The notes under the pieces are model-generated. The model did not search any database, was not told where the DNA came from, and saw nothing but the letters and a program-made list of their open reading frames with translations. Both the position numbers and the translations under genes were made by a program. A stretch of 64,000 nucleotides of DNA from Elusimicrobiota bacterium (GTDB taxonomy: Bacteria; Elusimicrobiota; Elusimicrobia; UBA1565; UBA9628): positions 2,966 to 66,965 of the forward strand of contig JAKFCD010000056.1 of NCBI GenBank assembly GCA_036676805.1, given 5' to 3'. Positions 1 through 64,000 of this stretch are shown here, piece after piece (positions within the stretch are counted from its first letter, which is position 1; the number at the start of each line of letters is the position of its first letter).

Positions 1-13
1 CGCCGCCTTCGAC

Positions 14-3000
14 ATGCTCTCCGGCGTCGCCCGCGAAGGCGCCGACCTCTTCGGCCAGAAGACCCAGTGGAGCCAGGAAGGCGTCGGCACGGTCGGCCGC
101 GTGCAGACCTACTACGACACCTTGGGCGAAGTCTACTCCTCCGGCGACGAGGCTCTCGACGCCGAGCGCAAGGCCGCCCTCGAGTTCAAGGACGCGCTCG
201 CGAAGTCGCGCCAAGGCATCCAGGAGCAGCGCACGACCGTCGTCGGCTGGCTGCAGCAGCTCGACAACCCCAACGAGACCGCCCTCTCGCGCGTCGCCCA
301 GAACATCTCGGCGATCCAGGACAAGACGCGCCGCGTCCTCGAGACCAACATCGAGGCCCGCCGCGCCGAGCGCGCGCGCGACGCCGCCGCCAAGGCCGTC
401 GCCGACACACTCAAGGCCCTTAGCGCGGAGCGCGCCGAGCTCGACCGCGTCCTCGCGCCGGTCGGCGACCTCGGCCGCCTGTCCCCCGCGCTCGCGGCCC
501 GCGTGAGCGCCGTCGGCAGGACCGGCCCCGCCTGGCTCGCCGAGAACCGCGGCGGCCCCCAGACCATGGTGATCCCGAAGTCGCAGTTCGAGCGCTTCCT
601 CTCCCAGCTGTTCGGCGCGCTCTCCACCGACGCCGCGGCGCGCGACCTGGCCGCCATTCGCGAGCGGATCTTGAAGGACCCGCGCGCGCTGTCCCAGCTC
701 CTGCCCGGCACCAAGATGGTCGAGGTCGGCGAGGGCACCGACGGCTTCTACCTCGTCTACCAGAGCGAGTTCTCCACCCCCGGCGGCCTCGAGACCGCGC
801 AGCAGGTCACCTTCGGCAACGCCCTGAAGCTGTGGGGCCAGAACGTCAGCGTCATCGGCCACCGCTTCGCCAGCCCCCCGTCGGCGGGCAACGCGCCCTT
901 CGGCGACCAGGGCGTGACCGTGCGCGTCGAGTCGCTCGACAGCGACCGCATGGTCAACTACCTCGACGTGACCTTCCATAAGTTCATCCAGGACATCCCG
1001 CCCGACCTGACGGTCGGCTCCCAGGCGCGCGAGGCGCGCATGATGGTCTTCGACGACTTCGCCTTGATGGTCGCCGACGGCAAGGTGTACTTCGGCGCCG
1101 CCGGCTTCGCCGATTTCGCCGCCACCGACGCGGGCGGCAAGCCTTCCTACTACGGCGGCAACCTCAAGTCGAAGATCAAGTTCAGCAAGGTGCTCTCGCT
1201 CAACGCCGAGCAGACCGCGCTGTTCGCCAAGGACCCGCGCCGCTTTCTGCAGGAGGTGAACCTCGACTTCACCGGCTACGATCCCACCCTCGACCAGAGC
1301 TTCCTGATCGAGGGACGCGGCCAGGACCGCGAGTACACCCGCTCCAAGCTCGGCCTCGGCGTGGACCTCGCGGCCGCGCTCGGCCAGGAGGACACGTTCA
1401 ACCTCGAGTTCTATTACGCGAAGACCGGGGGCACCGACCCGCTGACCCAGCAGGCCGTGGGGGCCACCATCCTCAAGGGCTTCACCTTCGACGTCGGCGG
1501 GCACGAGACGCGGCTCTCGGTCGGCGGCGGCGGCGAGCTCGGCGAGCGGGTGAACTCGCTCAACGGGCGCATCTCCTACGAGATCCCGGACATGGGCTGG
1601 ACGATCAACGCCCAGGGCAAGCTCGCGGGTTCGGCGGCGGCGTACTTCGCCGAGATCCGCAAGCGCACCGGCGAGAACTCCGAGCTGGCACTTTCCTACG
1701 GCAGCCGCTACATCGGCCTCAACGACCGCCTCACCGTCTCCTTCGAGTCCACCTACACTCTGGGCGAGCTGTGGCGCTCGGTGACGGGCGCGGCCGCCGA
1801 GGACCTGCGCGGCGGCAAGACCATGGCCGAATTCGACGCGGCGCTCTCCGACTTCTTCGCGCGCGACAACGCCGACAACCCCGCGCTGGCCGAGCTCGCG
1901 CGCGCCTTCGACGCGGACGCGGGCCGCCGCCTCATCGTGCTCGAGATCGGCCGTCTCTCTCGCGAGATCGGCGAGCTTCAGAAGGCCGGCGCCTTCCTCG
2001 ACAACGTCCGCCAACGCGCGATGGTCGGCTTCGTCTCCGGGCCCGTCGGCCCCGGCACGGCCGAGCGCGCCACGGGCGGCGGCTTCCAGGTCGGCACCCA
2101 GACCGAGCTGACGATGACCAAGAGCCAGCGCGAGCTCGTCGAGTCCCGCGCCGCCGCGCTGTTCACCTTGGGGCTCGATCTCGAGGAGCAGCTGCTCGAC
2201 ACCGCGAAGGCCTGGCAGTCGGCGCTGGCCGCGATCGCCCTGGCCAAGTGGCGCCGGCATCTCGCGATCTTCCTCGCGGCGCACGCCGAGGACCAAGTCC
2301 TGCGCGCGGAGGCCGAGGCTCGCGTCATTTCGGCGACCGACGACCTGCGCCGCGCGTCGCTGCGCTACGCGTCCCTGACCGGCCGCGGCCCCGAGGAGGC
2401 GCTGCCCTTCGACGGCGTCAACCCCAACGACCTCGACCGCGTCCTGCGCCTGGTCGCGCGCGCGCTGGCGTCGCCCGAGCGCCTGGGCGAGCTGTTTTCC
2501 CGCGCGCGCGGCTCGATGAAGATTCCCGAGGCCTCGAAGGCCGTTCTTGACTGGGTCCCGTGGATCGAGAAGCTCACGATCTCCGTCGGCGCGCAGCTTC
2601 CGGACCTCATGTCGAGCCAGGCGCTCGGCGTCGCGGTGACGGTGCGCCTGCCCATCTACGACCCGACCAAGGGTAAAGTCAACGCCGCCTACGCCCTGCA
2701 GTCTCAGGCCGCCGTGCTCGAGATGGCCGCGCGGCTGAAGTCCACGCGCCTGCGCGCGAAATCGGAGCGCATCGCCGCGCGCGGGTGGCTCGAGCGCGCG
2801 CGCGAGGCCGAGAAGGCGGCCTCCGAATCGCGCCTGGAGCTCTCCGACGGCATCCGCCTGTACCGCAACGCGCTGATCGGCGCGCCCGAGCTTCGCGCCC
2901 GCGCGCGCCGCTGGCTCGACGCCGCGACCGACGCGCTGACCTTCGCCGTCGAGGGCTCTTTGCACGACGCGTGGGCCTCCCTCGACGCCGCCGGCCAGCC

Positions 3001-6000
3001 GCTGAGCCCCGTCGGCGAGACGTATGACGAGCCCAAGGACATGAACGCCGCCTTCGACCAGGCGACGGCGCGGTCGGCGTCCTGGGAGGCCCTCGCGCGG
3101 CGCTCCTCGGCGGCGCGCGAGCTGCTCGAGGCCTCGGACCGGCGCATCCGCAAGGTGGACGTGGACCTCTCGGTCGGCGCGAACATCACCGCCGCGGGCG
3201 TGGCACTGATCCCGGCGTTCGGCTTCACGGGCCTGATGGTGCTGCCCGTCGTCGGCATTGAGCTCGCCCCCGAGGAGCTGCGCCAGCTCGACGCCGGGCG
3301 CCGCGGCGCCGAAGCGGACCTGTACACGCGGCTCCAGGATAAAGCGGCGGCGGATATGGCCTTGAACCTGACGCGGGCGCTGCTCGAGGCGTCCTACGCC
3401 GCCAAGCAGATCGCGCTCTATGAAGGAGAACTGATCCCCGCCCTCGAGGCCGCCTTGGACGGCACCCCGGGAGCCGCGGAGAAGCTGAGGGCCGCGCGGT
3501 CAGCACTGAGCGATCTGATCGCGCGGCGCCGCGAAGCCGAGGTCGCCGCCAATCACCTGCTCGGCCGCCCCCTCGACTCCCGCCTGCAGCTGAGCGTGGA
3601 CGCCGAGACGGCGCTCCGCGCGCTCGCCGCGCGCTCCGCCGCGCTCAACCCCGCCGCCGCGGCGCGCGAGGCGCTCGAGTCGCGCCTGAAGATCGCGCGC
3701 GCCGTCGAGGCCGCCGTGGACAAGGGCCTGCGCGTCGACCGCCTGCGCCTCGACCCGATCTCGATGGTGGGCCGCTCTCTGGGGCGCCTGATCGCGGCGC
3801 TGTCCGGCGACGGCGTTCCCTCCCCCGAGATCGTCGCGATCGCGCGCGAGCGCACCTTGGCCGCCGAGCGCGCCTTGGAGGCTTTCGACGAGGCCCTGCC
3901 CGCCGCGCGCGCGCGGCTGGGCTCCGAGCTCTCCCGCGTCCGCGCCGCCCGCGCGGCGCTCGAGGGGCGCGGCGACCCGGAGTCCCGGGCGCGCGCGCTC
4001 GAACTCTCCCGCCAGGAGGCGATGCTCCGGGCCCAGATCTCGATGTGGGGCTCCTCGCTCGCGTCCCAGGCCGGGACCATGCCGACCAGCTACGCCGAGC
4101 TCCGCGACCGTTTGCGCGAGGCCGCTTTGCGCCAGGCCCCCCCGAGGTACGATCACGGCGATCTCGGCGCCTTCGAGACCGCCCCGCCGCTCGACGCGAC
4201 CGGCTCGATCCGCTTCTACGATCACCGCCAGACCCTGTCGGGCGAGCCGGTCGGCCGCTCCTTCGTCGAGGGCTGGCTCGAGGCGCGCCTGCGCAGCCCC
4301 TCGACGCCGCCCGAGGCGATGCTGGCGCTCGCCAAGCTGCGCGAGGAGCGCGCCGACGAGACCCGCCGCTCCGGCGCCGCCGCCGCCCGGGCGCGCGCCG
4401 ACATGGCGCTGGCGCGCCTGCGCTTCGACGCGGCCCTGATGCGCTGGTCGGAGGGCGTGGGCATCGGCGCCGAGGCGCGCGCGCGCGTCGCCCGCGACCT
4501 CGCCGAGACCGCCGCCTTCCTGCACCTTCCGCCCGGCACGCCGCCGGAGGCCCTGCTCGCCCTGCTGCCGGCCCCGTCCGACGGGGACCTCGCGGCGGCG
4601 GCCGCGCGCGAGGTCGCCGAGGCCGAGGCCTTCGACCTCGAGCTGCTCAAGAACACCTTGTTCACCGCGGGCCTGCCCGAGGAGCTCGCCGGCCGCGACC
4701 GCCTGCCGCAGCTGCGCGCCGACCTGCTCGCCGAGAAGATGAGCTCGCGCGGCTTCACGCCGATGGCGGCGGTCGGCCTGTTCCGGGGGACGTGGGTGCA
4801 GGGCGCCTTCCTCGAGGCGCCGGACCCCGAGCGCGTGCGCGCCGGCCTCGTCGAGGTCATCGACGACGCCCTGCGCCGCGAGCTTGAGGACTCGCGCCGC
4901 CTGCAGGGCTTGTCCTTGCTGCTCCACACCTTGATGGCCTCGGTCGCCGAGAAGACGCGCCTCGTCGCCGCCCTGCGCCTGCGCGAGCTCGCCGCCCGTC
5001 GCGACCTGCTCGGCGCCGTCGAGCGCGTGCGCACGAAGCTCTCCCCCGTCTCCGAGATCGCCTCCGCCCAGGCCGAGGCCGCCCGCGCGCAGTTCGAGTT
5101 CGTCGCCGCCACCCAGGCCCTGGCCGAGGACTTCGCGCGCCTGACGGGCGAGCTCTCCGCGCTCGGCATCTCCCCCGCGATATATCGGAAGCCTTCCGCG
5201 CGGAGCGCGGGAGGGCGGGACCCGCTCGAGCCCGCCGAGCGCACCGCCCGCGCCCGCCTGCTCGCCTGGTGGGCCGACCGCCTGCTCGACGAGGGCTTCG
5301 AGCGGCGCAACGACGAGCTGCTCGCCGACGCGCCGGAGTCCATCCGCGCGGAGCTGCGCGTGCTCGTCGAGCGCTACCGCCTCGCCGCCAAGGACGCGGC
5401 CGCGGTGAGGAGCAACGACTACGACCCCGCCGAGCGCCTCGACCGCTTGATGAAGGTCGATCTGCAGGGCCGCCGGCGCCTCATCGAAGCGACCTTGTCC
5501 CGTATCCTGTCCGAGCTTCAGTCCTCCGACCCCGCGCGCGGGGCCTCCTGGACCGGGCTGATGGGCTTCCTGCGCCAGGAGGCCTCCGCCTCGGCCGAGC
5601 TGGAGGGCTCCGTGCTCGCCCGCGAGGGCGGGGTGAACGCCGAGCTCTCCCGCGTCTACTGGTCGGCCGTCAAGGCGCCCCCCGCCCTCGACGGGCCCGT
5701 GCGCCGCCTCATCGACCTCGACGCCCGCGTCGCCGGGCTGCGCCGCGAGGCGCAGGCGGCGTGGCTGTCCCGCTCCGCCTCGCCGCGCGACCACCTGCTC
5801 AAGGACAAGGCGCTCGACGCCTACGTCGTGGCACTCGACGCGTTCGACGCCGAGCTCGCCGCCGTCCTCGAGCTTCCGGAGGCCGCGGCCGACGCGGGCT
5901 GGACGCGCTCGCTCAACGGCCTGTTCGGCGTGCGCGAGAGCCTCGCGCGCCGCCGCGACCGGCTCCAGTACGGGCGGGGCATCCTCACGCTCGAGGCGTC

Positions 6001-8158
6001 CATCGCGCTCGGCGAATCGCGCCTGCGCGCGCTGCGCTTCGACCCCTCCGAGACCCGCGAGATCGCCCCGGCCTCCGAGACCGTCGCCTTCCTGCGCGCG
6101 ATGAAGGCCCGCTGGGTCGGCCGCACCGAGGCGCTGCCCGCGCTGATCGCCCTGCGAAGCAAGGACGGGATCAGCTGGTCCTCGTCGGCGGAGGTCCGCC
6201 GGCTCGAGGCCGCGGGGCGCGTCAGCGACCTCGCGGGCCGCCGCTTCGTCGCCCCCGAACGGTGGGTCGGACGCCCGCCGGAGACGGCCGCGGAGGCGGT
6301 CGCCGTGGGCTGGACCGAGGTGGTCGAGGGCGATGACGCCGCGCGCGAGCGCCTGGCCGAGGTTCGCGCGCGCCGCGACGAAGCGGCCCGCCGCGCCGCG
6401 CTCGACCGGGCCCTGCTCTCCTCCGAGGTGGTCCTCGAGGGCGGCGCCGGCGGCGCGTCCTTGACCCTGGGCGACCTGCGCCGCCTCGAGGGTGAGGGCC
6501 GCGTGCTGTGGTTCGAGGCCCGCCCCGATCCGCGCACGGGCCTGCGCAAGGCCCTGCCCGTCCCCGCCGCGCGCCTGCGCGCCCCCTCCGAGCTGGCGGC
6601 GTTCGTGCGCGTCGACGGCCCCCCGGCCGACCCCGAGAGCTTCCCCTCCCTCGAAGCGCTCGAGTCCTCGGGCGCCTCGTCCTCCTACCGGCGCGCCGAC
6701 CTCGGCCGCGCCGGCCTCCTCGCTCTCATCGAAGAAGCGCGCGCCCAGGCCCTCTCCGCCCGCCGGGCGGGCTGGCTCAAGCTCAAGCTGTCGTCGTGGG
6801 GCTTCGCCCTCGACGCGGCGGGCGAGGTGAGCGCGGTCTACCTCGACGAAAAAGAAATGAAGAAGGCGGCCGAAGAGGCCGAGGACCCCAAGGACCCCGC
6901 GCACAAGTGGACGTTCCATAAGAGCGCGGACCTCTCCGTCGGGCTCGGCAACGACGGCACGGTCGTCTCCGTCCGCGTCGGGACCAGGACGATCTCCCTC
7001 GGCGGCGCGGCCGTGACCTGGCTCGGCGCGGCGCCGCTGGCCCTCGAGACGGACGCGCAGGGGCGCGTGCGGCGCGTGTTCCACGATAAGGACGAGCTGG
7101 CCGGAAAGGCCGGCGGCTGGTGGGTCGAGGACGCGTCCGGCCGCGTGTGGAAGGACACCGGCGCGGAGTACGCCCCGACCGCCAAGCCCAAGCGCTGGAT
7201 CGATCCCGATAACGGTTTTACCGTGCACCTGGGACGCGAGCTCAACGACGCGCGCCTCGAAGCCGCCCGGTCGGCGGCGCGCGCGGCGCGGCACTGGGCC
7301 TACTCCCCCGGGCAGTGGCCCGACCTCGTCCTCGAGATTCCGCGCGGCGTCGTCCAGATCCCGATCGAGCTGATCACGGGCCGCGACCCGAACCAGCACG
7401 GCTACCTGGGAGGCGCCTACGCGCGCCGCGGCGAGGGGGGTGCCACGATCCGCCGCGGCCCGGGCGGGACCCTGCTCCACGCGATCGACATACTGGGCAT
7501 ACTCCCCGATCCCGTGCAGCGCTATTTCGACCCGAGCCAATTCCCCTCGGTCGTCGACGGGGACGGCCCGCTCAGCCCCGGCGACGCCGCGAGTTCCAAG
7601 GACCCGCGCACCGTCGACGGCCGCCTGAACCTCGTGTTCGGCTCGGGCGCGCTCCTGCGCGAGGCACGATGGGCCCAGGAGGAGCGCGAGGCGGCCCGCG
7701 CCGAGGCCCTCTCCGCCTTCCGCGGCGGCGCCCGGCGCGAGATCCTCGAGACGGTGCGCGGGCGCGCGGGCAATTACGCCGAGGCCTACACCCGCACCGA
7801 GACCGGGCGCGCCGCCTTCCTCGCCGCCCTGGCCGAGCTCGGCCTCGGCGCCGGCGCCCGCGGCGGCTCGCTCTCCGCCGACCCGCGCCGCTCGGCGACC
7901 GACCGCGTGGTCCTGAGCTTCCTTCTCGAGCTCGGCGCCGAGGGCCAGGACGCGCGCCTGCGCCTGTACGAGGAGGAGCTGCGCAAGCTCGAGGCGCGCC
8001 CCGAGGCCAAGTCCGACTTCGACGCCGAGGTCGCCGCCGCCGAGGCCTCCCTCTCCGCCGCCCTCGCCGCCCGCCGCGCCGCCGAGGAGGCGGTCAAGTC
8101 CCTCGCCTCCAACATGCCCGGCGAATCCCCCCTCGCCCGCCGCCTCGCCTCCCTTTAG
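14..8158 (+). CDS. Giant (>2714 aa, probably 5'-truncated) envelope protein with a beta-strand-rich region and multiple TolC/OEP-like repeats
   Basis: The frame is open back to the window start. An amphipathic beta-strand segment lies at ~900-1760. TolC-like segments follow, e.g. LGVAVTVRLPIYD...YRNALIGAPEL, LMVLPVVGIEL...ANHLLGRP and EIASAQAEAARAQFEFVAATQAL. Codon usage is strongly GC3. Confidence 0.7.
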   Translation: MLSGVAREGADLFGQKTQWSQEGVGTVGRVQTYYDTLGEVYSSGDEALDAERKAALEFKDALAKSRQGIQEQRTTVVGWLQQLDNPNETALSRVAQNISAIQDKTRRVLETNIEARRAERARDAAAKAVADTLKALSAERAELDRVLAPVGDLGRLSPALAARVSAVGRTGPAWLAENRGGPQTMVIPKSQFERFLSQLFGALSTDAAARDLAAIRERILKDPRALSQLLPGTKMVEVGEGTDGFYLVYQSEFSTPGGLETAQQVTFGNALKLWGQNVSVIGHRFASPPSAGNAPFGDQGVTVRVESLDSDRMVNYLDVTFHKFIQDIPPDLTVGSQAREARMMVFDDFALMVADGKVYFGAAGFADFAATDAGGKPSYYGGNLKSKIKFSKVLSLNAEQTALFAKDPRRFLQEVNLDFTGYDPTLDQSFLIEGRGQDREYTRSKLGLGVDLAAALGQEDTFNLEFYYAKTGGTDPLTQQAVGATILKGFTFDVGGHETRLSVGGGGELGERVNSLNGRISYEIPDMGWTINAQGKLAGSAAAYFAEIRKRTGENSELALSYGSRYIGLNDRLTVSFESTYTLGELWRSVTGAAAEDLRGGKTMAEFDAALSDFFARDNADNPALAELARAFDADAGRRLIVLEIGRLSREIGELQKAGAFLDNVRQRAMVGFVSGPVGPGTAERATGGGFQVGTQTELTMTKSQRELVESRAAALFTLGLDLEEQLLDTAKAWQSALAAIALAKWRRHLAIFLAAHAEDQVLRAEAEARVISATDDLRRASLRYASLTGRGPEEALPFDGVNPNDLDRVLRLVARALASPERLGELFSRARGSMKIPEASKAVLDWVPWIEKLTISVGAQLPDLMSSQALGVAVTVRLPIYDPTKGKVNAAYALQSQAAVLEMAARLKSTRLRAKSERIAARGWLERAREAEKAASESRLELSDGIRLYRNALIGAPELRARARRWLDAATDALTFAVEGSLHDAWASLDAAGQPLSPVGETYDEPKDMNAAFDQATARSASWEALARRSSAARELLEASDRRIRKVDVDLSVGANITAAGVALIPAFGFTGLMVLPVVGIELAPEELRQLDAGRRGAEADLYTRLQDKAAADMALNLTRALLEASYAAKQIALYEGELIPALEAALDGTPGAAEKLRAARSALSDLIARRREAEVAANHLLGRPLDSRLQLSVDAETALRALAARSAALNPAAAAREALESRLKIARAVEAAVDKGLRVDRLRLDPISMVGRSLGRLIAALSGDGVPSPEIVAIARERTLAAERALEAFDEALPAARARLGSELSRVRAARAALEGRGDPESRARALELSRQEAMLRAQISMWGSSLASQAGTMPTSYAELRDRLREAALRQAPPRYDHGDLGAFETAPPLDATGSIRFYDHRQTLSGEPVGRSFVEGWLEARLRSPSTPPEAMLALAKLREERADETRRSGAAAARARADMALARLRFDAALMRWSEGVGIGAEARARVARDLAETAAFLHLPPGTPPEALLALLPAPSDGDLAAAAAREVAEAEAFDLELLKNTLFTAGLPEELAGRDRLPQLRADLLAEKMSSRGFTPMAAVGLFRGTWVQGAFLEAPDPERVRAGLVEVIDDALRRELEDSRRLQGLSLLLHTLMASVAEKTRLVAALRLRELAARRDLLGAVERVRTKLSPVSEIASAQAEAARAQFEFVAATQALAEDFARLTGELSALGISPAIYRKPSARSAGGRDPLEPAERTARARLLAWWADRLLDEGFERRNDELLADAPESIRAELRVLVERYRLAAKDAAAVRSNDYDPAERLDRLMKVDLQGRRRLIEATLSRILSELQSSDPARGASWTGLMGFLRQEASASAELEGSVLAREGGVNAELSRVYWSAVKAPPALDGPVRRLIDLDARVAGLRREAQAAWLSRSASPRDHLLKDKALDAYVVALDAFDAELAAVLELPEAAADAGWTRSLNGLFGVRESLARRRDRLQYGRGILTLEASIALGESRLRALRFDPSETREIAPASETVAFLRAMKARWVGRTEALPALIALRSKDGISWSSSAEVRRLEAAGRVSDLAGRRFVAPERWVGRPPETAAEAVAVGWTEVVEGDDAARERLAEVRARRDEAARRAALDRALLSSEVVLEGGAGGASLTLGDLRRLEGEGRVLWFEARPDPRTGLRKALPVPAARLRAPSELAAFVRVDGPPADPESFPSLEALESSGASSSYRRADLGRAGLLALIEEARAQALSARRAGWLKLKLSSWGFALDAAGEVSAVYLDEKEMKKAAEEAEDPKDPAHKWTFHKSADLSVGLGNDGTVVSVRVGTRTISLGGAAVTWLGAAPLALETDAQGRVRRVFHDKDELAGKAGGWWVEDASGRVWKDTGAEYAPTAKPKRWIDPDNGFTVHLGRELNDARLEAARSAARAARHWAYSPGQWPDLVLEIPRGVVQIPIELITGRDPNQHGYLGGAYARRGEGGATIRRGPGGTLLHAIDILGILPDPVQRYFDPSQFPSVVDGDGPLSPGDAASSKDPRTVDGRLNLVFGSGALLREARWAQEEREAARAEALSAFRGGARREILETVRGRAGNYAEAYTRTETGRAAFLAALAELGLGAGARGGSLSADPRRSATDRVVLSFLLELGAEGQDARLRLYEEELRKLEARPEAKSDFDAEVAAAEASLSAALAARRAAEEAVKSLASNMPGESPLARRLASL

Positions 8159-8196
8159 GGGTCAGACCCCGCCCGGGCGAAATACTAGAATACCGC

Positions 8197-10173
8197 ATGG
8201 ATCTCGCCGCGCTGTTCGGGCCGGAAGGCGCCTTGGCGCGCGCGCGTTCCGGGTGGGAGCCCCGGCCTCCGCAGGAGGCGATGGCGGGAGCGGTGTGGCA
8301 GTCGCTCGAGCGCGGCGGGGACCTCGTCGTCGAGGCGGGCACCGGCGTGGGCAAGAGCCTCGCGTACCTGCTGCCGGCGGCGCTGTGGGCGGCGACGCGG
8401 GATCGAAGGGTGATCGTGTCCACGCATACGCGGGCATTGCAGGAACAGCTCTTGAATCACGAGCTGCCCACGGCGGCGAGGGCGATGGAAGCGCTGGGAT
8501 TGCCTCTGAGATACGCCATGCTCATGGGGGCCGACAACTACCTCTGCGTACAGCGCCTTGCACGACTGCGCGCCAGACCGGACTCCGTTTCCGAGACCGG
8601 CAAAGAGACTTTGGAGCGGCTCGACGCCTGGGCGCGCGACGCCCAGTCGGGGCACCGCTCGGCGCTGCCGGAATTGATCCCGCAGAACATCTGGGACCGC
8701 GTCGCGCGGGACACCGACGTGTGCATGGGGCCGGGCGGGCCGTATTGGGACCGCTGCCTGTGGCGGCGCGACCGCGAGCGCGCCGACCGCGCTCACATTC
8801 TCGTCGTCAACCACGCCCTGCTGCTCTCGGGCGCGCGCCTGCCCCCCTGCGACGCGATGATCCTCGACGAGGCGCACAACCTCGAGGACGCGGCCTCCGC
8901 GCGCTACGGCGTGAGCGCGGGGCTGCACCGCGCCGTCGAGCTGACCGAGGAGGTCAAGGTCTCGGCGCTGCTCTACGCCGACGAGGCCCTGGCCGAGCGC
9001 GCCGCGCAGGCGGCCTCCGAGCTCGGGGCCTTCTTCGTGGAGCTGGCCCGCGAGAACGGGCTGAAGGAGCCTGATGAGGAGAACCAGGGCAAGCTGCTCG
9101 AGTCGACGCCCGACGCGCCGCCCGCCGCCCTGCTCGCGCTCGACAAGGCCCTGGCCGAGGCCGCCGCGGCCGCCGAGGGCCGTCCCGATGAGACCGAGAT
9201 GCGCATGCTCCACGCGCGCGCGGCCCAGTTCGGCCACGACCTCATGGCCGTGCTCAAGCCCGACTCGTCGGCGACCGCTAGATGGGTGGCCTGGCCGCGC
9301 ACCGGGCCGGAGCTGCGCGCCGCCCCGCTCGACGTCGGGCGCCGCCTGGCCGAGGGCCTGTTCTCCCGCGGCATACCCGCGATCCTGACCTCGGCGACCT
9401 TGTCGACGGGCGACGGCCTCAAGGACTTCAAGGCGCGCGTGGGCCTGCCCGAGGCGCGCGAGCTCGTGCTCGATTCGCCTTACGACTACGCGGCGCAGGC
9501 GGCGTTCTGGGCCGTGGAGGGCCTGCCCGATCCCAAGGACGAGGAGGCTCACGCCGCGGCGATCACGCAGGCCTGCGCGGACATCGTCGCGCGCGTGCCG
9601 GGCGGGGTGTTCCTCCTGTTCTCGAGCTGGCGGCTGCTGCGCAAGGTGCATGGGCTTCTGCGCAAGAGGATACCGGACCGGCCGGTGTGGGCGCAGGGCG
9701 CCTCGGGGCACGACGCGCTCGTGCGCGAGTTCGAGAACGCCGGCGACGCGGTCCTGCTGGGCGTGGACACCTTCTGGCAGGGCATCGACGTTCCCGGCGA
9801 GGCGCTGTCCTGCGTGGTGCTGGTCAAGCTCCCTTTTCCGAACGTCTCGTCGGCCCTGGAAGAAGCGAGACGGCGCTGGCTCGAGGAGAACGGGCGGGAC
9901 TACTTCAAGGACTGGTCTTTGCCGCGCGCGGTGATGAAGTTCCGGCAGGGATTCGGGCGGCTGATCCGCACGGGGACGGATCGGGGAGCGGTGGTCTGCC
10001 TCGATTCCCGCGTGCTCAAGAAGGGCTATGGAAAAGTCTTTCTGCGCTCGCTGCCGCCGTGCAGAAAAATAAACGGCCTCGACGAGCTCGCGGCGTTTTT
10101 CAGCCCGGCCGCAGGCGCCGCAGGTCCTTCGTCAGGAGAAGGATCTCCGCGTCCATCTCTCCCCGAAGCGTGA
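8197..10173 (+). CDS. dinG: DinG/YoaA-family ATP-dependent DNA helicase
   Basis: Motifs VEAGTGVGKSLAYL, ILDEAH, LTSATL, FWQGIDVPG and QGFGRLIR. Start reassigned to ATG 8197, in frame with track ORF 7315..10173. Confidence 0.92.
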   Translation: MDLAALFGPEGALARARSGWEPRPPQEAMAGAVWQSLERGGDLVVEAGTGVGKSLAYLLPAALWAATRDRRVIVSTHTRALQEQLLNHELPTAARAMEALGLPLRYAMLMGADNYLCVQRLARLRARPDSVSETGKETLERLDAWARDAQSGHRSALPELIPQNIWDRVARDTDVCMGPGGPYWDRCLWRRDRERADRAHILVVNHALLLSGARLPPCDAMILDEAHNLEDAASARYGVSAGLHRAVELTEEVKVSALLYADEALAERAAQAASELGAFFVELARENGLKEPDEENQGKLLESTPDAPPAALLALDKALAEAAAAAEGRPDETEMRMLHARAAQFGHDLMAVLKPDSSATARWVAWPRTGPELRAAPLDVGRRLAEGLFSRGIPAILTSATLSTGDGLKDFKARVGLPEARELVLDSPYDYAAQAAFWAVEGLPDPKDEEAHAAAITQACADIVARVPGGVFLLFSSWRLLRKVHGLLRKRIPDRPVWAQGASGHDALVREFENAGDAVLLGVDTFWQGIDVPGEALSCVVLVKLPFPNVSSALEEARRRWLEENGRDYFKDWSLPRAVMKFRQGFGRLIRTGTDRGAVVCLDSRVLKKGYGKVFLRSLPPCRKINGLDELAAFFSPAAGAAGPSSGEGSPRPSLPEA

Positions 10174-10435
10174 GCCAATACATACGGAAATCCGCGCGCA
10201 GCGACAACAACGGATAAGTAAAGGTCGCGGGGCGGTTCTTCTCATAGAAGAAATGGCCGGCCCAGGCCAATGCATAAGCGACGCCGACGCCTGAAACGGC
10301 AACGGATGGGGCGCGCCATATGAGACCTACGGCGGCGAGGACGAGCCCTAACGACGTGCCGGCCGCGTGAAGACGGCGATTGACCGGATTAAGGTGTTGG
10401 GAGACATAGTAAGGCCAAAATTCGGCGGCGGTCAT
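10100..10435 (-). CDS. DUF962/Mpo1-like small membrane protein
   Basis: FWPYYVSQH...NRRLH...AWAGHFFYEKNRPATF..P..SL..DF is the DUF962 pattern. It overlaps the helicase 3' end. Confidence 0.85.
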   Translation of the reverse strand: MTAAEFWPYYVSQHLNPVNRRLHAAGTSLGLVLAAVGLIWRAPSVAVSGVGVAYALAWAGHFFYEKNRPATFTYPLLSLRADFRMYWLTLRGEMDAEILLLTKDLRRLRPG

Positions 10436-10458
10436 CCTTGAGATTCTATAATAACGGC

Positions 10459-11655
10459 GTGAAGCGAGTGTTCTGCGCCGCCGTTTTTATACTTCTATCC
10501 ATACCGAGTCATGCCATCTTCGTGCGCTCGCTGATGGACCGGACCGACACCGAGCCGTTGTTCGACTCCGAATATTTCCTTGACGTAAAATCCTTCGGCT
10601 GGTCCCGCGCCTGGGATGATGCTTGGTCCGCCTCGTCCGGAGGTTATCGCGTCAACGGCGCGAGCCTCGATTGCTGCGACCTGTACCTGGACCAGACCAT
10701 GCTGTTCACCCGCCGGCTCACGCCCGGGCTCGAATTCCGGTTCCGCTTCGTCGAGCTTTCCGACAAGGATCGCCAAGAGACTCACGCCTGGCTCGAGTTC
10801 GAGAAGGACCTCGGGGCGGGTTGGTCGGCCGAGCTCTTCGGCGAGCCCATGTACCGCAAGGAGAACGCGGACATCGGCTTCGGGGCGCGGTGGCGGCGCG
10901 GGGGCTGGGAGGCGCGGGCGCGGCGGCTGATCGTGGACTGGAACCTCAACGCGCGCGGCAGCACGACCGAGAGCTACACCCTTTTTCCCTACACCGACGA
11001 GGTCTCCGTGCGCGCTCCGCTGGGCGCCTGGAGCCTGACCTTGTCGGCCGACCTCGACGAGCCGACGCGGCGGGAGGTGCCCGACGAGCGGCGCGCGTTC
11101 TTCTACCGCCGCGCGCGCGCCTCGGCGCAGGCCGGCACGGCGGAGGGCTGGGCGCCCTTGCTGCGCTATTCCTTCGAGACGCAGACCAAGATCAACAGCG
11201 TCGGCCCCGGCGGAACCGGAATCTCGGAGGAGGCGCGGCGGAAGGTGCACGAGCTCTCCGCCTCGGCGCGCGTGCGGCCGGGGCCCGACGACGAGCTCGA
11301 GCCGGGGGCCGCCTTCCTCCTGCGCGCCGCGCGCACCGACCTGCCGGGCGCGCCTTCCGCCGGGACGTTTTACCGGCGTTGGGAAATACAGCCCTATCTT
11401 CGCTGGCGCCGCGGCCTGAACGCGCGCCTGACCTCCGAGTTGTCCCCCTCGTTCACGCTCGGAGAGAACCGCGTTCGTCATCCCGGCGGCTCCGGGCCCG
11501 AGCGCTACGACACCGTGGGCGAGGCCAAGCTCGGCGCGTCGCTCGAGGTGAAGTTCGGGACGGCGGGGCTGCTGACCTTCGGCGGGGTGCTCGACGTGGA
11601 TAAGCCGGGCAAGGCCTGGGACGGCGGCAGCGTCAAGGCGATGTTCCTCTTTTAG
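10459..11655 (+). CDS. Putative outer-membrane beta-barrel protein
   Basis: Signal-peptide-like start MKRVFCAAVFILLSIPSHA (GTG 10459), alternating beta-strand pattern, and C-terminal Phe (KAMFLF). Confidence 0.65.
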   Translation: MKRVFCAAVFILLSIPSHAIFVRSLMDRTDTEPLFDSEYFLDVKSFGWSRAWDDAWSASSGGYRVNGASLDCCDLYLDQTMLFTRRLTPGLEFRFRFVELSDKDRQETHAWLEFEKDLGAGWSAELFGEPMYRKENADIGFGARWRRGGWEARARRLIVDWNLNARGSTTESYTLFPYTDEVSVRAPLGAWSLTLSADLDEPTRREVPDERRAFFYRRARASAQAGTAEGWAPLLRYSFETQTKINSVGPGGTGISEEARRKVHELSASARVRPGPDDELEPGAAFLLRAARTDLPGAPSAGTFYRRWEIQPYLRWRRGLNARLTSELSPSFTLGENRVRHPGGSGPERYDTVGEAKLGASLEVKFGTAGLLTFGGVLDVDKPGKAWDGGSVKAMFLF

Positions 11656-11692
11656 AAAAGAGACGGCCGGACCTCGAGGGAGATCCGGCCGT
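11655..11692 (-). terminator. Intrinsic terminator downstream of tRNA-Ser (possibly bidirectional)
   Basis: 9-bp stem ACGGCCGGA/TCCGGCCGT (11663-11671/11684-11692) followed on the minus strand by CTCTTTTCT. Confidence 0.7.
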
Positions 11693-11703
11693 ATTGAGAA
11701 CTT

Positions 11704-11793
11704 CGGAGAGGGAGGGATTCGAACCCTCGGTACAGCTTTACGCCGTACAACGGTTTAGCAAACCGTCGGTTTCAGCCGCTCACCCACCTCTCC
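11704..11793 (-). tRNA. tRNA-Ser (anticodon GCT)
   Basis: Minus strand GGAGAGGTGGGTGAGCGGCTGAAACCGACGGTTTGCTAAACCGTTGTACGGCGTAAAGCTGTACCGAGGGTTCGAATCCCTCCCTCTCCG. It has the acceptor stem, a GCT anticodon loop, a long variable arm and a TTCGAAT T-loop. CCA is not encoded. Confidence 0.97.
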
Positions 11794-11805
11794 ACTATCT
11801 TGATA

Positions 11806-11891
11806 ATCGTTTAGTTTAAACGATCATTCTTAAATCGGGACATCCACGTCAAAAACAGTTTCCGGACAATAGTGTGCGGAAAAGTGTGCGG
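11806..11891. repeat. Candidate attachment-site architecture (core-like palindrome plus tandem arm-like repeats)
   Basis: Inverted repeat ATCGTTTA-GTT-TAAACGAT (11806-11824) and direct repeat AGTGTGCGG x2 (11871-11879, 11883-11891), where the sequence becomes AT-richer. Confidence 0.45.
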
Positions 11892-12204
11892 TTTCAATAT
11901 CGAGGTCGAGCGCTGCGGATGCCAGAGCTGATTCTAGCACAAATATCCAAACCGGATTTTGAGTTGCGAAAGATATTACCCCATGACGTCCGCGTGTAAG
12001 CCAGAAGCTCAAACCCTTCGCTACAACGACTCCCCCGTCAAGAAATCGACCTCATCGTCGCTGTCTAAACCAGGCCGGCGCAACACTAGTTCAACGCCGC
12101 ATGCCTGTCCGTCGTCGACGCTATCAGAACTTGGACTCGGATCGATGCAGGCATCCCCGTCCTCGCCTTCCATCGTGGCCGGGACGCCTTCGACAGCCCG
12201 CAAC

Positions 12205-13155
12205 CTACTCCGCGAGCTCCTTCAACCCCTCGGGCTCTTGGCCGCGACGCCGCTGAACCTGCTTCTCGTCCGCCTGCATGACCCGCCTAATTCGCGTCTG
12301 TAGGTCATCGATCCGCTGAAGCAGAGGCTGCGCGACCTCATTGAAGTAGTGCTCCAGGTAGTCGCGCGTCGAGTCTAGGGCGTAAAGCGCCACTGGACCG
12401 AAGTCCCTCTCGTCCGTGGGAGAGAACGCGGTCTTGACCTTGAACCCCTCCTCGCCCTCGGCCGGGGCTTCAAGATGCTGGGTCACCAGGTCGACCCACG
12501 TGCCGTGCACGGCGTGCGAGGGGTATCGCTGGAGCGCCGAGTAGGCGTACTCCGGCAGGCCGAGCTCCGTAATGTTCTGGCGCATCCCCCCGCCCCAGCC
12601 GCCGTTTGGAGGAACGTCGTCGATCCGGAGACCGGAGGCTGCGCACATCCCCATCGTCATCTCCAGCATGCGCTCCTCGATCGGCTCGGACTTTCCGCCT
12701 CGCGCCTTGATGTTCTCCGTAATTTTGTCGAACGCCTCGCGCTGTGGACCGAGCCCGCTGCGGATGAAGGCGTCGTACAACGCATTGTCGTTCTTGTGGA
12801 TGAGGTACCGTAGGTTGGTGGCGGACTCCAGGATGCACCGGGAGAGCGCCGTCACGACCTCGCGGCGGTCCTCCTCTAAGGTCAGTTGGGCGATTGCGAT
12901 CATGAACTTGGTGATGCGGACAAGTAGGCCGGCGCAGATGGCCTGATTGCGAGGAAGCCGTCCGGTCGACGCGACTGCGCACGAGGACACGCAGATCACC
13001 GCGCCGGCCTCGCGATAGAGGCCATGGGCAAGGATGGTGAACTCCTGCTCCTCTTTGCAGGCCGCAACAGCCTTCTCGGACGCGTCAACGAATGGCGTAG
13101 GAAGCAGGGAGTCCAGGTCGTCCGTAATGCCGGGGGCGGGAAGCTCTCCGGTCAT
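12205..13155 (-). CDS. DUF5677-like (HEPN-like) protein
   Basis: LSRCILESATNLRYL and YSALQRYPSHAVHGTW patterns. Start placed at ATG 13155, directly after the upstream stop (13157-13159). Confidence 0.6.
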   Translation of the reverse strand: MTGELPAPGITDDLDSLLPTPFVDASEKAVAACKEEQEFTILAHGLYREAGAVICVSSCAVASTGRLPRNQAICAGLLVRITKFMIAIAQLTLEEDRREVVTALSRCILESATNLRYLIHKNDNALYDAFIRSGLGPQREAFDKITENIKARGGKSEPIEERMLEMTMGMCAASGLRIDDVPPNGGWGGGMRQNITELGLPEYAYSALQRYPSHAVHGTWVDLVTQHLEAPAEGEEGFKVKTAFSPTDERDFGPVALYALDSTRDYLEHYFNEVAQPLLQRIDDLQTRIRRVMQADEKQVQRRRGQEPEGLKELAE

Positions 13156-13156
13156 C

Positions 13157-13879
13157 TTAGCCCTCAACCTGGTCCAGGCGGCGAGCAACATCCGGCAGAA
13201 CGTGGAGATAAATCGCATCAAAACCGCCTCCCTGCGTTGAGAGGGCGCCGGCGTTCTTGATCATGCCCGAGCCCCAGGTCCGGTCCACCACCACCAGCAG
13301 GACGATCCTGGCGGTGGATCGCCGGTACGCGTCGAGCCGTCGCCTCTTGGGCTCGACTACGGCCTCAAGGGCCGCTCCGGAAACGCAGGTCACCCATGCC
13401 ATGCGGTCAGAGGCAATCTGCCACCTCTTGTAGCCCGGGACCTCGGCGGGCAGTCGTAGCAGATGAACGACGATGTCGTCGTCCAACTCCAGCCTCTTGG
13501 ACTCCATCGGCTTGAGCTGCCCGACGGCAACGGCCATCGCCTCGGCGGTTCTACTCAATGCGGACTCGTTGAACCGGACAAACTTGGCGTGCACCGGCAC
13601 GTCGGTGATGCCGTAGTACGCGTCCGCGAGCTTGGCCAACTTCCCGATGTGCCGCATCTCCTGCTCTTTTAGAGGACTAGCCGCCATGCCGTCTTGCCGG
13701 TCCACGAAGAGCTGGGTGATCTCGACGCCGACGACGCCTTCGGGCGTCATCACGAAGAAATCGGGCTCGTCCTGGTCGTCCCCGGCACGCTCCACGGACC
13801 AGGGCAGGCCCATCGCCTTGATGAAGGACTCCAGCTGGAATTGCTCTACCTCTTTCTTGCGCCGCCGTTGAGGGTTCAA
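13157..13879 (-). CDS. PD-(D/E)xK-superfamily nuclease-like protein
   Basis: EPDFFV...VGVEITQ catalytic-like motif; defence-island context. Confidence 0.65.
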   Translation of the reverse strand: MNPQRRRKKEVEQFQLESFIKAMGLPWSVERAGDDQDEPDFFVMTPEGVVGVEITQLFVDRQDGMAASPLKEQEMRHIGKLAKLADAYYGITDVPVHAKFVRFNESALSRTAEAMAVAVGQLKPMESKRLELDDDIVVHLLRLPAEVPGYKRWQIASDRMAWVTCVSGAALEAVVEPKRRRLDAYRRSTARIVLLVVVDRTWGSGMIKNAGALSTQGGGFDAIYLHVLPDVARRLDQVEG

Positions 13880-13891
13880 CCTTCTCTCCGG

Positions 13892-14067
13892 TCACTCAGG
13901 CCATAGGTTCTTGGGCTTCTTCGCCTCGATTTTGTCCTCCCGGTCGTCGGGCAGGTCCGCCAGGAAGTCTAACCCCGTCACCCGCTCGATCGCCTTCATC
14001 TCGGTGATGAAGGTCGGCAGTTGGTCACGAGGTTCGCCAAGGTGATGTGCGCGTAGGTGTCGGCCAT
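13892..14067 (-). pseudogene. Remnant: C-terminus of a DNA/RNA non-specific endonuclease fused out of frame to a short gene start
   Basis: Minus frame GEPRDQLPTFITEMKAIERVTGLDFLADLPDDREDKIEAKKPKNLWPE* (stop 13892-13894) matches the IE..TGLDF..LPD..E..IE tail of NucA/EndA-type nucleases. The frame has no start. An ATG at 14067, preceded by TATAAT, is in another frame. Confidence 0.7.
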
Positions 14068-14109
14068 GGTTTCATTATACCCCCACTGGCGTACATTTTG
14101 TCGACGAGA

Positions 14110-14144
14110 AAATGTGACATTTCCGTGCTTGACCGGCGTCAAGC
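14110..14144. promoter_or_regulatory. Two palindromes in the divergent promoter region of the defence island
   Basis: AAATGT-G-ACATTT (14110-14122) and GCTTGAC-CGGC-GTCAAGC (14127-14144). Confidence 0.35.
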
Positions 14145-14272
14145 GACGGGGTTGACGTCCATCATTTGCCAAAAGTGGCGTTTGCAGTACCATTTAATCC
14201 TGCGTAGTGCCGGTGCCGTCTCCCTCGACCACACCCCCACCCGCTGATGTCGGACCCGAGAGGAGTTTCAAA

Positions 14273-16531
14273 GTGGCAAAAGATAAGGCACCAGAACCGA
14301 TCACCCCGAAGGACCCAAGTCAGGAACTTCTTCTCGCGGCTCAGGACTGGCCGGACTGGCAGCGCGACGCTCTTCGGCGCATCGCCGAGCAGGGCGCCCT
14401 CCGTGATGAGGACCGCGCGGACATGCTCAACGCCATCAAGGCCAAGCACGATCTCCCGGCTACGCCGCCGCCCGCCGCGAAGCCCTTGGGAGCCGAGCAT
14501 CTCACGAACACGACGGCCAACCAGCCTCGGCTGGTCATCGAGTCGTTGAGCGACGCGCAGAACGTCAACTCCCTCAAGCCGGGCGAGAAGTTGGACTTCA
14601 TCCCGGACGGGATCACCCTGATCTATGGGGCGAACGGCAGCGGCAAGTCCGGCTACACGCGCATCTTCAAGAAAGCCTGCGCCGCGCGCAAGGCTGAAGA
14701 CATCCTGGCCAACGTTTTCGACCCCAACTACAAAGCCAAACCCGCCGCAACGGCCAAGTTTAGCATCTTGGAGAAAACCGCTGCCGCTGAGGCCAAGGAG
14801 GAGCTGACGTGGGCCGCGAACACGGATTGTCCGGCAAAGCTCCGGCAGGTCCGCGTCTTCGACCGCAAGGCCGCCGCGATCTACGTCGAGGAAAACGCCG
14901 CTCTCGCCTACGTCCCTTACAACCTGGACTTGCTCGACAAGCTCGCCGACGCCTGCGATCGAAGCCTCAAGGCATCCTTGCAGACGGAGGCCACCGCCGC
15001 CGATACCGAGTTCTCTACGCTGAGCACGAGCGTCCTGAACAAGGGCAACGCGCAGACCATCGCCCGCACGATCACCGCCACGACCACTCAGTCGTCGATC
15101 GACGCACAGGCCAAGTGGGACCAGGCGGATGAAGCTAAGCTCGTCGAGGTGACCGAACTGCTCGACAGCCCGGGCAAGGCGATCGCCGAGGTGCGGGCCA
15201 AGAAAACCCGCTGCGACAGCTTGCTCGGTCGTATCAGCCGCATCGAGACCGCCCTCTCGCAGGCGAAGGTCGACGAATTGGCGCAGTTGAACGCGCAGGC
15301 TCGCGACACCCAGACGGCTGCGGCGGCAACGTCCAAAACTTCGTTTGCAGCCGACACAAACCTTCTTCCTGGTGTCGGCGGCGGACCCTGGCGCGCGCTT
15401 TGGGACGCGGCTCGTCAATACTCAACGCAGGCAGCCTATCCCGGCGCCGACTTCCCTGTTGTTATCGAGTCGATTGGGAAGGAGCCCCACTGCATCCTCT
15501 GCCACCAACCCCTCTCGAAGGATGCCTGCGACCGGCTCCAAGGATTCGAGCAGTTCGTGCGCGGCGATGTCGCAAACCAAGCCGTCCAGGCCCAGACCAA
15601 GCTCGTCCAGGCCGTCAAGGCTATGGATGCCGTGTCACCGCTGCTGACCAGCGACGACCAGGCTCTTCTTACCGAGTTGCAGACGGATGCCCCCGAGATC
15701 GCGGCCAAGATTCCGAAATTCTTCGCCGAGGCCACGACGAGGAAGAACGACATCGTCACCTCCGAGGCCCTCGGGCTCTTCGCGGGCCTCGCGGCCGAGC
15801 CCGCCGCCTGCTCCCCGGACCTGAAGAAATACGTCGAGGCCCTGGACGCGAAGATCAAAGAATTGGAAGGTTCCTTCACCGTCGAACGCAAGGCGGCCCT
15901 GAAGCAGGAGCTGACCGACCTCTTGACCAGGAAGACCCTCTCCGAGCACAAGGCGACGCTGGTCAAGCTGATCGCGAACCGGCTTTTGAAGAAGAAGCTC
16001 GATGAGTGCATAAAAGATGTGGGCACGCGGGCGATCACCGAGGCCAAGAAGAAGCTAAACCGGCTCTTCGTCGACGATCGCTTCAAGTCGACCCTGCAAG
16101 AGGAACTGGACGCCATCGGCGTCACGCGCAAGGTGACGCTGGACTTCAGCATCAAGAGCGGCCTCGCCTACCAGCGAACCGTCTTCGGGGACTCGGCGTT
16201 CCCCAATCTTGACCTCGTGCTGAGCGAGGGCGAGCACCGGGCCGTCGCCATCGCTTGCTTCCTGGCCGAGGCGAGGATGCTCGGCGACAACCATCCCCTC
16301 GTGGTGGACGACCCGGTCTCTTCGCTCGATCACATCAGGCGCCAGAAGGTCACACGGCGCCTCATCGCGGAGGCCCTGAAACGTCAGGTCGTGATCTTCA
16401 CGCATGACATGGTCTTCTGGGCCGAGGTGGTCAGGATCGCCCAAGAAGCGCACGTCCGGGTCCAAGTGCGCGACATCAGGCCCGAGGGCGAACTGTGCGG
16501 CAAAGTCGGCGACGGCGATACGCCGTGGTAA
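14273..16531 (+). CDS. RloC/Rad50-like ABC-ATPase (AAA_13 type) with zinc hook; N-terminal part of a split gene
   Basis: Walker A GANGSGKSG, hook HCILCHQPL, signature LSEGEHRAVAIACFLAE, Walker B VVDDPVSSLDH. GTG 14273 follows AGGAG. Ends at TAA 16529-16531. Confidence 0.85.
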   Translation: MAKDKAPEPITPKDPSQELLLAAQDWPDWQRDALRRIAEQGALRDEDRADMLNAIKAKHDLPATPPPAAKPLGAEHLTNTTANQPRLVIESLSDAQNVNSLKPGEKLDFIPDGITLIYGANGSGKSGYTRIFKKACAARKAEDILANVFDPNYKAKPAATAKFSILEKTAAAEAKEELTWAANTDCPAKLRQVRVFDRKAAAIYVEENAALAYVPYNLDLLDKLADACDRSLKASLQTEATAADTEFSTLSTSVLNKGNAQTIARTITATTTQSSIDAQAKWDQADEAKLVEVTELLDSPGKAIAEVRAKKTRCDSLLGRISRIETALSQAKVDELAQLNAQARDTQTAAAATSKTSFAADTNLLPGVGGGPWRALWDAARQYSTQAAYPGADFPVVIESIGKEPHCILCHQPLSKDACDRLQGFEQFVRGDVANQAVQAQTKLVQAVKAMDAVSPLLTSDDQALLTELQTDAPEIAAKIPKFFAEATTRKNDIVTSEALGLFAGLAAEPAACSPDLKKYVEALDAKIKELEGSFTVERKAALKQELTDLLTRKTLSEHKATLVKLIANRLLKKKLDECIKDVGTRAITEAKKKLNRLFVDDRFKSTLQEELDAIGVTRKVTLDFSIKSGLAYQRTVFGDSAFPNLDLVLSEGEHRAVAIACFLAEARMLGDNHPLVVDDPVSSLDHIRRQKVTRRLIAEALKRQVVIFTHDMVFWAEVVRIAQEAHVRVQVRDIRPEGELCGKVGDGDTPW

Positions 16532-16540
16532 AACCTTACC

Positions 16541-17068
16541 GTGCCGCAGAAGCTCCAATATCTGGAGGGAAAGCGCCTACCCGCTCTCAAGGCCCTGGAC
16601 CCGAACACCCAGGAATACGCTGATGGAGCCAGGGCTGTCGGCGAACGCTTACGGGAGACGTGGGAACGCCTTGTCGAAGAGAACCTGTTGCAGGCGACGG
16701 TGATGCGTCTGCGGCCCAGCGTCGAAACCAAGAACCTCGACCAGGTTCGGGTGTTGGACGAGGACTGGGAACGGGTCCATCACGGCATGACGCGGATGAA
16801 CGTATGGTCGCACGACACCGCTCGCGCGACCGGGGCCCCGCCGCCGTCCACGGACGACTTGAAGAAGGAGATCGACGAGATTCGCTCTCTGGCCGACAAG
16901 CTGAAGAAGGACGCCGACAAGGTCCGCAAGGACCGCACCGCCCGCCTCAAGAACCCCAGCATCCCTAGCGTCGTAGGCGTCGAGGGCGGCGTAGGCCTCG
17001 TGACCGCCGTGGTCCCTGTGGAGGGCGCTGCGGCGCCGGTCAATGGCGCCGCCGAGGCGGTGAAGTAA
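16541..17068 (+). CDS. HEPN-like nuclease domain; in-frame continuation of the upstream ATPase
   Basis: Same reading frame as 14273..16531, separated only by TAA-AAC-CTT-ACC with no SD. R-x-N-x-x-S-H motif (TRMNVWSHD). Confidence 0.7.
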   Translation: MPQKLQYLEGKRLPALKALDPNTQEYADGARAVGERLRETWERLVEENLLQATVMRLRPSVETKNLDQVRVLDEDWERVHHGMTRMNVWSHDTARATGAPPPSTDDLKKEIDEIRSLADKLKKDADKVRKDRTARLKNPSIPSVVGVEGGVGLVTAVVPVEGAAAPVNGAAEAVK

Positions 17069-17072
17069 GCTC

Positions 17073-18116
17073 ATGTCCATGCAACGCCTAGAGGCGAAAA
17101 CCGTGCAGGACCGAAGCGACCTCCTCGAAGAGGTTTTCGTCACGTTCTTGAACCGAGCCGAACTCGTCGACGCCGAGCAGTTCGCGATCGACCACCAGGA
17201 CAAGATCGAAGCCTACGACTCGCTCCTGCGCGATGGGACACTGAACCAATCGGGCGGCAAGCTGGAATTCTCTTTCCGCAGCTACGTCAAGAGCAAGTTC
17301 TGGCCGAAGGACGAGGCCCTGCTCAATCGCCTGATCCCGACCATGAAGGAGATGTATTCGGGAAAGAAAGGCGCCTTGCACGAGGTGTCCGACTTCGTCG
17401 AGAAGCTCAAGGCCAAGGGCATGATCATGGTCAAGCCCATCGACATCGAGCGTGCGCTCCGCCTCTTCAGCCGCGTCGGCCTTCTCGGCGGCCACAACGA
17501 CGTGCAGGAGGACGGCGCGACGAGGATCAAGAGTTTCAGCATCTCGCAGTCCATCCTTCGGTGCAAGACGATCTCCGACCAGGTGAAGCACTACCTCGGC
17601 GCCGCGCAAGCGCTCTCTTCGGCGATGACGGTCGGCGCGGACATGACTGCAGCTCTGGCCCCAGCGAGGGACAACAAGAAGATATTCATTGTCCACGGCC
17701 ACGACGGCAAGGCGCGCGAGGCCGTGGCCCAGTTGATCAAGAAGCTCGACATGGAGCCGATCATCCTTCACGAGCAGGCCAACCAGGGCGACACGGTCAT
17801 CGAGAAGTTTGAGCGGAACTCCAACGTGGGCTTCGCGATCATCCTGATGACCTCGGACGATACCGGCAAGGCCCACTCGGAGGCGGTAGCCCGGCCCCGC
17901 GCCCGACAGAACGTGGTGTTCGAGTGGGGCTACTTCGTTGGCAAGCTCGGCCGCAAGCGCGTCTGCGCGCTCTACGAGCAGGGTATAGACCTCCCGTCCG
18001 ACCTCAATGGGATCGTCTACATCCCCTTGGATGCGACCGGTAACTGGCGCCTCGGACTCCTCAAGGAGTTGAAGGCGGCGGGCTACAGCGTCGATGCGAA
18101 TAAGCTGCTGGAATAG
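17073..18116 (+). CDS. TIR-like nucleotide-binding domain protein (CAP12/Pycsar-type TIR)
   Basis: KKIFIVHGHD, LHEQANQGDTVIEKFE, FAIILMTSDD and RARQNVVFEWGYFVGKLGR. Confidence 0.9.
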   Translation: MSMQRLEAKTVQDRSDLLEEVFVTFLNRAELVDAEQFAIDHQDKIEAYDSLLRDGTLNQSGGKLEFSFRSYVKSKFWPKDEALLNRLIPTMKEMYSGKKGALHEVSDFVEKLKAKGMIMVKPIDIERALRLFSRVGLLGGHNDVQEDGATRIKSFSISQSILRCKTISDQVKHYLGAAQALSSAMTVGADMTAALAPARDNKKIFIVHGHDGKAREAVAQLIKKLDMEPIILHEQANQGDTVIEKFERNSNVGFAIILMTSDDTGKAHSEAVARPRARQNVVFEWGYFVGKLGRKRVCALYEQGIDLPSDLNGIVYIPLDATGNWRLGLLKELKAAGYSVDANKLLE

Positions 18117-18198
18117 CCCGCCGGCGCTCGCGGCCTAAGCACTCGGGCGGCAGTTGCGGCTTGCGCCCGGCCTCACCGGATGGTGGACTGGTGCACAC

Positions 18199-18207
18199 TG
18201 CTATAAT
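18199..18207 (+). promoter_or_regulatory. Extended -10 promoter (TGnTATAAT)
   Basis: TGCTATAAT ending 38 nt upstream of ATG 18246. Confidence 0.5.
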
Positions 18208-18245
18208 TTGATCATGAGCGCGTTTACCTTGAGAGCCTGACGTCA

Positions 18246-19163
18246 ATGAGCCAACGAATTTCCCCCGCGGCTATCAACGCCCTCAAAGAGGCCTTGTGCT
18301 CGGTGTACTGGTACAAGAAGGAGCTCAGATCTTTCCTCAGCAACGCCCTACCTAACGTCTCACTATTGGGCAAGCTGAACTGGGACGATTACAAGCGCAA
18401 CATCGTCACCAGTCTGGTTGAAACGTTGGCGAGGACGGACGGTCATAAACACCTTCTCGTGCTCATCGAGGAAGTTTGTCGCATCGAGGATTTTTCCCAT
18501 ATTGAGCAGGTTGAGGATGGGAAGCGGAAGGCCGCAGCCGCCTCAAAGGCCGTTATTTCCCTACGGAAGCTCTGGCTGAATCACTCTGACGTCATCGCCT
18601 CTCGCGAACGCGCTGAGGCAGCCCGCGTCGCATCCGGCGCCCGTCTCCGGAAGAACGACGAAGTCGCGACCCGCCTCGGCGATCTCAACAAGAGGTTCAT
18701 GGCTCTCGTGACCTCAACCGACCCCCATCGCCGCGGCTACGAGCTCGAGATCATCCTCCGCGACCTTTTTGAACTTTTTGACTTGGACTCCAAGGCTTCC
18801 TTCAAGATCGAAGGCGATCAGGTTGACGGCGCCTTCGTGTTCGAGAGTACTGACTACCTGCTCGAGGCACGATGGCGTGCGGCCGCCGCCGATGCCAACG
18901 ACCTCGATGGTCTCGCGGGCAAGCTCCAACGGCGCCTCGACAATACCCTTGGATTGTTCATCTCCATGAATGGATTCTCCGACGGAGCGATCACTGCTCA
19001 CTCCGGCATGGGCCGTCGTACAATCATCTTGATGGCCGGTGCTGACCTCGTTGCCGTGCTCGAGGGGCACCTCACCTTACCCGCCCTCTTGGGCAGGAAG
19101 CGCCGCCATGCCGCGCATACGGGGCAAATCTTCCTGCCCGCAGCGGAAATCCTCCGCTCCTAG
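18246..19163 (+). CDS. Mrr-like restriction endonuclease
   Basis: RGYELE..L..LF, QVDGAFVFESTDYLLEARW and GLFISMNGFS, preceded by an N-terminal helical domain. Confidence 0.8.
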   Translation: MSQRISPAAINALKEALCSVYWYKKELRSFLSNALPNVSLLGKLNWDDYKRNIVTSLVETLARTDGHKHLLVLIEEVCRIEDFSHIEQVEDGKRKAAAASKAVISLRKLWLNHSDVIASRERAEAARVASGARLRKNDEVATRLGDLNKRFMALVTSTDPHRRGYELEIILRDLFELFDLDSKASFKIEGDQVDGAFVFESTDYLLEARWRAAAADANDLDGLAGKLQRRLDNTLGLFISMNGFSDGAITAHSGMGRRTIILMAGADLVAVLEGHLTLPALLGRKRRHAAHTGQIFLPAAEILRS

Positions 19164-19304
19164 CGGCTGTCGGAATACAACCGATTAACGACTGACGAAT
19201 CTCACGGTAGTGAGCCCCAGGATAACGGTTATTCAAAAATATCAGGCGAGACGGCGCGGCGCTTTGACCTTGGCTCCGGTGCCGGAATGGTGGCGCTGAG
19301 AGGG

Positions 19305-20351
19305 CTACGCTGTTTTAGCAATCTCCTTCGTCGGTGCCTGCTGGTGAGAATCGAAGAAGATGGAGTCCTCAGGCCGGAATCTGGAGGCCTCGTCCAAATA
19401 GCTTTGAATAGACATGGGGCTAGAGTGTCCCATTTCAGTCTGGAGCTGACGGAAATTCCGGACCACCATCGCGCGGTGCATGGCGAAGGTCCCCCGGAGA
19501 TCATAAGGTTTTACATGCGGGACGCCCGCCGCGCCGCGGATCTTCGCGAACAGCCGTCCGGTCGGCTGGCAGAAGTATAAGCCGGTGACGGGATGGGGCT
19601 TGATCCGGTTTAGCAGGGCTTCGAACCGCGGGCCCAGGCTCTTGATGGAGAAGTAGCGTTTGTGAATCCTCTTCCCCCGTTTTTTGAGGGTCTGGAGCCA
19701 AATCTCCCCATTATCGCGTTCGACATTGTCTTTACTGAAGAGCAGCGCTTCTGTCGGACGCGCGCCGGTCAGAATCCGGAACTCAAGGAGGTCCTTTACC
19801 GCCCCGTAGGGCATGGCACATGTGAGCAGGCTCTCGATCTCGGGCTTTCGGAGCCAGACTTCCTGGCGGGACTCGTTCTTTAGCCCCTTAACCCCGAGAA
19901 GCGGATTCCGCTTGATCAGACTTAACTGGACCGCATAGTTGAACACGCGGCGTAGGCAATCGAACTCCTTGTCCACGGTGGAACTGACGCAGCGCCGCCG
20001 CGAGAACGAGAGAGTTCCGTAGAGTCGTCCGGTCTTGTAGTTCTCCCACATCTCCAGGTCGATATCGTGGAGATTGTGCTCGCCGAAGAAGTGTTTGAGC
20101 GCCTTGGCCGAGTCTTCCTCGCGCTCGTAGCTGTTTGATTTGAGGTTCGGCTTGGCGCAGCGCGCGAGATACTTCTCATCGACGAAGCCGGCGAATATGA
20201 CGGGGGTTTTGCCGTCGGGCAGATTTGATTCCTGGCGCTGGCCGCCTTCGAGAAACTTTGTCAGATCCGCCAATGGGACGACGCGCCGAATGTACCGGTT
20301 CTCGAATCGGTACTCGAAGCGTACAGCGTCTCCATGGCGATCAATTTTCAT
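19305..20351 (-). CDS. int: Tyrosine recombinase/integrase
   Basis: LTGARPTEAL (R), KTLK-like K region, YDLRGTF (HxxR variant), EMGHSS and SIQSYL (catalytic Y). Confidence 0.92.
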   Translation of the reverse strand: MKIDRHGDAVRFEYRFENRYIRRVVPLADLTKFLEGGQRQESNLPDGKTPVIFAGFVDEKYLARCAKPNLKSNSYEREEDSAKALKHFFGEHNLHDIDLEMWENYKTGRLYGTLSFSRRRCVSSTVDKEFDCLRRVFNYAVQLSLIKRNPLLGVKGLKNESRQEVWLRKPEIESLLTCAMPYGAVKDLLEFRILTGARPTEALLFSKDNVERDNGEIWLQTLKKRGKRIHKRYFSIKSLGPRFEALLNRIKPHPVTGLYFCQPTGRLFAKIRGAAGVPHVKPYDLRGTFAMHRAMVVRNFRQLQTEMGHSSPMSIQSYLDEASRFRPEDSIFFDSHQQAPTKEIAKTA

Positions 20352-20352
20352 G
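20339..20352 (-). promoter_or_regulatory. Shared motif copy E (CATGAAAATTGATC) overlapping the integrase start codon
   Basis: Minus strand GACATGAAAATTGATCGCC; its ATG is the int start (MKIDR). Confidence 0.55.
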
Positions 20353-20409
20353 TCTTATACCTACGATCCAGCTGCCGTTTTGTTTCATCTATTTTCGGAC
20401 GTATTCGAG

Positions 20410-20709
20410 CTAGAAGTGCCGCATCCTCGGCCGGCCGGAGATGCCGATTTTCAGCCTCTTGATGAGATGGTCTACTTCTTTGCGCTCAAAGAGGAGCTTC
20501 CCCCCGATCCTGCTGGGCCGGAGGCCAAGGCGCCTGTAGTTCCGAGAGAGCCAGAAATAGCTGTGATCGAGCCGCGCGGCAGTGCGGCGGAGGTTTAGAT
20601 AGTCGTCGTCGATAAGCGGATGATCCGCGGGCGCGGCGTCGTTTTGAATGAAAGGCAGAGCCCAGGGCTCCTTCCTCATGACTTGCGTCGATTCAGTGTC
20701 TGGCTGCAA
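20410..20709 (-). CDS. xis: Excisionase/HTH_17-like DNA-binding protein
   Basis: YLNLRRTAARL...RIGGKLLFERKEVD pattern; directly upstream of int; GGAGG SD. Confidence 0.75.
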   Translation of the reverse strand: MQPDTESTQVMRKEPWALPFIQNDAAPADHPLIDDDYLNLRRTAARLDHSYFWLSRNYRRLGLRPSRIGGKLLFERKEVDHLIKRLKIGISGRPRMRHF

Positions 20710-20728
20710 TAGATTCCCTCCGTGCCGT

Positions 20729-21409
20729 CTAATATTCGAAACGTTGCGGGATATAGACCCGCAGGCCGGTTTCGGCTTCGATCGTGATGCTCTGCGTCAC
20801 CTCCTGGCGTTGGACGTCCAGCTCCTTGACCGCTTCCTGAGTGAGTCCCTGGGTTGCCGAGGAGGCGATGGGGCTGACTCCGCTCATCTCTAAGGCGGAC
20901 TGGGTCCCGTTGACGAAGGAGCGCAGCACGGTGTTGGCGACCGCCGCGTCCTTGTGGGTCTCGACCTTCCCCTTGAGGCCGGCCGCGCCGTCGAGCGACA
21001 GGGCCATTCCCGTGAACTTCACCTCGTCGCCCTTCTCGAAGACGAGCGTGTGGAAGTTGACGAGCACGCGGTCGTGGCTCTTGAGAACCGCGACCGTGCC
21101 GATGGCGCGCGTGCCCGCCGGGATGACCACGCGCCTCTGATAGACCACGTCGCGCTCCACGGCGGCGATCGCGGGGGTCTCGACGTTGAAGCTGAAGATC
21201 GCGTTCTCCAGCCGGACCGGGAAGGTGAACCCGGTCGGAAGGAAGTAGTTGGTCTTCGTGGGCGTCTTCTGCGTGACGCCCTTGAATCCTTCGGGAGGTC
21301 CCGAAGTCTCCTTCTTCTCCCGGAACGCGCGGCGGACGACCGTCTCCTGGGCCGAGACGGGCATCGACGCGAGCAAGACCACCGCCAGCAGCTTAGGGAA
21401 GCAGGTCAT
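20729..21409 (-). CDS. VirB10/TrbI/TraM-like conjugal transfer protein
   Basis: LPTGFTFPVRLENAI, VVIPAGTRAIG, RVLVNFHTLVF and ITIEAETGLRVYI; N-terminal signal/anchor. Confidence 0.85.
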   Translation of the reverse strand: MTCFPKLLAVVLLASMPVSAQETVVRRAFREKKETSGPPEGFKGVTQKTPTKTNYFLPTGFTFPVRLENAIFSFNVETPAIAAVERDVVYQRRVVIPAGTRAIGTVAVLKSHDRVLVNFHTLVFEKGDEVKFTGMALSLDGAAGLKGKVETHKDAAVANTVLRSFVNGTQSALEMSGVSPIASSATQGLTQEAVKELDVQRQEVTQSITIEAETGLRVYIPQRFEY

Positions 21410-21797
21410 TGAAGGCGAAGTGGAAGTAAGCTTTGCGGTACACTTCGCGGGCCAGCGCGTCGCGGTACTCCTCGGGCTTGCTCAGGCGGGCCAGGGCGAC
21501 CGGATGCTCGAAGGCGAAGTCGAGCGCCGCGTTGATGATGTCCGAGGCGCTCAGCGCCGGCATCAGGCGCGGACGCTCGCGGTTATAGTCCTTCATCACG
21601 CGCTTAAGCTCGTCGACGTGCTCGTCGCGCAGCACGAACCGATCATGCCGGTTGGTGAAGATGCCCTCATAGCGCCGCTTGTAGTCGAAGCGGAACAAAG
21701 GGACGACGACCGGCTTGGCCTGTCCGCTGGGCGGCAAGGGCCTGAGCGCGGGCATGGGCGGAAGGTACGGCAACGGCGGCAGTGGTGCGTGGTTCAT
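21393..21797 (-). CDS. Hypothetical protein within the transfer operon
   Basis: Tightly packed between the VirB9-like and VirB10-like genes; Pro-rich N-terminus. Confidence 0.55.
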   Translation of the reverse strand: MNHAPLPPLPYLPPMPALRPLPPSGQAKPVVVPLFRFDYKRRYEGIFTNRHDRFVLRDEHVDELKRVMKDYNRERPRLMPALSASDIINAALDFAFEHPVALARLSKPEEYRDALAREVYRKAYFHFAFNDLLP

Positions 21798-21800
21798 GTT

Positions 21801-22622
21801 CTAGAACGGATAGGGGACGGCCAGCTCGACGATTCGTCCCTTCTCCTTATCCTCCTTGAGTGCGACATGGACGGCGGCCCCGGTCCGGGGCTTTTCGAAG
21901 ACGACAAAACCTTCCCGCGTGCGACCTGGCTCGACGAAGAGCCGGACGAAGGATTTCGAGCCGATCACCTCTTGGCCGGAGCGCAAGGCGAGCTCGCGCA
22001 CGAAGAAGTCCTCGCCGCCGCGATTAGTCACGGTAACCTTGAGGATGCAGCGTCCATCGGAGCGGCTCAAACCCCGCAGGCGCAGGACTATCGAGCCCTG
22101 GGCGGCGCTCGCGTTCAGAGAGTATTTCGCGGGGTCCCTCTCGTAGGTATCGCCCACTGAATCTAAAGTTTCAGGCGCGGGAGTCGCGGCTTGAGGCGGC
22201 GCGGGCGCCTCCGGCTTGACCGCGGCCGAACTTGCGGCCACTACCGCCGGATCGACCGGAGAGCCAACTCTTCGCGGTTTTACGTACGCCTTTTGCGCGG
22301 TGGGCTTCTCGACGGGTTTCTTGGGCGTGCTCAAAGACTCGACCCGGCTCAGGAGGGCGTTGGCCTCGATCGGCGTATACCTCTGACGCACGGCCTGGGC
22401 CACCAGTCCCCAGGTCTCGGCACCCGTCATGCCTGGACCTTTCACTGCCGAGGTCGATGCCTGCGTCGCCTCGAAGGCGCCCACGAAGCCTTCCAACCGC
22501 TGGTACTGCGTCCGCGCCAGGCGCTCCGCGCCTATAGGCAAGCTGAACGCGACCGCGAGGATCACGCTCGCCAGCACCAGCAGGAACGCCGGGGCGTTAT
22601 CAGCGCTTAAATACGCTCTCAT
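21801..22622 (-). CDS. VirB9/TraN-like protein (tentative)
   Basis: N-terminal TM segment, low-complexity linker and C-terminal beta-sandwich (ILKVTVTNRGGEDFFV); position in the operon. Confidence 0.45.
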   Translation of the reverse strand: MRAYLSADNAPAFLLVLASVILAVAFSLPIGAERLARTQYQRLEGFVGAFEATQASTSAVKGPGMTGAETWGLVAQAVRQRYTPIEANALLSRVESLSTPKKPVEKPTAQKAYVKPRRVGSPVDPAVVAASSAAVKPEAPAPPQAATPAPETLDSVGDTYERDPAKYSLNASAAQGSIVLRLRGLSRSDGRCILKVTVTNRGGEDFFVRELALRSGQEVIGSKSFVRLFVEPGRTREGFVVFEKPRTGAAVHVALKEDKEKGRIVELAVPYPF

Positions 22623-23250
22623 GGTAGTCCTGGACGAGGATGCCGTAGGGCGACTCCTGGGAGCGAGGGACTTTGAGGAGCACGATGTCGTGCTCGAAGA
22701 CCACCTCGCTGGCCGCCGCGTCGGGTTTGTAGGAGCCCACTTGGCGGTAGCCCTTCACCTTGCACTCGAAAACATCGGACGTGTCCCGAATGACGCGCAG
22801 CTCGGTCAGGAACAACGTCGTCTTGGTCTGGTTCGCCTTCAGGTTCTCGACCGTGTTCTCGCGCTTGAGGAGGTCGTTGGCCTTGGTTTGGAACTCGGGA
22901 GTCATCATCGTGAAGGCCAGGCGCAGGTCGGCGTCGTAGGTGTAGGCGTTGAGTTCGATGAAAAAGCGCTCGAAGAGCGCCAGGAAGTTGCGGACCTCGG
23001 CTTCCCCCACCGGCGGCTGACGGTCGATCCCGGACAGCGTGACCGACTGCCCATTGCCATCCACCTTGATGACGACGGGCGGCCGGCGCGACTGGACCCG
23101 CAGCAGGGCCAGCGCCAGAATCGCCACGGTGATCGCGAGCCACAGCGCGGTCCACAGAGCCTTATTGGCGCTCTCCAGACCGCCCCAGACCTCGTAATAG
23201 GCCGGACGGCCGAGCAGAAGCGTCTCTGACGCGGGAGTGTTGGTCGTCAA
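22600..23250 (-). CDS. VirB8/TrbF/TraK-like protein
   Basis: Single TM then PVVIKVDGNG, EAEVRNFLALF and LRLAFTMMTPE; TTGA overlap with the upstream gene. Confidence 0.75.
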   Translation of the reverse strand: MTTNTPASETLLLGRPAYYEVWGGLESANKALWTALWLAITVAILALALLRVQSRRPPVVIKVDGNGQSVTLSGIDRQPPVGEAEVRNFLALFERFFIELNAYTYDADLRLAFTMMTPEFQTKANDLLKRENTVENLKANQTKTTLFLTELRVIRDTSDVFECKVKGYRQVGSYKPDAAASEVVFEHDIVLLKVPRSQESPYGILVQDYHESVFKR

Positions 23251-24251
23251 GCGCCTTTACCTCTCGATGCCGTCGCAGGCTTGACGGGCTTGGCCGCCTC
23301 CGGCGTGGCCGGCTTGCGGCGGCCGAACATCGTCTCGTAGGTCCGGCTCATGGTCGCGGGAATCGGATGCTGGAAGTAGGGCTCCTTGCCCTTCCCATCG
23401 GCCTTGGCCTTGCGGTAGCCGTTGATCTCCTTGCTGAGCATGGTCGCCGCACCCATCTTGCGGGCGACGACCACGGTCTGGACCGCGCCCATCGCGGCCT
23501 CGCCGAAAGCGGCGATGTTCTCGCCGGACAGCAGGCGCGCCGTCAGGATCGGCGTGCCCAGGATCAGGATGAGGAAGGTCACGTTCACTGTCAGGACGCC
23601 GATGTAGTCGTCGGCCATCCCGGCCCCGGTCGAGCCGCTCATGGGGGCGAGGGTGAGCCACACGCGCACGGCCAAGCGCAGAAAGAAGCTCCAGAACGCC
23701 ACCTGGAAGGTGTTGACGAGCCAGCCGCGCGTCACCTGGAGGGTCTTTTCATTGACCGCGCAGGCGAGCGCCAACGGGCCGAACGCGTAGAGCAGGCTCA
23801 GAAAGCAGACCTGGAGCATGATGACGACCTCTCGCACGACCATCGTTAGGAGACTGCTCAGGAATAGGAGCATGCCTTGGATCGAGGCCACGTTCTTGAT
23901 GAGAATCATCAGCGTGGGGTAAGTGGAGTCGCTTCCCTTGAGGCTCTGCGTGAGGAAGTTCCCCCATTGCTGTTCGCTCAGGATGGCGAATGACATGACC
24001 TGGGAGAGCTTGAGGATGAAGCCGAATAGGCCGTTATATGCGATCAGGCACATGCACGCGACGAGCACGCGCGTCATCAAGCCGCTATAGCTCGGGAATT
24101 CTTTGCTCTGGAGCGAGCGGACGTTCATCTCGAGGATGGTGAAGGGGATGAGGAAGCCCAGCCCCGCCACGGCGAGCGTCTTGCTGACCGCGGCCAGGCC
24201 CGAGAGCTTCATCGGAATCTGGGTGATGTCGAGCAGTAGTCCCGTGTTCAC
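23247..24251 (-). CDS. VirB6/TrbL/TraJ-like polytopic membrane protein
   Basis: Multiple TM segments including LLYAFGPLALAC; follows the VirB5-like gene with a GTGA overlap. Confidence 0.7.
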   Translation of the reverse strand: MNTGLLLDITQIPMKLSGLAAVSKTLAVAGLGFLIPFTILEMNVRSLQSKEFPSYSGLMTRVLVACMCLIAYNGLFGFILKLSQVMSFAILSEQQWGNFLTQSLKGSDSTYPTLMILIKNVASIQGMLLFLSSLLTMVVREVVIMLQVCFLSLLYAFGPLALACAVNEKTLQVTRGWLVNTFQVAFWSFFLRLAVRVWLTLAPMSGSTGAGMADDYIGVLTVNVTFLILILGTPILTARLLSGENIAAFGEAAMGAVQTVVVARKMGAATMLSKEINGYRKAKADGKGKEPYFQHPIPATMSRTYETMFGRRKPATPEAAKPVKPATASRGKGA

Positions 24252-24949
24252 TTGTCTCCTCTCTGTTCGGTCTGCCGGGGCAAGGCCCCGGGCGCGCGCT
24301 TCTCGACGCTCTTGCGGATGCTCTCGATAAGCCGCTGCTCGCCCTGCTGCTGGCGCACCTCGGTCGCAAGCCGCATGGACGAGATCTCGATGAGCCGGAG
24401 GTTGTCCTCATGGAGCTGAGTCATCATCTGGATCTGCAGACCCGCGGCCTTGGCCGAGAGGTTCGCGGCGTCCTTGGGCGAGAGACCGTTCGCCTGCTTG
24501 GCGATCTGGATGCCGACCTTGCGTCCCGAAATCACGTCGGCGAGCCCGTCGCCGGCGTAGCGCATGTTGTTGGCGATGCTACGGTCGACGCTTCCGAAGA
24601 AGCGGTCTACCTTGGTATCGGTGTTGTAGGTGTTGATGAAGTCTCGGTCCACGTTGCTCTTGAGCTCGTCGCCCATAAGCTCGGCGGTGTTCTTGAGCAT
24701 GTCCCCGACGTTGTGAAGGAGTCCCTTGCCGCTGTTGAGGCGCTGGAATTCCTTGTAGTAGCGCACGGAGGCGTCGTAGTTCTGCTTCATCATCCTGATC
24801 TGCTCGATGACCTTGAGCTTCATGAAGGCCTGGTAGGCCTTCTGCTCGGCATACTGAAGGCCGGACATGGCCGTGTCGAAGATGAGCGCGTGCGCCGGCT
24901 GCCCCCACAAGAGCAGCAGCGCCGCCGCCAAGGCGAGCTTGTTCCTCAC
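24248..24949 (-). CDS. VirB5/TrbJ-like secreted helical protein
   Basis: Signal peptide, helical Q-rich content, located between VirB4 and VirB6. Confidence 0.55.
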   Translation of the reverse strand: MRNKLALAAALLLLWGQPAHALIFDTAMSGLQYAEQKAYQAFMKLKVIEQIRMMKQNYDASVRYYKEFQRLNSGKGLLHNVGDMLKNTAELMGDELKSNVDRDFINTYNTDTKVDRFFGSVDRSIANNMRYAGDGLADVISGRKVGIQIAKQANGLSPKDAANLSAKAAGLQIQMMTQLHEDNLRLIEISSMRLATEVRQQQGEQRLIESIRKSVEKRAPGALPRQTEQRGDK

Positions 24950-27384
24950 TTTCCCTCCGAGAGCTTGAGCAGGATGTCCGTCTCAGACAGGCCGAGATTC
25001 TCCGCGCGGACCTTTTCCTCGGTCACGTGGTCCTTGGCGTCGGTCGTGCAGATCCAGTAGTCGAGCGGGCAGGGCTCAACGCGGGCGACGACGGCGCGGC
25101 CTCCGAACTTCACGAACAGGTCGGAGAAGACGCGGGGCTTGGACTGCAGGAGCTTGACCGCCTCCACCTCGTTCTCGTTCAAGTCGAACTGAGACAGCAG
25201 CTCGTGGCCCTTGGCGAGCTTGAGGACGTACTTCACGTAGGAGTTGGCGATGATGGCGTTGGCCGCCTTCGTGTCGAGGAAGTCCTTGGGCGACTGCGAG
25301 ATTGAGAAGATCGCTCCGTTGAACTTGCGCGCCGTGCGGTAGAGGTTCTCGATGAGCTCCGAACCCACGTCGTCGTTGAAGAACTTCCAGCCCTCGTCGA
25401 TGGCGATGATCTTCTTCAAGCGTCGGTTCTGCAGCTTGGCCCATATGACCGAGCGGATGACGAAGAAGTACACGCCTTGCAGGTCGGGGTGGTTCTCGAG
25501 GTTCTGCAGGTCGAAGACGACGAGACGGTTCTTGAGGTCGAGCCGGCCCTTGCGGTCGAAGAGCCGGCCGTACATGCCCGTGGTCCACAGCTCCAAGGCG
25601 TCCGCGTAGGCCTTGGCTTTCGGACGCTCGCCCGATAGGCGCGAAAGCTCCCGGCGCACGTCCGAGAGCGTGACCTCCTCTTTGCCCGCGTAGGCCGCCT
25701 TGATGGCGGTCTCGAGGAAGGCCTTCTCTGTGGTGCTCACGCTCTCCCCGGCCTTAAGGCACATCCGCGAGATGAGCAGCGAGAGGTAGGCCACGGCGTC
25801 CCCGTCGAACTCCCCTTCCGGCGCGATCTCGAAGCGCGGCGGGAAGGGGTTGAAGCCGAACTTCTCCGACAGCTCCACCTCCAGGTACTCCCCGCCGAAG
25901 GCGCGGGCGAGCTTGCGGTAGGAGCCGCCCACGTCGATGACAACGACATGATTCTCCGGCGACTCGGCCAAGTAGGCGCTCAGGATGTAGTTGGTCGTGA
26001 AGCTCTTGCCCGAGCCCGTGGTCCCCAGGATGAGCCCATGCTTGGCGGGAAGGTCGTCGTCGAAGGGATCGAGGCCGACCAGCTCGCCCAGAGGGGTCTC
26101 GAAGAGCATCTTCTTCTGCCGGCTGCCCCGCCAGGAGCCTGACAACGGCAGGAAACCCGAAAGGGCGTCGGTCTGGATGTAGAACTGCCGATTATTGAGC
26201 CGCGCGTGGCCCGGCACCGAGCCCAGGAAGAGGCGGAAGTGGTTCATATCGTCTGAAAGTCCTTCGGCCGAGGCGAAGTCATGGAAGGAGCCGAGCACCG
26301 CCGCGGTCTTGTCGCGCAAGGTCTGGGGGTCTTCCGCGCGCACGAGCACCGAGAGTGAGAAGCGGAACAGCCGCTGGGCCGTGGCGCGGATCTCGGTCAG
26401 CAGCTCGTCGAGCTCCTGGTGCTTGCGCTCGGCCTCGTAGTTCTTGCTCATGGCCGAGAAGGCGAGCGTGCGGGTAATGTTGTTCTTGAGCTTGAGGCTT
26501 GAGACCGCCTTCTCCGCGTCGAGCGTGTGGACGGTGAGGTTCAGGTCGCAGTCCGGCCACAGGCTGTCGAGCAGACGCCAGGCGTAGCCCGGGTGCGCCG
26601 TCTCCGGGAGGCGCAGCAGGCTCACGCCGCGGTAGTAGGCGTCGCCCACGCGCACGTGGTCGAACTCCTCCCTCAGGGGCGTCGCCGCCGCCTGCTCGCG
26701 CAGCGTCCGCAGGGGTGAGACGCACGAGAGGGGCAGGCCTTCGGCCTTGGCCGGGTTTAAGTGCCGGTAGGCGAGGTCGAGCAGCTCCTGCGAGTCGAGT
26801 TTCCGGGATTTGAGGCCGAGGTTGTGCAAGCGCTCGGAGACGACCTGATCGAGCGCCGCGTGCTCCTTGCGCCGCAGTGCGTCGAACTCGGCCGTGACCT
26901 GGCGCATCGGGCGCTTGAAGCGCGGAATGATGGGCGAGACGGGCACGAGCCCATCCTTGGGATGGCTGGTCACGAAGAGAAGGCAGCGCCGCCGTTGGAG
27001 AAACTTACGCTCCAGCGCCTCGCACTTCTTCTCGATGACGAGGCGAGACAAAGCGTCAGCGTCCGGGTGCGCGTTCGACCCGCGGAAGGCCCGGATCGTC
27101 TCCGGGTCGCCCTTGCGGACCTGGACGACGAACTGGAGCGTCACGTCGGCCGGCAAAGCGTTGAGGAAGGCCCGCGCCTGAGTCTCGAAGAGGTCGGCGC
27201 GCGCCGGATCGGCCAGCCGCAGGCTGTCGAGCTCCAGCTCGTAGGCCGAGGACATGGAGAGGTCCACTCCGATCAGGACGCCGTCGCCCAGGCTCCAGAG
27301 GTTGAGGAACTGGGGCAGCGGCGGGACCTTGGGCCCGCGAATCGCCTGGCGCAGCGTGGTCAGTCCCATTTCAACTCGGTTCAA
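24946..27384 (-). CDS. virB4: VirB4-family conjugation ATPase
   Basis: GTTGSGKSF Walker A, IAIDEGW Walker B, RTARKFNG and ISQSPKDF. Confidence 0.95.
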   Translation of the reverse strand: MNRVEMGLTTLRQAIRGPKVPPLPQFLNLWSLGDGVLIGVDLSMSSAYELELDSLRLADPARADLFETQARAFLNALPADVTLQFVVQVRKGDPETIRAFRGSNAHPDADALSRLVIEKKCEALERKFLQRRRCLLFVTSHPKDGLVPVSPIIPRFKRPMRQVTAEFDALRRKEHAALDQVVSERLHNLGLKSRKLDSQELLDLAYRHLNPAKAEGLPLSCVSPLRTLREQAAATPLREEFDHVRVGDAYYRGVSLLRLPETAHPGYAWRLLDSLWPDCDLNLTVHTLDAEKAVSSLKLKNNITRTLAFSAMSKNYEAERKHQELDELLTEIRATAQRLFRFSLSVLVRAEDPQTLRDKTAAVLGSFHDFASAEGLSDDMNHFRLFLGSVPGHARLNNRQFYIQTDALSGFLPLSGSWRGSRQKKMLFETPLGELVGLDPFDDDLPAKHGLILGTTGSGKSFTTNYILSAYLAESPENHVVVIDVGGSYRKLARAFGGEYLEVELSEKFGFNPFPPRFEIAPEGEFDGDAVAYLSLLISRMCLKAGESVSTTEKAFLETAIKAAYAGKEEVTLSDVRRELSRLSGERPKAKAYADALELWTTGMYGRLFDRKGRLDLKNRLVVFDLQNLENHPDLQGVYFFVIRSVIWAKLQNRRLKKIIAIDEGWKFFNDDVGSELIENLYRTARKFNGAIFSISQSPKDFLDTKAANAIIANSYVKYVLKLAKGHELLSQFDLNENEVEAVKLLQSKPRVFSDLFVKFGGRAVVARVEPCPLDYWICTTDAKDHVTEEKVRAENLGLSETDILLKLSEGK

Positions 27385-27674
27385 GCCTTATCTCCTTTCA
27401 TGCTCTCGGCGTCGTCAAACGCGCAGACCGCCTTGAAGCGGCTCGCGAGTACGTAGCGCGTCAGGTCCAGCACGTAGCCCTCCGGCTTGTTGCGCTTGAG
27501 CGCGCGGATGCCGAAGTACGTCAACAGCAGGACGACCCCGTTTGCGAACAATCCCTCGCGGTTGAAGCTGAACGCGAGGAAGAAAACGAGCAGGAGCAGC
27601 ACCCCGTCGGCCAGTTCCAGGCCGAAATATTTGTCTGGCAAGTTGACGTTGCGGTACACTTGAACTGCGTTCAT
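27381..27674 (-). CDS. VirB3-like small membrane protein
   Basis: 97 aa with two TM segments and VYRNVNLPDKYFGL; TTGA overlap with virB4. Confidence 0.7.
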   Translation of the reverse strand: MNAVQVYRNVNLPDKYFGLELADGVLLLLVFFLAFSFNREGLFANGVVLLLTYFGIRALKRNKPEGYVLDLTRYVLASRFKAVCAFDDAESMKGDKA

Positions 27675-27696
27675 ATCGGAAGCTCCGGAGTCATAA

Positions 27697-28455
27697 ATGG
27701 ATCCAATCGAGACCTATATCGCCAACGTCATCGGCATCAATATCGCCGGCCATAAAGATATGTACGAGCTTTCAAATTCATTCGGGGCCGCGCCCGTGTC
27801 GTCTACGAAGATCGATCCAGCACTTAACGGCGACCCTATGAGTCGCTTGAAGTGGAGCCGTTACAACGTGCTCCTTTGCTTTGCTCGTGCTCGCTACTAC
27901 TGCATCGACGTCTTCCGGCCTCTCTTGAACTCCTCCGAATTGCCTGACGGTCAAATGCACTTTCGTCGCCTTACCGCGCTGTTAGATTTCTTCCGCGTGA
28001 TAGGAACGTTGCTTGATTCATTGGCAGAGGAGGCGAACGTTATCTATGCGTTTGGGATTCCGAAAGACAAAGTAACGATCACTTATCTGCGCACGAAGAT
28101 GGCCGACCTTCAGAGAACAGGATCATTCGCCTCCCCTCAACAAACTGACTTCATCGCAGCCATCCTTTCTACGATTCAAGATCCGCAGTTCGAGCGAATC
28201 TTCCAGTTCCGTCACCTCGCCACCCATCGCCCGAAGCTAAAGTGGATTCCAGGAGATGGTCGCTCGATGTTTCTCCCAGTCGATCCAACTCTTGATCCGG
28301 ATAACGAGTCACTTTGGAGCGCATCGTCATTTCAGCCCAAGAACTGCCCAGCGGACACAGATCTTATTGGCATGCTGAGCAGAATCTCCGATCTCATTGA
28401 CTCCTGGTATGTTTTGACGAACCGCCACTTCGCGGAGATGTACGTAAAGCCATAG
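27697..28455 (+). CDS. HEPN-domain protein (Cthe_2314-like), putative toxin/defence RNase
   Basis: R-x4-H motif QFRHLATHR; visibly lower GC; antisense to the transfer operon. Confidence 0.65.
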   Translation: MDPIETYIANVIGINIAGHKDMYELSNSFGAAPVSSTKIDPALNGDPMSRLKWSRYNVLLCFARARYYCIDVFRPLLNSSELPDGQMHFRRLTALLDFFRVIGTLLDSLAEEANVIYAFGIPKDKVTITYLRTKMADLQRTGSFASPQQTDFIAAILSTIQDPQFERIFQFRHLATHRPKLKWIPGDGRSMFLPVDPTLDPDNESLWSASSFQPKNCPADTDLIGMLSRISDLIDSWYVLTNRHFAEMYVKP

Positions 28456-28468
28456 TCGAAGCATCCCG

Positions 28469-28505
28469 CCCGGCCCGCGGCTGCTCTCGCCGCGGACCGG
28501 CCGGG
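28469..28505. terminator. GC-rich hairpin between the convergent HEPN and ssb genes
   Basis: CCCGGCC-CGCGG...CCGCGG-ACC-GGCCGGG; no clear U-tract. Confidence 0.3.
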
Positions 28506-28512
28506 ACCGTGT

Positions 28513-29031
28513 TCAGGCGGCCGCCGCCTCCTTCTTCGGCTTCGGTTTCGGCGCGCGCACGTCCGACGGCGACTCGATGCGCTCGAGGACTTCGAGCACC
28601 TCCGCGGCCACCTCCCAGCGGAAGTTCTTGCCCTGCGGGTCCGACCAGGTGCGCAGGTAGCCCTCGACGAGCACCGCGCTGTCCTTGCCGAGCGACTCGA
28701 CCTGCGCGGCCAGCCCCCTCCAAGCCACGACCGGCACGAAGGCCTTCTGCCGGATGACGTGGTTCGCGCTGTCGCGGTAGCTGCGCGTCACCGTCAGCGT
28801 GAAAACCGCCTTCTTGTGGCCCCCCGTCACCTCCACCATCAGCGGCTTGCGCGTCAGCCGCCCGATCAGGCGCGCCGAATTCTCCTCGCCGATGGGCGCG
28901 CCGCCCTCCTGCATGCTCGGCACCGTCCCCCCGTCCGTTCCTTCTTTGTCCATGCGTTCCCTCCGTTCGTCCAGTTTCTTCATCCAAGGCGCCAAGATAT
29001 CCCCGGCGCTCCGGTACTCAAGGCCGGCCAT
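28513..29031 (-). CDS. ssb: Single-stranded DNA-binding protein
   Basis: NSARLIGRLTRKP, FTLTVTRSY, FVPVVAWRGLA and VLVEGYLRT. Start ATG 29031 overlaps the pilin stop (TGATG). Confidence 0.85.
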   Translation of the reverse strand: MAGLEYRSAGDILAPWMKKLDERRERMDKEGTDGGTVPSMQEGGAPIGEENSARLIGRLTRKPLMVEVTGGHKKAVFTLTVTRSYRDSANHVIRQKAFVPVVAWRGLAAQVESLGKDSAVLVEGYLRTWSDPQGKNFRWEVAAEVLEVLERIESPSDVRAPKPKPKKEAAAA

Positions 29032-29339
29032 CAGAAGCCTCCGGCCAGCCTCTTCATCAGCGCCATGAGCGAAGGCGCCAGGAAGATCAGCGCGCCCCCA
29101 CCGACTACGAAGCCGCCCTTCCTCATCGCGTCCTGGTCGCCGGCGGCGAGGCTGATGCCGACCCAGATGATGCCGAGCAGGAACACGCCCGGCCCCAGGA
29201 TCGTGATCAGCCAGTTGGCCGAGCCGTTGAGGAAGTTGCCGAGCTGACCCTCGTTGCCGCCGTACTGCGCGAAGGCCTGCGTCGCCGTCATGACCAACCC
29301 CGCGGCCGCCAAGGCCGCGCCCGTCGTCTTCTTGTTCAC
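29031..29339 (-). CDS. TrbC/VirB2-family conjugative pilin
   Basis: Signal peptide ending AFA followed by two hydrophobic helices (GPGVFLLGIIWVGI; VVGGGALIFLAPSL). Confidence 0.85.
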   Translation of the reverse strand: MNKKTTGAALAAAGLVMTATQAFAQYGGNEGQLGNFLNGSANWLITILGPGVFLLGIIWVGISLAAGDQDAMRKGGFVVGGGALIFLAPSLMALMKRLAGGF

Positions 29340-31216
29340 TGTCCACCTCCGTTATCGTTAAACGTCTCATAGACGGCTCCCGCCCGGACCATCGCGTCCA
29401 TGAGGGAAGCCGCGTCCGCGTCGGCGGCGTCGCGCCGCCGCAGCTCGTCGAGCAGGTCCCGTGCCCGCTCCGCGTCCTTCTTCGTCCAGGCCACGGCCGC
29501 GAGGTAATAGAGCTTGCGGACGTAGATGCGGTCCTTGGGACTCAGGCGCGAAACCGCCGCGTAGTCGCGCCGCGCCGTGTCCAGGACTTGCGCCGCCGCC
29601 GCGTCGTCCGGGTAGGAACGCGTGAGCGAGAACGCCGCGAGCAGCGCGCGGCCGTGCTCCCCGGCCTTCCGGGCTGCGTTGATGGCCCCTTCGAGTCTCG
29701 TGCGGTGCTCCTTAGAAGAGCGGTAGGTCTCGACTTTCAACTTGCGCGCCGAGGCCACCGCCTGGGTGCTCGCCGCCACGGACTCAAGCCATTCAATGTC
29801 GAGCGCTGCCTCCGCGTCGAGGCCGCGAGCCAAGGCCGCGCGGACATCTTCCGTACCGGCGGAGACGATCTCCGCCGAGACGGCCTTGCGGGCCTCGGGG
29901 TCGAGTTTCCCGGCGATGCGCCGCGCCAGGTCGAGAAGGTATTCGTGGTCCGGGGTCTTGTAGCGCAGAAGCATGGCGAGCATGCGATAGGTCTCCGCCG
30001 TATCTCCGGCCATTGCCTGTTTGTCGAGCTGCGCCCGCAGCCGGCGGATGTCCTCGCGCCGGCTCACTTCCAGCGAGCGGCGGTGCAGTTCGCGCGCTTC
30101 TTGGTCCTCCGGCTTGAGCAGCGCTGCCGAGGCCAGGCTCTCGACGGCCTCCTCGTAGCGCTGGTCTTTGAACAGCTCCCGGCCGCGCGCGAAGGCCTCG
30201 CCGCCGAGCGCCTCGGAGCGCCCCTTGGCGCGGGCGTACTCATCGTCCTGGATCTCCGCCGCCGGCGCGGCGGGCGCGCTCGCGGCCTTGAGGAAGCGGT
30301 AGGTGAGCGTGAAACGGTGGTTCTTGGCGAGGGGCCGGTCCTCGAGAGCGTAGTCCACTCCGAAGCGTCCGTCGGCGGTCTTGAAGCCCACGCCGACGGC
30401 GAAGCCCTCGTCGAGACCGAAACGCAAGGTCAGCACGTCCTGCAGCGTATAGGAGGCTCCGAGACCCATGCGTAGCTCGGTCTCGCCGACGAGCTTGCTC
30501 AGGCCCACGCCCAGCATCGCCCGGTCCTTGCGGATCGAGCCTGCGGTGAGGGACACGCGCGAGAAGCCGTCGAAGGAGACGCTCACGCCGCCGCGCAGCT
30601 CGCGCGGCAGGACCTCGGGGTCCGAAGCGAGCTTGAGGCGAGGCGTCAGGAGGTTCTTGATGACCGCGCCCGCCGACCACAGGGGCCGTCCCAGCCACCA
30701 CGCGTCGTCGCTTGAGGACTCGAAGCGCGCTCCCGCGTCCGCGCCGAAGCCGCGGTCCTTGTGGCCCGCGAGGTTCGAGCTGAGCATGTTGAAGGTGCCC
30801 CCCGCCGCCCAATGGTCGCCGAAGCTCCTGGCGAAGCCCGCCATGTACTCAGCCTGCGAGGCCGCGACCTCATAGCCGGGGTCGTCAACGGCGGTACGCG
30901 CCGTGATCTCTCCGCGGTAGAGCTGAAGAGCGCCCAGGCCGAAGGTTCCCAGGCGCGAGGGAACGGTGAGGCCGATGAAATCGTAGCGGGCCCCGTCATA
31001 AAGGAATTGGTGCTCGCCGGTCACCGCCCCGCCCGCGCCGGCCAGGCCCGCCGGGTTCCAGTGGAGCGCGGTCGGGTCCTGGACCACGGACACGGCGGCG
31101 CGGCCCAGGGCCGCGCCCTGCGCGCCGGGGCTCTGGCTCATGATCGTAGGCGCGGCGTACAACGGCAGGGCGCCGAGGTAGATCATCAAGAACTTGTAGA
31201 GGAGGCTCGTCATCAT
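29336..31216 (-). CDS. PorV/PorQ (UPF0164)-like beta-barrel fused to a C-terminal TPR/helical region
   Basis: GAQGAALGRAAVSVVQDPTALHWNPAGL and DYALEDRPLAKNHRFTLTYRF, then TPR-like helices. Confidence 0.8.
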   Translation of the reverse strand: MMTSLLYKFLMIYLGALPLYAAPTIMSQSPGAQGAALGRAAVSVVQDPTALHWNPAGLAGAGGAVTGEHQFLYDGARYDFIGLTVPSRLGTFGLGALQLYRGEITARTAVDDPGYEVAASQAEYMAGFARSFGDHWAAGGTFNMLSSNLAGHKDRGFGADAGARFESSSDDAWWLGRPLWSAGAVIKNLLTPRLKLASDPEVLPRELRGGVSVSFDGFSRVSLTAGSIRKDRAMLGVGLSKLVGETELRMGLGASYTLQDVLTLRFGLDEGFAVGVGFKTADGRFGVDYALEDRPLAKNHRFTLTYRFLKAASAPAAPAAEIQDDEYARAKGRSEALGGEAFARGRELFKDQRYEEAVESLASAALLKPEDQEARELHRRSLEVSRREDIRRLRAQLDKQAMAGDTAETYRMLAMLLRYKTPDHEYLLDLARRIAGKLDPEARKAVSAEIVSAGTEDVRAALARGLDAEAALDIEWLESVAASTQAVASARKLKVETYRSSKEHRTRLEGAINAARKAGEHGRALLAAFSLTRSYPDDAAAAQVLDTARRDYAAVSRLSPKDRIYVRKLYYLAAVAWTKKDAERARDLLDELRRRDAADADAASLMDAMVRAGAVYETFNDNGGGQ

Positions 31217-33741
31217 TTCACCACCAGGAGGAAGAAGGTCGCCGTCTCGGAAGGCCCGTCGAAGCGTACGCGGCCGACATAGCTGCCGTTCATGAGGGCG
31301 CGGCCGTGCCGGTCGCGGCCGTCGAAGCGGACCTCGCTGATGCCGGGCGGCACGCGGCCGTAGTCGCGCTCGTAGAGCGTCGTGCCGAACTCGGAGTAGA
31401 TCGTGAGCACGGCGCGCTGGTAGCCGGAGGACGGCGCATTGAAGACGACATTCGTTCCCCCTCGGGCCGGGTTGAATGGGTTGGGGTAGTTGTAGACGCG
31501 CGGGAAGCTGTCCGCCGCGGCCAAGGTGAACAGCTGCAGCGGCGTCTGGCTGGACGCCCCATACGGGTTCTCGGCCGTGACCTTGAAGTAATAGCTGCGG
31601 TAGTAGTCGAGGCCGGTGAGGCGAAGGCGCACCGTGTTCCCGTCCTCCAGCGCCTCGGCCTGGGGTTTGGCCGCCAGGGCCGTGGTGTGCAGCGCGCTCG
31701 CGCCGGCGGCCTGCTCGACGCGGGCGACGGCCGACAGCTCCAGCGGCGAGCCGCCCAGGTAGGCCGTGTAGGAGATGGGATCGCCCTGCGGGTTCGTCAC
31801 GCGCTCCCAGGAGACCTCGACGCCGTCGCGCATGGTCTTGACCGTCGGCGCCGCCATGAAGGGCGCGGTCAGTCGCAGAGGGTCGGGCGGGTCATTAAGG
31901 AAAGTCGCGATGAAGGTCCGAGTCCCCGCGTCGGACACGCCGCCCACTCCGTCGACCGCGACGACGCGCCAGTAGAGGGTCGTGCCGTAGCTGAGGTCGA
32001 GCGGGTAGAAGGTGAACACGCCTTCTTGGACCAACACCGAGGCGGTGGGATCAGTCGAGAGGTAGACCCGATAGCTCACCGGGTCCTCATCGGCATCCTC
32101 CGATTCGAGCCAGCGGAGGTCATAGCGGCTCGCGCGCGTCGAGATCGCGCCGGTCGAGAGATAGAGCGGCGTGGTGGGCGGCGTGTTGCGAAACAGCGGG
32201 GCGTAGCTCTGCTCAGCGCCGCCGTCCATGAGGCTCTCGGCCTGATAGTCGTCCCGAGCGCGGACCGACCAATAATAGGTCGAACCGAAGGCGAGGCCGG
32301 CCACGGTCATGGCGGACGCGGTCGTGGTCGCGATCGCGGGCTGGGCCTGATCGTGGCGCCGCCAAGACACTTCGTAGACCGGCACGTCGCCGTCCGGGTC
32401 CGTCGCCCGGGTCCAGGAGAGGACCACGGAGGCGTCTCGCGTCACCACGCTGCCCGTGCCTTTCATGACGGTGAACGGCCCGGGCGGGACATTCGTGAGC
32501 CCGAGGACGAAGTTCTCGACCGAGGAGGCGCGGCTCTGAAGAGGCAGACCAAGATACGAGTCCCGCGCGGTCACGCGCCAGTAGTAGGTCGTGCCGAAGG
32601 CGAGCGGCGCCGTCACGAAGTCCGCAGTCTCGGAGGTTCCGGTGCTGTTGAGGACGAAGGGCTTGGTGCCGATCTCGAGCGCGTAAAGGATGGGGTCGCC
32701 GTCGTTATCCGTGGAGGATTGCCATCGCAACCACGCGGCGGAGGAGTGCTGGATCACCGCGCCGAGCGGCGCGGACGGCGCGGGGACGGTGGGCCCCTCG
32801 TTGAGGACCATGCGGCGCAGGGGCGCACGGCCCGCGGAAGTCAGGTAAAGAATGCGTCCATCCCACGCGGAGCCGATCGCGGAGTCGGCCGTCAAAGTCG
32901 TCACCGGGCTGCCGCCGGATGTTAGCTTGACCACGCCCTGCGGGCAGCCGCCGGGACCGCACGCCAGTTGGCTCAAGTAGAGCGAGGAGTCTCCGTCCAG
33001 CCACATGCCCCGCGGATTCGCCAAGCCGCCGAACCAGGAAGCGGGGGTCTGGCTCTCAAGGGAGCCGTCGCTCGTGAACCGCAGGATCTGTTGGCAGGAG
33101 ACGTCAGCCACGACGAGCTCCTGCTGGAGGCCGACGGCGATCTTGGAGGGCGTATAGCAGCTGGTCGGGGTGGCGCTGATGCCGGGCAGCTCGACTTGGC
33201 TAAGAAGATTTCCCGCGAAGTCGTAGGCGTTGACGTAGCCCTTCATGCCGCTTGCCGGACAAGGACAACCCAGACATTGGACGCAGTAGTAGCTCTTCTG
33301 ATTTTGGAAGCTCAGGTGGAGGCGGGCCCCGACCTTATCGATCGCGGCCGACATAAGGCTCGCAGTGCTGATATAGGCCCCTAGCGAGTATGTGGATTGG
33401 CCAAGGGAGTAGCCGGTATTGAGGAAGCGCTTGAGCGTTATGCCGCCGCCCCCCTCCAGGATATCCACGACGCCCGAGGGCTCCACGGCGAAGGCCAGCG
33501 GCGCGCTGACGCCCGCGGCGAAGCTGAACAGCGGTTCGAGACTCGGCGTCCGGAAGGCCGTCACCGAATAGCTTGTCGCTCCCGGGGCCAGCATGAGGGC
33601 GTAGAGATTGCCCACCGAATCGCGGTCGAGGCCGGCGATGGTGGAGCCGGCCACGCTGAATGTCGCCTGTTCCACATAGGACGCCGCGCGGGCGGACGCG
33701 GCCGCCGCGGCGGCCATGACGACGAGGATGAGTTTCTTCAC
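31213..33741 (-). CDS. Secreted protein with beta-propeller-like N-terminus, Fn3-like repeats and a T9SS-CTD/FlgD-Ig-like C-terminal domain
   Basis: Signal peptide; repeated L.W..S.D.DGD...Y.....TYYWRV.A units; C-terminus VYNYPNPFNP...IYSEFG...FDGRDRHG..LMNGSY. Confidence 0.8.
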   Translation of the reverse strand: MKKLILVVMAAAAAASARAASYVEQATFSVAGSTIAGLDRDSVGNLYALMLAPGATSYSVTAFRTPSLEPLFSFAAGVSAPLAFAVEPSGVVDILEGGGGITLKRFLNTGYSLGQSTYSLGAYISTASLMSAAIDKVGARLHLSFQNQKSYYCVQCLGCPCPASGMKGYVNAYDFAGNLLSQVELPGISATPTSCYTPSKIAVGLQQELVVADVSCQQILRFTSDGSLESQTPASWFGGLANPRGMWLDGDSSLYLSQLACGPGGCPQGVVKLTSGGSPVTTLTADSAIGSAWDGRILYLTSAGRAPLRRMVLNEGPTVPAPSAPLGAVIQHSSAAWLRWQSSTDNDGDPILYALEIGTKPFVLNSTGTSETADFVTAPLAFGTTYYWRVTARDSYLGLPLQSRASSVENFVLGLTNVPPGPFTVMKGTGSVVTRDASVVLSWTRATDPDGDVPVYEVSWRRHDQAQPAIATTTASAMTVAGLAFGSTYYWSVRARDDYQAESLMDGGAEQSYAPLFRNTPPTTPLYLSTGAISTRASRYDLRWLESEDADEDPVSYRVYLSTDPTASVLVQEGVFTFYPLDLSYGTTLYWRVVAVDGVGGVSDAGTRTFIATFLNDPPDPLRLTAPFMAAPTVKTMRDGVEVSWERVTNPQGDPISYTAYLGGSPLELSAVARVEQAAGASALHTTALAAKPQAEALEDGNTVRLRLTGLDYYRSYYFKVTAENPYGASSQTPLQLFTLAAADSFPRVYNYPNPFNPARGGTNVVFNAPSSGYQRAVLTIYSEFGTTLYERDYGRVPPGISEVRFDGRDRHGRALMNGSYVGRVRFDGPSETATFFLLVVK

Positions 33742-35486
33742 GACTTCACCTCCGAAGGTTCGCCTGATCCGTAGTCCGGGACGGCCGCACGCAGGTCGAG
33801 GCCGCTTTCCGCCTCGGCGTCCACGGGCCGCAGGGGCGGCACGGCGAGGGTCCGCGCGACCTCACGCACGCGCGCGGTGCGGACTAAGCACTCGGCCCGG
33901 CCGGGCGAGAGCACGAGCGCCGTGCCGGGCTCCAAGGACTTGAGCTGGTTGGGGTGGACCTTGAAGCGCTCCACCTCGCGGCGCGAGCGGTCGCCGGTGC
34001 GATGGTCTCCCAGGAGCGCGCTCTCCACGCGCTCCGTGTCGCTCGTCGTCGTGCGCGTGCCGAGGGTCGTCGCCCAAAACTCGGCGTCCTCCGGGTTCGG
34101 CGAGCGGAAGCAGACCTTGCAGCCGGAGGTGTTATTGAAGACCACGGACTCGAAGGCCGCCACGTCCATCCCCTCCACGCGCTTGAGCTGCCCCAGGTCC
34201 TGGTGCGAGAGGATCGTGCGCAACCTGGCCGAGCCCACGGTCGCCACGAAGGAGGCGAAGACCGGCGTCGCGAACTCGGCGAACTCGTCGAGGATCACGG
34301 TGGCGGGTCCGGGCTTGGGCTCGGTGCGCTGGCGCGCGGCCGCCACCGACAGGAGCCCCGAGATCACCATGCGCCCGAGCGGATTGGCGAGCACCTGGAG
34401 ATGTCCCACGGGGACCGCGAAGTAGGCGGCGTGGCCGCGCTCGAAGATGTCCTCGAGGCGGATCTGGGGCGAGTAGCTGTTGAGGATTTCACCCAAGGCG
34501 CCGGTCGTCCATGGCCGGAAGGCCGAGATGAGAGCGCTGCAGTCGGGGTTGGCCGTAAACTCCTCGCGAGCCAACTTCACCATGCGCTGGTCGCGGCAGA
34601 GCCTGAACGCCTCCGTGCGAGCCTCAGGAAAGGCGAAGTAGCAGTAACAGTCGCGCAGCGTGAAACCCCGGCCGGTCGAGCAGAACACCTCGGCCATGCT
34701 CTGCACCTTGGCGTAGTCGACCGCGCGGTAATAGTCCTGCCCCTCGCCGGAGGAGGTGGGTTCGCGGCCGATGGCGCGGGCGATCTGGTTCGCCACGGCG
34801 GTCGCGTCCTGGCCGGAGACCGGCCGGATCGGGTTGAAGGTCATGGAGCGGTCGTCCTGAGGGTTGAAGTAGCGCACCGAGTCGAGCCGTCCGGCGACCC
34901 CGGCGGTCTTGAGGAACTGGTCGAAGTCGCCGCGGTCACCCTTGGCTTCCATAAAGAAAAGAGGCAGGCCCGCCTTCATGTCCTGGGCGGCGAGCGCCAG
35001 CAGGAGCTGGGACTTGCCCGACCGAGTCGGACCCACGACCTGCATATGCCCCTCGCGCTCGCGCTCGGTGAGGTTGATCCGGCGCTTGGAGCTGGTCAGC
35101 CCCAGGAAAGTCTCCTCGCCCCGCCCCGATTGCAGCCGCCGGCCGAGTTCCTCATCCACGATCTTGGAATCCGCGGGCGTCTCCCAGTCCTCCTCGTCCT
35201 GAGCCGTGGCCTTTCGTCCGGCGGCTCCGAGCCCCACGGCCGCGCCGAAGCAGGCTGACGCCGCCGTCCAGCCGAGCCGAACGACGCTCCGGCGCGGCTC
35301 GTACCAGCGGCCGAAGTCCCGGTGAGCGCCGCTCAACCAGTCCACCGTCCGCCACGGCATGAGGGCCACGAACAGGGCGGCGGCGAGCCCCGTCAGCGCC
35401 CCGCCGAGCGCCCGGCGCTCGCTGCGCAGGCCGGTCAGGCCCGCGAGCATCACGGCCATGACGGCGAGGAAGGACCAGGGGCTCAT
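33738..35486 (-). CDS. virD4: VirD4-like type IV coupling protein
   Basis: N-terminal TM segments, VGPTRSGKS, VILDEF and ILSHQDLGQL. Confidence 0.9.
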   Translation of the reverse strand: MSPWSFLAVMAVMLAGLTGLRSERRALGGALTGLAAALFVALMPWRTVDWLSGAHRDFGRWYEPRRSVVRLGWTAASACFGAAVGLGAAGRKATAQDEEDWETPADSKIVDEELGRRLQSGRGEETFLGLTSSKRRINLTEREREGHMQVVGPTRSGKSQLLLALAAQDMKAGLPLFFMEAKGDRGDFDQFLKTAGVAGRLDSVRYFNPQDDRSMTFNPIRPVSGQDATAVANQIARAIGREPTSSGEGQDYYRAVDYAKVQSMAEVFCSTGRGFTLRDCYCYFAFPEARTEAFRLCRDQRMVKLAREEFTANPDCSALISAFRPWTTGALGEILNSYSPQIRLEDIFERGHAAYFAVPVGHLQVLANPLGRMVISGLLSVAAARQRTEPKPGPATVILDEFAEFATPVFASFVATVGSARLRTILSHQDLGQLKRVEGMDVAAFESVVFNNTSGCKVCFRSPNPEDAEFWATTLGTRTTTSDTERVESALLGDHRTGDRSRREVERFKVHPNQLKSLEPGTALVLSPGRAECLVRTARVREVARTLAVPPLRPVDAEAESGLDLRAAVPDYGSGEPSEVKS

Positions 35487-36292
35487 CGCGCGGCCTCCGC
35501 CGCGCCCAAAGTGATCGCGCGGCTTTCCACCGCCCCCTGGAACACGCCGCAGCCCGCGGACCGGCGGAACTCGTCCAAGCCGCAGGCGTAGACGAAGGGC
35601 GCGCGCTGCGCGCGGGCGTTCTTAAGGATGATGGCCGCCCCTCCCGGCCAACCCGTGAGGTATAGGACCGCGCCACCGCGCGTCAGGCGGCGTCGGTAGG
35701 TCTCGAAGATGTCCTCATAGCGTCGCTTTGACTTCTGTGTCAGCTCCACCTCGATCGCCTTGGGCTCGGGCGACTCGATCCAGAGGTCGGAGGCCCCCTC
35801 GACCACGAGGCGCCGGCGGCCTCCCGTGTGCGTCCAGACGGCCTTAGGGTGCTGGCGGGCGGCGGGCAGGCCCAGGACTTCCGTGAGGACCAGGCCCACG
35901 GCGGAGACCTTCAGCTCGTGGCGGATCATGGCCTCGCTCACGAAGTCGCGGATCTCGGGACGACGCTCCACCGGCTCGTCGCGCAGCGCGTTAAAGCCCC
36001 GCTCGGTCAGCGTATAGGCCTTCGGCTGGCGCAGGAAGGAGTGCCCGTTGATATAGCCTTGGGCCTCCAGAGCGTGGACGCGGTTGAAGACGCCGAGTTT
36101 GTAGTCCTCTCGCTCCATCTTATTGAAGAAGCGCTCGATGAGCTCGGCCTCGCCCAACTTCGGCTCCAGGCCCAGCCCCACCATCTGGCCGATGCCGAGC
36201 ACGATCCACTTCTCAAGCGCCGCGAGCATCTTAAAGTCCCGCGCCGTGAGCTGGATTTCCCCGCGCCGTATCTCCGCCGCCGTCTTCGTCAT
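35483..36292 (-). CDS. Replication-relaxation (MOB-C-type) relaxase
   Basis: LTARD..ML..L, YTLTERG, HELKV and D-x11-E-x-E (SDLWIESPEPKAIEVEL). ATGA overlap with the T4CP. Start reassigned to ATG 36292. Confidence 0.75.
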   Translation of the reverse strand: MTKTAAEIRRGEIQLTARDFKMLAALEKWIVLGIGQMVGLGLEPKLGEAELIERFFNKMEREDYKLGVFNRVHALEAQGYINGHSFLRQPKAYTLTERGFNALRDEPVERRPEIRDFVSEAMIRHELKVSAVGLVLTEVLGLPAARQHPKAVWTHTGGRRRLVVEGASDLWIESPEPKAIEVELTQKSKRRYEDIFETYRRRLTRGGAVLYLTGWPGGAAIILKNARAQRAPFVYACGLDEFRRSAGCGVFQGAVESRAITLGAAEAAR

Positions 36293-36299
36293 CTGTTGA

Positions 36300-36625
36300 G
36301 TTCTCCCTCTGTTGCCGCTGCTGTTTTTCCGTTCCCTGTCTTTCCCTTCCGTCTTTTCTCTTTTGTTTCCGTTGCTGCTGTTGTTGCCGTTGCTGTTGTT
36401 ATTTTTCTTTCTCTTTCCCCTTTGCTGCCTTTTGCCCTCTGTCCTCCTGACCCCTTCATCCCACACCACTCTTTTGTGGTTGGGAGGGAGGGGTCAGGAG
36501 GCGAACGCGCCAACGGCGCGGACGAAGAGGGCAAGGTTTGGCAGCAATATCCGTGACTTCCCGCCCACTACCTTTCTGACTCCCCCCTCGGACATGCCCG
36601 AGGACCCGCCCGAGGGGTCCTTCTC
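36300..36625. other. Candidate oriT region
   Basis: Non-coding gap between the RHH gene and the relaxase, containing a pyrimidine-rich tract and a 13-bp inverted repeat CCTCCTGACCCCT/AGGGGTCAGGAGG (36443-36455/36489-36501). Confidence 0.5.
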
Positions 36626-36838
36626 CTACTCCGTCGCGCTGAGGCTCTTGGCGTAGTGCTGGATCGCCTCCGAGATCAGCCGGTCACGCGGAACGTCCTC
36701 GCCCGTTTGCCGCATCTTCTTGATGCCCGCCTTGGCGAGGGTTTCGTGGTCCGCCACCGGCAGGTTCACCATGATCGCCACCGTCTTCGGCGGCCGGCCG
36801 CCGCGCGGGGCGGTTCCGGTTTCCGTGGGCTCATCCAT
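36626..36838 (-). CDS. Ribbon-helix-helix-like relaxosome accessory protein
   Basis: 70 aa; TVAIMVNLP strand then helices (RDRLISEAIQHY); AAGGAG SD; upstream of the relaxase. Confidence 0.65.
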   Translation of the reverse strand: MDEPTETGTAPRGGRPPKTVAIMVNLPVADHETLAKAGIKKMRQTGEDVPRDRLISEAIQHYAKSLSATE

Positions 36839-36977
36839 GCTCGTTTTCTCCTTGCGCGCTGCGATCTTGAGGACCAAACTTGCAGGGCAGGTGGGGAAGC
36901 TTGCTCCCCGGTTTCGTTCGGACTGGCTACCCGTCTGCCCGCAAATCGGCCCGGCACTTACCTATCGGACGAGCCGG

Positions 36978-37706
36978 TCAATTCCGCACATTTCCCAACA
37001 GCGGAGCGGCCCAATCCCGCCGCTTGATGTAGCGCCAGCGCGGGTCCTGTTTGGCCGCCACCACCGTTCGGCGGCGGACGGTTTCATCCTCGCGGGCGAT
37101 CAGGATATCGAGCGGGTCCTGGTCTTCGAGGCGGTGGGACAGGGGCTCGAACGACGGGATTTCCCCTTCGCCGCCTTCCACGTCCGCGCCGCCGAAGCTC
37201 GGGCCGAAGGCCTCGTCCACCAGCACGAACTTGCCGCGTCGGTAGGCCTCCCCCTCCATGTAGTCCCGGGCGTTGCAGACCAATGCCGTAAAGAATCCCG
37301 GGATGTTCGCTGCTCCCTCAAGGAGTTCCCGGTAGGTGTCGGAGGCGACGATCTCGGACGCCGCTGAGTCACCGATGATGGCCCGCGCGAACCTCACTAT
37401 CTCGCGATGCCTGGACTTGTAGAAAGCCGCGGCTTCCTGGTAGCGGCGCAAGCGGTCCTGTCGCGCCTGGCGGACGATCTGGGCAAGGAACTTCGGGGAG
37501 TGTTCCTCCCAGTGATTCAGGCCGCGGAACTCGCGCGCCAACTTCTCGACTCGCTGCCGGGAGAGCAGTTCGAGGACGACCTTCTCGGGATCGAGGCAGG
37601 GTTTGAGGCGGACCAGGAGCGCGGCGGCGCGGTGCGAGAGCTCGACGTCCCGGCTGATGGAATCAACGGAGGAGGCAACGGCGACGGCATTGTGCATGTG
37701 GGCCAC
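36978..37706 (-). CDS. Putative transcription regulator with HTH-like N-terminus and ECF sigma region-2-like segment
   Basis: ELSHRAAALLVRL; YKSRHREIVRFARAIIGDSAASEIVASDTY resembles ECF sigma2; no sigma4 is visible. Confidence 0.45.
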   Translation of the reverse strand: MAHMHNAVAVASSVDSISRDVELSHRAAALLVRLKPCLDPEKVVLELLSRQRVEKLAREFRGLNHWEEHSPKFLAQIVRQARQDRLRRYQEAAAFYKSRHREIVRFARAIIGDSAASEIVASDTYRELLEGAANIPGFFTALVCNARDYMEGEAYRRGKFVLVDEAFGPSFGGADVEGGEGEIPSFEPLSHRLEDQDPLDILIAREDETVRRRTVVAAKQDPRWRYIKRRDWAAPLLGNVRN

Positions 37707-37933
37707 GAAGGCACCATCCCTTCGCTTGGCGTCCGGTTCTCGGTGGGCTCAGCGGTTATTTGAGGCGTCCGGCGTTGCCGGATTCACCTTGTCCGGACCG
37801 CGCTCGTGGCCGTTCCCGCCAAGCCTGGGAGATCCAGGGGGCGGGCGGCGCCTCCCTTTTCGGGAGCCGGGGGACTTCACCCCCGCTCTCATCGGGCCGG
37901 ACGACTCCCGAAGCGCGTCACCCTGACGCCATC

Positions 37934-37955
37934 AGGGATCAATTTTCATGCAGTT
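37934..37955 (-). promoter_or_regulatory. Shared motif copy D upstream of the mobilisation/transfer operon
   Basis: Minus strand AACTGCATGAAAATTGATCCCT. Confidence 0.65.
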
Positions 37956-38011
37956 GAAGCAGACAGCTCGGCCGCAGGAGGGAGCGCGATTGAAGGGAAG
38001 CGCCGGGGCGC

Positions 38012-39061
38012 TTAGGCGGACGCCTGTCGGCGCTTGCGGAGGTTGCCGAAGCCTAGTTCGGTGCGATACTGCGCGATGGAACGGAGTGAAAGCCGGACCT
38101 GGTAAAGGCGGTCGATCTTGCGGCCCAGTTCTTCATCCGTCGCGTCGGGATATTGGCGAACGAGATCGTGGAGGCGATCCCGGATCAGGGATTTACGGCT
38201 GGGAACGAGCGTCTTCATCGGCGCCTCAAGTCCCCACGGAAGCTGGATCGACTTGTTCGAGATCAGGCGGTTGAGGACGCTCGGCGTGATGTCGAGCTTG
38301 TCCGAGAGCTCACGCTGGGTCAGGGGACGGCGTTGTCCCGGTTCGCCGCTGACGAAGAACGGCGCCTGGGCCGCGATCAGCGCTTCGAGCACCCGGTAGA
38401 GCGTGCTCTTGCGGCGGTCCAGCAGGCCGAGGTCCCGGAGAAACCCCTCCAGGCGACGCGCCTCCGGAGCGGGAAGGTCTTCGAGCATTCTGCGGCTCTT
38501 ATCCTCGTCTACCTGATAGTATCCCTTCCAAATCTGGCGATTAAAGAAGGCGAGCCCAGGTTTCCCCTTCTCCACGGTTATCCCCGCGACCGCGCTGTAG
38601 GTCTTCGCGGGCGCGGCGGACGACGCGGCCCCATCGAACTCGGCTTGGACGTACAGTTTGTTGACCAACTCCCGCAGCCGCCCGGCTTCCTCTTTCGAAA
38701 TCCGGCATACGCGCGCGCGCTCGTCGTCCGTGTAGCCCTCGTCGCTCAGGAAGAACTCCTGAAAACGCTTCTCTCCGACCTTCTGGAGGAGCCGGGCGAG
38801 GTCCCCTTGCCCGTCGAGCGCCGGGACGCCGTCGCTGGCCGTGCGAAGGCCCCAGCCCCCGAACCTCTGGGCCATGAAGCCCGCACCGGCATAAGGCTGG
38901 ACCGAGATCACCTTGGCATGAATGAGGCGCCGAAAGAGAACGTCGGCCTCGAGTTCGCGCACCCGGCCCGCGAAGTCCGCTTCGGGCAGCTCCAAGAGGC
39001 GGGCCAGCTTGATGCCGACCTGGACGCTGCCCCGGCCCGAAGTCGAGGCCCGGAACGTCAT
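38012..39061 (-). CDS. Divergent, compact sigma-54 (RpoN)-like factor
   Basis: Region-I-like LARLLELPEADFAGRVRELE, HTH RPLTQRELSDKLDITPSVLNRLISNK, and RpoN-box variant SLRSIAQYR. Confidence 0.85.
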   Translation of the reverse strand: MTFRASTSGRGSVQVGIKLARLLELPEADFAGRVRELEADVLFRRLIHAKVISVQPYAGAGFMAQRFGGWGLRTASDGVPALDGQGDLARLLQKVGEKRFQEFFLSDEGYTDDERARVCRISKEEAGRLRELVNKLYVQAEFDGAASSAAPAKTYSAVAGITVEKGKPGLAFFNRQIWKGYYQVDEDKSRRMLEDLPAPEARRLEGFLRDLGLLDRRKSTLYRVLEALIAAQAPFFVSGEPGQRRPLTQRELSDKLDITPSVLNRLISNKSIQLPWGLEAPMKTLVPSRKSLIRDRLHDLVRQYPDATDEELGRKIDRLYQVRLSLRSIAQYRTELGFGNLRKRRQASA

Positions 39062-39267
39062 TTCCGGCGGCCGCCGCGCAACACCGACGCGTAAGAGGCG
39101 ATGCGCTCGGCCACCGAGCGCGCCTGCTCCTCCATGAGCCGCACGAGCTCAAGCTCCCTGTCCGTGGGCACGCCGTGCAGCTGCGTCGCGGCCCGTTTGA
39201 GGTTGGAGCACTTGGCAATGACGTCGTGACACAAGTCCACCAGTTCGTCGGCAGGATTAGTCGCCAT
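39058..39267 (-). CDS. Stand-alone HisKA/DHp-like small protein
   Basis: 69 aa; LCHDVIAKCSNLKRAATQL...LELVRLMEEQARSVAERI resembles an H-box two-helix hairpin; overlaps both neighbours. Confidence 0.5.
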   Translation of the reverse strand: MATNPADELVDLCHDVIAKCSNLKRAATQLHGVPTDRELELVRLMEEQARSVAERIASYASVLRGGRRK

Positions 39268-40615
39268 CGTTCTTGCTCCGATGCTTTCCGGTCCGCTTGA
39301 GCGACTTGTAGAGCAGGCCCGTGTCGATCTTCAAGTCGGCCATGACCTTGGTCTTGCGGCCCTCGTTGTCCGTCAAGCTGCGCTGGATCGCCCCGTCCTC
39401 GAAACGATTGACCGCGGCGTAGAGGCCGTTCTCGAGGATATAGCTGTATTGCTGCTCGGTCAGGAACTCGTCGGAGGACTGGCCCGCGCGGGTCGTCGCC
39501 AAGATTTGACGCGCCGCATCCGCGGTGACGCGCCCCGAATCGCCGCCCGCCGCCAAGTCCACGAATTTCTTGAGCTCGCGGACGTTGCCCTGCCAGTCGT
39601 GACGCAATAGCAGCTGTTTCGCATCCGCCGTGAACGACAGTCGCAGCCCGCCGCGGTTGAAGAAGGCGATCAGCGGGAGGATGTCGGCCTTTCGCCTGGC
39701 CAAGGGCTTGAGCTCGATGGTCAGGCCTTGGACACGTTGGAGGAAGTCGAAGCGCAGGCACCCCTTCTTGACGAGGTTCTGGAGGTTCTCCAAGGTCGCG
39801 CTGATGATCCGGAAGCGGGACTTCACGGCACTGTCCGCTCCGAGTGGATAGAAGGCCTTCTCCTCGATGGCCTTGAGAAGCTTGGTCTGCATCGCAAGGC
39901 TCATGGAACCGATCTCGTCCAAGAAAAGCGTTCCCCCGTCCGCCAGGAGGAGCTTGCCCTTGCGTCCGTCCGCGGCGCCGGTGAAGGCGCCCTTGCGGTA
40001 GCCGAACAACTCCGCTTCCAGCAGATCCTCCGTGTAGGCCGCGCAATTGATCGCGACGAACTGCCCTTTCCGTCCGGACCGGCCATGGATGACTTCGGCC
40101 AAGCTCGTCTTGCCGGTGCCGGAGGGCCCCAGGATGATGACCGGCAGTTCCGAGGCTGCGTACTTGAGGGTTTCGGCGACGTTGGCGCGCGTGGCCGCGT
40201 CCTCAGTGACGAACAGGTCTTGGAACAGGCGGTCCTCGCCGCTCTGCGGGCTCTTCCGGAGGAAACGCGCGATGACCGCGCCGACGTTCTCCTCCTCGTT
40301 TCCCTTGGCGTAGAAGTCGTCGCAGCCCAGCTCGTAGGCGCGCTCAACCACCGCCTCAGAGTCATGGCCGGACATGACCACGCAGTAGGCCCCCGCCTTG
40401 GCCGCCATGGGGACCAACTCCAGGCCGGACTTGTCGTCCGACTTGCCGCTGAGCTTGAGGTCGATGAAGCAGATGTCGTTGCGGCGGGCGCCGATCTTCT
40501 TGCGGCCGGCCGCCAAGTCCGAGGCGAATTCAACATCATGCTCGCTCAGCTCCCCCTTCACGAGTTCGCGAGCGAGCGGATCGTCCTCAATGACCAAGAC
40601 CTTGAGCTTTCTCAT
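39257..40615 (-). CDS. NtrC-family sigma-54-dependent response regulator (bEBP)
   Basis: REC (VIEDD, FIDLKL), AAA+ GPSGTGKT, ELFGYRKGAFTGA, FLDEIG, WQGNVREL and a C-terminal HTH. Confidence 0.95.
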   Translation of the reverse strand: MRKLKVLVIEDDPLARELVKGELSEHDVEFASDLAAGRKKIGARRNDICFIDLKLSGKSDDKSGLELVPMAAKAGAYCVVMSGHDSEAVVERAYELGCDDFYAKGNEEENVGAVIARFLRKSPQSGEDRLFQDLFVTEDAATRANVAETLKYAASELPVIILGPSGTGKTSLAEVIHGRSGRKGQFVAINCAAYTEDLLEAELFGYRKGAFTGAADGRKGKLLLADGGTLFLDEIGSMSLAMQTKLLKAIEEKAFYPLGADSAVKSRFRIISATLENLQNLVKKGCLRFDFLQRVQGLTIELKPLARRKADILPLIAFFNRGGLRLSFTADAKQLLLRHDWQGNVRELKKFVDLAAGGDSGRVTADAARQILATTRAGQSSDEFLTEQQYSYILENGLYAAVNRFEDGAIQRSLTDNEGRKTKVMADLKIDTGLLYKSLKRTGKHRSKNDGD

Positions 40616-40703
40616 GAGATTGTAATTCTACAGGAAATTCGCCCCGTTTAGCGATCAAGGGTGATGGATGCGACTTTCTCCTTGGGAATCCGAATGGCCG
40701 TGC

Positions 40704-40725
40704 AACAGCATGAAAATTGATCACT
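40704..40725 (+). promoter_or_regulatory. Shared motif copy A upstream of the rSAM operon
   Basis: AACAGCATGAAAATTGATCACT, identical over 22 nt to copy B. A weak GG-N10-GC (40696-40709) overlaps it. Confidence 0.7.
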
Positions 40726-40759
40726 TGAGAGTTGACGCTAGACACAACGCGAGGAAACG

Positions 40760-42778
40760 ATGATCGAGACCAACCCCGAAGCGAAAGTCCTGCTGGTCAG
40801 CATGCCGTTCGGCCCCCTCAACATGCCCTCGATCGGTCTTTCCCTGCTCCAAGCCTGCTTGAAGGACAAGGGCGTCGCGTCGCAATGCCTTTACATGACC
40901 ATCCCCTTCGCCAAGGCCATCGGCGCCGACCTCTACAACGAAATCACCTCCGGCAAGCCGGACTCGGCCGACATGCTCGGCGAGTGGATCTTCGCCGAGA
41001 CTTTGAGCCCCGGCCGCACCGACCCGGACGCCTACCTAAAGAACGTCCTACACGCCGGAGGCAAGAAGCCCGCCGACATCGATGCGATTTTCGCCAAGGC
41101 GCTTGGGGCCCGAGATCAGGCCGCGGCTTTCATCGAGCGCTGCGCCCGGGAAATCCCCTGGGGCCAATACCGCGTCATCGGCTTCACGAGCATTTTTCAG
41201 CAGAACGTCGCCTCTTTGGCGCTCGCCAAGCGCATCAAGGCCGCGCACTCCCAAGTCACCATCGTATTCGGCGGCGCGAACAGCGAGGGCGTGATGGGGC
41301 TTGAAATGCTCCGCAACTTCCCGTTCGTCGACGCGGTGGTCTCGGGCGAGGGCGAGATCGCTTTCCCCCAACTCGTCCTGCGCCTTTTGGAAGGCGAGTC
41401 CATTGAGGCCGTCCAGGGCGTCTTCACGCAGGCGAACTGCCGGCAGGCGTTCCCCCCGAACGCGCGACTCACCGCCCCGTCGCCCAAGACGATGGACGAC
41501 CTTCCCATCGTGGACTACGACGACTACTTCGGCCAGCTCCACGCCAGCGGCCTCGACATCACGCACGATCTCCGCCTCCTCTTTGAGACCTCGCGCGGCT
41601 GCTGGTGGGGCCAGAAATCCCACTGCACCTTCTGCGGCCTCAACAGCTCCAACATGGCCTTTCGCGCCAAGTCCCAAGAGCGCGCCTTGTCCGAGCTCGA
41701 AGGCATGCTCGCCCGCTATCCCGGCATCGAGGTCTCGGTCGTGGACAACATCCTCGACATGACCTACTTCCAGCGCTTCCTCCCCGCTCTGCGGGACAAA
41801 GGCGGAAAGTCCGACCTGTTCTACGAGGTCAAGGCGAACCTGCGCAAGGAGCAACTCCAGCTCATGCGCGAGGCCGGCATCACCAAGATTCAGCCGGGAA
41901 TCGAGAGCCTGAGCAGCGCCGTGCTCAAGTTGATGCGAAAGGGCACGACTGGCCTCCAGAACGTGCAGCTCATCAAGTGGTGTAAGGAGTTGAACATCAC
42001 CCCCTACTGGAACATCCTCTGGGGCTTCCCCGGCGAGGACGCGGCGGAGTATGAGAAGATGGCGCGCTGGATCCCCCTGCTGACTCACCTGCCGCCGCCC
42101 GGCAGCACCGCGCAGCTCCGCCTGGACCGCTTCAGCCCCAACTTCGACCAATCGGCGGCGCTGGGCTTCAAGAACGTCCGAGCGCGGTCCTCCTACGGCC
42201 ATCTTTATCCGACCTTCAGCGAGGAGTCTCTGCACAAGGCCGCCTATTACTTCTCCTTCGACTACCAGGACGGCCGCGACCCGCGAGGCTACGTCCGCTC
42301 GCTGCAGGACGCCGTCCAAACCTGGATCGGCGATTACCGCGAGAACGAGATGCTGTCCCTGGAAACCGAGGATGGGCTGCTCATCTGGGACCAGCGCGGC
42401 GCCGGCGAGCCCCGTCAATGGCTGCTGAAGGGCCGGGCGCGCGAGGTCTATGAGTCCTGCGACCAGATCCAGAGCGTGCGCGGCGTCGCCGCGCGCCTGG
42501 AAGCCTCCGGTAACGCGGAGTACGAGGCCGACATCGCCCGGCTCGCCCAGGCCATGGCGCGAGAAGGCCTGCTCCTCGAAGACAACGGCTTCTACCTCGC
42601 CCTCTCGATCCGCTTCGGCAACTACGCGCTGCCTGAGACCGTCCTGAGCCGTATCGCGACCGCGTTCGACCGCATGGGCAGCGGCGAACTCGATCTCTCT
42701 GAAGAAGCTCCGGGTCTGTACCACGTCCGGACGGCCGCCGCCGAGCCGCAATCGGCGCCGATCTGCGCTACGGCGTAG
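40760..42778 (+). CDS. RiPP-maturation B12-binding radical SAM enzyme (TIGR03975-like)
   Basis: LVSMPF...PSIGLSLL, GFTSIFQQNVASLALA, VFGGAN, ETSRGCWWGQKSHCTFCGLN, QPGIESLS, NILWGFPGE and LDRFSP. Confidence 0.92.
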   Translation: MIETNPEAKVLLVSMPFGPLNMPSIGLSLLQACLKDKGVASQCLYMTIPFAKAIGADLYNEITSGKPDSADMLGEWIFAETLSPGRTDPDAYLKNVLHAGGKKPADIDAIFAKALGARDQAAAFIERCAREIPWGQYRVIGFTSIFQQNVASLALAKRIKAAHSQVTIVFGGANSEGVMGLEMLRNFPFVDAVVSGEGEIAFPQLVLRLLEGESIEAVQGVFTQANCRQAFPPNARLTAPSPKTMDDLPIVDYDDYFGQLHASGLDITHDLRLLFETSRGCWWGQKSHCTFCGLNSSNMAFRAKSQERALSELEGMLARYPGIEVSVVDNILDMTYFQRFLPALRDKGGKSDLFYEVKANLRKEQLQLMREAGITKIQPGIESLSSAVLKLMRKGTTGLQNVQLIKWCKELNITPYWNILWGFPGEDAAEYEKMARWIPLLTHLPPPGSTAQLRLDRFSPNFDQSAALGFKNVRARSSYGHLYPTFSEESLHKAAYYFSFDYQDGRDPRGYVRSLQDAVQTWIGDYRENEMLSLETEDGLLIWDQRGAGEPRQWLLKGRAREVYESCDQIQSVRGVAARLEASGNAEYEADIARLAQAMAREGLLLEDNGFYLALSIRFGNYALPETVLSRIATAFDRMGSGELDLSEEAPGLYHVRTAAAEPQSAPICATA

Positions 42779-42810
42779 GAATAAAAAAACACGTCGCAAA
42801 GGAGAACCCC

Positions 42811-42960
42811 ATGAACCCGTCCCTTCCCGAGAGCAAGACCAAGATTCGCCTCAACAAAGAGGAGCTGCTCGCCAAGCTCTCGTCCGGCCCCGCCTCCGTC
42901 AACGGAATCGACAAATCGGGCCGCAACACCATCCACGTCAGCGTCGGCGTGGGAGCCTGA
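42811..42960 (+). CDS. 49-aa putative RiPP precursor peptide (below the ORF-track cutoff)
   Basis: AAGGAG SD then MNPSLPESKTKIRLNKEELLAKLSSGPASVNGIDKSGRNTIHVSVGVGA*, directly after the rSAM gene. Confidence 0.8.
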   Translation: MNPSLPESKTKIRLNKEELLAKLSSGPASVNGIDKSGRNTIHVSVGVGA

Positions 42961-42970
42961 ATTAAAGATG

Positions 42971-43009
42971 GTCGGGGAGGCTGGCCTTCGCGGGCCGGCC
43001 TCCCCGATC
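42971..43009 (+). terminator. Stem-loop between precursor and MFS genes
   Basis: GTCGGGGAG-G-GCTGGCC-TTCGCG-GGCCGGC-CTCCCCGAT; likely an mRNA stabiliser or partial terminator. Confidence 0.55.
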
Positions 43010-43031
43010 TCTTCCCCAAATTAACTATCTT

Positions 43032-44237
43032 ATGAACCTGAGCTACCGTCAAGAATTTCGGCGCCTCGTCGCGGGCTACGCCCTCTCCACCCTTGGGGAC
43101 GCGGGCGTAAGGATGCTCCTCGTCTGGATCACTTTGGAGCAACGCGGAGCCGTGGCGATGAGCGGCGTTTTCATCGCCGCCGCCGGGGCCTCCGTGTTCG
43201 GGCCCTATGCCGGGCGCAGCCTCGACCGCTACCCGGCGCGGTACATCCTGAGCGCGACCTGCGTAATACGCTTCGCCCTCATACTGGCTCTCGTCTTCAT
43301 GGATTCGCAGTCGATCGCGCGGTACGCCGTACTCTTCGCCTTCTTGAACGCGTTCTTCACCCTCGCCTTTGGGCCGGCCGTCGCTAAGACGATTCCCGCC
43401 ATGTTCACCCCGGATAAAATGCCCGAGGCAAACGCCTCATGCGGCGCCTCATTTCTCATCGCTTCGGCGGCAGGACCGGCGCTCGGCGGCGCCGTTCTTG
43501 CGCGTTTCGGGCCAAGCGAAGCTTGCGCGGTCTTCGCCGCGGTCCTCCTAGTCACCGCGCCTCTCTCGTATTTCATCGCCTTCCCGGTTGCAGCGGCGCA
43601 AGACGGCAAGGAGAAGATCGCGAGCGGCTACGCGGAAGGGTTCCGCATATTGGCGACGATGCCGGTCGTCCTCGTGCTCCTGGTCCTCGGCACAGCCCTG
43701 AACTTCGCGTTGGCGCCGATCAACGTGGCTCTCGCCCCGCTCATGCTCTCTCTCGGGACGGGCCCTCAGGGTTTCGGTTTCGCCATGGCCCTTTTCGTGG
43801 CCGGCGCCGTGGGCGGCAACTTCCTCGCGGGAAGACTTCTGAGGTCGGCAAGCTGGGAACAATCGGTCTTCGCCAGCCTGGGAGCCATCGCGTTCGGACT
43901 CGTCGCCGTCAGCGTGAGCCAAACTCCGGTCCAGGCCGCGATCGCCATCCTGGTCATCGGGACCGCCATTCCCTTCTTCCAGATCCCCGTCGCCACGCAG
44001 CTTCAGCGATTCGTTCCGTCCGCGAACGCGGGCCAGGTGTTCGCCTCGGTCAACTCCGTTACCCTCTTCGCGGCGCCGTTGGCGGCGGCGGGAGCCGGAG
44101 CATTGCTCAAGTGGTTTTCCCCGCCGCTCCTGTTCTCCGGGGCGGCGGTCTTATGCGCCGTGCTGTGTCTGGGTTGGGGGCTTTTTAAGCGACAGCAGGA
44201 AAGGGCGGCGCCTTTGCTTGACTCCAATTTCAGCTAG
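43032..44237 (+). CDS. MFS transporter (macrolide-efflux-like), probable exporter
   Basis: About 12 hydrophobic segments; GPYAGRSLDRYPAR motif-A-like; GPALGG. Confidence 0.88.
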   Translation: MNLSYRQEFRRLVAGYALSTLGDAGVRMLLVWITLEQRGAVAMSGVFIAAAGASVFGPYAGRSLDRYPARYILSATCVIRFALILALVFMDSQSIARYAVLFAFLNAFFTLAFGPAVAKTIPAMFTPDKMPEANASCGASFLIASAAGPALGGAVLARFGPSEACAVFAAVLLVTAPLSYFIAFPVAAAQDGKEKIASGYAEGFRILATMPVVLVLLVLGTALNFALAPINVALAPLMLSLGTGPQGFGFAMALFVAGAVGGNFLAGRLLRSASWEQSVFASLGAIAFGLVAVSVSQTPVQAAIAILVIGTAIPFFQIPVATQLQRFVPSANAGQVFASVNSVTLFAAPLAAAGAGALLKWFSPPLLFSGAAVLCAVLCLGWGLFKRQQERAAPLLDSNFS

Positions 44238-44253
44238 TCGGGAGTCGACGCGT

Positions 44254-44859
44254 TTACGGCTTCTTCAGGTTGGCGCGATAGTAGCGCAGCCAGAAATCGA
44301 GCTGTTCTCGGTAGCCGGCCTCGGCTTGCGCCAGTGGAACCGACTCCGAGACGTATGCTTCGTTCTCTTTCCGCGTCACTGCCGCGCCGAGAAGTCTCCC
44401 GTCGGCCGATATCAAGTAATACCGGAGCTGTTTCTTGCCGTTGACCCTGACTAAAGTCACCAGGATGATGTCGGTTTTTCCCCGTGCCGCGGTGACTGAA
44501 AATAGATTTGTCGAAGCCGCATCCGTCGCTTTGATGTTTTTGGCGAGGAAGGATTCGCCGTCGAAAGCAACGCCCAGCTTCCTCAAGACATCGCCGATGG
44601 ACTGCATTTCCGCACCGGACTTTTGAACGACCTCGATCAAGGTCGCGATAGCTTGAGTGGTCTCATCGGCAGGCGTCGATTGCGGCGCGGCCGGCACGGC
44701 GCTCGGAGCTTGCGGCATCGGGATGCCCCGCATACCGGCAAATCCGGCCTGCTCCAGGGCCTCGGTCTGTCCGCGCAACAGCGTTCCCGCATCCCGGACC
44801 TGGGCCGTCGCCGTCAACGGGAGAGATGCCAGAGCAACGATGAGAATAAAATGGTTCAT
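44254..44859 (-). CDS. Hypothetical secreted protein
   Basis: Signal-peptide-like MNHFILIVALASLPLTATA; GGAG SD. Confidence 0.6.
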   Translation of the reverse strand: MNHFILIVALASLPLTATAQVRDAGTLLRGQTEALEQAGFAGMRGIPMPQAPSAVPAAPQSTPADETTQAIATLIEVVQKSGAEMQSIGDVLRKLGVAFDGESFLAKNIKATDAASTNLFSVTAARGKTDIILVTLVRVNGKKQLRYYLISADGRLLGAAVTRKENEAYVSESVPLAQAEAGYREQLDFWLRYYRANLKKP

Positions 44860-45016
44860 GGTCGATGAGACTCCTTACACCCATTGTACTCGCCCCCAGG
44901 TTTGATCGCCTGGGCCGCAAGGGCACCGAGACAGCGCTATGGGCCCGCCCACAATGAGGGCCCTTTGGACGCCCTTTTCATTGCGAATTTCCGTGGCCGG
45001 GGTTATACTGCCAGGG

Positions 45017-46471
45017 ATGTTCAGAGCGGCCTATCTCCTGATCTCTCTCTCCATTTTGACGGCTTCTCCCGTATATTGTCAGAGCAATGTCATGGAGGAA
45101 TCGTTATCTTCGAATACGCCCCGCCTACAGGACATGCTTGAGGAAGACGACCCGCCGCAAGCGACGGAGCCCGCGCCGCTGAGGTCATCGGATCGCGCGA
45201 CCGAGCCTGATTCGACGCAGGCCAAGGTCCAAAACACGGGACAGGCGGCCGCGCTCGGGGTAGCCTCGGCCGCCGCGGCGATACGGGCCGCCCCGCCCGC
45301 TTCACGCGCTGCGGCCGTCAAGCCGCAAGCCGTCGCCGCCAAACTGGCGATTCGCGACGCTTTGACCCGCGGAGACGCCCCCGCCGCCGAGCGTCTTTTC
45401 ATGGAGGCGCTCGACCGTTTTCCCCACGATCGCGATCTGCGCGAGCTGAGAAACCAACAGACTCTGCGGCTGCACGACGAGAAAGTGCGAGCTATCTTTG
45501 GTCGAACGCTTACGGAGAGCCGGAAGCTGTTTGGCAGGCAATGGCTGCCGGGACAGTCCATGGAGGAAGGCGAGTGGAACATCGAGCTCCGAAAGGAACG
45601 TGTCGGCGTAGGTCGCGCGCTTAGGCCCGGTTCCAGCGCGGGGACGGCGCTCGTCAACGGCTATGCCTTGATGGACCGCGGCGACCCTATCCGGGCAGAA
45701 CAGGTCCTGAGCGGAGCCATCAAGAAGAACGGCAATTCGGCCCCGCTCTATTACGCGCGAGTGATGGCGCGCGGAATGTCCGGAAACCTCGAGGGAGCGG
45801 ACGAAGATTCGCTCAAAGCCGTCTCCTTAAGCCGCAACGAGCCTGCGACCTTGTCCCAAAGGGCGCTTTTGATGATGCTGGCGCGCCGCCGGGAGGAAGC
45901 CTTTGCCTGGGCCGACCGCGCCCTGAAGAGCGACGCCGGCGACGCGGACGCCCTTGCCATCCGAGGCCGATTCCTGTGGAGAGATCGCGGCAGCTACGAC
46001 CTCGCGCTCGCGGATCTCAAGCAAGCCGCGCGGATCTCCCCAGAACGATACGGAAACCTTTACCAGGAGGCCCAGAAGCGGTTCTACGGCCAACGGGCGC
46101 GCGGGGCCCTGGGCAAAGGCGACGACAAGCAGGCCCTGGAGGACGCGGACCGCGCCCTGGCGAGCGACGCCGGCGATGCGACGGCCCGAATGGTCCGAGG
46201 CGCGGTCTTCTCGCGGGCGGGCAAGCTGGAGGAGACGATCAAGGAAACGACTCTGGCCTTGAAGGCGGACCGTCGGTCGGCGGAGGCTTTGCTCTACCGC
46301 GGTATGGCCTACGAGACGATGGGCTATAGAGGGAGGGCACTGGCCGATTTCAAACGCGCGGCGGAGATTGAGCCGGTCAAATTCCGGCGGTTCTACGAGC
46401 GGCTCGTGCAGGCGCAACGCGAGGGTTCTCCTCCGCTCTGGTCGCGAGGTGGCGGCACAGCCTCGAAGTGA
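45017..46471 (+). CDS. Secreted tetratricopeptide-repeat protein
   Basis: Signal peptide from ATG 45017; multiple TPRs (ALLYRGMAYETMGYRGRALADFKRAAEIEP). Confidence 0.8.
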   Translation: MFRAAYLLISLSILTASPVYCQSNVMEESLSSNTPRLQDMLEEDDPPQATEPAPLRSSDRATEPDSTQAKVQNTGQAAALGVASAAAAIRAAPPASRAAAVKPQAVAAKLAIRDALTRGDAPAAERLFMEALDRFPHDRDLRELRNQQTLRLHDEKVRAIFGRTLTESRKLFGRQWLPGQSMEEGEWNIELRKERVGVGRALRPGSSAGTALVNGYALMDRGDPIRAEQVLSGAIKKNGNSAPLYYARVMARGMSGNLEGADEDSLKAVSLSRNEPATLSQRALLMMLARRREEAFAWADRALKSDAGDADALAIRGRFLWRDRGSYDLALADLKQAARISPERYGNLYQEAQKRFYGQRARGALGKGDDKQALEDADRALASDAGDATARMVRGAVFSRAGKLEETIKETTLALKADRRSAEALLYRGMAYETMGYRGRALADFKRAAEIEPVKFRRFYERLVQAQREGSPPLWSRGGGTASK

Positions 46472-46574
46472 CCTTGGGCATCGAAGGTAGGGGGCCTATC
46501 CGCGAATAGGCCAATAGACCCTCGTCCAACAAGGAACTCCAGGCTAAGCTTCTATATCGCCTTCAAGGCGACTC

Positions 46575-46670
46575 TGTAGCCCGGGGGATTGGCCCCGGGG
46601 TATCCACGATCCGACCGCAATCGGATGAAACCAGAGGCTTGGCACGCAGTGTGCCCAGGCCTTTGGTTTT
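46575..46670 (+). ncRNA. Candidate structured leader RNA, copy 1
   Basis: 38-nt block with 35/38 identity to 53332-53369 (minus), then hairpin ATCCGA-CCGCAA-TCGGAT, then a long stem AAACCAGAGGC...GCCTTTGGTTTT. Confidence 0.5.
46639..46654 (+). promoter_or_regulatory. Possible sigma-54 promoter (-24/-12) for the peptide gene
   Basis: TTGGCACGCAGTGTGC has a perfect TGGCACG and GG-N10-GC spacing. Caveat: it lies inside a palindrome. Confidence 0.5.
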
Positions 46671-46731
46671 CATATTTTCCGTACCGGCGAATTTTGGTAG
46701 ACTCATAACTTCACGGAGGTTCGATACAAAC

Positions 46732-46884
46732 ATGAACAAAAAGCTCCCGTTCCTCATCGTCGGCTATCTGCTGGGCGCGTGCGCTCTCGTGGCGTCCATT
46801 TCCGCCATGGTCTACACCAAAGCCTCCGTGGAAGTCGCTTCGAGTTCCGACAGCAACTGCAAGAACGGCGGCTCCGGCCTTTAA
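46732..46884 (+). CDS. 50-aa putative signal/RiPP precursor peptide
   Basis: GGAGG SD; MNKKLPFLIVGYLLGACALVASISAMVYTKASVEVASSSDSNCKNGGSGL has a basic-hydrophobic N-terminus and a Ser/Cys/Gly-rich C-terminus. Confidence 0.75.
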   Translation: MNKKLPFLIVGYLLGACALVASISAMVYTKASVEVASSSDSNCKNGGSGL

Positions 46885-46980
46885 ACCGTCGTATTCTTGT
46901 TCCGCCGATCCGCCCAGCAACGGCCATGGGGCCTATGCTGGGCGGCTATTTTCAACAGCCCCTTTGCCAGTGTCTCTCCC

Positions 46981-48450
46981 ATGAACCCAACGATGCGTCG
47001 TTACGCGCTTCTCGCATTCGCGGTATTGGGCGTGATTTTGGTTTACTCATGGCATGGCATGACCCATTCTAAGACCCTCCGAGTCGGCTTTCCCCTCATT
47101 TTTCTCCGGCAAGACCCGACGATCCTGGACCCGCGAAATACGGATACGGTCTATGAGTATTATCTGCTCGAGAATCTTGCCGTCGGCTTGGTCCGCGACT
47201 CGAGCCAGTCGCCGTCGGGCTACGGGCCCGGCATCGCGGAGTCTTGGGAGCGTCTCTCACCGACGCGTTGGGTATTCCATTTGCGGCCGGGACTGGCCTG
47301 GAGCGACGGCACCCCTATCGACCCCGCGCTGATCGCGAGTCATGTCGTGTCGTTGAGCCGGGAGAAACATAGGCACATCGTCTACCTGAAGAAGCTTCTG
47401 AGCGCGACGGTGGAGAACCGCGATCTCGTCCTCGAGTTCTCCGCGCCCACCAACGACGGCCTGATCCATGAGCTGAGCCTGGCGGACTCGGCGTTGCTCC
47501 ATCCCGACAATCTTACGAAGGACTGGCTCGTGACCTCGGGCCCTTTCTCGGTCGAATCATACGAACCAGGAAAGAGTCTTCACTTGAAGAAGAATCCCCA
47601 CTATCGGGTTCAAGACGGTTACCCGGACCAAGTGGAGCTAGTGGGCTTCACAAAGGATACCACCGGAAACTTCTTCGACACCGTCGACATCGACCTGCTG
47701 AAGATACCTCTCCCTTCTTTTCGAGGATCGAATCCGAAGGTCTTAGCCAAGGCGCCTCAGGTGCTTCGCGGCTACCCCACGTCGATTTACCAGCTGTACT
47801 TCAATACGGAGAAATCCCTTTGGCGCGACGTCGAGGCGCGTCGGGAATTGGCCTTCATCACCGAGCAGGCGCTGAAGGGGTTCACATATGCCGATCTCGC
47901 CCGTGAGCGCCAATTGATCCCGAAAGGCTATTCAGGCCGTCTCGATGACGGCGCGGTGCCGAGTGGCTCATCGCGGGGTCTCCTCGCCGGCAAACGCTTG
48001 AAAATCTACCTTTGGCCTTCATTCTCCGACGGCCCTCAGATCGCCGCGGCCCTCAAAGCAGGTTTCGAGAAGGCGGGAGTCCCGCTGGACATCGGGTACG
48101 CGTGGGAGCTGCCCGAGATGGCGCCCGATTCCGACCTCCAGATGACATTATTCGCGGGCAATCAGCGCGAAGCGATGGGAAGCTGGCAGTTCATGTTCTC
48201 CCCGGATCATGGGCACCTCCGCCACTTCCGTCCGAAAGTGGAGCCTTTTTTCGACCGGATCATGGCCTCCGACGACAAGGAGGACCGCGAGACCAACATC
48301 CGCGCCCTCCACAGTCACGTGTTGAAGGAAGCCTACGCCGTGCCCCTTTTCATCGAGGCGGACATCCTTGTGGCAAGCGATCAGGTCGACCTTTCACGTC
48401 TAAATCCCTTCGACTTGCGTCTGCGGTTCTATGAAGTCCAGTGGAAGTAG
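46981..48450 (+). CDS. ABC-type family-5 (oligopeptide) substrate-binding protein, without permease or ATPase genes
   Basis: PGIAESWERLSPTRWVFHLRPGLAWSDGTPI, VTSGPFSVESYEPG, LKKNPHY and EAYAVPLF. Confidence 0.88.
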   Translation: MNPTMRRYALLAFAVLGVILVYSWHGMTHSKTLRVGFPLIFLRQDPTILDPRNTDTVYEYYLLENLAVGLVRDSSQSPSGYGPGIAESWERLSPTRWVFHLRPGLAWSDGTPIDPALIASHVVSLSREKHRHIVYLKKLLSATVENRDLVLEFSAPTNDGLIHELSLADSALLHPDNLTKDWLVTSGPFSVESYEPGKSLHLKKNPHYRVQDGYPDQVELVGFTKDTTGNFFDTVDIDLLKIPLPSFRGSNPKVLAKAPQVLRGYPTSIYQLYFNTEKSLWRDVEARRELAFITEQALKGFTYADLARERQLIPKGYSGRLDDGAVPSGSSRGLLAGKRLKIYLWPSFSDGPQIAAALKAGFEKAGVPLDIGYAWELPEMAPDSDLQMTLFAGNQREAMGSWQFMFSPDHGHLRHFRPKVEPFFDRIMASDDKEDRETNIRALHSHVLKEAYAVPLFIEADILVASDQVDLSRLNPFDLRLRFYEVQWK

Positions 48451-49387
48451 CCGCTGGTCCCTCGACCTGAATCTCATCCGCAAGGGCGGCGCGCAGATAA
48501 AGTCCCCGCTGACCGGCCGCACTGAGCAGTTGAATTGGTCGGTCATCAAAGTTCCCGCGAAACTCCTTCCGATCTCCGTGGTCGAATGCCGTCTCGTAGG
48601 CATGGGCCGAACAGTCTACGGCTACGGCGACAGCCTGCTCTATACGGACTCCCTCACCCAAGCCTTCGCCGAGGCCTGGGAACGCCTATGGTTCGACCTT
48701 CATTGCGACGACCCAAACGGAGTCAGCGGCCCGCTTCGCAGTAGCAACGGCTTCGCCTGCGGAGCAACGCCACAAGAGGCCGAGGCGGCCGCACGATCCG
48801 AACTGATCGAGCGCGCCGTATATTTGACGGCCTGGAACGCGCGCAATGGCTGGGTCCCGATCACATCGACCGGACTCTTGAACCGGGTTCTACTCGCGTC
48901 CCTCGATGTCCTCGGCTGGGAAATCGCGTTATTCCGCCTGTCAGAGGAAACATTGGGCGATGTGATTTGCGGGCTGAGCACCCGAAAAACCGGCGGAGTG
49001 CTCTTCGACTGCGTCTATCAGCGGCAAGGCGTCGCTATGGGGCAGGCCCAATCGAAGGTGCTGCGTTCGCTTCTCAGATCCGCCGTCGTCCTTGGCAATT
49101 CCCCCGCCTCTTATGCGCCGCTTCCCGAGCGCGGCGGCCCTTCCTCGCATAGAGACTTCTATATGGAGCCGGCTAACCTCGTCGCCTTCGATTTCTTGAA
49201 GGAGCGGCTATCGATGGCCGAACGAGTTAAACTAGACGGCTGCGATCATACCGAGACCCGTATCCTTGTCGATATCGAAGGATTCCCCTGCGTCGCGGCG
49301 GCGACGAATCCACATTGGCCCGTTCTGAGCTGGGGCAAAGAATCGCTTAAAGAGGGAGGCAATCCATGGCCGCATCCTCTCGCCTGA
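48431..49387 (+). CDS. Compact YcaO-family protein
   Basis: AFAEAWER, SSNGFACG...EAEAAARSELIER (ATP-binding motifs) and a Pro-rich C-terminus NPWPHPLA. Confidence 0.85.
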   Translation: MKSSGSSRWSLDLNLIRKGGAQIKSPLTGRTEQLNWSVIKVPAKLLPISVVECRLVGMGRTVYGYGDSLLYTDSLTQAFAEAWERLWFDLHCDDPNGVSGPLRSSNGFACGATPQEAEAAARSELIERAVYLTAWNARNGWVPITSTGLLNRVLLASLDVLGWEIALFRLSEETLGDVICGLSTRKTGGVLFDCVYQRQGVAMGQAQSKVLRSLLRSAVVLGNSPASYAPLPERGGPSSHRDFYMEPANLVAFDFLKERLSMAERVKLDGCDHTETRILVDIEGFPCVAAATNPHWPVLSWGKESLKEGGNPWPHPLA

Positions 49388-51411
49388 CTCTCGTCTCGCC
49401 GCTGCGCGTCTGGCTCATTTTCAACGCGTTGTTCGTCGCCTTGGTCGCCAGCAGCTGGTATACCCTTTATCGTCAAGCCCAGGCCGACAACCAGCGCCTT
49501 GTCGCCAGCCAAACCATCACTTTGACCAAATCTCGCTTCGACGACATCAAGAACCGCCGGTTCCGGGATTTCGTCGAAGGCGTCGGCCGAGAGTTCTCGG
49601 ACCTCCATGTCCGGCTAAGCATCGCCGAAGAGACATACCAATTCGGCAAACTCCCCTCTCCGGGACACTGCAGCGACCTGGTCTACCCGCTCGGAGGTCG
49701 CGGCGCGGCGAGCGAGGCCCGCATCACGATGTGCCGCCCGTTCCGGTTCTCGAGCGCTCCGATCTTGGCCGTACTTCTCGTCTATCTCCTGATTTCAGGC
49801 CTGTCCCTCGTATTCGTCAGGCGGCTGGAGCGCCGCACGACCGCCGCGCTCGTCGAATTCCTGCGGGCCTCGGGCGTGGAGATCGATTCGGGTCGAGACC
49901 TTATCGGCATCATGGCGGACATGCGCGACATTCGTATTCGGCTCGATCAGGCCCAGGCGCAGGAACGCCAATTGATCGACACCCGCGCCCGCGCCGAACT
50001 GGCCGAGCAGGTGGCGCACGATATCCGGTCTCCGCTCACCGCCCTGGAGGCCACGGCCGGCGACATGGACTCGATGCCTGAGAAGAAGCGTCTTCAGATC
50101 CGAAGCGCCCTTTCCCGCATCCGCGATATCGCTAACGGCCTTCTCGATCGACGGAGAGCCGACATAGGGGAAAGCGGCTCTACAGTAAAAAGGGCGGATT
50201 CCTCCCCACAGCTGCTGTCCAGCTTGATCGAACCCATCATCTCCGAGAAACGCCTGGCGCTAGGACCCGACTCAGGCATCGAGGTCATTTCTCCCGATGC
50301 GGCCGGCTCCTACGGGCTCTTCGTCCTGGTCGATCCAGTGGAGTTCAAGCGGGCGCTCTCGAATCTTATCAACAACGCCTTGGAAGCTCTGGACGGAAAC
50401 GCGGGAAAGGTGCGCGTAACCGTCTCCAAGTGTGACAGCCAAATTCTCGTCGCCGTGAATGACGACGGCAAGGGCATGCCGCCGGACGTGCTCGCGAAGC
50501 TCGGACAGCGCGGCGCCACCTTCGGCAAGGCCGGCGGCTCCGGGCTGGGGCTCCATCATGCCCGGGCCAGCGCCAAGGCCTGGGGTGGACGCTTGGACAT
50601 CGCCTCGGAGGTCGGCGAGGGGACGACCGTGACTTTGGCTCTTCCCGCGGCCTCCGCGCCTGTTTGGTTCGTTCCTGAGGTCGCGACGGCTCGAAGCGGC
50701 CTCGTCGTGATTCTAGATGACGACGAGGGCATCCATCAGGTCTGGCGCGATCGTCTGAACTCCCTGGGTGCTGATGGACAAACCGTCGAAGTACGCGGCT
50801 TTTTCACGCCGCAGGACCTTCGGGGGTGGGTCAAGGCGAACCCCCTTGACGCTTCGCGCGCGCTCTATCTCCTGGACCACGACCTGGCAGGCTTCACGGA
50901 CACTGGTCTAAGCCTTGCTTCGGAACTCAGTCTTGAACGGCACGCGATTCTTGTTACGGGACGGCATGAAGACGCTAAAGTCCTGGAAGAATGCCGAATG
51001 CTTGGCATCCGCATGCTCCCAAAAGAGTTGGCCCCGCTGGTCCCCATCCGAGTGTCTGCTTCCGCTCCGACCAACGCCTCCGCGACTAGGCTGCTTGACG
51101 CCGTGTTGATTGACGACGACCCGCTGACCCGAATGACCTGGGAGAATGCGGCTGCCGAATCTGGGAAGGAGTTGCGCACCTTTTCTTCCCCAGCGGAGTT
51201 TATGCGCGAATATGGAGAGATCGACCGGCGGACGCCGATATACATGGATGTGAATCTGTCCACGGGGACGGACGGGGCCGCGGAGTCGCTGTGGGTTCAC
51301 TCTCTCGGGTTCAGCGAAATATACCTCGCGTCGGGGCATCCGCCTGAGAGATTCGCGAACCTTAAGCACCTACGGGCAGTGGTCGGCAAGGAACCGCCCT
51401 GGAACGCATGA
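49366..51411 (+). CDS. Membrane hybrid histidine kinase with two C-terminal receiver domains
   Basis: Two TM segments around a short periplasmic domain; QVAHDIRSPL, NLINNALEA, DDGKGM and GSGLGL; REC1 (ILDDD, LLDHDL) and REC2 (IDDD, YMDVNL). Confidence 0.92.
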   Translation: MAASSRLTLVSPLRVWLIFNALFVALVASSWYTLYRQAQADNQRLVASQTITLTKSRFDDIKNRRFRDFVEGVGREFSDLHVRLSIAEETYQFGKLPSPGHCSDLVYPLGGRGAASEARITMCRPFRFSSAPILAVLLVYLLISGLSLVFVRRLERRTTAALVEFLRASGVEIDSGRDLIGIMADMRDIRIRLDQAQAQERQLIDTRARAELAEQVAHDIRSPLTALEATAGDMDSMPEKKRLQIRSALSRIRDIANGLLDRRRADIGESGSTVKRADSSPQLLSSLIEPIISEKRLALGPDSGIEVISPDAAGSYGLFVLVDPVEFKRALSNLINNALEALDGNAGKVRVTVSKCDSQILVAVNDDGKGMPPDVLAKLGQRGATFGKAGGSGLGLHHARASAKAWGGRLDIASEVGEGTTVTLALPAASAPVWFVPEVATARSGLVVILDDDEGIHQVWRDRLNSLGADGQTVEVRGFFTPQDLRGWVKANPLDASRALYLLDHDLAGFTDTGLSLASELSLERHAILVTGRHEDAKVLEECRMLGIRMLPKELAPLVPIRVSASAPTNASATRLLDAVLIDDDPLTRMTWENAAAESGKELRTFSSPAEFMREYGEIDRRTPIYMDVNLSTGTDGAAESLWVHSLGFSEIYLASGHPPERFANLKHLRAVVGKEPPWNA

Positions 51412-51430
51412 ACCTATCCCGCGCTTTCAT

Positions 51431-51970
51431 ATGAACCGGGCCCCTGCGCTCTATCACATCGTTCCCGATGATCTAGTCGGGGATACGCTATACCCCCTGA
51501 ATCGCCTCGCAGAACTCCATCCCAGGGTCGCCTCGGAGCATGCCCGGAAATACACAGGCCGCGAGCGCCTGATGCAAGTTAGGCTGCCGATACTGGATTG
51601 CCTGTGGAACGACGTACTGCACTTGGCCCCGCTCCATCCGTCGATTACCAAGGCGGCGCTGCTTGCCTCGGGCTTCCAGGTCAGCCCGCGACGTTTCTTC
51701 GTGATCTCGCCGGAATTGCTTAATCCCCGGCACACGGTGCATTTCAAGCATTCCAGGGACACGCACGGGGTATATGATTTCCTGGCCTCGGACTTTTCAG
51801 CGTTTGAACCGGAGTCATACGAGGAACTTGAGCATGTTCCGGCGGAGCAGTCCGCTTACTTCCTGCGCATGAAAGCAACCGGAGAAAAGCCGCTCCTATG
51901 GGCAAGAACACCTCATGTATTCTATCTTGGCGATCTTCCCATAAACAACCTGCCGCGCATGGAGTGGTGA
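51431..51970 (+). CDS. Conserved-looking hypothetical protein
   Basis: Coherent ORF (LYHIVP...LYPLNRL...LPILDCLWNDVLHLAPLHP) 19 nt after the kinase. Confidence 0.6.
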   Translation: MNRAPALYHIVPDDLVGDTLYPLNRLAELHPRVASEHARKYTGRERLMQVRLPILDCLWNDVLHLAPLHPSITKAALLASGFQVSPRRFFVISPELLNPRHTVHFKHSRDTHGVYDFLASDFSAFEPESYEELEHVPAEQSAYFLRMKATGEKPLLWARTPHVFYLGDLPINNLPRMEW

Positions 51971-51975
51971 GACCG

Positions 51976-52746
51976 ATGAAGAAGCGCACCTCACGATCTG
52001 CCGCTCTCCTATTCGATCACTGCTACACGACCGACCGCGATCATAAGTTTCTCAAGCGACTCGCCAGAGCAGGTTTCACCCTTGACTCTTCGGTCGTCGA
52101 GCATCCGGGCCGGCATGTCTGCCGTTTCATTCTATTCTCGTCTCCTCAGCTAAAAACGCGCCATTACCTGGAATTCATCTCCAAACCAGTCCGTCAAGGC
52201 GTCAAACCGGGTCTCTCTTTCAGATGTGCCGACAGGCTTGAAGATCGATTCAAGGCGATTAAGCGTGACCGCGTCCTGAAACCGACTTTCGAGCACCGCA
52301 ACTACAATTGGAAGAAAACGGGACAGGGAGTTCACGCGCCCGGCTGGAACTTCGTTCACTTTCGCCGCAAAATCGCGGCCGTGGAAGTGTGGCTGACCGA
52401 ATACGAGCGGACGGGCGGAAAGAAGCGTCAGGTTAAATCACGACTATGGCACGATAACGGCGCCCTCGGCATCATCGGACTCGTCTTCGAAGCGACGGCA
52501 TCTGGCCGCCGCTATTTCGAGAGAATCCTCGGGAGAAGGATTGATGGATCTCTTCGGCTGCCTTGCGGGACACAATTGATCTTGGAGCCTGCAGCCAGAA
52601 CAAGGTTTCGCGGCGTCCTCATCAAAACCTCCAACTTCAGGAGATTCTGCGCGCGGGCGAAGCCCGACGAGATTTCGTCCCACGGAGGCCGCATGACCGC
52701 GGTGATTAAGAATCCGTCGGGCTCCTGGGATATCTTGGCCGTCTGA
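51976..52746 (+). CDS. VOC/glyoxalase-like (Glyoxalase_3-type) protein
   Basis: LLFDHCY, GFTL...VEHPGRHVCRFILF and HYLEFI; start ATG 51976. Confidence 0.6.
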   Translation: MKKRTSRSAALLFDHCYTTDRDHKFLKRLARAGFTLDSSVVEHPGRHVCRFILFSSPQLKTRHYLEFISKPVRQGVKPGLSFRCADRLEDRFKAIKRDRVLKPTFEHRNYNWKKTGQGVHAPGWNFVHFRRKIAAVEVWLTEYERTGGKKRQVKSRLWHDNGALGIIGLVFEATASGRRYFERILGRRIDGSLRLPCGTQLILEPAARTRFRGVLIKTSNFRRFCARAKPDEISSHGGRMTAVIKNPSGSWDILAV

Positions 52747-52754
52747 CGGCGGCT

Positions 52755-53225
52755 TTACGGCCCTGCCCGCACCAACCGCTTAAACCGTCGCCCGCCTTCG
52801 CTCGTTTTCGCGCTTATCGGCCGGCCGCGATTGAACCGCAGCTCAGCCAAGCGGCCGTTGCGAACACGACCGCTCAATATCCGCAGCGCATCCCAGTATT
52901 CGTCGAACACAGGAGCGGCCGGAGTGCCTTCCGCCACGGGGCCAAATGTCAGGCTGCGTTGGATGTTCTCGCACGAGACGATGTTCCCATCAACGATGTT
53001 GACGCCGTACATCGTGCAGTAGGCGTACTCTGAGCAGACCAGCGCCAACAGATAGCCCCATTGGCCGCTGCCAACCCCGGTCACGCTCGGAACCCCTGCG
53101 CGCTGGAGTACCTGATTGAACTGGCGCGCCTCGGCCCCCTCAGCGGACCTTGAATGCCCTGTTGCGGGGTGGCCGGACGGGAACGATTCGGAACTAACCG
53201 TCTCCGACATACCACGACGATCCAT
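52755..53225 (-). CDS. Hypothetical protein
   Basis: ORF with GGAGG SD, downstream of structured-leader copy 2. Confidence 0.5.
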   Translation of the reverse strand: MDRRGMSETVSSESFPSGHPATGHSRSAEGAEARQFNQVLQRAGVPSVTGVGSGQWGYLLALVCSEYAYCTMYGVNIVDGNIVSCENIQRSLTFGPVAEGTPAAPVFDEYWDALRILSGRVRNGRLAELRFNRGRPISAKTSEGGRRFKRLVRAGP

Positions 53226-53278
53226 AGGAACCTCCCACCTGCTCCCCGTTCTTTACACCCGGCACGGCGCCAGGCGAT

Positions 53279-53369
53279 AAAAAACGGGAAACGATAGTAG
53301 TCGTTTCCCGTGGTCGCATCCCGTTTCGGCGGGATCGTGGATACCCCGGGGCCGATTCCCCAGGCTACA
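53279..53369 (-). ncRNA. Candidate structured leader RNA, copy 2, ending in an intrinsic terminator
   Basis: Minus strand: 38-nt block, hairpin ATCCCG-CCGAAA-CGGGAT, then an 11-bp stem ACGGGAAACGA/TCGTTTCCCGT plus a T-run. Confidence 0.55.
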
Positions 53370-53464
53370 CAGGTCCATTTGCGTCTAATCCTAGTGTAGG
53401 CTGGGAACCGCACGCCTTACAGGGGCATTGGTCCTCCATAGGTTGGGGGCCAAAAGTCCTACCT

Positions 53465-53486
53465 AACAGCATGAAAATTGATCACT
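53465..53486 (+). promoter_or_regulatory. Shared motif copy B
   Basis: AACAGCATGAAAATTGATCACT, 43 nt upstream of ATG 53530. Confidence 0.7.
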
Positions 53487-53529
53487 GGATGGCAACGCTG
53501 CGATTCCGCGGCGACAAGAGAGGCCATCC

Positions 53530-53949
53530 ATGCCGAACGACTCCCCCTCCCAGGAGGGCGAGATACGCCGCCGCATCCTGATAGTTGAAGACGACGCCCT
53601 GATGCGAGTTTTCTATGAGCGCCTCTTCAAAAGCCACGCGCACGACCTGGACTATCACTTAGAGGGGAGCGCTGAGGGCGCGCTGGATTACCTGCGAGGG
53701 GCCAGCGTTGACGCGATCATCACGGACTGGGATCTACCGAGCGTCAATGGGATCTACTTATTGAAGGCTCTGCGTTCCCATCCATCCACCAAATCTCTGC
53801 CCGTCGTGATGGTAAGCGGGCGCACCGGTCCCGGCTATATGGACATCGCCCTCAAGAACGGGGCCAGCGACTACTTCTCCAAGCCTTTCGAGGTCACGGC
53901 CTTTCTCGATCGCTTGAGGTGCCTTCTCCGCCGACCCGGCGACCCCTAG
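53530..53949 (+). CDS. Single-domain response regulator (receiver only)
   Basis: LIVEDD, IITDWDLPSVNG, VMVSG and DYFSKPF. Confidence 0.92.
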   Translation: MPNDSPSQEGEIRRRILIVEDDALMRVFYERLFKSHAHDLDYHLEGSAEGALDYLRGASVDAIITDWDLPSVNGIYLLKALRSHPSTKSLPVVMVSGRTGPGYMDIALKNGASDYFSKPFEVTAFLDRLRCLLRRPGDP

Positions 53950-53953
53950 CCCA

Positions 53954-55264
53954 TTATGGCGCCAGTTCCCACTCCCCCCATTTCGCGCGCCTGAATAGCC
54001 CCCGATTCGCGGTGAGGATCGCGCTGACGGACGGCGGCTTGTAGCCCTTCGCCTTCGCCGCCGCGTACATTTCCTGGAGCGTCGCTGGGCCGTCCTTCTC
54101 GCGCAGGAACTCGACCAGGAAGTCCTTAAGGCTCTTCACGGCCCGCTCTTCCCATTCCGGCAGGCCGAAGATTCCGCCATGACGAGCCCGCACGAACTCC
54201 TCCTTATGGATGGCGAGCATCGTGTGGACGCTGACCGGGTTTACGGGCGCACGGTGAGGATAGAGCTCATCTATTTTCGCGGCGATCTTCTCGTGGTGCG
54301 CGGGCTTGCCGATCGCGGCCAGCGCCGCATGCGCCATAGAGTGAAGGCTGTGGGCGTTGAAGTAAGACCAACTCCGCAGTCCGACCGCGCCGTTTTCCTC
54401 GATGCCAAGCTCACGTGAGAGCTCAAAGCACCGGCGGAGGAATCCTGGCGTCGTTTCGATGAGCATCTTTTTTCGGAGCCAGGCTCCGAGTTCGTCGAGA
54501 GCCATCGGCCGACCTAGGTTCAGGAGCGCGGTCTTGGTGAGGTCCATAATCTGATCGTGGCGATATTTGATCGAGGCGCTCTCGTAGCACACATCATCCA
54601 GACCGATAGTGACCAGGAATTCGGGTTTGGATTCAGAGACCCGGCAGAGAAAAGCGAAGGCCAAGCCCGCCGACTCCTTTCCGCGGCAAAGAACGGAGGC
54701 GGTGTCCTTCCACTCATGGATTCCGGCCATGCCCTGGCGCGCGGCGAGAAGCTTGAGGTAAATCGAACGGAGCGCGTGCTTGAACTCCTCGGATTCAGGC
54801 TTAAGCAGCCGTCTTAAATCAGCTGTTCCCCGCTCAATGTCACTTTGGACAGTACGATTGGCGAGATTCAAAGCCCTTGAGATTCCAGCACGATCCATAG
54901 GATGCCCGTCCCAAAGGCCGTAAGCTTTTTCGAGGACGGCGCGGCAACGAAACTCTAGCCGCCCCAACAACTCGCAGATGCGATCGGGCAATTGAGCGGG
55001 GTCTGCATCCCCCAGGATTCCGGGGGCGAAGTCTCCTGCAATGGCCAGAAGCAGCGCCTGCCTGGCGCGACGGATTTGAAAGGGACCAAGCGCGAGACTC
55101 TCTAACGGAGCGACTGCCAAGTCATTGACGGTCCGCAATCCCTTCGCGGCGAGCGCCTTCAGTAAGAGGCGCTGAAGAGGCAGGTGATCCAGAGATTTTT
55201 CCGCCACGCGCGCGGCCTCGGCATCAGTTAAAGAACGCCTGAGAATGGTCGCTTCCGATTCCAT
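53954..55264 (-). CDS. Multi-domain DNA/RNAP-binding protein: alphaCTD-like + sigma70 region-4-like + HARE-HTH/wHTH
   Basis: LDHLPL...ALAAKGLRTVNDL; RAVLEKAYGLWDGHPMDRAGISRALNL; AALAAIGKPAHHEKIAAKI...IFGLPEW. Confidence 0.7.
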   Translation of the reverse strand: MESEATILRRSLTDAEAARVAEKSLDHLPLQRLLLKALAAKGLRTVNDLAVAPLESLALGPFQIRRARQALLLAIAGDFAPGILGDADPAQLPDRICELLGRLEFRCRAVLEKAYGLWDGHPMDRAGISRALNLANRTVQSDIERGTADLRRLLKPESEEFKHALRSIYLKLLAARQGMAGIHEWKDTASVLCRGKESAGLAFAFLCRVSESKPEFLVTIGLDDVCYESASIKYRHDQIMDLTKTALLNLGRPMALDELGAWLRKKMLIETTPGFLRRCFELSRELGIEENGAVGLRSWSYFNAHSLHSMAHAALAAIGKPAHHEKIAAKIDELYPHRAPVNPVSVHTMLAIHKEEFVRARHGGIFGLPEWEERAVKSLKDFLVEFLREKDGPATLQEMYAAAKAKGYKPPSVSAILTANRGLFRRAKWGEWELAP

Positions 55265-55339
55265 GTGTCTGAATGTGCGGCGTTAGGCGAGGATAATCCG
55301 ATTTCGGCCGGCAGTCAAGACTGGCGGTCGAGAATCCAG

Positions 55340-55356
55340 CAGCATAAAAATTGATC
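55340..55356 (+). promoter_or_regulatory. Shared motif copy C
   Basis: CAGCATAAAAATTGATC(GCC), 53 nt upstream of ATG 55410. Confidence 0.65.
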
Positions 55357-55409
55357 GCCAAAGCAGGACGCCGCTGACGTTAAGGCATCGGCGGCCAGCG
55401 AGGAGTTCA

Positions 55410-55817
55410 ATGGCGACCAGATCTTCACGGCAAGTCGGCGCGCGTCCTCACCGCATCCTGATCGTCGAAGACGACGACATAATGCATGTGTTCTACAAGG
55501 CGCTGTTCCGCAGGCACAAGGACGAGTTCGTCTGCCATTTCGAAAGGAGCGCGGCAGCCGCCCTGGTGCACCTGCGGTACGGGAACATCGAGGCAGTGGC
55601 TTTGGCCTGGGATCTTCCCGGCATCAACGGGATCGACCTTCTAAAGGGCATGCGCGTCAATCCCGAAACCAGGGACATCCGCGTGATGGTCGTCAGCGGT
55701 AGAACGAGGACGGAGGATCAAGTGCTGGCCCTGGCGAGCGGCGCCGACGACTATCTCACCAAGCCGTTCGAGGTCGACATCTTCCTGGCGCGCCTGCGCA
55801 CCCTGCTCCGACGTTAG
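55410..55817 (+). CDS. Single-domain pseudo-receiver (phospho-acceptor Asp replaced by Ala)
   Basis: Paralogue of 53530..53949, but reads EAVALAWDLPG where the paralogue has DAIITDWDLPS. Confidence 0.85.
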   Translation: MATRSSRQVGARPHRILIVEDDDIMHVFYKALFRRHKDEFVCHFERSAAAALVHLRYGNIEAVALAWDLPGINGIDLLKGMRVNPETRDIRVMVVSGRTRTEDQVLALASGADDYLTKPFEVDIFLARLRTLLRR

Positions 55818-55855
55818 CCCTGGACGTAGCGAAGTGAAGAACGATGACGCGTTCC

Positions 55856-58081
55856 TTAGTTTCCTCGTAGCTTAGGCTGAGGTATCGAAAAGCGGCTCAG
55901 CAGCCCGTCAAACAACGGGTCCGCGGCGTGAGGACGAGATGCCTCCTTCTCGTCCAAGATGCGGTAAACGGCGACCCAGCGTTCAGGATAAACCTTGACT
56001 TCGAATTCCCGTACGGCGTACCGCTTCCAGAAGGCTGCCAACTTCAATAATGTGGCGGGCGGCACGTTCGTCCATAAGCGTCTTCGTTCCATCTCGCTGA
56101 GGTTGATCAGGACGTAGTCAAGCCTCTCAGCCTTCAACTGGCTCCTCAATTCCTCCGGAGTTGCGCTGCGGCCGGCCCAAAGCTCGAGCAGGGATGGGTT
56201 ATCGTCTGACGCGGTTCTGTATCGACGGCGCAGATAAAACCCCCGCGGGTCGCCGTAAAGGATGACGCCGCTGTCCTTCGGCGTGTGCTCGTTGATGTAC
56301 TCGATCCCGGAGTAGGGCGGGCTGACGTAGGAGACGACGTAGTGGGTGAGATACTCGCCGAAGCCCTTCTTCCCCATGTAGACGCCGAGTTTGGCCTGAT
56401 CCACGGCGAGGCCTACCCACAGCAGGCCGTAGACCGCGCAGCAGGCGCCTGCGACCCCCAGGAGGGCGGTCCTGAAGGCGGGCGGCCGCATCTGCGCGAT
56501 GACGCAGGAGACGAGCAGCGTCGCCAGGGCGAGATGCGGGATGAAGTAGCGCGTGATCTCGGTCAGCAGGCTGAGGGACAACCACGAAAGGAGCGCGGCC
56601 CACGCCAGCACGCGCTCGGTGTCCCGGAGCTTCGCCAAGAACACGAGCGGCGTCAGGCAGGCGACGAATAGTCCCGTGGATTGGAACATGTCCTTCAAGA
56701 AGAGGAAGCGCGCGGGGAACGCGGCGTAGCTCATCCAGCCCGAAAGACTGAGCAGCGAGTAGTTCTTGCTCATGCCGCCCGCGGCCATGCCGCGCCAGTT
56801 CGGGATGAAGTCCGCCTTGCCGACGATGAAATCGTGGAAGAAGGGATAGAGCGGGTTCTTGTAGAACCAGACGTTCTTCAGGCCCCACGGGGCTAGGACG
56901 GCGGCGGCGACTCCCAGGACCCAAAGGAGTTCCTTGACGCTCGCGCCGTGCAGGCGGCCGGGCTCGGATGGGGCGTCGGACGGCGGCGGAGAAAAGCGCA
57001 GGAAGAGCAGCGGGACCATCGCGACGGGAAGCAGCCAAGCTTGATATTTCGTCGCCATGGCAAAGCCCAGGAAAGCGCCGGAGACGATCATCCAAGCCCT
57101 CCTGCCCGCGCCTCCCGGGGGCTCGGCGAGCGCGTAGACCAGCGAAGCGAACCAGCACAGTTCGAGCAGCGCCCACTCCATGCCGACCGAGACGCTGAAA
57201 CTTTCCGTCAAAACGACCGGCACGATGAAAAATGCCGCAGCCGCCAGGGGGCCGGCCGCAGCGCGCCCGACCCGGCGCGAATAGCCGATCATCCCGATCC
57301 CTACCCATAGGGCCATGCTGTGATGGAGCAGGTAGGCCGTGATGCCCCAGGAATCCAAGGCCAGCGCCCATCCGTACAGCATCTGCGGAAGCCCCGGAAT
57401 TCCCGAATAGGAGATCTCAGGGGTCGGGAATATCTTCCCTTGCTGGATGAACATGGAGGGAAGGCCGAGGTGATATTGGAGGGCGTCGTAAAAGGTCTCG
57501 GGAATCAGCGCGTAGCGCGCCGTGCAGAGCCAGACGAAGATCACACCGATGATCGCGTACAGGCTGGGAATGTCGAATCGTTCGGCTTCAGCGCCAGCGG
57601 AAGCGGGCGCGGCGCGTCGATAGAGGCTCCAGCCGTCGAGCGCGGCCAGGATGAGCGCTGCCGCCAGCAGGCCCAGCAGCACGCCGCGCGACCAGAGGCC
57701 GGCCAATCCCAGAAGGAGCAAGACCGTGCCGGCCGCGCCGTAGCCCAGCCCGAAGCTCAACGCGAGCGCTTCCCAAGCGTTGTGGAGCCTGACGCCGGCC
57801 AGATGCAGGAGACGGCGGCCGATTCCCAGGAGCGCGATCGTCACGCCCGCCAGCGCCGCAAAATATTTCGCGTGGCGCAGAGAAGCATCCAAAGTCGGAA
57901 GCACAGCCCACGGTGAGTTCAGCCACTGATCGAGGATAGGCCCAACGGGAATCTTGGCCTGCTTGAAAAACCAGACCGCGACAAACCCTGTCCAGGCAAA
58001 GACGACGACAATTCCCCATAGAGGAAAATCGGGGACGGTCGCGGTTATCTCCGTGAGTCTTTGCTTCTTGGAGCGCTTCAC
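55856..58081 (-). CDS. GT-C superfamily (ArnT/PMT-like) polytopic glycosyltransferase
   Basis: Many TM segments; FYDALQYHLGLP, ATKYQA and PWGLKNVWFYKNPLYPF. Confidence 0.75.
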   Translation of the reverse strand: MKRSKKQRLTEITATVPDFPLWGIVVVFAWTGFVAVWFFKQAKIPVGPILDQWLNSPWAVLPTLDASLRHAKYFAALAGVTIALLGIGRRLLHLAGVRLHNAWEALALSFGLGYGAAGTVLLLLGLAGLWSRGVLLGLLAAALILAALDGWSLYRRAAPASAGAEAERFDIPSLYAIIGVIFVWLCTARYALIPETFYDALQYHLGLPSMFIQQGKIFPTPEISYSGIPGLPQMLYGWALALDSWGITAYLLHHSMALWVGIGMIGYSRRVGRAAAGPLAAAAFFIVPVVLTESFSVSVGMEWALLELCWFASLVYALAEPPGGAGRRAWMIVSGAFLGFAMATKYQAWLLPVAMVPLLFLRFSPPPSDAPSEPGRLHGASVKELLWVLGVAAAVLAPWGLKNVWFYKNPLYPFFHDFIVGKADFIPNWRGMAAGGMSKNYSLLSLSGWMSYAAFPARFLFLKDMFQSTGLFVACLTPLVFLAKLRDTERVLAWAALLSWLSLSLLTEITRYFIPHLALATLLVSCVIAQMRPPAFRTALLGVAGACCAVYGLLWVGLAVDQAKLGVYMGKKGFGEYLTHYVVSYVSPPYSGIEYINEHTPKDSGVILYGDPRGFYLRRRYRTASDDNPSLLELWAGRSATPEELRSQLKAERLDYVLINLSEMERRRLWTNVPPATLLKLAAFWKRYAVREFEVKVYPERWVAVYRILDEKEASRPHAADPLFDGLLSRFSIPQPKLRGN

Positions 58082-58145
58082 GTTGTGAGTTTATAACATT
58101 GAGGTTGATCGGGCCGAAGGCGTTCGCCGGAGTTTGCGGGCGCGC

Positions 58146-59027
58146 TTAGAAGCGCGCGCCGAGGCTGAACCGGTGCGAGCGCCCGAGCTCGCCCGAGGGC
58201 AGGACGGCGTAGTCGAGGCTCCACTTCTCGTTCCGGAAGCCCAGTCCCAAAGTCAGGCCCCTGGCGACGTCGAAGCCCGAACCGCCGGTGATGGCCGTGC
58301 GCGTCGTGTACCCGGCGCGCAGGAACACGTTCTTGACCGCCTGGTACTCGCCGCCGAAGGAGGCGTCCGTCCCCGCCCCCCGTGGCCCGTTCACCGCCTC
58401 GGCCGCCGCCGCATGGCCGCCATTAAACCGGTAGGCCGCGCCGACCGTGAGCCGCAGCGGCAGGTCATTGCGCTGATCCTGGTACTTGAGGCCGGGGCCG
58501 AGGTTTCTCAGCGCCGCGCCGACGCTCACCCGGTCGAAGGCCCGCTTGGCGCCGATATCGGCGGCGACGCTCTGCGCCTGCGTCCCGGCGATGTGGCTTT
58601 GCAGGTACTTGACGGTCGCGCCCAACTCGGCGATATCCAGCTTGCGCGCGTAGCCGAGGCTTAACGCCGCGTCCGAGGCGTCGTAGCCCGCCGTCCGGCG
58701 TCCCAGGCTGTCGCGGCCTTCGAGCTTGCCCTGGCTCAGGTAGGTCAGGCCCGCCGCGAAAGTCCCCTGGCTGGTCGGATGGGCGTAAGCCAGGAAGTCG
58801 AGCCGCGTACTCTCGAAGAGCTCGGCGTGGCTGGCCGTGAACTCGCGCTTCTCAAGCTTGGACAAACCGGCGGGGTTCCAGTACAGCGAGTTCGCGTCGT
58901 CGGCCAGCGCCGTGTAAGCCCCTCCCATGCCGAGCGCTCGCGCGCCCACGCCGATGTCCAGGAACGACGCCGTCTCGGCGCCGAACACCGAACTCGCCAG
59001 CAGCAGGACCGCCAGGAGGGCTCTCAC
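58146..59027 (-). CDS. PorV/PorQ (UPF0164)-family beta-barrel protein
   Basis: ASFLDIGVGARALGMGGAYTALADDANSLYWNPAGL...DYAVLPSGELGRSHRFSLGARF. Confidence 0.88.
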   Translation of the reverse strand: MRALLAVLLLASSVFGAETASFLDIGVGARALGMGGAYTALADDANSLYWNPAGLSKLEKREFTASHAELFESTRLDFLAYAHPTSQGTFAAGLTYLSQGKLEGRDSLGRRTAGYDASDAALSLGYARKLDIAELGATVKYLQSHIAGTQAQSVAADIGAKRAFDRVSVGAALRNLGPGLKYQDQRNDLPLRLTVGAAYRFNGGHAAAAEAVNGPRGAGTDASFGGEYQAVKNVFLRAGYTTRTAITGGSGFDVARGLTLGLGFRNEKWSLDYAVLPSGELGRSHRFSLGARF

Positions 59028-62000
59028 TTGATCACCCCCACCCCGCCGGTCTTGCGGACGTCCGGCTGTCCCGACTTCTTGGCCGTGATAACGAACCTGT
59101 AGACGCCCGAGCCGACCCCGGACACGTTCCAGACGTGGTCGTACGTGTTCTGGGCGCCCTTGCCGTTGCCGTCATCGACGGCGCCCAGGAACCGGAAGTC
59201 CGAGGAGGAGTGAACCTTCCGGCCCGCCACGTCGTAGACGCGCACCTCGATCGAGTCCGCCGAGCCCGGCTGCATGCGGAAGGTCACCGCCGAGCCGTTT
59301 CGGGAGGGATTCGGGAAGGCGTAGCCGTCGCGCAGGCCGAAGTCGTCGACGGCGGCCACCCCGATGCCGCCCAAGGCGCCCACCTGGTAGGCCGAGAAGT
59401 GGGTCGTCTCGGCGTTGACGGTCTTGGCCTTCTTGTCCACCGTGGAGGGCATTGCCTGCCATTCCTGGAGGGTCGGGTTCCAATAGTAGACCTTGAGGTC
59501 GTCCTCCCGCAGACCCCGGGAGGCCATAAGGTTGGCGTCGTAGGGTATTGTTAAGGTCACCGGCGCGCTGAAGGTCGTTCCCTCGGGGCCGTACTGAATC
59601 TCGTCCGAGACGGCCGTTATCTTCAGTTCCCGGCGCTTGGCCTCCTTGGGCTCCTTGTCGACGTTCTCGTCGCCCTTCTCGACCGTGATTTCGAGGTCGG
59701 CGGCGAGCGCGCCCTTGGGCACGCGCACACCCGAGCCGTCGTCGCGCGAGACCGCGGCGCCGTCCTTGTGGTCGACGACGCGGCGCGCCGGCTCCTCCGA
59801 CTCGGAGGCGAATTCACCGCCTCCGCTGGAGAGGGAGGCCAGGCCGCCGTCCGCGGGCGGCAGCGCGTAACGCACGATGCGATCGCGGCCGGTGTCGGTG
59901 ACCCAGATGGAGCCGTCGGGCGCTACGGCCGCGTCGATGGGCTGTGTCAGCCAGCGCTTCGCCTTCTTGTCGGCAAGGCTCAGCCCGGCCTTCGTGCCGA
60001 AGGCGAGCAAGCCCTTGCCCCGCGGATCGAACTTCTGCACCCGGTCCCGGTTGGGCTCGACGACGTACAGCGCTCCGAGGCGGTCCGAAGCCAGGCCGCG
60101 CATGCGCGAGAGCTCGCCTACCGCCGAGTCCGCGCCGCTGATGGTCTTGATCAAGCCCCCCGAGCGGCTGAAGAGATGAATGACTTCGAGCTCCTTGTCC
60201 GTGACCCACAGTCCCTCGGACGTAAGCGCGAGGCCGCGGATCTCCGAAGTGGACAGGAACACTGCCGCTCCGAATTCACGCAGGAAGGCGCCGGAGGCGT
60301 CGAACACCGCGACCCGGCGGTTGCCCGAGTCGGCGGCGTAGACGTCGCCGTTGGCGTCCACAGCCACGTCGAAGGGACGGCGCAGCTCCCCGAGGCCCGA
60401 GCCGGACCGGCCGAACTGGAGCAGCAGCGTCTGCCCGTCGGGCGAGAGCTTGACCACGCGGTTCAAGTCCCGGTCGGCGACGTACAGGCTGCCGGCCGCG
60501 TCGAGCGCCAGGCCCTGCGGGGTCTTGAAGAGCCGGTCGCCCTGACCCCGCTCCTCGTCGTCGCGGTCCTTGTCCTTCTTCCCCTTCTTGTCTTCTTTGT
60601 CATCCCCGCTGTGTCCCGGAGCGCGGCCAGCCGCGCCGAGCAGGACGCCCGCGGGGCTGATCAGGAGAATCTGGTCGTTCTCCGTACTCGCGACCCAGAT
60701 CGACCCGTCCGAGCGGACCGCGATGCCGGTCGGGCCTTTCAGGTCCGAGACGATCGCGTCCGAGTTCTTGCGCCCGATCGCGAAGGTCATGACCGGCGCG
60801 CCCACGAAGACGGTCGCCGTCGCCTGCGCGGCGTTGCCGAAGGCGTCGACCGCGCGGAAGCGCATGGTCTGATAGCCGGACAAGGCGGCCGTGTTCCAGG
60901 CGGCGATGAGGCCCGAGAGATTGCCCGCGCCGGAGGCGATCGCCGTGAAGCCGCCGGCCGCCGCCGCGCCGGGCGCTGCCTCGAGCGTCCAGCTCACGGC
61001 GCTCGCGTCCGTGACCGCCCCGCGCACGTCGACGACGCCCCCCAACGCCTGCTCGATCCCGGAAGCCGCGGCGCCAGGGAAATCCAATCGAACGAGCGGC
61101 GGCGTAGTGTCGGTGACCGGGCTCGTGACGGTGATCGAGACGACCTGCGCCGTCTCCAGGTTTCCGGCCCCGTCGCGGCTGCGGAAGGCAAGCGAATGCC
61201 CGCCGGGAGAAAGCGACAGGGTCGAGACGAATACCGCCTCGGCGGTGCCATCGAGGGAATACAATGTCTCAAGAACCCCAGTACCCGCGTCGATCGCGGC
61301 GAAGGCCACCGAGTCCGTGGAGGCCAGGATCAAGCCGCCGTTGCCGGCGGCTTGGCCATTAACCAGGAGCGTCGTGACCGGGGCGATCGAGTCCAGCGTG
61401 AAGGTCGAGGCCGCCGAGGCCTGATTGCCCGCCAAGTCGGCGACCTGGACCGCGACGACGTGGGCGCCTTCGGAGAGGGGAGCGCTCGAGGTGAAGACTG
61501 CCGAGGAGGCGGTCACGACAGCCTGCGCGGTCACGTCGACGCCGTCGAGACTGAGACGGATGGAGGCGGCGTCCACGCCGCGACCGGCGTCGGAATAGAC
61601 GGCCGCGATCTGGGGCGCCGTCGTCGCGACGGTGCTGCCGACGGCCGGCGTCAAGACGACGGCCGGAGGCGTCACGTCATAGAGCAGGACGTCGAGGGCG
61701 ACGTTCTTGGGCGCCTCGGCATTCCCCGCGTCGTCGACGCTGAAGAACACGAGGGAGTGCGCCCCGGCGGCCAGGCTGAACGTCGAGGTGTAGACGGTCG
61801 GAACGCCCCCGTCCAGCGCATACTCCGTCCGCGCGACCCCGGTCCCGGCGTCGGCCGAAACGAAGCCGAACGCATCGGTCGAGACGACCACCAAGGCCGT
61901 CGTCGCAGAGTCGAGGCCGTTCACTTGGAGGATCGTCTCCGGCGGTAGGGAGTCCACGAAGAAGCGCGCCGCGGCGGACGCCTCGTTGCCGGCAAGGTCC

Positions 62001-64000
62001 GCGAGCGAAATCGAGACGACGTGCGCGCCCTGCGCCAGAGCCGCGGAGAAGGCCGCCGAGGACGCGGAGACGGCGGCCCGCGTGGTCACGTCCACGCCGT
62101 CGAGCGCCAGGCGCACCGAGGAGACGTCGACGCCGCGTCCCGAGTCGCCGTAGGCCGCGACGATCAAGGGCACGTCAGTCGTGATCGTGCTCCCGTCGAT
62201 GATGGAGAAAGACGCCGTCGGGGGCGCCGCGTCGTAAAGCAGGACATCGAGCGTGACCGACCGCGCGGTCTCGACGTTGCCGACGCGATCCACGCCGCGG
62301 AAGGAGATGACATGGCTGCCGGCCGGCAAAGTGAACGTCGAGGCATAGACCTGCTCAACGGTCCCGTCCAGGGCGTAGAGGATGTGAGAAACGCCGGCCC
62401 CTGAGTCGGAGGCGGACAACCCCAGAGTATTCGTCGAGACCAGGACGGCGCCGGAGGCCGTCATAGGTACGCCGTCTACGAGCAGGACGGACTCAGGCGC
62501 CGCGGCATCGACGAGAACCGGCAAGCTTCCCCGCGTCTCAGCGTTGGCGACGTTGTCTTTGGCGAAGTAGTAGACGACGTGCTCGCCCGCCGGCAAACTA
62601 AAGGACCCCGCGTAGCTTGGATTGGCGCAAGTGCCGTTGGGAGCTCCCGCGTCGGGCGTTGCGCCCGCGCAAGCGGGAAGCGCCGGGTCCGCGTCGACGA
62701 CGTAGAAGACGCCGCCCAGTCCCGACGCGACGCCGTTCGAGACGGGATCGACGGCCGATAGGGAGATCGCCGCCGCCGAGGAGACCGCAAGGCCGCCCGA
62801 GACGCCCGCCACGCTCGAGCCGAGAACCTGCGGCGTCGTGACCGGCGCGGTCGTATCGACCGACACGGCGCTCGAACGGACGACCTCGACGTTCCCGGCG
62901 TTGTCCGCGCTGAAGAAAGCCAGCTCATGCAGGCCCTCGGCGCTCAGGGAGAATGTCGACGCGAAGCGCGAGAAAGGCGCGGTCGAGGGGCCGTCCACGC
63001 GGTAGTTCGTATAGGCGACTCCGGACGCGGTCGCCGCCACGACCGGGTCGTAGGCGCTGAAGCCGAAGCCGGCGGATGGAGACGTGTAAAGATTTCCGGC
63101 GCCGTCCGTGAAAGTCCCATTTGCGCCGTAAGTCAACGATGTAATCGGCGCGGCGCGGTCTTTCACTACGCCGAATACGGCGAAGATCGAGGACAGGGAC
63201 GGCACGTAGCCGGTGATCGTGTTCGCGGCGGTGTCGATGGTCTGAGAGGAAACTTCCACCATCCCGGCGCCGGGGACGTACTGGTATATCTTGATATCGC
63301 CGGGCAAGAGACCCAGGGAAGCCAGTGCGTCCGGGGAGTAAACGAACGTCATCTGCGCGTAGGGATTGAACACCGCCCCTTCCGGACCGAGATCATAGAT
63401 CGAACTGACGAGGGTGAGCCCCTGCGCGCTCGATGTCGCCAGCACGATGGTGCCCGGAGCCGTGGCGGTCGACACCGGGACGAAGCTGATGGGAACGTTG
63501 GCGGAGAAGGTGAACTCCGGCTGGCCCCCAACAACGGCCGCGCTGCGGACCCGCGAGACGACGTTGCTCAAGGCCGAAACGCCTCCGAGCGAGTCCACGC
63601 TCTTGAGCGCGGCGAAAAAGGAACTCTCCGCCGCGTCCGCGACAACGAAGCTCTGGACGACGCCCGGCGCGGCGGGTGAAGGCGCCGTCAGCGGGGAAGC
63701 CGAGGCGAAGTTCGCCGCTGTGATCGGGAAGGTGGCCCGGCGCAGATCGTAGCTCGCGAGGGGAGCAGCGGAAGCGGGCGCGGTCCAACTAAGCGTGAGG
63801 GACAACGCGCTCTCGATGGCGATGGAAAGATCCGCCACGGCCGCCGGCCGCGCCGGCGCGGCTACGGTGAAACCGTCGCGAAGAATCGAGGAACGCCCGA
63901 ATACGTCGTCGACCACGACGTCCCACGTCCCGGTCGGTTGCCCGGCCAAATCGAAGACGCCGGTCAGCAGCGACGCGCTGGGGGACGCGATCCCCGTCGC
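59024..64000 (-). CDS. Giant surface protein (5'-truncated): Fn3, Ig-like repeats, NHL beta-propeller, ZU5-like and T9SS-CTD-like domain
   Basis: The frame is open to the window end. It has D..AP.T...Y.LDG...G.H.....S.D..GN.E repeats, NHL repeats (P.G.A.D..G.LYVAD..N.RV) and a C-terminus AFPNPS...VYDVAGRKV...WNVSGVGSGVY. Confidence 0.85.
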   Translation of the reverse strand, partial: ATGIASPSASLLTGVFDLAGQPTGTWDVVVDDVFGRSSILRDGFTVAAPARPAAVADLSIAIESALSLTLSWTAPASAAPLASYDLRRATFPITAANFASASPLTAPSPAAPGVVQSFVVADAAESSFFAALKSVDSLGGVSALSNVVSRVRSAAVVGGQPEFTFSANVPISFVPVSTATAPGTIVLATSSAQGLTLVSSIYDLGPEGAVFNPYAQMTFVYSPDALASLGLLPGDIKIYQYVPGAGMVEVSSQTIDTAANTITGYVPSLSSIFAVFGVVKDRAAPITSLTYGANGTFTDGAGNLYTSPSAGFGFSAYDPVVAATASGVAYTNYRVDGPSTAPFSRFASTFSLSAEGLHELAFFSADNAGNVEVVRSSAVSVDTTAPVTTPQVLGSSVAGVSGGLAVSSAAAISLSAVDPVSNGVASGLGGVFYVVDADPALPACAGATPDAGAPNGTCANPSYAGSFSLPAGEHVVYYFAKDNVANAETRGSLPVLVDAAAPESVLLVDGVPMTASGAVLVSTNTLGLSASDSGAGVSHILYALDGTVEQVYASTFTLPAGSHVISFRGVDRVGNVETARSVTLDVLLYDAAPPTASFSIIDGSTITTDVPLIVAAYGDSGRGVDVSSVRLALDGVDVTTRAAVSASSAAFSAALAQGAHVVSISLADLAGNEASAAARFFVDSLPPETILQVNGLDSATTALVVVSTDAFGFVSADAGTGVARTEYALDGGVPTVYTSTFSLAAGAHSLVFFSVDDAGNAEAPKNVALDVLLYDVTPPAVVLTPAVGSTVATTAPQIAAVYSDAGRGVDAASIRLSLDGVDVTAQAVVTASSAVFTSSAPLSEGAHVVAVQVADLAGNQASAASTFTLDSIAPVTTLLVNGQAAGNGGLILASTDSVAFAAIDAGTGVLETLYSLDGTAEAVFVSTLSLSPGGHSLAFRSRDGAGNLETAQVVSITVTSPVTDTTPPLVRLDFPGAAASGIEQALGGVVDVRGAVTDASAVSWTLEAAPGAAAAGGFTAIASGAGNLSGLIAAWNTAALSGYQTMRFRAVDAFGNAAQATATVFVGAPVMTFAIGRKNSDAIVSDLKGPTGIAVRSDGSIWVASTENDQILLISPAGVLLGAAGRAPGHSGDDKEDKKGKKDKDRDDEERGQGDRLFKTPQGLALDAAGSLYVADRDLNRVVKLSPDGQTLLLQFGRSGSGLGELRRPFDVAVDANGDVYAADSGNRRVAVFDASGAFLREFGAAVFLSTSEIRGLALTSEGLWVTDKELEVIHLFSRSGGLIKTISGADSAVGELSRMRGLASDRLGALYVVEPNRDRVQKFDPRGKGLLAFGTKAGLSLADKKAKRWLTQPIDAAVAPDGSIWVTDTGRDRIVRYALPPADGGLASLSSGGGEFASESEEPARRVVDHKDGAAVSRDDGSGVRVPKGALAADLEITVEKGDENVDKEPKEAKRRELKITAVSDEIQYGPEGTTFSAPVTLTIPYDANLMASRGLREDDLKVYYWNPTLQEWQAMPSTVDKKAKTVNAETTHFSAYQVGALGGIGVAAVDDFGLRDGYAFPNPSRNGSAVTFRMQPGSADSIEVRVYDVAGRKVHSSSDFRFLGAVDDGNGKGAQNTYDHVWNVSGVGSGVYRFVITAKKSGQPDVRKTGGVGVIK
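61130..62520 (-). repeat. Internal ~190-aa tandem repeat (about 2.5 units) in the giant surface protein
   Basis: Recurring ...LDVLLYD..PP...DSGRGVD..S.RL.LDGVDVT...ADLAGN.ASAA units; boundaries approximate. Confidence 0.7.

What the first reader, a model, noticed from the sequence alone, without database searches (positions are those of the whole stretch)
40760..44237. Minimal B12-radical-SAM RiPP cluster with an uncalled 49-aa precursor ending NTIHVSVGVGA
Seen: rSAM (CWWGQKSHCTFC), then a precursor with a strong AAGGAG SD at 42811-42960, then a stable hairpin, then an MFS gene. No protease is present. The precursor has a charged leader-like part (KIRLNKEELLAKL) and an alternating Val/Gly tail. 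Known: cobalamin-dependent rSAM RiPP enzymes are typically C-methyltransferases, and hairpins after precursor genes raise precursor mRNA levels. Inference: a C-methylated short peptide (Val/Ile/His candidates) is exported by the MFS. It is divergently transcribed from the bEBP and carries the shared motif, so it may be a second signal or a weapon under ICE control.
Basis: partly seen in the sequence, partly recalled or inferred. Interest (0 to 1): 0.7.

Follow-up and report, generated by a model that had tools for sequence, protein, structure and literature searches.

The report
Three-gene methylated-peptide operon on an ICE
A mobile element from an uncultivated soil or groundwater bacterium carries a real three-gene operon (a vitamin-B12-dependent radical enzyme, a 49-residue precursor peptide and an exporter) that most likely makes a small methylated peptide and shares a promoter motif with the element's DNA-transfer genes.

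Summary
All three genes, the AAGGAG ribosome-binding site and the hairpin are at the stated coordinates.

- **Enzyme:** the 672-aa protein is a full-length member of TIGR03975, "RiPP maturation radical SAM C-methyltransferase" (659 bits, cutoff 282). It has the PoyB/PoyC-type Cx7Cx2C motif, and its model matches only cobalamin-dependent radical SAM structures.
- **Peptide:** All nine loci read that carry a rSAM orthologue of at least 73% identity or a precursor homologue (eight with the rSAM gene, one contig starting at the precursor) have a 46–51 aa ORF at the same place, sometimes in tandem. About 20 distinct sequences share a conserved leader, a near-invariant Arg38 and a variable Val/Ile-alternating core.
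- **Core divergence:** against a relative with a 97%-identical enzyme, the leader is 27/31 identical and the tail only 4/18.
- **Hairpin and exporter:** both are conserved in every relative read.
- **Wider family:** distant TIGR03975 clusters in Firmicutes and Chloroflexi encode rSAM, similar Val-alternating precursors, an M16 protease, a wHTH protein and a homologous MFS. The window's cluster is a reduced version of these.
- **Regulation:** a 17-nt promoter motif is shared with the T4SS-side operon, the integrase and two response regulators.

The chemistry (C-methylation) and the role (signal or weapon) are inferred, not shown. I class it as a new variant of a known kind, of moderate interest.

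The parts
40708..40724 (+). Shared 17-nt promoter-region motif GCATGAAAATTGATCAC, ending 35 nt upstream of the rSAM start codon
   Evidence: It occurs at 5 sites in the window against 0.1 expected. It is conserved at the same position in L001-L005, L008 and L089. In relatives it also precedes the REC-only response regulator and the T4SS-side operon.
40760..42778 (+). Cobalamin-dependent (class B) radical SAM enzyme, TIGR03975 'RiPP maturation radical SAM C-methyltransferase'. Its Cx7Cx2C cluster motif is C281/C289/C292.
   Evidence: TIGR03975 scores 659 bits against a cutoff of 282, over model positions 1-606 of 606. Pfam finds Radical_SAM and B12-binding. The three Cys are invariant among 14 family members. 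The AF2 model has pLDDT 85.5, and its top PDB matches are TokK, TsrM, OxsB, MgmA and CysS.
42799..42804 (+). Shine-Dalgarno AAGGAG, 6 nt before the precursor ATG
   Evidence: Read directly from the sequence. The string (A/C/T)(A/G)GGAGA(A/C/T)CCCC-ATG is conserved in all orthologous loci.
42811..42924 (+). Leader part of the precursor peptide (residues 1-38, ending at the near-invariant Arg38)
   Evidence: In an alignment of 10 homologues, M1 N2 E18 L20 A21 G26 P27 S29 V30 N31 are invariant, and K11 L12 E17 L23 K35 R38 are at least 90% conserved. Further members appear. The leader/core boundary itself is inferred.
42925..42960 (+). Predicted core peptide NTIHVSVGVGA (residues 39-49) plus the stop codon
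   Evidence: This is the variable region. The dominant motif is N-T-[IV]-x-V-x-[VI]-G-x, with outliers. Against L003 the tail is 4/18 identical while the leader is 27/31 and the enzyme 97%.
42965..43013 (+). Conserved GC-rich hairpin between the precursor and MFS genes, with no U-tract
   Evidence: Free energy is -42.8 kcal/mol with z = -5.9. It is present after all 8 precursor copies examined. The outer stem is invariant in sequence, and one pair shows a compensatory change. It is unique in the window.
43032..44237 (+). MFS transporter (MFS_1/MFS_3, DHA3/EntS-like), the putative exporter
   Evidence: Supported by Pfam and NCBIfam. It follows the precursor in every orthologous locus. It aligns over its full length with the MFS of distant TIGR03975 clusters at 28% identity, E = 1e-33.
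39257..40615 (-). Divergently transcribed response-regulator-type bacterial enhancer-binding protein (REC + sigma-54-interaction AAA+). Context only: a candidate regulator.
   Evidence: Pfam finds Response_reg and Sigma54_activat at 183 bits. The gene is conserved in position in L001, L002, L004, L008 and L089.
38012..39061 (-). Sigma-54-like protein in which only the C-terminal Sigma54_DBD is detectable (349 aa). Context only: a candidate sigma factor for the shared motif.
   Evidence: Pfam finds Sigma54_DBD at 52.8 bits over residues 214-346, with no AID or CBD hit. It is conserved in relatives.

Best explanation
This is a compact, ICE-borne RiPP operon. A promoter carrying the element's shared 17-nt motif drives three genes.

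1. **Enzyme.** A cobalamin-dependent radical SAM enzyme of the PoyB/PoyC-type C-methyltransferase subfamily (TIGR03975).
2. **Precursor.** A 49-aa peptide that is strongly translated. Its conserved 38-residue leader (…K-L-R-L-N-K-E-E-L-L-A-K-L-A-A-G-P-A-S-V-N…R38) is recognised by the enzyme itself, probably through its C-terminal helix-helix-helix-strand-strand region at about residues 558-614.
3. **Exporter.** An MFS_3/EntS-like transporter.

The enzyme installs one or more methyl groups on unactivated sp3 carbons in the 11-residue C-terminal core NTIHVSVGVGA. The most likely targets are C-beta of the alternating Val/Ile, and possibly Thr. A protease encoded elsewhere removes the leader at or near Arg38, and the MFS exports the roughly 9-13-residue hydrophobic product.

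The conserved GC-rich hairpin after the precursor gene acts as a partial terminator or 3'-end stabiliser. This would make precursor mRNA more abundant than MFS mRNA.

**Shown:** the gene identities, the family membership of the enzyme, the conservation and variability pattern of the precursor, conservation of the hairpin and the MFS, and the shared motif.

**Inferred:** methylation as the chemistry, the target residues, the cleavage site, the direction of export, the role of the hairpin and the biological role.
For: **Enzyme**
- TIGR03975 matches over its full length at 659 bits, against a cutoff of 282.
- The Cx7Cx2C motif (C281, C289, C292) is invariant in the family. It is the unconventional motif reported for PoyB/PoyC and the bottromycin C-beta-methyltransferases (PMC5682303).
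- The AF2 model matches only B12-radical-SAM enzymes at the top: TokK, TsrM, OxsB, MgmA and CysS.

**Precursor**
- A 46-51 aa ORF with the same SD lies directly after the rSAM gene in L001-L006, L008 and L089, twice in L004 and L089. L090, whose contig starts at the precursor, has precursor then MFS.
- About 20 distinct homologues share the leader and vary in the core.
- The reading frame and whole-codon length changes are kept, substitutions are conservative, and the invariant Ser switches between TCN and AGC codons.
- Divergence is confined to the core when the enzyme is 97% identical.

**Architecture**
- Distant TIGR03975 clusters pair the enzyme with short precursors ending in VKVSVSVSI, GHGIGVAVVF, GHGVSVGVVVSF or VVISISVSV, together with a homologous MFS.
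- The hairpin is conserved in 8 of 8 copies.

**Regulation**
- The motif is shared with other ICE promoters.
Against: - No member of this clade, and no class-1 cluster, has been characterised in the literature I could search.
- I could not verify with the tools that PoyB/PoyC themselves fall inside TIGR03975. The link rests on the NCBIfam name and the Cx7Cx2C motif.
- Class B radical SAM enzymes also catalyse non-methylation chemistry, for example OxsB, BchE and HpnJ.
- The Pfam B12-binding hit is just below its gathering score (31.3 against 32.1 bits).
- No protease is present, so maturation is unexplained.
- The hairpin has almost no covariation, because its stem is invariant in sequence. 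It could therefore be a DNA or protein-binding site instead.
- There is no expression evidence: no RNA runs were found.
- Similarity of the leader to class-1 leaders is only suggestive (hhalign P = 0.0013, probability 18%).
Confidence: 0.62

Rival explanations
1. The operon is a RiPP operon as described, but the enzyme performs chemistry other than simple C-methylation on the core. Examples would be cyclopropanation, C-C or C-S cross-linking, or another rearrangement. The product would then be a structurally different small peptide.
For: Class B radical SAM enzymes are chemically diverse. The nearest solved structures include the non-methylase OxsB, and the NCBIfam hits include BchE and HpnJ. 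The window clade is at most 49% identical to all other TIGR03975 members. A different radical SAM class is reported to turn Val in peptides into cyclopropylglycine (PMC10878394 abstract).
Against: The enzyme is a full-length, high-scoring member of a subfamily that NCBI names a C-methyltransferase. It carries the Cx7Cx2C motif associated with peptide C-beta-methylases. The Val/Ile-rich cores match the known substrate preference of PoyC-type enzymes.
Confidence: 0.2
2. The small ORF is a real peptide but is not the enzyme's substrate. The rSAM enzyme would modify something else that the MFS exports: a small molecule, a non-ribosomal product, or the second small peptide encoded before the SBP_bac_5 gene. 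The 49-aa peptide would then have a separate role, for example as a regulatory or membrane peptide.
For: A homologous B12-rSAM methylase (DscE) acts on a non-ribosomal peptide (PMC12858407). A second small-peptide module (small ORF, SBP_bac_5, YcaO or small rSAM, histidine kinase) lies nearby in most relatives.
Against: The peptide is strictly adjacent to the rSAM gene in every locus where that gene was read, and is duplicated in tandem in two of them. The leader-conserved, core-variable pattern is typical of RiPP precursors. The second module varies in its enzyme (YcaO, small rSAM, or hydrolase plus ICMT-like) and in orientation, while the rSAM-peptide-MFS unit stays constant. No NRPS is nearby.
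Confidence: 0.08
3. The small ORF and hairpin form a translational or transcriptional attenuator (a leader-peptide device) that controls MFS expression. The peptide sequence itself would have no function.
For: A short ORF with a strong SD lies directly upstream of a very stable hairpin and a downstream gene that lacks an obvious SD.
Against: The amino-acid sequence of the leader is conserved through nucleotide change, including the Ser codon-family switch. The hairpin starts 5 nt after the stop codon and has no alternative anti-terminator pairing with the ORF. Tandem duplicated copies each have their own hairpin. Analogous peptides in distant clusters lack this hairpin context.
Confidence: 0.04

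Closest known systems
PoyB/PoyC, the cobalamin-dependent radical SAM C-methyltransferases of polytheonamide (proteusin) biosynthesis
   Same: The domain architecture is the same: an N-terminal B12-binding domain followed by a radical SAM core. Both carry the unconventional Cx7Cx2C cluster motif. Both have peptide substrates rich in Val, Ile, Gly and Thr. The NCBIfam subfamily name is the same.
   Different: The precursor has no nitrile-hydratase-like or Nif11 leader (no hit). There is no PoyD-type epimerase and no other tailoring enzyme. The core is 9-13 residues, not about 48. The exporter is an MFS. The operon sits on an ICE in Elusimicrobiota.
Uncharacterised TIGR03975 'class-1' clusters in Paenibacillus, Lysinibacillus, Ktedonobacter and Herpetosiphonaceae (rSAM, precursor(s), M16 peptidase, wHTH, MFS_3)
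   Same: The enzyme subfamily is the same (40-47% identity). [quoted passage not shown] The MFS_3 transporter is homologous.
   Different: The window's cluster lacks the M16 peptidase and the wHTH protein. Its leader is shorter, and HMMER does not detect any relationship to the class-1 leaders. hhalign gives only a suggestive result. The class-1 loci read (L038, L040, L049, L065, L067, L078) show no T4SS genes within the roughly 4 kb flanks examined.
Bottromycin radical SAM methyltransferases (BotRMT1-3)
   Same: They are B12-dependent, carry the Cx7Cx2C motif, and C-beta-methylate Val, Pro and Phe in a ribosomal peptide (PMC5682303).
   Different: The bottromycin precursor has a follower peptide, and its cluster needs YcaO, a hydrolase and a P450. 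None of these belongs to the constant unit here.
Peptide-pheromone control of conjugation, such as the enterococcal cCF10/iCF10 system with the OppA-like PrgZ. This rests on my own knowledge and was not tested.
   Same: A short hydrophobic peptide is derived from the C-terminus of a small ORF on a conjugative element. A family-5 solute-binding protein is encoded nearby. The peptide operon shares a promoter motif with the transfer genes.
   Different: The peptide here is paired with a modifying radical SAM enzyme and an MFS. The nearby sensor-like genes are a histidine kinase, REC proteins and a bEBP, not an RRNPP receptor. No functional link has been shown.

Membership tests
TIGR03975 / class B radical SAM RiPP C-methyltransferases | Full-length match to the curated subfamily model above its cutoff | tested here: met
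   The score is 659.2 bits against a cutoff of 281.85. Residues 10-617 cover model positions 1-606 of 606.
TIGR03975 / class B radical SAM RiPP C-methyltransferases | N-terminal cobalamin-binding Rossmann domain followed by a radical SAM barrel | tested here: met
   Pfam B12-binding gives E = 2e-7, at 31.3 bits just under its gathering score of 32.1, and Radical_SAM gives 57.7 bits. The AF2 model's best PDB matches are all B12-rSAM enzymes, at E = 1e-12 to 1e-9.
TIGR03975 / class B radical SAM RiPP C-methyltransferases | Cx7Cx2C [4Fe-4S] motif, as in PoyB/PoyC and BotRMT | tested here: met
   The motif reads C281-WWGQKSH-C289-TF-C292. All three Cys are invariant in alignment A1. The motif is described in PMC5682303.
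TIGR03975 / class B radical SAM RiPP C-methyltransferases | Methyl transfer to an sp3 carbon of a ribosomal peptide | not testable with these tools
   This needs co-expression or in-vitro reconstitution followed by MS/MS.
RiPP precursor peptide (general) | A short ORF adjacent to the modifying enzyme, with a conserved leader and a variable core across homologous clusters | tested here: met
   The ORF is present in every orthologous locus read. The leader has 10 invariant positions. Divergence is localised to the core, at 4/18 identical residues against 27/31 in the leader.
Proteusins (polytheonamide-type RiPPs) | Precursor with a nitrile-hydratase-like (NHLP) or Nif11-type leader | tested here: not met
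   The 49-aa peptide gives no Pfam or NCBIfam hit, even at E = 1 or below.
Proteusins (polytheonamide-type RiPPs) | Radical SAM epimerase (PoyD-type) in the cluster | tested here: not met
   Only one radical SAM gene lies in 40760-44237. The neighbours are the bEBP, the MFS, a 201-aa protein and a TPR protein.
Peptide-pheromone-controlled conjugation systems | The peptide is sensed by an element-encoded receptor and changes transfer-gene expression | not testable with these tools
   Only the co-location and the shared promoter motif are shown.
Canonical sigma-54 promoter | GG at -24 and GC at -12 with fixed 10-nt spacing, conserved across sites | tested here: not met
   GG-N10-GC fits at the window's rSAM site. 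It does not fit at the other four sites or in L002 and L008. The conserved block is GCAT-N-AAAATTGATC.

The most novel reading that the evidence does not exclude
The methylated hydrophobic peptide may be an ICE-encoded, autoinduced pheromone. In this reading it is exported by the MFS and sensed through the element's SBP_bac_5, histidine kinase and REC proteins. The signal passes to the bEBP and the truncated sigma-54-like factor, which act on the shared GCATGAAAATTGATCAC promoters. This would switch on both the peptide operon itself and the T4SS and integrase genes. It would amount to peptide quorum control of conjugation in Elusimicrobiota, with core hypervariability defining 'pherotypes' of related ICEs.
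Probability: 0.2. Interest if true: 0.8.

Novelty: new variant of a known kind. Interest (0 to 1): 0.52.

Why it matters
TIGR03975 enzymes number in the thousands: 7,923 of the 8,000 candidates scored passed E = 1e-20. They trigger antiSMASH's RiPP-like rule, yet such hits have been discarded as false positives because no precursor was recognised.

This locus and its relatives supply a clear precursor family, and the Firmicutes/Chloroflexi clusters supply a second. Together they point to a common substrate logic: short C-terminal cores that alternate Val/Ile with small residues. With only three genes, the operon is an unusually simple system for studying leader recognition and site selectivity of a class B radical SAM peptide methylase.

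The operon is fixed inside the regulatory region of a conjugative element and shares a promoter motif with the transfer genes. This raises a testable possibility: that a modified peptide regulates, or accompanies, horizontal transfer in an uncultivated phylum.

Tried and rejected
- **Canonical sigma-54 promoter upstream of the rSAM gene.** A GG-N10-GC pattern fits at this one site, but it is not conserved at the other motif sites or in L002 and L008. The loose pattern TGGC-N10-GC is also not enriched in the window, at 82 matches against 68 ± 9 expected.
- **Hairpin as a canonical intrinsic terminator.** There is no U-tract, and the terminator scan did not list it.
- **Hairpin as a dispersed REP-like repeat.** Its arms occur only here in the window.
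- **Curated family for the precursor or for the class-1 precursors.** Neither Pfam nor NCBIfam has one.
- **Sequence homology between the window's precursor and class-1 precursors.** Exhaustive HMMER finds only this clade, and hhalign is merely suggestive.
- **Literature on TIGR03975 products, on these core sequences and on this architecture.** Nothing specific turned up.
- **Expression evidence.** No RNA runs hold the region. The DNA runs are soil and groundwater metagenomes.
- **The 510-aa TPR protein (44939-46471) as an RRNPP-type receptor.** Its N-terminus is hydrophobic, as read from the sequence. It is absent from L001, L002, L004, L008 and L089, so it is not part of the conserved system.


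Full report

Yes. The ORF map and the raw sequence show these features:
- A 672-aa ORF at 40760-42778 (+) that contains SRGCWWGQKSHCTFCG.
- A 49-aa ORF at 42811-42960 (+), MNPSLPESKTKIRLNKEELLAKLSSGPASVNGIDKSGRNTIHVSVGVGA. An AAGGAG at 42799-42804 lies 6 nt before its ATG.
- A hairpin at 42965-43013.
- A 401-aa ORF at 43032-44237 (+).

The hairpin folds at -42.8 kcal/mol, against a shuffle mean of -23.9, z = -5.9, and 0 of 200 shuffles fold as well. It has no U-tract, and the terminator scan did not list it.

Pfam finds Radical_SAM plus B12-binding in the first ORF, MFS_1/MFS_3 in the third, and nothing in the peptide. The divergent upstream gene (39257-40615, -) is a REC + sigma-54-interaction AAA+ activator.

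**2. The enzyme**

NCBIfam places it, over its full length, in TIGR03975, "RiPP maturation radical SAM C-methyltransferase", at 659 bits against a cutoff of 282.

Its cluster-binding motif is C281-x7-C289-x2-C292. All three Cys are invariant in an alignment of 14 diverse family members. A review notes that this unconventional Cx7Cx2C motif is shared by PoyB/PoyC and the bottromycin C-beta-methyltransferases (PMC5682303).

By sequence, the only solved relative is TokK. An AlphaFold model is confident (pLDDT 85.5, pTM 0.85). It is disordered only in the cofactor-less cluster loop at 282-299 and in the C-terminal tail. Its best matches are TokK, TsrM, OxsB, MgmA and CysS, all cobalamin-dependent radical SAM enzymes. 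The class B architecture is therefore established. Methyltransferase activity is inferred from the subfamily.

**3. The peptide is a genuine, conserved gene**

The enzyme has a small clade of close orthologues (P0001-P0006, 73-97% identity, one of them labelled Elusimicrobiota). Identity then drops to 49% or less.

I read nine loci in all (L001-L006, L008, L089, L090). Eight were reached through a rSAM orthologue of at least 73% identity. L089 and L090 were reached through precursor homologue P0139, and L090's contig starts at the precursor. In every one a 46-51 aa ORF sits in the same place and is followed by an MFS gene. Where its upstream sequence was read, it carries a near-identical SD (...GGAGAnCCCC-ATG). 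L004 and L089 carry two tandem copies.

A profile search raised the family to about 20 distinct sequences. The alignment shows:
- Invariant: M1 N2 E18 L20 A21 G26 P27 S29 V30 N31.
- Near-invariant: K11 L12 E17 L23 K35 R38.
- After Arg38, the sequence varies around a dominant motif, N-T-[IV]-x-V-x-[VI]-G-x. Examples are NTIHVSVGVGA, NTIQVTVGI, NTIQVTIGC, NTVFVAVGV, HTITVGI and EKISVTIGN.
- Outliers are AGIYGGIIIGT, NAAAINIGITIGT, SIGVGIMLCS and KLSVRIVC.

Codon analysis supports translation. The frame is open in all copies, and length differences are whole codons. Replacements are conservative (L/I, N/D, K/R, L/M, S/A). The invariant Ser uses both TCN and AGC codons.

Against L003, the rSAM protein is 97% identical and nucleotide identity across that gene is mostly 93-98%. 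The leader is 27/31 identical and the tail only 4/18. Identity then recovers in the MFS gene, whose protein is 90% identical.

This leader-conserved, core-variable pattern is what one expects of a RiPP precursor.

An exhaustive HMMER search of 1.84 billion representatives found only two clusters, both from this clade. The precursor family is narrow.

The word "uncalled" needs softening. The ORF is in the public protein collection, and NCBI annotates a homologue as a hypothetical protein.

**4. The wider family shows the same logic**

I read 80 loci of more distant TIGR03975 enzymes at 37-47% identity. Several kinds of candidate precursor lie next to the enzyme.

The most relevant kind, which I call class 1, is found in Paenibacillus, Lysinibacillus, Ktedonobacter, Ktedonobacterales, Herpetosiphonaceae, an alphaproteobacterium and a Vulcanimicrobiota MAG. 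Its features are:
- A 55-80 aa peptide lies directly downstream, often in tandem.
- The leader is charged (…K-x-I-T-L-x-P-x-x-F…D-G-x-V-x-I…F-A-E-A-L…).
- The C-terminus reads VKVSVSVSI, VVISISVSV, IKVGVVVEF, GHGIGVAVVF or GHGVSVGVVVSF.

These class-1 clusters continue with an M16 peptidase, a winged-helix protein and an MFS_3 transporter. That transporter aligns over its full length with the window's MFS at 28% identity, E = 1e-33.

The window's operon therefore looks like a reduced version of a widespread but apparently undescribed cluster type. It keeps the enzyme, a precursor with a Val/Ile-alternating core and the MFS, and it has lost the protease and the wHTH protein.

Direct homology of the two leader types is not established. 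hhalign gives P = 0.0013 at 18% probability, and HMMER finds nothing.

Neither peptide type has a Pfam or NCBIfam model. I found no paper that mentions these sequences or this architecture. One metagenomic study removed antiSMASH TIGR03975-rule clusters as likely false positives, which shows that these precursors generally go unrecognised.

**5. The hairpin**

It is present after all eight precursor copies examined, including both tandem copies in L004. The outer stem (GGGGAGGCCGG…CCGGCCTCCCC) is invariant, the apex is variable, and one pair shows a compensatory change. It is unique within the window.

Its conservation and position support a role in the operon. Because there is almost no covariation, an RNA role is plausible but not proven.

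The precursor has a strong SD, while I see no obvious SD before the MFS gene in the window or in the relatives. Together with the hairpin, this fits high precursor and low transporter expression. From my own knowledge, similar hairpins follow the structural genes of lantibiotic operons such as nisA.

**6. Context and regulation**

The surrounding region is ICE-like:
- A tyrosine integrase at 19305-20351.
- A VirB4/TraC-type ATPase at 24946-27384.
- A T4SS coupling protein at 33738-35486.
- A tRNA at 11704-11793.

Between the T4SS genes and the RiPP operon lie a sigma-54-like protein in which only the DNA-binding domain is detectable (38012-39061), a 69-aa ORF and the bEBP. This arrangement is conserved in L001, L002, L004, L008 and L089.

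GCATGAAAATTGATCAC occurs five times in the window against 0.1 expected:
- 35 nt upstream of the rSAM start codon.
- Upstream of two REC-only response regulators (53530-53949 and 55410-55817).
- Just downstream of the sigma-54-like gene, facing the T4SS-side operon (37935-37951, -).
- Abutting the integrase start (20337-20353, -).

In relatives the motif recurs before the rSAM gene, before the REC-only regulator and before the T4SS-side operon. The peptide operon therefore shares a cis-element with the transfer genes.

The motif does not behave as a canonical -24/-12 sigma-54 promoter. Which factor reads it is unknown.

**7. Mechanism proposed**

Transcription starts from the shared-motif promoter. 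The class B radical SAM enzyme recognises the conserved leader directly. The model shows a helix-helix-helix-strand-strand unit at about residues 558-614 that could serve this purpose, and that reading is my inference.

The enzyme methylates unactivated carbons of the alternating Val/Ile, and possibly Thr, in the core. An unlinked protease cuts at or near Arg38. The MFS exports a 9-13-residue hydrophobic peptide.

My confidence that this is a real RiPP operon with this peptide as substrate is about 0.85. My confidence that the chemistry is C-methylation is about 0.6-0.65. The biological role is open.

The evidence does not discriminate between a signal and a weapon. Core variability between near-identical enzymes fits either pherotype divergence or a bacteriocin arms race.

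In favour of a signal:
- The product is small.
- The operon shares a promoter motif with the transfer genes.
- An SBP_bac_5, histidine kinase and REC module lies nearby.

These are circumstantial.

**8. Comparison with known systems and novelty**

The enzyme is a member of a known, curated subfamily. The system is not a proteusin, because it has no NHLP/Nif11 leader and no epimerase. It is not bottromycin-like either.

The new elements are the precursor family, the minimal three-gene form and its fixed place in an ICE regulatory region. I rate it a new variant of a known kind. Interest is about 0.5: solid and testable, but the product and role are still inferred.

Noticed in passing
window 46569-46639 (+) and 53305-53375 (-); also L001 13497-13567 and 18486-18556, L002 20203-20273, L004 7763-7833, L008 11166-11236 and 18586-18657: There are two strong matches to the 2'-dG-II purine-riboswitch aptamer (RF03165, 84 and 77 bits against a gathering score of 60). 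One precedes the operon of small peptide, SBP_bac_5, YcaO and histidine kinase. The other precedes a minus-strand ORF (52755-53225). Both positions are conserved in related ICE loci. A purine-type riboswitch in the regulatory region of a conjugative element is unusual.
   Followed up: partly
window ~46732-46884 (+), 46897-48450, 48431-49387, 49366-51411: This is a second small-peptide module. A peptide of about 50 aa has a hydrophobic N-terminus and a conserved C-terminal ..(A/S)NCK(G/N).. motif (MNKKLPFLIVGYLLGACALVASISAMVYTKASVEVASSSDSNCKNGGSGL). It is followed by an SBP_bac_5 protein, a short YcaO-like protein and a hybrid histidine kinase. In relatives the YcaO is replaced by a 352-aa radical SAM protein (L089, L090) or by a hydrolase plus an ICMT-like methyltransferase (L008). 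That suggests a variable modifying enzyme in front of a constant sensor.
   Followed up: partly
window 38012-39061 (-), 39058-39267 (-), 39257-40615 (-): An ICE-encoded sigma-54-like protein of 349 aa has only the C-terminal Sigma54_DBD detectable, with no activator-interacting or core-binding domain hit. It is co-transcribed with a conserved 69-aa ORF and a REC-AAA+ bEBP. The trio is conserved in L001, L002, L004, L008 and L089.
   Followed up: partly
window 20337-20353 (-), 37935-37951 (-), 40708-40724 (+), 53469-53485 (+), 55342-55358 (+): The 17-nt motif GCATGAAAATTGATCAC occurs 5 times against 0.1 expected. It defines a putative ICE regulon: the integrase, the T4SS-side operon, the rSAM-peptide operon and two REC-only response regulators. 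It lacks a conserved -24 GG, so it is not a canonical sigma-54 promoter.
   Followed up: partly
L010, L015, L017, L019, L025, L029, L033, L037, L088 (about 10-40 nt downstream of the rSAM stop codon): In many Acidobacteriota, TIGR03975 enzymes are followed directly by 31-64 aa Lys/Ala-rich, histone-H1-like peptides, for example MATKKKAAKKAPAKKAAKKAAKKAPAKKKAAKKKPAKKKAPKADISNGQD. This is a very different candidate substrate class.
   Followed up: no
L077 3574-3966, L061 3492-3860, L072 3357-3749, L085 3534-3866 (upstream of the rSAM gene): Another candidate precursor class lies next to TIGR03975 enzymes in Paracoccus denitrificans and Pyrinomonadaceae. These are 110-130 aa peptides with a coiled-coil-like leader (…LEMRVAELEDKL…), a Cys/Ile/Val-rich repeat core (…CVISQCTVISQCIRPCVVQACTIRACTI…) and a Gly-rich tail.
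   Followed up: no
window 44254-44859 (-) and 44939-46471 (+): A 201-aa protein and a 510-aa TPR protein, each with a hydrophobic N-terminus that looks like a signal sequence, lie between the MFS gene and the riboswitch. The 201-aa gene is shared with L003 at 67% identity. Both genes are absent from L001, L002, L004, L008 and L089, so this looks like an insertion into the conserved layout.
   Followed up: partly

Follow-up and report, generated by a model that had tools for sequence, protein, structure and literature searches.

Several described systems share parts with the locus analysed here. In the Enterococcus pheromone plasmids, an element-encoded orphan OppA-type (family 5) protein, PrgZ of pCF10 or TraC of pAD1, captures a short secreted peptide and thereby takes part in the control of conjugative transfer; the pheromone peptides are cut from precursors bearing a signal sequence, and the captured peptide is handed on to the Opp permease of the host and acts on PrgX or TraA inside the cell. 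In the staphylococcal Agr system (AgrD/AgrB/AgrC/AgrA), a thiolactone is formed by the membrane protease AgrB and the modified peptide is bound directly by a membrane histidine kinase. Periplasmic solute-binding proteins (SBPs) without a transporter that relay their occupancy to a membrane, often hybrid, kinase are known from LuxP-LuxQ, TorT-TorS, ChvE-VirA and AioX-AioS-AioR, of which ChvE-VirA controls a type IV secretion system (T4SS), while AioXSR signals through a sigma-54-dependent regulator of the NtrC type. Finally, the stand-alone RiPP YcaO enzymes of bottromycin (BotC/BotCD) and muscoride (MusD) biosynthesis activate backbone amides in an ATP-dependent manner without an E1-like/RRE partner, and the outcome is an azoline, an amidine or removal of C-terminal residues (PMC10885120 for MusD).

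The window, a stretch of 64,000 nucleotides from an Elusimicrobiota bacterium, harbours a cassette of a small ORF followed by three overlapping genes for an SBP, a YcaO and a histidine kinase. It shares with the Enterococcus plasmids an orphan family-5 SBP and a peptide precursor with a signal-like N-terminus, but those systems work without a kinase, a peptide-modifying enzyme or a riboswitch. The proposed resemblance to Agr lies in a small precursor whose N-terminus targets the membrane, whose variable core holds an essential Cys and whose C-terminal tail would be discarded, in a modified peptide that a membrane histidine kinase would sense, and in a core that varies among relatives as pherotypes do; unlike here, Agr uses neither a YcaO nor a binding protein, and both it and the Enterococcus systems belong to monoderm hosts. 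The SBP-dependent kinases likewise pair a transporter-less SBP with a membrane kinase, but their ligands are small metabolites or ions rather than a peptide from the same operon, and none comes with a peptide-modifying enzyme. Our preferred reading, to which we give somewhat less than an even chance, is that the region is a sensory operon under a 2'-deoxyguanosine (2'-dG) ON-riboswitch, wired to an NtrC-type activator, a sigma-54-like factor and a T4SS gene set.

The SBP gene (46981..48450, plus strand) encodes an orphan periplasmic protein of 489 aa of the OppA/NikA type (Pfam SBP_bac_5, 84 bits). Its ATG start at 46981 is conserved, its hydropathy profile shows a single N-terminal hydrophobic segment, and no ABC permease or ATPase adjoins the cassette in the window or in any neighbourhood examined. 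The kinase gene (49366..51411, plus strand) encodes a membrane histidine kinase of 681 aa with an H-box and a HATPase_c domain (79 bits). Two transmembrane segments flank a periplasmic loop of about 100 aa, and the C-terminus bears two receiver-like domains, both weak matches. Since its homologues range from 390 to 750 aa, the receiver part is variable. No Hpt protein was found, while the window kinase carries its own receiver-like domains, and this counts against the preferred reading. Between them lies the YcaO gene (48431..49387, plus strand), which overlaps the SBP gene by 20 nt and the kinase gene by 22 nt. The initial annotation had described these genes and the small ORF from the sequence, and all four proved to be real, at the coordinates given. 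Furthermore, all related loci whose sequence reaches far enough repeat the order small ORF, SBP, YcaO, kinase, even where YcaO identity falls to 30%. In one locus, L013, just the SBP and a truncated YcaO are left, apparently as the remains of a decayed cassette. These comparisons support the four genes being a rare, conserved and translationally coupled unit of Elusimicrobiota.

The small ORF (46732..46884, plus strand) encodes a putative precursor peptide of 50 aa, MNKKLPFLIVGYLLGACALVASISAMVYTKASVEVASSSDSNCKNGGSGL, and is preceded by the Shine-Dalgarno sequence GGAGG (46715..46719, plus strand), which is kept in L001 and L141. In the related loci the ORF is present at the same place, with a conserved Shine-Dalgarno sequence, in every clade with upstream DNA. 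Among the codon positions, the second shows the fewest nucleotide differences and the third the most. From this position, ribosome-binding site and codon pattern, we judge that the ORF is a real conserved gene and more than a chance reading frame. The peptide shows a single hydrophobic segment, at its signal-like N-terminus; among close relatives the middle differs in sequence and length while both ends are kept, and a short variable tail follows an invariant Asn-Cys. All 13 peptides of this cassette have the signal-like hydrophobic N-terminus and carry Asn-Cys 3-14 residues from the C-terminus, whereas none of 20,000 shuffles retained Asn-Cys in all 13. In sister cassettes under the same riboswitch the enzyme is a divergent YcaO-like protein or of the radical-SAM type, or there is none at all, and Asn-Cys is found in none of their six peptides. 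Thus, the presence of the motif follows the type of enzyme, against a constant background of peptide, SBP and kinase.

Between the peptide and SBP genes there is a conserved stem-loop, CCGCCCAGCA...TGCTGGGCGG followed by CTATTTTC (46910..46953, plus strand). In an alignment of four loci it shows a compensatory change in L001, where CCCAGCA/TGCTGGG is replaced by CCAAGCA/TGCTTGG, and its inner part was also reported by the terminator scan. It may act as a leaky terminator or a stabiliser giving an excess of peptide transcript. Such overproduction bears on a different explanation, in which the small protein is not a diffusible signal but a membrane-anchored or periplasmic kinase accessory (MgrB- or SafA-like) or a tethered ligand, the SBP detects a compound from outside (a metal chelate, oligopeptides or peptides of the cell wall), and the YcaO tunes the accessory. 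An uncleaved anchor is indeed conceivable for the N-terminal hydrophobic segment, and the clearest AxA-type cleavage sites occur in some clades only. The ligand of the SBP may also be different from this peptide. Family-5 SBPs have a wide range of ligands, and the NCBIfam models that come nearest, all with scores far short of their cutoffs, describe nickel and oligopeptide binders. However, a variable middle between kept ends is typical of pheromone or RiPP precursors, the hairpin behind the gene fits peptide overproduction, and enzyme type and peptide change together. We consider this explanation unlikely, at around one chance in five.

The YcaO itself is a compact stand-alone protein of 318 aa, predicted to be cytoplasmic and without a hydrophobic segment, that scores 33.3 bits with the Pfam YcaO model (gathering score 25.7 bits). 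The motifs AEAWER, SNGFA (SSNGFA in the window), ELIER and the C-terminal NPWPHPLA are invariant across the alignment. The best Foldseek matches of its AF2 model (pLDDT 91) are all YcaO structures (6pe3, 6peu, 6ci7, 4q86, 6gos_D, 4v1v and 7u58), and identity to any solved YcaO is only 11-17%. Model and motifs support a YcaO of the peptide-modifying kind in its fold, its ATP/Mg motifs and its proline-rich C-terminus. It resembles BotC/BotCD and MusD in having no leader-binding (RRE/E1-like) partner in the cassette, but it is shorter and sits in a two-component sensory operon instead of a biosynthetic cluster. YcaOs that act on proteins are also known, namely E. coli YcaO and the McrA-thioamidating YcaOs, and the enzyme might modify a protein (the SBP, the kinase, a ribosomal or other protein) with the small ORF being an unrelated secreted peptide. 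The best structural matches are archaeal protein-modifying YcaOs, a leader-binding partner is missing and the overlapping genes suggest fixed SBP:YcaO:kinase ratios. Nevertheless, Asn-Cys co-occurs strictly with this YcaO family, TfuA is absent from the cassette, and a proline-rich C-terminus marks azoline-forming peptide cyclodehydratases, so that we hold a protein target to be improbable, at about one chance in ten.

The leader of the operon contains a purine-family riboswitch aptamer of the 2'-dG-II class (46569..46639, plus strand), which matches Rfam RF03165 over its full length (1-71/71) with 83.8 bits (E 2.9e-22; gathering score 60), including the J2/3 sequence AUCCAC. It is followed by an expression platform (46626..46685, plus strand; RNA fold centroid) comprising an intrinsic-terminator hairpin, AAACCAGAGGCUUGGCAC / GUGCCCAGGCCUUUGGUUU, and a U-rich tract. 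Because the 5' arm of the terminator includes the 3' strand of the aptamer helix P1, the architecture is that of an ON-switch, and the peptide operon would be gated by 2'-dG. The aptamer occupies the same position in L001, L140 and L141; L001 preserves the terminator stem although its sequence differs, and L141 has the stem as well. Among 41 platforms detected automatically, 39 have a stem that begins within the 3' strand of P1. At this place the initial annotation had suggested a sigma-54 promoter that would close a positive autoinduction loop through the NtrC-type activator. The candidate, TGGCACgcagtGTGC (TGGCAC-N5-GTGC, 46640-46655), was rejected, as it has two mismatches to the consensus, lacks conservation in L001, a locus of 70% identity, and forms the paired apex of the riboswitch terminator hairpin; matches with two mismatches are rarer in the window than in shuffles (9 versus 17.6 expected). 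The motif common to the other promoters of the element is absent here as well, and we regard the loop as very improbable.

A second copy of the riboswitch (53279..53375, minus strand; aptamer 53305-53375, RF03165 77.3 bits, terminator GGGAAACGA...UCGUUUCCCGUUUUUU), kept in L001 and L141, controls the gene u156 (52755..53225, minus strand), which is convergent with the cassette and encodes a protein of 156 aa without an assigned family or any Pfam or PHROG match. The u156 family comprises 45 clusters, all but one with Elusimicrobia source names, and in relatives u156 heads the cassette or the T4SS operon. The RF03165 riboswitch was found also in L142, where the order is riboswitch, u156, peptide cassette, NtrC, sigma-54-like factor and T4SS, and in L143, where riboswitch and u156 are followed by T4SS genes; at the RF03165 gathering score none was found in the L003 clade and more distant clades. 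In a pattern scan, more than 117 aptamers of this type came up, nearly all of them from genomes of Elusimicrobiota; they lie ahead of genes for secreted proteins, some nuclease-like and others of unknown type, and ahead of several peptide–SBP–kinase cassettes. The aptamers here agree with the described 2'-dG-II class (env1/env23; Weinberg et al. 2017; Matyjasik and Batey 2019, PMC6847200) in scoring above the gathering threshold, in the C51-type J2/3 and in the extended J3/1. The published set consists of 12 metagenomic fragments without host assignment (PMC5473149), whereas here one can see the host phylum, full operons and a connection with signalling cassettes and T4SS genes.

The likely cognate partner of the kinase, judged from gene neighbourhoods, is an NtrC-type response regulator with REC and sigma-54-interaction AAA+ domains (39257..40615, minus strand; Pfam). 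In a JGI 560-kb contig, L142 and L143 its gene comes directly downstream of the kinase gene, and in L003 the two share an operon; in these four clades the kinase is co-operonic with both the activator and a compact sigma-54-like factor, and T4SS genes adjoin the kinase in five clades beside that of the window. The factor (349 aa; 38012..39061, minus strand) is recognised by its DNA-binding domain alone (Pfam Sigma54_DBD, 52.8 bits) and is always paired with the NtrC-type gene. A motif (G/A)GCA(C/T)-N5-TTGAT occurs in the window in four copies versus zero expected: one before the secretion operon, one before each of two receiver genes and one before a radical-SAM RiPP operon. The copy AACTGCATGAAAATTGATCCC (37935..37955, minus strand), a variant of the -24/-12 type, stands ahead of a 242-aa ORF leading into the T4SS operon; the others lie on the plus strand, at 40704..40724, 36 nt before the radical-SAM operon, at 53465..53485, 45 nt before the receiver-only gene REC1 (53530-53949), and at 55338..55358, 52 nt before REC2 (55410-55817), also receiver-only. 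The motif is kept at orthologous sites in L001, L140, L141 and L142, T4SS entry included (871-884, minus strand, in L001; 9839-9852 in L142). It departs from the canonical sigma-54 GG/GC dinucleotides, which argues against a sigma-54-like reading. The radical-SAM operon, 4 kb upstream of the cassette, encodes rSAM_ocin_1, a 49-aa precursor and an MFS pump.

The T4SS or conjugation-type gene set (20729..36469, minus strand; Pfam), the presumed output of the signalling, includes genes for TrbI/VirB10 (20729-21409), VirB4/TraC (24946-27384), an SSB-domain protein (28513-29370), an fn3/FlgD_ig protein (31213-33741) and a coupling protein (33738-35486). Together with an integrase, these genes speak for the earlier placement of the cassette on an integrative conjugative element (ICE), but we looked for a relaxase, an att repeat and an element boundary and found none, and in distant clades the cassette lies in non-T4SS contexts, with neither T4SS nor NtrC genes adjoining. 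If T4SS linkage meant mobile-element carriage only, the cassette might make a YcaO-modified antimicrobial bacteriocin, with kinase and SBP serving autoinduction or immunity as in nisin-type systems. Antibiotic RiPPs are the best-known setting of YcaOs, and the nearby radical-SAM operon is a second of RiPP type. Yet the cassette encodes no exporter, immunity protein or maturation protease, four clades have the kinase in one operon with the regulators of the T4SS set, and the predicted core is very short, with a single modifiable Cys in the window clade; we put this at roughly one chance in eight.

Under the preferred reading, the leader would terminate without 2'-dG, and with 2'-dG bound P1 would hold the 5' arm of the terminator and allow read-through. 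The pre-peptide would then be made, possibly in excess owing to the hairpin behind its gene, the YcaO would activate the backbone amide at Asn-Cys, with a thiazoline as the simplest product, and the signal-like segment would carry the peptide across the inner membrane. We know of no precedent for a RiPP precursor that is modified in the cytoplasm and bears a Sec-type signal, and this weighs against the scheme. Also against it are the absence of a leader-binding partner, TfuA, an exporter and a maturation protease from the cassette, the distant clades in which T4SS and NtrC genes do not adjoin, the L003 and more distant clades without a riboswitch at the gathering score, and the reduced locus L013. 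In the periplasm the orphan SBP would read the peptide and dock on the kinase loop; the kinase would phosphorylate the NtrC-type regulator, which with the sigma-54-like factor would fire the (G/A)GCA(C/T)-N5-TTGAT promoters of the T4SS operon, the two receiver genes and the radical-SAM RiPP/efflux operon. Apart from the sigma-54 promoter, what had been seen initially at this locus was confirmed, and its interpretation was supported in part, by comparative evidence for the conserved cassette but not for the sigma-54 loop. By analogy, the transfer genes may answer a secreted peptide together with a DNA-state cue, as those of ICEBs1 do (RapI-PhrI and SOS), with wholly different parts: ICEBs1 uses an imported Phr pentapeptide, a Rap protein and RecA-dependent cleavage. 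On sequence grounds, the cassette looks like an undescribed kind of peptide signalling.

All four genes described in the initial annotation were found at the stated coordinates, and all of them lie on the forward strand. A small ORF of 50 aa (46732-46884), with a GGAGG Shine-Dalgarno (SD) sequence at 46715-46719, is followed by the gene of a family-5 solute-binding protein (SBP), which runs from a conserved ATG at 46981 to 48450 (SBP_bac_5, 84 bits), by a YcaO gene of 318 aa (48431-49387; Pfam YcaO, 33.3 bits with a cutoff of 25.7) and by a histidine kinase gene of 681 aa (49366-51411; HATPase_c, 79 bits; H-box AEQVAHDIRSP). The SBP and YcaO genes overlap by 20 nt, and the YcaO and kinase genes by 22 nt. 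Only 47 clusters of YcaO relatives were found among 5.8 billion proteins by a word-indexed search, and the three with a source name are all labelled Elusimicrobiota. A profile search of 1.84 billion representatives gave 125 clusters at E <= 1e-30 and 240 at E <= 1e-10. The family is genuine, if uncommon.

To the relatives' loci, the neighbourhood comparison added those obtained by a metagenome scan (L007-L022). Looking for SBP_bac_5, YcaO and kinase genes with a small ORF upstream, as the initial annotation had proposed, showed that the gene order recurs across relatives: small ORF, SBP, YcaO and kinase, with the same overlaps, were present in every sufficiently long locus except L013/L014, at YcaO identities down to 30%, the small ORF being read where upstream DNA was available. 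At this sole exception, an SBP gene and a YcaO gene without the C-terminal PWPHP part adjoin a UDP-glucose 4-epimerase gene, and neither kinase nor small ORF was found there; it is probably the remnant of a decayed cassette. A separate observation concerns L140, the related locus in a complete 3.8-Mb Elusimicrobiota genome (CP096137.1), where the NtrC-type gene is in two ORFs, the YcaO call has no N-terminus and transposase genes lie 3' of the kinase gene. The signalling system may be decaying in this genome.

The peptides of 13 loci, all read immediately 5' of the SBP gene, were compared. By hydropathy the window peptide has a single N-terminal hydrophobic segment (residues 5-23), and all 13 peptides combine a positively charged start with a hydrophobic stretch, with clear AxA-type cleavage sites in several. 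Asn-Cys is found 3 to 14 residues before the C-terminus in every one of them. This region reads SDSNCKNGGSGL in the window and, in related loci, ADSNCGGSI (L140), SSNCKGI (L141), ANCKGFPR (L001), ENCKGGIKSPKTS (L143), GNCNGGI (L142), RNCLNCGDC... (L003), LNCTGGGGTSC... (L010), DNCIHGGSC... (L015) and SNCNECSC... (L017). When each peptide was shuffled separately, none of 20,000 trials retained Asn-Cys in all 13. Among close relatives the first 32 codons of the small ORF are conserved, the middle varies in sequence and length, and nucleotide differences are at a minimum at codon position 2 and at a maximum at position 3. The SD is also conserved. The kept position, the SD, the codon-position bias and the constant Asn-Cys argue that the small ORF is a real gene, and it bears the hallmark of a RiPP precursor, namely a small gene beside an enzyme and a product in which the N-terminal part is conserved and the core has a modifiable residue. 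NCBIfam has no specific family for the peptide, for the YcaO or for the ORFs of 179, 282 and 201 aa. The peptide was also considered as the carrier of an N-glycosylation sequon or of a lipobox, but neither feature persists from clade to clade, and both readings were rejected for this reason. The peptide and SBP genes are separated by a stem-loop (46910-46953, +), which four loci share, L001 with a compensatory change; it is reminiscent of the leaky terminators behind RiPP structural genes.

The cassette YcaO is a member of the YcaO superfamily. The Pfam match (PF02624) spans only residues 102-185, and the score against NCBIfam TIGR00702 is 24.4, under the cutoff of 75.65. The AF2 model has a pLDDT of 91, and its best 23 Foldseek matches in the PDB are all YcaO-domain proteins (TM 0.41-0.63, probability 1.00), including archaeal MJ1094, the M. 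kandleri YcaO, E. coli YcaO, McbD, LynD/TruD and MusD. A sequence-profile search of the PDB with the family gave motif-level matches only, which places it very distant from all solved YcaOs. In an alignment of 37 family members, AEAWER, SSNGFAxG, ELIER and the C-terminal NPWPHPLA are invariant or nearly so, and E81, E84, R85, G107, A109, E124, E127 and R128 are identical in all 37 sequences; the SNG, ExxER and PWPHP motifs singled out in the initial annotation were thus borne out. The acidic motifs for ATP/Mg binding (ExxER twice, S/T-N-G) are present and align with the same motifs of MJ1094. Hydropathy gave no hydrophobic segment in the enzyme.

The nearly invariant C-terminus N-P-W-P-H-P-L-A is proline-rich and of PxPxP type, and a proline-rich C-terminus is a mark of azoline-forming YcaOs. 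No E1-like or Ocin-ThiF-like partner and no RRE domain was found in the cassette in any neighbourhood examined; a ThiF gene lies 5 kb from the cassette in L140 only. TfuA, the partner of thioamide-forming YcaOs, was not found in the scanned window ORFs or in the neighbourhoods. Because the cassette contains neither an E1-like/RRE partner nor TfuA, its YcaO falls outside the definition of a canonical two-component cyclodehydratase. It resembles the stand-alone peptide-modifying YcaOs, and any chemistry at Asn-Cys might be other than plain thiazoline formation, for example tail removal or a thioester-type cyclisation.

Besides its SBP_bac_5 domain, which assigns it to family 5, the SBP has a putative export signal, with an N-terminal hydrophobic segment at residues 9-27 by hydropathy. 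No ABC permease or ATPase gene adjoins it in the window or in any neighbourhood, and since these genes are absent the SBP is an orphan outside a transporter operon, as the initial annotation had it. The kinase has two hydrophobic segments flanking a loop of about 100 residues. Its HisKA score of 19.4 is under the cutoff, yet the H-box is present, and HisKA scored as a match in L143. The description of this protein as a membrane hybrid kinase is upheld for the membrane kinase by HATPase_c, the H-box and the two hydrophobic segments. As to the hybrid part, Response_reg scored 22.8 bits against a cutoff of 30.2, and two weak receiver-like segments with DDD...D patterns are visible; they are missing from many homologues.

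Upstream of the cassette, Rfam identified a full-length 2'-dG-II riboswitch aptamer (RF03165) at 46569-46639 (+), scoring 83.8 bits with a gathering score of 60, and RF03165 is the best match within the purine clan for the window aptamers. Its J2/3 (GUAUCCAC) and J3/1 (GAAACC) both align to the consensus. The class is marked by an extended J3/1 and by a C at the J2/3 position that corresponds to 51 (PMC6847200), and the window aptamer has both. In the RNA fold, the 50 nt past the aptamer form a long hairpin and then a U-rich tract, and the 5' arm of the hairpin takes in the 3' strand of P1; this long terminator was missed by a simple terminator scan and was read from the fold instead. Because the terminator arm shares the P1 strand, the bound aptamer should block termination and act as an ON switch, and we infer 2'-dG-dependent read-through of the leader. 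A second aptamer (53305-53375, -; RF03165, 77.3 bits), which together with its own terminator spans 53279-53375, precedes u156, a gene for a 156-aa protein that is convergent with the cassette (52755-53225, -). Both copies are kept in L001 and L141, and one in L140. The u156 family comprises 45 clusters, whose source names are Elusimicrobia but for one, and its homologues are all unnamed; the AF2 model of u156 has a pLDDT of 71.5, and no PDB match was found for its predicted fold.

The initial annotation had placed a possible sigma-54 promoter ahead of the peptide gene. The sequence concerned, TGGCAC-N5-GTGC, is the paired tip of the riboswitch terminator hairpin, and in L001 the terminator stem is retained with a different sequence. 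Consensus sigma-54 matches of equal quality were rarer in the window than in shuffles in a canonical scan. This promoter was therefore rejected. An inverted repeat, GGCCTATCCGCGAATAGGCC, lies at 46493-46512, about 60 nt 5' of the aptamer, and is partly conserved in L001 and L141 despite a different upstream gene; it could be an operator or an element of the promoter region.

In three related loci (the JGI 560-kb contig, L142 and L143), an NtrC-type gene lies directly 3' of the kinase gene, followed by a small gene and a sigma-54-like gene, and in L003 the NtrC-type gene is the first of the cassette operon. Type IV secretion (T4SS) genes adjoin the unit in all four of these loci and in the window, including those of a coupling protein and a large fn3/FlgD_ig protein, with a TraU fusion in L003. 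A single riboswitch in L142 heads co-linear u156, peptide, SBP, YcaO, kinase, NtrC, small, sigma-54-like and T4SS genes, and the riboswitch in L143 heads u156 and T4SS genes that are divergent from the cassette. The T4SS set of the window contains TrbI (20729-21409), VirB4/TraC (24946-27384), SSB and the coupling protein (33738-35486), and beside it are a sigma-54-like gene (38012-39061) and an NtrC-type gene (39257-40615).

A 21-nt motif, AAC(A/T)GCATGAAAATTGATC, has four copies in the window versus none expected (37935-37955, -; 40704-40724, +; 53465-53485, +; 55338-55358, +). It stands 36-52 nt 5' of the starts of a radical-SAM operon and of two receiver-only genes, REC1 (53530-53949) and REC2 (55410-55817); the fourth copy is just downstream of the sigma-54-like gene, before a 242-aa ORF leading into the T4SS operon. 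Orthologous positions in L001, L140, L141 and L142 carry the motif as well. Its core, (G/A)GCA(C/T)-N5-TTGAT, is spaced like a -24/-12 promoter but departs from GG/GC; we read it as a sequence that the compact sigma-54-like factor may recognise. The peptide operon has no copy of the motif, and the element found upstream of that operon is the riboswitch; the autoinduction loop proposed in the initial annotation is therefore without support. One copy of this variant promoter motif stands before a separate RiPP-type operon (40760-44237, +), which encodes an rSAM_ocin_1 radical-SAM C-methyltransferase (TIGR03975, 659 bits), a conserved 49-aa ORF (42811-42960; MNPSLPESKTKIRLNKEELLAKLSSGPASVNGIDKSGRNTIHVSVGVGA; L001 homologue at 6704-6844) and an MFS pump. 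L140 has a ThiF-containing operon in its place.

The cassette had been placed on an integrative and conjugative element (ICE). The window has an integrase gene (19305-20351), a tRNA-Ser gene (11703-11794) and the T4SS genes for VirB4, the coupling protein and VirB10, and its G+C drops below that of the flanks over about 10-58 kb. No relaxase was found in any ORF scanned with Pfam and PHROGs, including unassigned ORFs of the T4SS region and a 2714-aa ORF, several large ORFs giving no match; nor was a long flanking direct repeat or an element boundary found inside the window. The tRNA-Ser gene was rejected as an att site because its region is not repeated elsewhere in the window. The placement on an ICE is only partly supported. 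In relatives, too, gene order is kept from the cassette onwards into the PorV-like and NHL-repeat genes, and in distant clades the cassette adjoins cNMP-binding, DUF333 and large unknown genes, not T4SS genes. The view that fits best is that of a portable sensory module, which in this lineage is joined to a T4SS element.

Several other features of the surroundings were recorded. At 55856-63949 (-), a 741-aa multi-pass membrane protein without a Pfam match sits in the slot that the JGI 560-kb contig and L143 fill with PMT_2-type glycosyltransferase genes. Its neighbours are a PorV-like outer-membrane protein and a repeat protein (NHL, Big_13 and ZU5) of more than 1600 aa. These trail the cassette in the same order in relatives (55-71% identity) and may be part of the same element or mark a preferred neighbourhood. 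Between the tRNA-Ser and integrase genes is a defence-like cluster (12205-18116), with genes for a DUF5677 protein (12205-13221, -), an AAA_13/SMC-like ATPase (14207-16531) and a CAP12/Pycsar-type TIR effector (17073-18116, 138 bits). The 2714-aa ORF (14-8158, +; 70-76% G+C) has many degenerate internal repeats and no Pfam domain.

A degenerate aptamer pattern, scanned in one genome per species, matched at least 117 stretches (L023-L139), nearly all in Elusimicrobia/Elusimicrobiota assemblies. All 19 pattern matches in 18 sampled loci exceed the Rfam threshold; among the matches listed, several genomes have multiple copies, and the aptamers are mostly followed by ON-type terminators. The published 2'-dG-II set consists of 12 metagenomic examples without host assignment (PMC5473149), and our literature search found no paper joining Elusimicrobia and a 2'-dG riboswitch. 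When the downstream ORFs of the matches listed were grouped by clustering, they included a secreted protein of about 306 aa (30 copies) followed by one of about 513 aa (21 copies), neither of known function; a secreted metallo-beta-lactamase-fold protein of about 330 aa (27 copies); and a protein of about 219 aa (8 copies), read by eye as HNH-like and without a Pfam match. The metallo-beta-lactamase-fold protein is probably the published 'ComEC', as far as the published gene associations are relayed second-hand in PMC8872408. Other groups are a phosphatase, the u156 family and an NtrC-type gene followed by a sigma-54-like gene (L067, L095).

Several aptamers precede sister cassettes, that is, peptide-SBP-kinase units with the same kinase family and different enzymes. 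The enzyme is a divergent YcaO-like protein in L061, a radical-SAM protein of about 290 aa with a 227-aa protein in L047, L078, L079 and L102, and a SPASM-type radical-SAM protein in L051 and L105; L094 has none. None of the six peptides read from sister cassettes contains Asn-Cys. Since the enzyme varies among these cassettes and their peptides lack Asn-Cys, peptide, SBP and kinase form a constant platform, and the modifying enzyme can be exchanged. No other comparative argument speaks as strongly as this co-variation of motif and enzyme for an enzyme that would act on the peptide and for a peptide that would belong to the sensor.

What the analysis shows is the identity, topology, conservation and linkage of the parts, the aptamer with its platform, and the joint change of motif and enzyme. 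From this it can be inferred how the parts could work together. The YcaO would act at Asn-Cys, with thiazoline as the simplest product and MusD-like tail removal or another cyclisation as possible outcomes. The peptide would be exported by a Sec-type route and then captured by the SBP, which would signal to the kinase; phosphotransfer to the NtrC-type regulator could then activate the variant promoters, including that of the T4SS operon. Secreted nuclease-like proteins are frequent in the rest of the regulon. DNA breakdown, whether outside or inside the cell, may therefore be what 2'-dG reports, and we speculate that it is a plausible cue for a DNA-transfer element. We offer only tentatively, as a possible but doubtful reading, a phylum-specific 2'-dG regulon in which a nucleoside from DNA breakdown licenses the circuit of a YcaO-matured peptide pheromone; an orphan OppA-type SBP coupled to a kinase would read the peptide, and the circuit would drive the T4SS through an element-encoded NtrC/sigma-54-like pair with its own promoter type. 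If true, two inputs would control horizontal gene transfer here, a diderm would for the first time be found to use a RiPP-type peptide pheromone whose kinase receptor is coupled to a binding protein, and the 2'-dG-II riboswitch would have its first physiological setting.

Parts of the arrangement have counterparts in known systems. In the enterococcal pheromone plasmids, too, a conjugative element carries an orphan OppA-type receptor; in Agr, a kinase senses a modified peptide that contains Cys; in LuxPQ, TorTS, ChvE-VirA and AioXSR, the kinase depends on a binding protein; and nisin is a case of RiPP autoinduction. We know of no system that joins a secreted peptide, a YcaO, an orphan family-5 SBP and a kinase in the same operon, and of none with a nucleoside riboswitch as its gate. 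Searches of the literature gave no description of signalling by a YcaO with a binding protein and a kinase, in agreement with the earlier view that the architecture had no described precedent in a diderm ICE.

Peptide pheromone signalling is regarded as a monoderm trait, and a conserved peptide-SBP-kinase unit in a diderm phylum would constitute a new family of cell-cell or self-sensing systems. With RiPP-type enzymes that can replace one another (two types of YcaO, two of radical SAM, or none), the unit would also give YcaO chemistry a new role. The compact sigma-54-like factor and its departing -24/-12-type motif make a tractable element-encoded alternative sigma-54 system. The 2'-dG-II riboswitch gains a genomic home in Elusimicrobiota and complete operons, and its ties to secreted nuclease-like proteins, signalling cassettes and a DNA-transfer apparatus make the purpose of 2'-dG sensing directly testable.

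Follow-up and report, generated by a model that had tools for sequence, protein, structure and literature searches.

What are the two near-identical elements that face each other on opposite strands of the window (the whole 64,000-nt stretch of DNA that was analyzed), each standing ahead of a terminator and a gene? The first-pass annotation, made from the letters alone, had described them as an unrecognised leader element, and direct reading of the sequence bore out the observation itself: two copies of a 38-nt repeat with 35/38 positions identical, TGTAGCCCGGGGGATTGGCCCCGGGGTATCCACGATCC at 46575-46612 (+) and TGTAGCCTGGGGAATCGGCCCCGGGGTATCCACGATCC at 53369-53332 (-); a hairpin whose stem changes compensate between the copies (ATCCGA/TCGGAT in copy 1 and ATCCCG/CGGGAT in copy 2, around the loops CCGCAA or CCGAAA); and, after each copy, an unrelated G+C-rich stem with a T-run and then a gene. 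A repeat search recovered the copies as one inverted pair, 46572-46633 / 53311-53372 (62 nt, 82% identity, 6677 nt apart), and a degenerate pattern of the core occurs at two places in the 64 kb, both being the repeat copies, as compared to none in 100 shuffles.

The element is nevertheless a recognizable one. Infernal searches against Rfam returned a full-length match (model positions 1-71 of 71) of both copies to RF03165, the 2dG-II purine riboswitch aptamer, with 83.8 bits for copy 1 and 77.3 bits for copy 2 against a gathering score of 60, and 2dG-II was the best clan member for both (cmscan). Our own covariance model, R1, scored the two at 88.0 and 82.0 bits, respectively. As both matches are full-length and above the gathering score, the novelty of the element is gone: its class is already described but rare, and this pair is a known riboswitch, not a new one. 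The class, reportedly described by Weinberg et al. in 2017 as the 'UCC variant', then counted 12 members, each known from short metagenomic reads only. In the fold, P1, P2 and P3 meet in a three-way junction, and the invariant CC of L3 faces the invariant GG of L2 (Table 1). While P2, J2/3 and P3 had been seen in the first pass, the outer helix P1 had been missed and the unit is longer than was supposed; likewise, the CCGNAA loop is the L3 of the purine-riboswitch fold and not a GNRA tetraloop. Both copies possess the core nucleotides of the class (U22, C51 within GUAUCCAC, and C78), share J1/2 UAG and J2/3 GUAUCCAC, and have a J3/1 that ends in C ahead of the P1 C-G pair. Compared with guanine riboswitches, J3/1 is longer by 2 nt, with four nucleotides between G74 and C79, AAAC (copy 1) and CGAC (copy 2). 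The published structural work lists for the class the first-shell U22, C51 and C78 ('UCC', C78 being the C74 equivalent), a 4-nt J3/1 and a G21-C79 pair (PMC6847200), and the window copies have them all. The junction-proximal P1 pair (columns 8/64) is G-C in 93/93 aptamers that we collected, both window copies included. We consider it highly probable that both copies are 2'-dG-II aptamers, each heading its own mRNA and acting as a kinetic ON switch of the downstream genes.

Table 1. Features of the two riboswitch-led units, with positions in the window
Feature	Position	Strand	Basis or description
Promoter-like module, copy 1	46493-46550	+	likeness to modules of relatives
5' hairpin TCGCC-TTCAA-GGCGA	46557-46571	+	at inferred transcript 5' end
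2'-dG-II aptamer, copy 1	46569-46639	+	Rfam RF03165
P1, copy 1	46569-76/46632-39	+	
J1/2, copy 1	46577-79	+	UAG
P2, copy 1	46580-86/46593-99	+	
L2, copy 1	46587-92	+	
J2/3, copy 1	46600-08	+	GUAUCCACG
P3, copy 1	46609-14/46621-26	+	
L3, copy 1	46615-20	+	
J3/1, copy 1	46627-31	+	GAAAC
Intrinsic terminator, copy 1	46625-46680	+	folds; stem 46625-46673, T-rich end (TTTGGTTTTCATATTTT)
Small ORF, 50 aa	46732-46884	+	hydrophobic N-terminus, Ser/Cys-rich C-terminus; ribosome-binding site
Strong hairpin	46910-46945	+	between small ORF and next gene; -29.6 kcal/mol
SBP_bac_5	46981-48450	+	Pfam E = 1.5e-23; extracellular solute-binding protein family 5, peptide/nickel type
YcaO-like protein, 318 aa	48431-49387	+	Pfam YcaO 33.3 bits, cutoff 25.7
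Membrane hybrid histidine kinase	49366-51411	+	HisKA, HATPase_c and receiver-like domains (Pfam, NCBIfam)
ORF, 179 aa	51431-51970	+	closing plus-strand unit
ORF, 256 aa	51976-52746	+	closing plus-strand unit; gene call from locus L240
156-aa protein	52755-53225	-	sole gene after copy 2
Intrinsic terminator, copy 2	53278-53311	-	ACGGGAAACGA-CTACTA-TCGTTTCCCGT then TTTTTT; terminator scan and folds
2'-dG-II aptamer, copy 2	53305-53375	-	Rfam RF03165; J1/2 UAG, J3/1 GCGAC
P1, copy 2	53375-53368 with 53312-53305	-	closes three-way junction
Promoter-like module, copy 2	53393-53451	-	single module-pattern match in window

The aptamers used for covariation were 93 distinct sequences from the window, three Elusimicrobia MAGs and metagenomes, gathered with a sequence pattern that leaves the helix positions free. 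Both-side changes are seen in 19/21 pairs across P1, P2 and P3, which supports the three helices by covariation; paired cells amount to 90.8% as compared to 73.6% upon shuffling, and the signal collapses on sliding the partners. Positions 24 and 75 show a pattern of their own. In the env1 crystal structure they form an A24-U75 Hoogsteen pair, with U75 being called invariant, and the U75A change weakens 2'-dG binding 46-fold (PMC6847200). In contrast to this published A24 and U75, the window copies display G24/A75 (copy 1) and G24/C75 (copy 2). Across the 93 distinct aptamers, A24 is combined with U75 in 45, with C75 in 9 and with A75 in 3, whereas G24 is combined with A75 in 29, with C75 in 7 and with U75 in 0. 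With G24 present in 36/93 aptamers and never accompanied by U75, the published "invariant" U75 fails in the larger sample. Both window copies fall into this G24/(A or C)75 subtype, which departs from the published account and appears to lie beyond published descriptions. We treat the window copies as a subtype rather than excluding them, since the curated model scores both well above its threshold.

The strong covariation of positions 24 and 75 across these aptamers, taken with the Hoogsteen pair, the supposed invariance of U75 and the 46-fold loss, raises the alternative that the G24/(A or C)75 aptamers have kept the fold while shifting in specificity, for instance towards guanosine or a different guanine derivative; among the class members that have been tested, selectivity for 2'-dG over guanosine already varies from 2.6- to 180-fold (PMC6847200). 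We nevertheless regard such a change of ligand as unlikely: the first-shell U22, C51 and C78 and the entire J2/3 agree with the class consensus, finding G24 together with A75 suggests that a second-shell pair was exchanged in a compensated way and not that the pocket changed, and the window copies score as high as canonical members in the Rfam model. Moreover, A24/U75 aptamers govern the same operon type in other organisms: operons combining the c5 SBP, c21 YcaO-like and c0 kinase genes stand under A24/U75 aptamers in the related loci L212 and L227 and under G24/A75 aptamers in L091, and this points to a common signal for the two subtypes.

Each 2'-dG-II aptamer runs into an intrinsic terminator. 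In copy 1, the terminator stem (-30.3 kcal/mol) includes J3/1 and all of the P1 3' strand in its 5' arm, and constrained folds give -58.6 kcal/mol for the terminator state and -44.8 kcal/mol for the P1-enforced state. In copy 2, the stem (53311-53284, then T6) again has a 5' arm overlapping the P1 3' strand; this stem is kept in nine orthologous leaders, and RNAalifold on the copy 2 leader from terminator to start codon recovered the terminator alone, with a second hairpin being aligned poorly. In the constrained folds, both copies thus show the layout of an ON switch, namely nucleotides shared between the terminator 5' arm and the P1 3' strand, and no distinct anti-terminator. The kind of element had been guessed rightly in the first pass, being a riboswitch leader in which a covarying aptamer is joined to a terminator platform. 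A hairpin starting inside the P1 3' strand and followed by a T-run is found in 91/108 distinct platforms in relatives, and the ON-switch terminator platform is the rule among them. As the terminator state is favored over the P1 state by ~14 kcal/mol, control must be co-transcriptional. We posit that RNA polymerase might start about 15-25 nt upstream of P1 and that 2'-deoxyguanosine, or a close guanine nucleoside, would bind the junction during aptamer synthesis and hold P1 shut, which would render its 3' strand unusable as the terminator 5' arm and result in read-through; without ligand, the far more stable terminator would form and transcription would stop. The ligand would accordingly switch on the small-peptide, SBP, YcaO-like and hybrid-histidine-kinase operon through copy 1 and the 156-aa protein through copy 2. 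One suggestion is that the switch may sense DNA breakdown products.

With termination being the default by a wide energy margin, the short RNA should dominate, and some other riboswitches are known to yield such short terminated RNAs. The terminated leaders (about 110-125 nt) could thus themselves be a trans-acting small RNA, to which the downstream genes are incidental. This is very unlikely in light of the same-strand gene with a ribosome-binding site that follows both copies and nearly every judgeable related locus, and of the recurrence of the downstream gene families; a conserved single-stranded seed outside the aptamer is likewise not apparent. One matching RNA run yielded contigs from other loci, covering the conserved aptamer core only, and none from this locus.

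Returning to the aptamers as mRNA leaders, an ORF with a Shine-Dalgarno sequence lies downstream of each terminator. The 50-aa ORF, probably a gene and then the first one behind copy 1, may encode a precursor or a secreted peptide; it has no family match in Pfam or NCBIfam, and small ORFs of ~60 aa with a signal-peptide-like N-terminus stand at this place in L091, L130 and L156. The hairpin between this ORF and the next gene was also recovered by the repeat search, and a comparable one is found 3' of the small ORF in L091. The SBP_bac_5 protein has a membrane anchor or signal sequence at its N-terminus, while the YcaO-like protein has a PxPxP-type C-terminus (PWPHP) and a weak match to TIGR00702; the L091 protein in the equivalent position is also a weak YcaO match. 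In 19 reconstructed operons, a homologue of the kinase is encoded downstream of a 2dG-II riboswitch and on its strand, and the association with kinase and peptide-maturation genes is widespread, which appears to go beyond published descriptions. The 179-aa and 256-aa ORFs are without Pfam or NCBIfam matches, and the downstream genes as a whole show no evident tie to nucleoside metabolism. The 156-aa gene has its stop codon 8 nt from that of the converging plus-strand unit. Its product has no Pfam or NCBIfam match, even at E = 10, and its AF2 model, with two tandem repeats each of a helix and three strands, has no structural match in the PDB (Foldseek best E = 1.4). It belongs with 45 homologue clusters, all unnamed, whose named sources are Elusimicrobia and one Armatimonadota; in the 11 related loci with homologues, the gene lies just downstream of a same-strand 2dG-II aptamer in 11/11.

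A scan of a genome collection with a loose DNA pattern was dominated by chance matches in coding DNA (115/119 loci), the true loci being L017, L091, L106 and possibly L013. Metagenomic relatives come to > 120 loci among the matches listed, which together with the three Elusimicrobia MAGs suggest the phylum of the host. Both units are also present in the Elusimicrobia MAG GWA2_66_18 (L091) and in L206, where they are convergent, and in L177, where they are divergent. The first-pass annotation had further taken the copies for inverted ends of a 6.7-kb cassette. The geometry is real, but its cause is two riboswitch-led units: as the plus- and minus-strand units converge, their aptamers look like inverted ends. 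A mobile or invertible cassette with the copies as its terminal inverted repeats or recombination sites is barely plausible, notwithstanding the inverted arms of the length, identity and spacing given above. The similarity is limited to the aptamer and its variation tracks RNA pairing, no transposase or recombinase was found within or beside the cassette, and the recurrence of the units in L091, L206 and L177, in the last of these divergently, argues against terminal inverted repeats. On these grounds, with the repeats being aptamers, we did not assign the pair to the mobile elements. In L149, the homologue of a TPR gene adjoins a copy-2-type rather than a copy-1-type riboswitch, and a past rearrangement is thus possible; both strands there carry an intact P1 of the copy-2 type, and hence the aptamer shows no sign of an internal crossover.

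Upstream of the riboswitches lies a further shared module. In copy 1 it comprises an inverted repeat, GGCCTAT-CCGCGA-ATAGGCC (46493-46512), and CCCT (46519-46522), followed after a 22-nt spacer by a -10-like TAAGCT (46545-46550); in copy 2 it comprises GGCCCCCA (53451-44), GGACCAATGCCCCT (53434-21), a 22-nt spacer and TACACT (53398-93). The layout GGNCC boxes-CCCT-N22-TAnAnT precedes many 2dG-II aptamers and hardly ever turns up in control segments, and a generic scan detected no sigma-70 consensus promoter upstream of either copy. The module is probably a promoter or operator, and its conservation upstream of many members of the class seems to go beyond published descriptions. The 5' hairpin of copy 1 overlaps the outermost P1 positions and has equivalents in the copy-1-type leaders of L091(-), L161, L177, L198 and L206(+). 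The notion that the repeat itself is an enhancer or operator acting as dsDNA, with no RNA, can practically be dismissed, as the palindromic GGNCC-box motif is separate and stands about 60-80 nt upstream, outside the reported element, whereas the repeat shows compensatory changes in three helices, which contradict such a site, matches a curated covariance model, and varies in helix sequence with pairing kept, unlike protein-binding sites.

The value of these 2'-dG-II riboswitches is the context that they offer for a rare class, with two members on one 64-kb contig. The published description of an invariant U75/A24 pair misses a large subtype, and the regulon is centered not on nucleoside metabolism but on a conserved hybrid kinase, on solute-binding proteins and on secreted peptides together with the enzymes that mature them. 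Should 2'-dG be the ligand, the free deoxynucleoside would serve these bacteria as a signal of their environment or of damage, beyond being a metabolite. As a speculation that we hold to be improbable, the GGNCC-box module, read by a transcription factor at initiation, and the G24/(A or C)75 aptamer, read by a nucleoside during elongation, might form a two-input gate on a peptide-signaling circuit made up of a ribosomally made, YcaO- or radical-SAM-modified secreted peptide, its binding protein and a hybrid kinase. Such a gate would couple a nucleoside from DNA breakdown, or another guanine derivative, to cell-cell or envelope signaling in uncultivated Elusimicrobia and other bacteria.

Among known systems, the guanine/adenine riboswitch (RF00167) belongs to the same clan and has the same overall fold. 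In its pbuE/ydhL adenine ON switch, a ligand-held P1 competes with a far stabler terminator, so that the outcome is decided kinetically and expression is switched on by the ligand; the window copies likewise oppose P1 to a far stabler terminator. They differ from RF00167 in having C51 for U51, a J3/1 of 4 nt as against 2, and a junction-proximal P1 pair that is G-C rather than A-U, and C51, the longer J3/1 and the G-C pair shift the preference from nucleobase to nucleoside (PMC6847200). The 2'-dG-I riboswitch (Mesoplasma florum, RF01510) is also a C51-bearing purine-family sensor of 2'-deoxyguanosine, but differs in its L2-L3 loops and in having no insertion in J3/1. The 2'-dG-III riboswitch, a further C51 variant of the purine family that senses 2'-deoxyguanosine, is described as an ON switch (PMC9295807); that class is found in Firmicutes upstream of nucleoside hydrolase genes. 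With 2'-dG-II (RF03165) itself, the window copies share the three-way junction, U22/C51/C78, the J2/3 sequence, the 2-nt longer J3/1, the G-C pair atop P1, the loop-loop contact between L2 GG and L3 CC, and an uncultivated environmental source. The phylum of the class was not assignable in an earlier report (PMC5473149) and was given as Bacteroidetes in another (PMC8872408), whereas the host here is probably a member of the Elusimicrobia. Finally, the published gene associations are with endonuclease I, ComEC and phospholipase D as against the peptide, SBP, YcaO-like, kinase and 156-aa protein genes of the window; they also include a signal receiver domain (PMC8872408), which fits the window kinase, as it carries such domains.

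The two repeats that the first-pass annotation took for an unrecognised leader element are copies of the 2dG-II purine riboswitch aptamer: a cmscan run against Rfam 15 matches each of them over its full length to RF03165 (gathering score 60). The riboswitch-like reading of that annotation was thus right, while the element itself is already curated in Rfam and hence belongs to a known class. Beyond the two aptamers and a tRNA-Ser, the rest of the window has no Rfam match at gathering score. The sequence features originally described are all present: three mismatches separate the 38-mers that begin at 46575 (+) and 53369 (-), the hairpin directly 3' of them carries the compensating changes (ATCCGA/TCGGAT versus ATCCCG/CGGGAT), and in both copies a stem of unrelated sequence with a T-run follows, and then an ORF. 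They form one inverted pair in a repeat search (46572-46633 / 53311-53372, 62 nt, 82% identity), and a degenerate core pattern finds two sites in the window, namely the two copies, and none in 100 shuffles. In terms of the purine-riboswitch three-way junction, P2 (CCCGGGG/CCCCGGG), P3 and J2/3 (GUAUCCACG) had been seen at first reading and the outer helix P1 overlooked; the CCGNAA loop, formerly likened to GNRA, is L3, with its CC opposite the GG of L2. The interest that remains is modest and concerns the probable host phylum, a subtype at nucleotides 24 and 75, the ON platform, a regulon of signalling and peptide-maturation genes, and a co-conserved promoter module.

Features of the window and, where named, of a related locus
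Feature	Position	Strand	Details
tRNA-Ser	11703-11794		Rfam, gathering score reached
VirD4/TraG-like coupling protein	33741-35486	-	
B12-binding radical SAM protein	40760-42778	+	
Upstream module, copy 1	46493-46550	+	
Small hairpin TCGCC-TTCAA-GGCGA	46557-46571		
2dG-II aptamer, copy 1	46569-46639	+	RF03165 full-length, 83.8 bits
Nucleotides 24/75, copy 1	46579/46628	+	aptamer alignment columns 11/60
Terminator stem, copy 1	46625-46673	+	-30.3 kcal/mol; 5' arm is J3/1 plus the entire P1 3' strand
50-aa ORF	46732-46884	+	first downstream of copy 1; hydrophobic N-terminus, Ser/Cys-rich tail
Strong hairpin	46910-46945	+	-29.6 kcal/mol; between 50-aa ORF and SBP gene
C-terminus of YcaO-like protein	49364-49384		PWPHPLA
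156-aa protein	52755-53225	-	single gene downstream of copy 2
Second leader feature, 156-aa gene	53230-53283	-	also in L091 (270-335), L126, L128, L149, L158, L172, L196 and L199
Terminator stem, copy 2	53311-53284	-	begins within the P1 3' strand; then T6
2dG-II aptamer, copy 2	53305-53375	-	RF03165 full-length, 77.3 bits
Nucleotides 24/75, copy 2	53365/53316	-	aptamer alignment columns 11/60
Upstream module, copy 2	53451-53393	-	
Stand-alone receiver-domain protein	53530-53949	+	
436-aa ORF	53954-55264	-	no family
Stand-alone receiver-domain protein	55410-55817	+	
1641-aa NHL/Big_13 repeat protein	59024-63949	-	adjoins PorV-like gene

The terminator state of each copy (-58.6 kcal/mol for copy 1 and -47.1 kcal/mol for copy 2) lies lower in energy than the fold with P1 enforced (-44.8 and -33.5 kcal/mol, respectively), and termination is therefore the predicted default. 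The ligand would act while transcription proceeds, holding P1 so that the polymerase passes. Hence, both copies are predicted from their anatomy to be kinetic ON switches like the pbuE adenine riboswitch. In 91 of 108 distinct platforms of relatives among the matches listed, a hairpin likewise takes its start in the P1 3' strand, with a T-run (five or more T in nine bases) after it, suggesting that the ON platform is consistent across relatives. The small hairpin at the predicted 5' end of the copy 1 transcript overlaps the outer P1 positions and is kept in copy-1-type leaders at other loci. The leaders of the 156-aa genes show a second feature, an inner hairpin that separates the terminator from the Shine-Dalgarno sequence. 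Its flanking sequence, AGAACGGGA, is able to pair with the 3' arm and U-tract of the terminator; the consensus fold did not recover this inner hairpin.

In 2017, 12 members of the class were known; all came from metagenomic reads for which no phylum could be established (PMC5473149). Our scan of the genome collection, which used a loose pattern that diluted the true members, yielded such members in three Elusimicrobia MAGs (L017, L091, L106), and a stricter fixed-length pattern recovered at least 120 loci from the metagenome collection. The window has a G+C content of 65% and its sequence is present in soil metagenome runs, which, together with the homologues of its 156-aa protein, makes an Elusimicrobia-like bacterium of soil or groundwater the probable host. 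An A+T-richer aptamer-like sequence from a Balneola MAG (L013, 3934-4006, -), which scores 51 bits with our own model and falls below the Rfam gathering score, may be a distant class member.

Copy 1 precedes a unit coding for the 50-aa ORF product, an SBP_bac_5 protein, a weakly YcaO-like protein of 318 aa, a membrane hybrid histidine kinase with receiver-like domains, and two ORFs without family. The hairpin 3' of the small ORF, which has a similar counterpart in L091, could determine how much peptide transcript is made relative to the remaining operon. The PWPHPLA terminus of the window protein is of the PxPxP type, as in active YcaO enzymes; its L091 counterpart ends in PVPHFYG. The 156-aa protein downstream of copy 2 has no Pfam or NCBIfam match and belongs to a family of 45 clusters; nearly every homologue with a named source comes from Elusimicrobia. 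Its AF2 model (core pLDDT >90) displays two tandem repeats, each of a helix and three strands, and has no structural neighbour in the PDB. Near copy 2, two stand-alone receiver-domain proteins flank the 436-aa ORF, and in L148 and L206, too, the copy-2-type riboswitch has a counterpart of the first receiver gene beside it.

The two units run towards each other, and 8 nt separate their stop codons. The pair recurs in L091 and L206, where it is convergent, and in L177, where it is divergent; in the incomplete loci L149 and L223 the 156-aa protein unit converges on the kinase gene. This arrangement accounts for the inverted ends of the earlier description without recourse to a mobile element. Two aptamers per locus are also seen in L177 (5841-5911, -, and 10331-10403, +) and in L182 (324-394 and 2588-2658, both -, about 2.2 kb apart). 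A homologue of the window's TPR gene (L149, 4166-5590) is found upstream of a copy-2-type riboswitch (5699-5769), and the window gene itself upstream of copy 1, which points to an earlier rearrangement here.

Among the matches listed, kinase homologues follow the aptamer on its own strand in 19 reconstructed operons, and tblastn places them so at about two dozen loci. These operons are of two kinds: one codes for a small secreted peptide, SBP_bac_5, a YcaO-like protein and the kinase; the other for a peptide of about 65 aa rich in Cys, a radical SAM enzyme whose best, albeit weak, NCBIfam match is the YydG peptide epimerase, an SBP-like protein, at some loci a TldD/PmbA pair, and lastly the kinase. 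Other class members are found upstream of genes for secreted proteins, for an alpha/beta hydrolase and for a protein bearing an HNH-like motif. The association with receiver domains is already known in outline from the literature; we found no description of the peptide-maturation context of 2dG-II in the searchable literature.

An alignment of leaders revealed an upstream architecture that the two window copies have in common with numerous unrelated members (e.g., L091, L138, L150, L212 and many further loci). It reads GGNCC(T/C)A, N7-8, T(A/G)GGNCC, A(A/T)NGN, CCCT, exactly 22 nt and TAnAnT, the last placed 8-26 nt from the aptamer TGTA of J1/2, and holds three GGNCC boxes, two of them as an inverted repeat. 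Among the matches listed, the proximal box with CCCT occurs in 54 of 101 upstream regions as compared to 21 of 1494 control segments, and with the -10-like hexamer added at fixed spacing in 32 of 101 as compared to 0 of 1494. Accordingly, we posit that the module is a promoter to which a common regulator binds; if so, initiation and elongation would be under separate control.

The Rfam structure pairs 90.8% of cells in an alignment of 93 distinct 71-nt aptamers among the matches listed, as against 73.6% when shuffled; within these 93, changes are seen on both sides in 19 of 21 pairs, pairing in P2 and in P3 reaches about 99%, and sliding the partners by one column reduces pairing to 56-57%. 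The search pattern left helix positions free and fixed those of junctions and loops, so that the invariance of the latter in the sample arises partly by construction. Nucleotides 24 and 75 were left free, and they covary among the 93 sequences from the matches listed: A24 occurs mostly with U75 (45 sequences, against 9 with C75 and 3 with A75), and G24 only with A75 (29) or C75 (7), never with U75 (0). G24 is found in both window copies and in all three Elusimicrobia MAG members. Natural G24/A75 looks like the compensated swap of a second-shell pair. That the G24/(A or C)75 aptamers might have a changed ligand preference seems improbable to us, as L212 and L227 have A24/U75 aptamers, and L091 a G24/A75 aptamer, ahead of one and the same operon type (SBP, YcaO-like protein and kinase).

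Weinberg et al. defined the 2dG-II class in 2017, and the structure followed in 2019 (PMC6847200); the defining features are U22, C51, the C74-equivalent, an insertion of two nucleotides in J3/1 and a G-C pair topping P1. In the env1 aptamer, U75, described as invariant and pairing with A24, costs 46-fold in affinity when changed alone to A (PMC6847200). Both window copies have all of the defining features but lack the U75/A24 pair, with A75 in copy 1, C75 in copy 2 and G24 in both. Thus, the published invariance of U75 does not hold in the enlarged aptamer sample, and the G24/(A or C)75 aptamers appear to constitute a subtype outside the existing structural description of the class.
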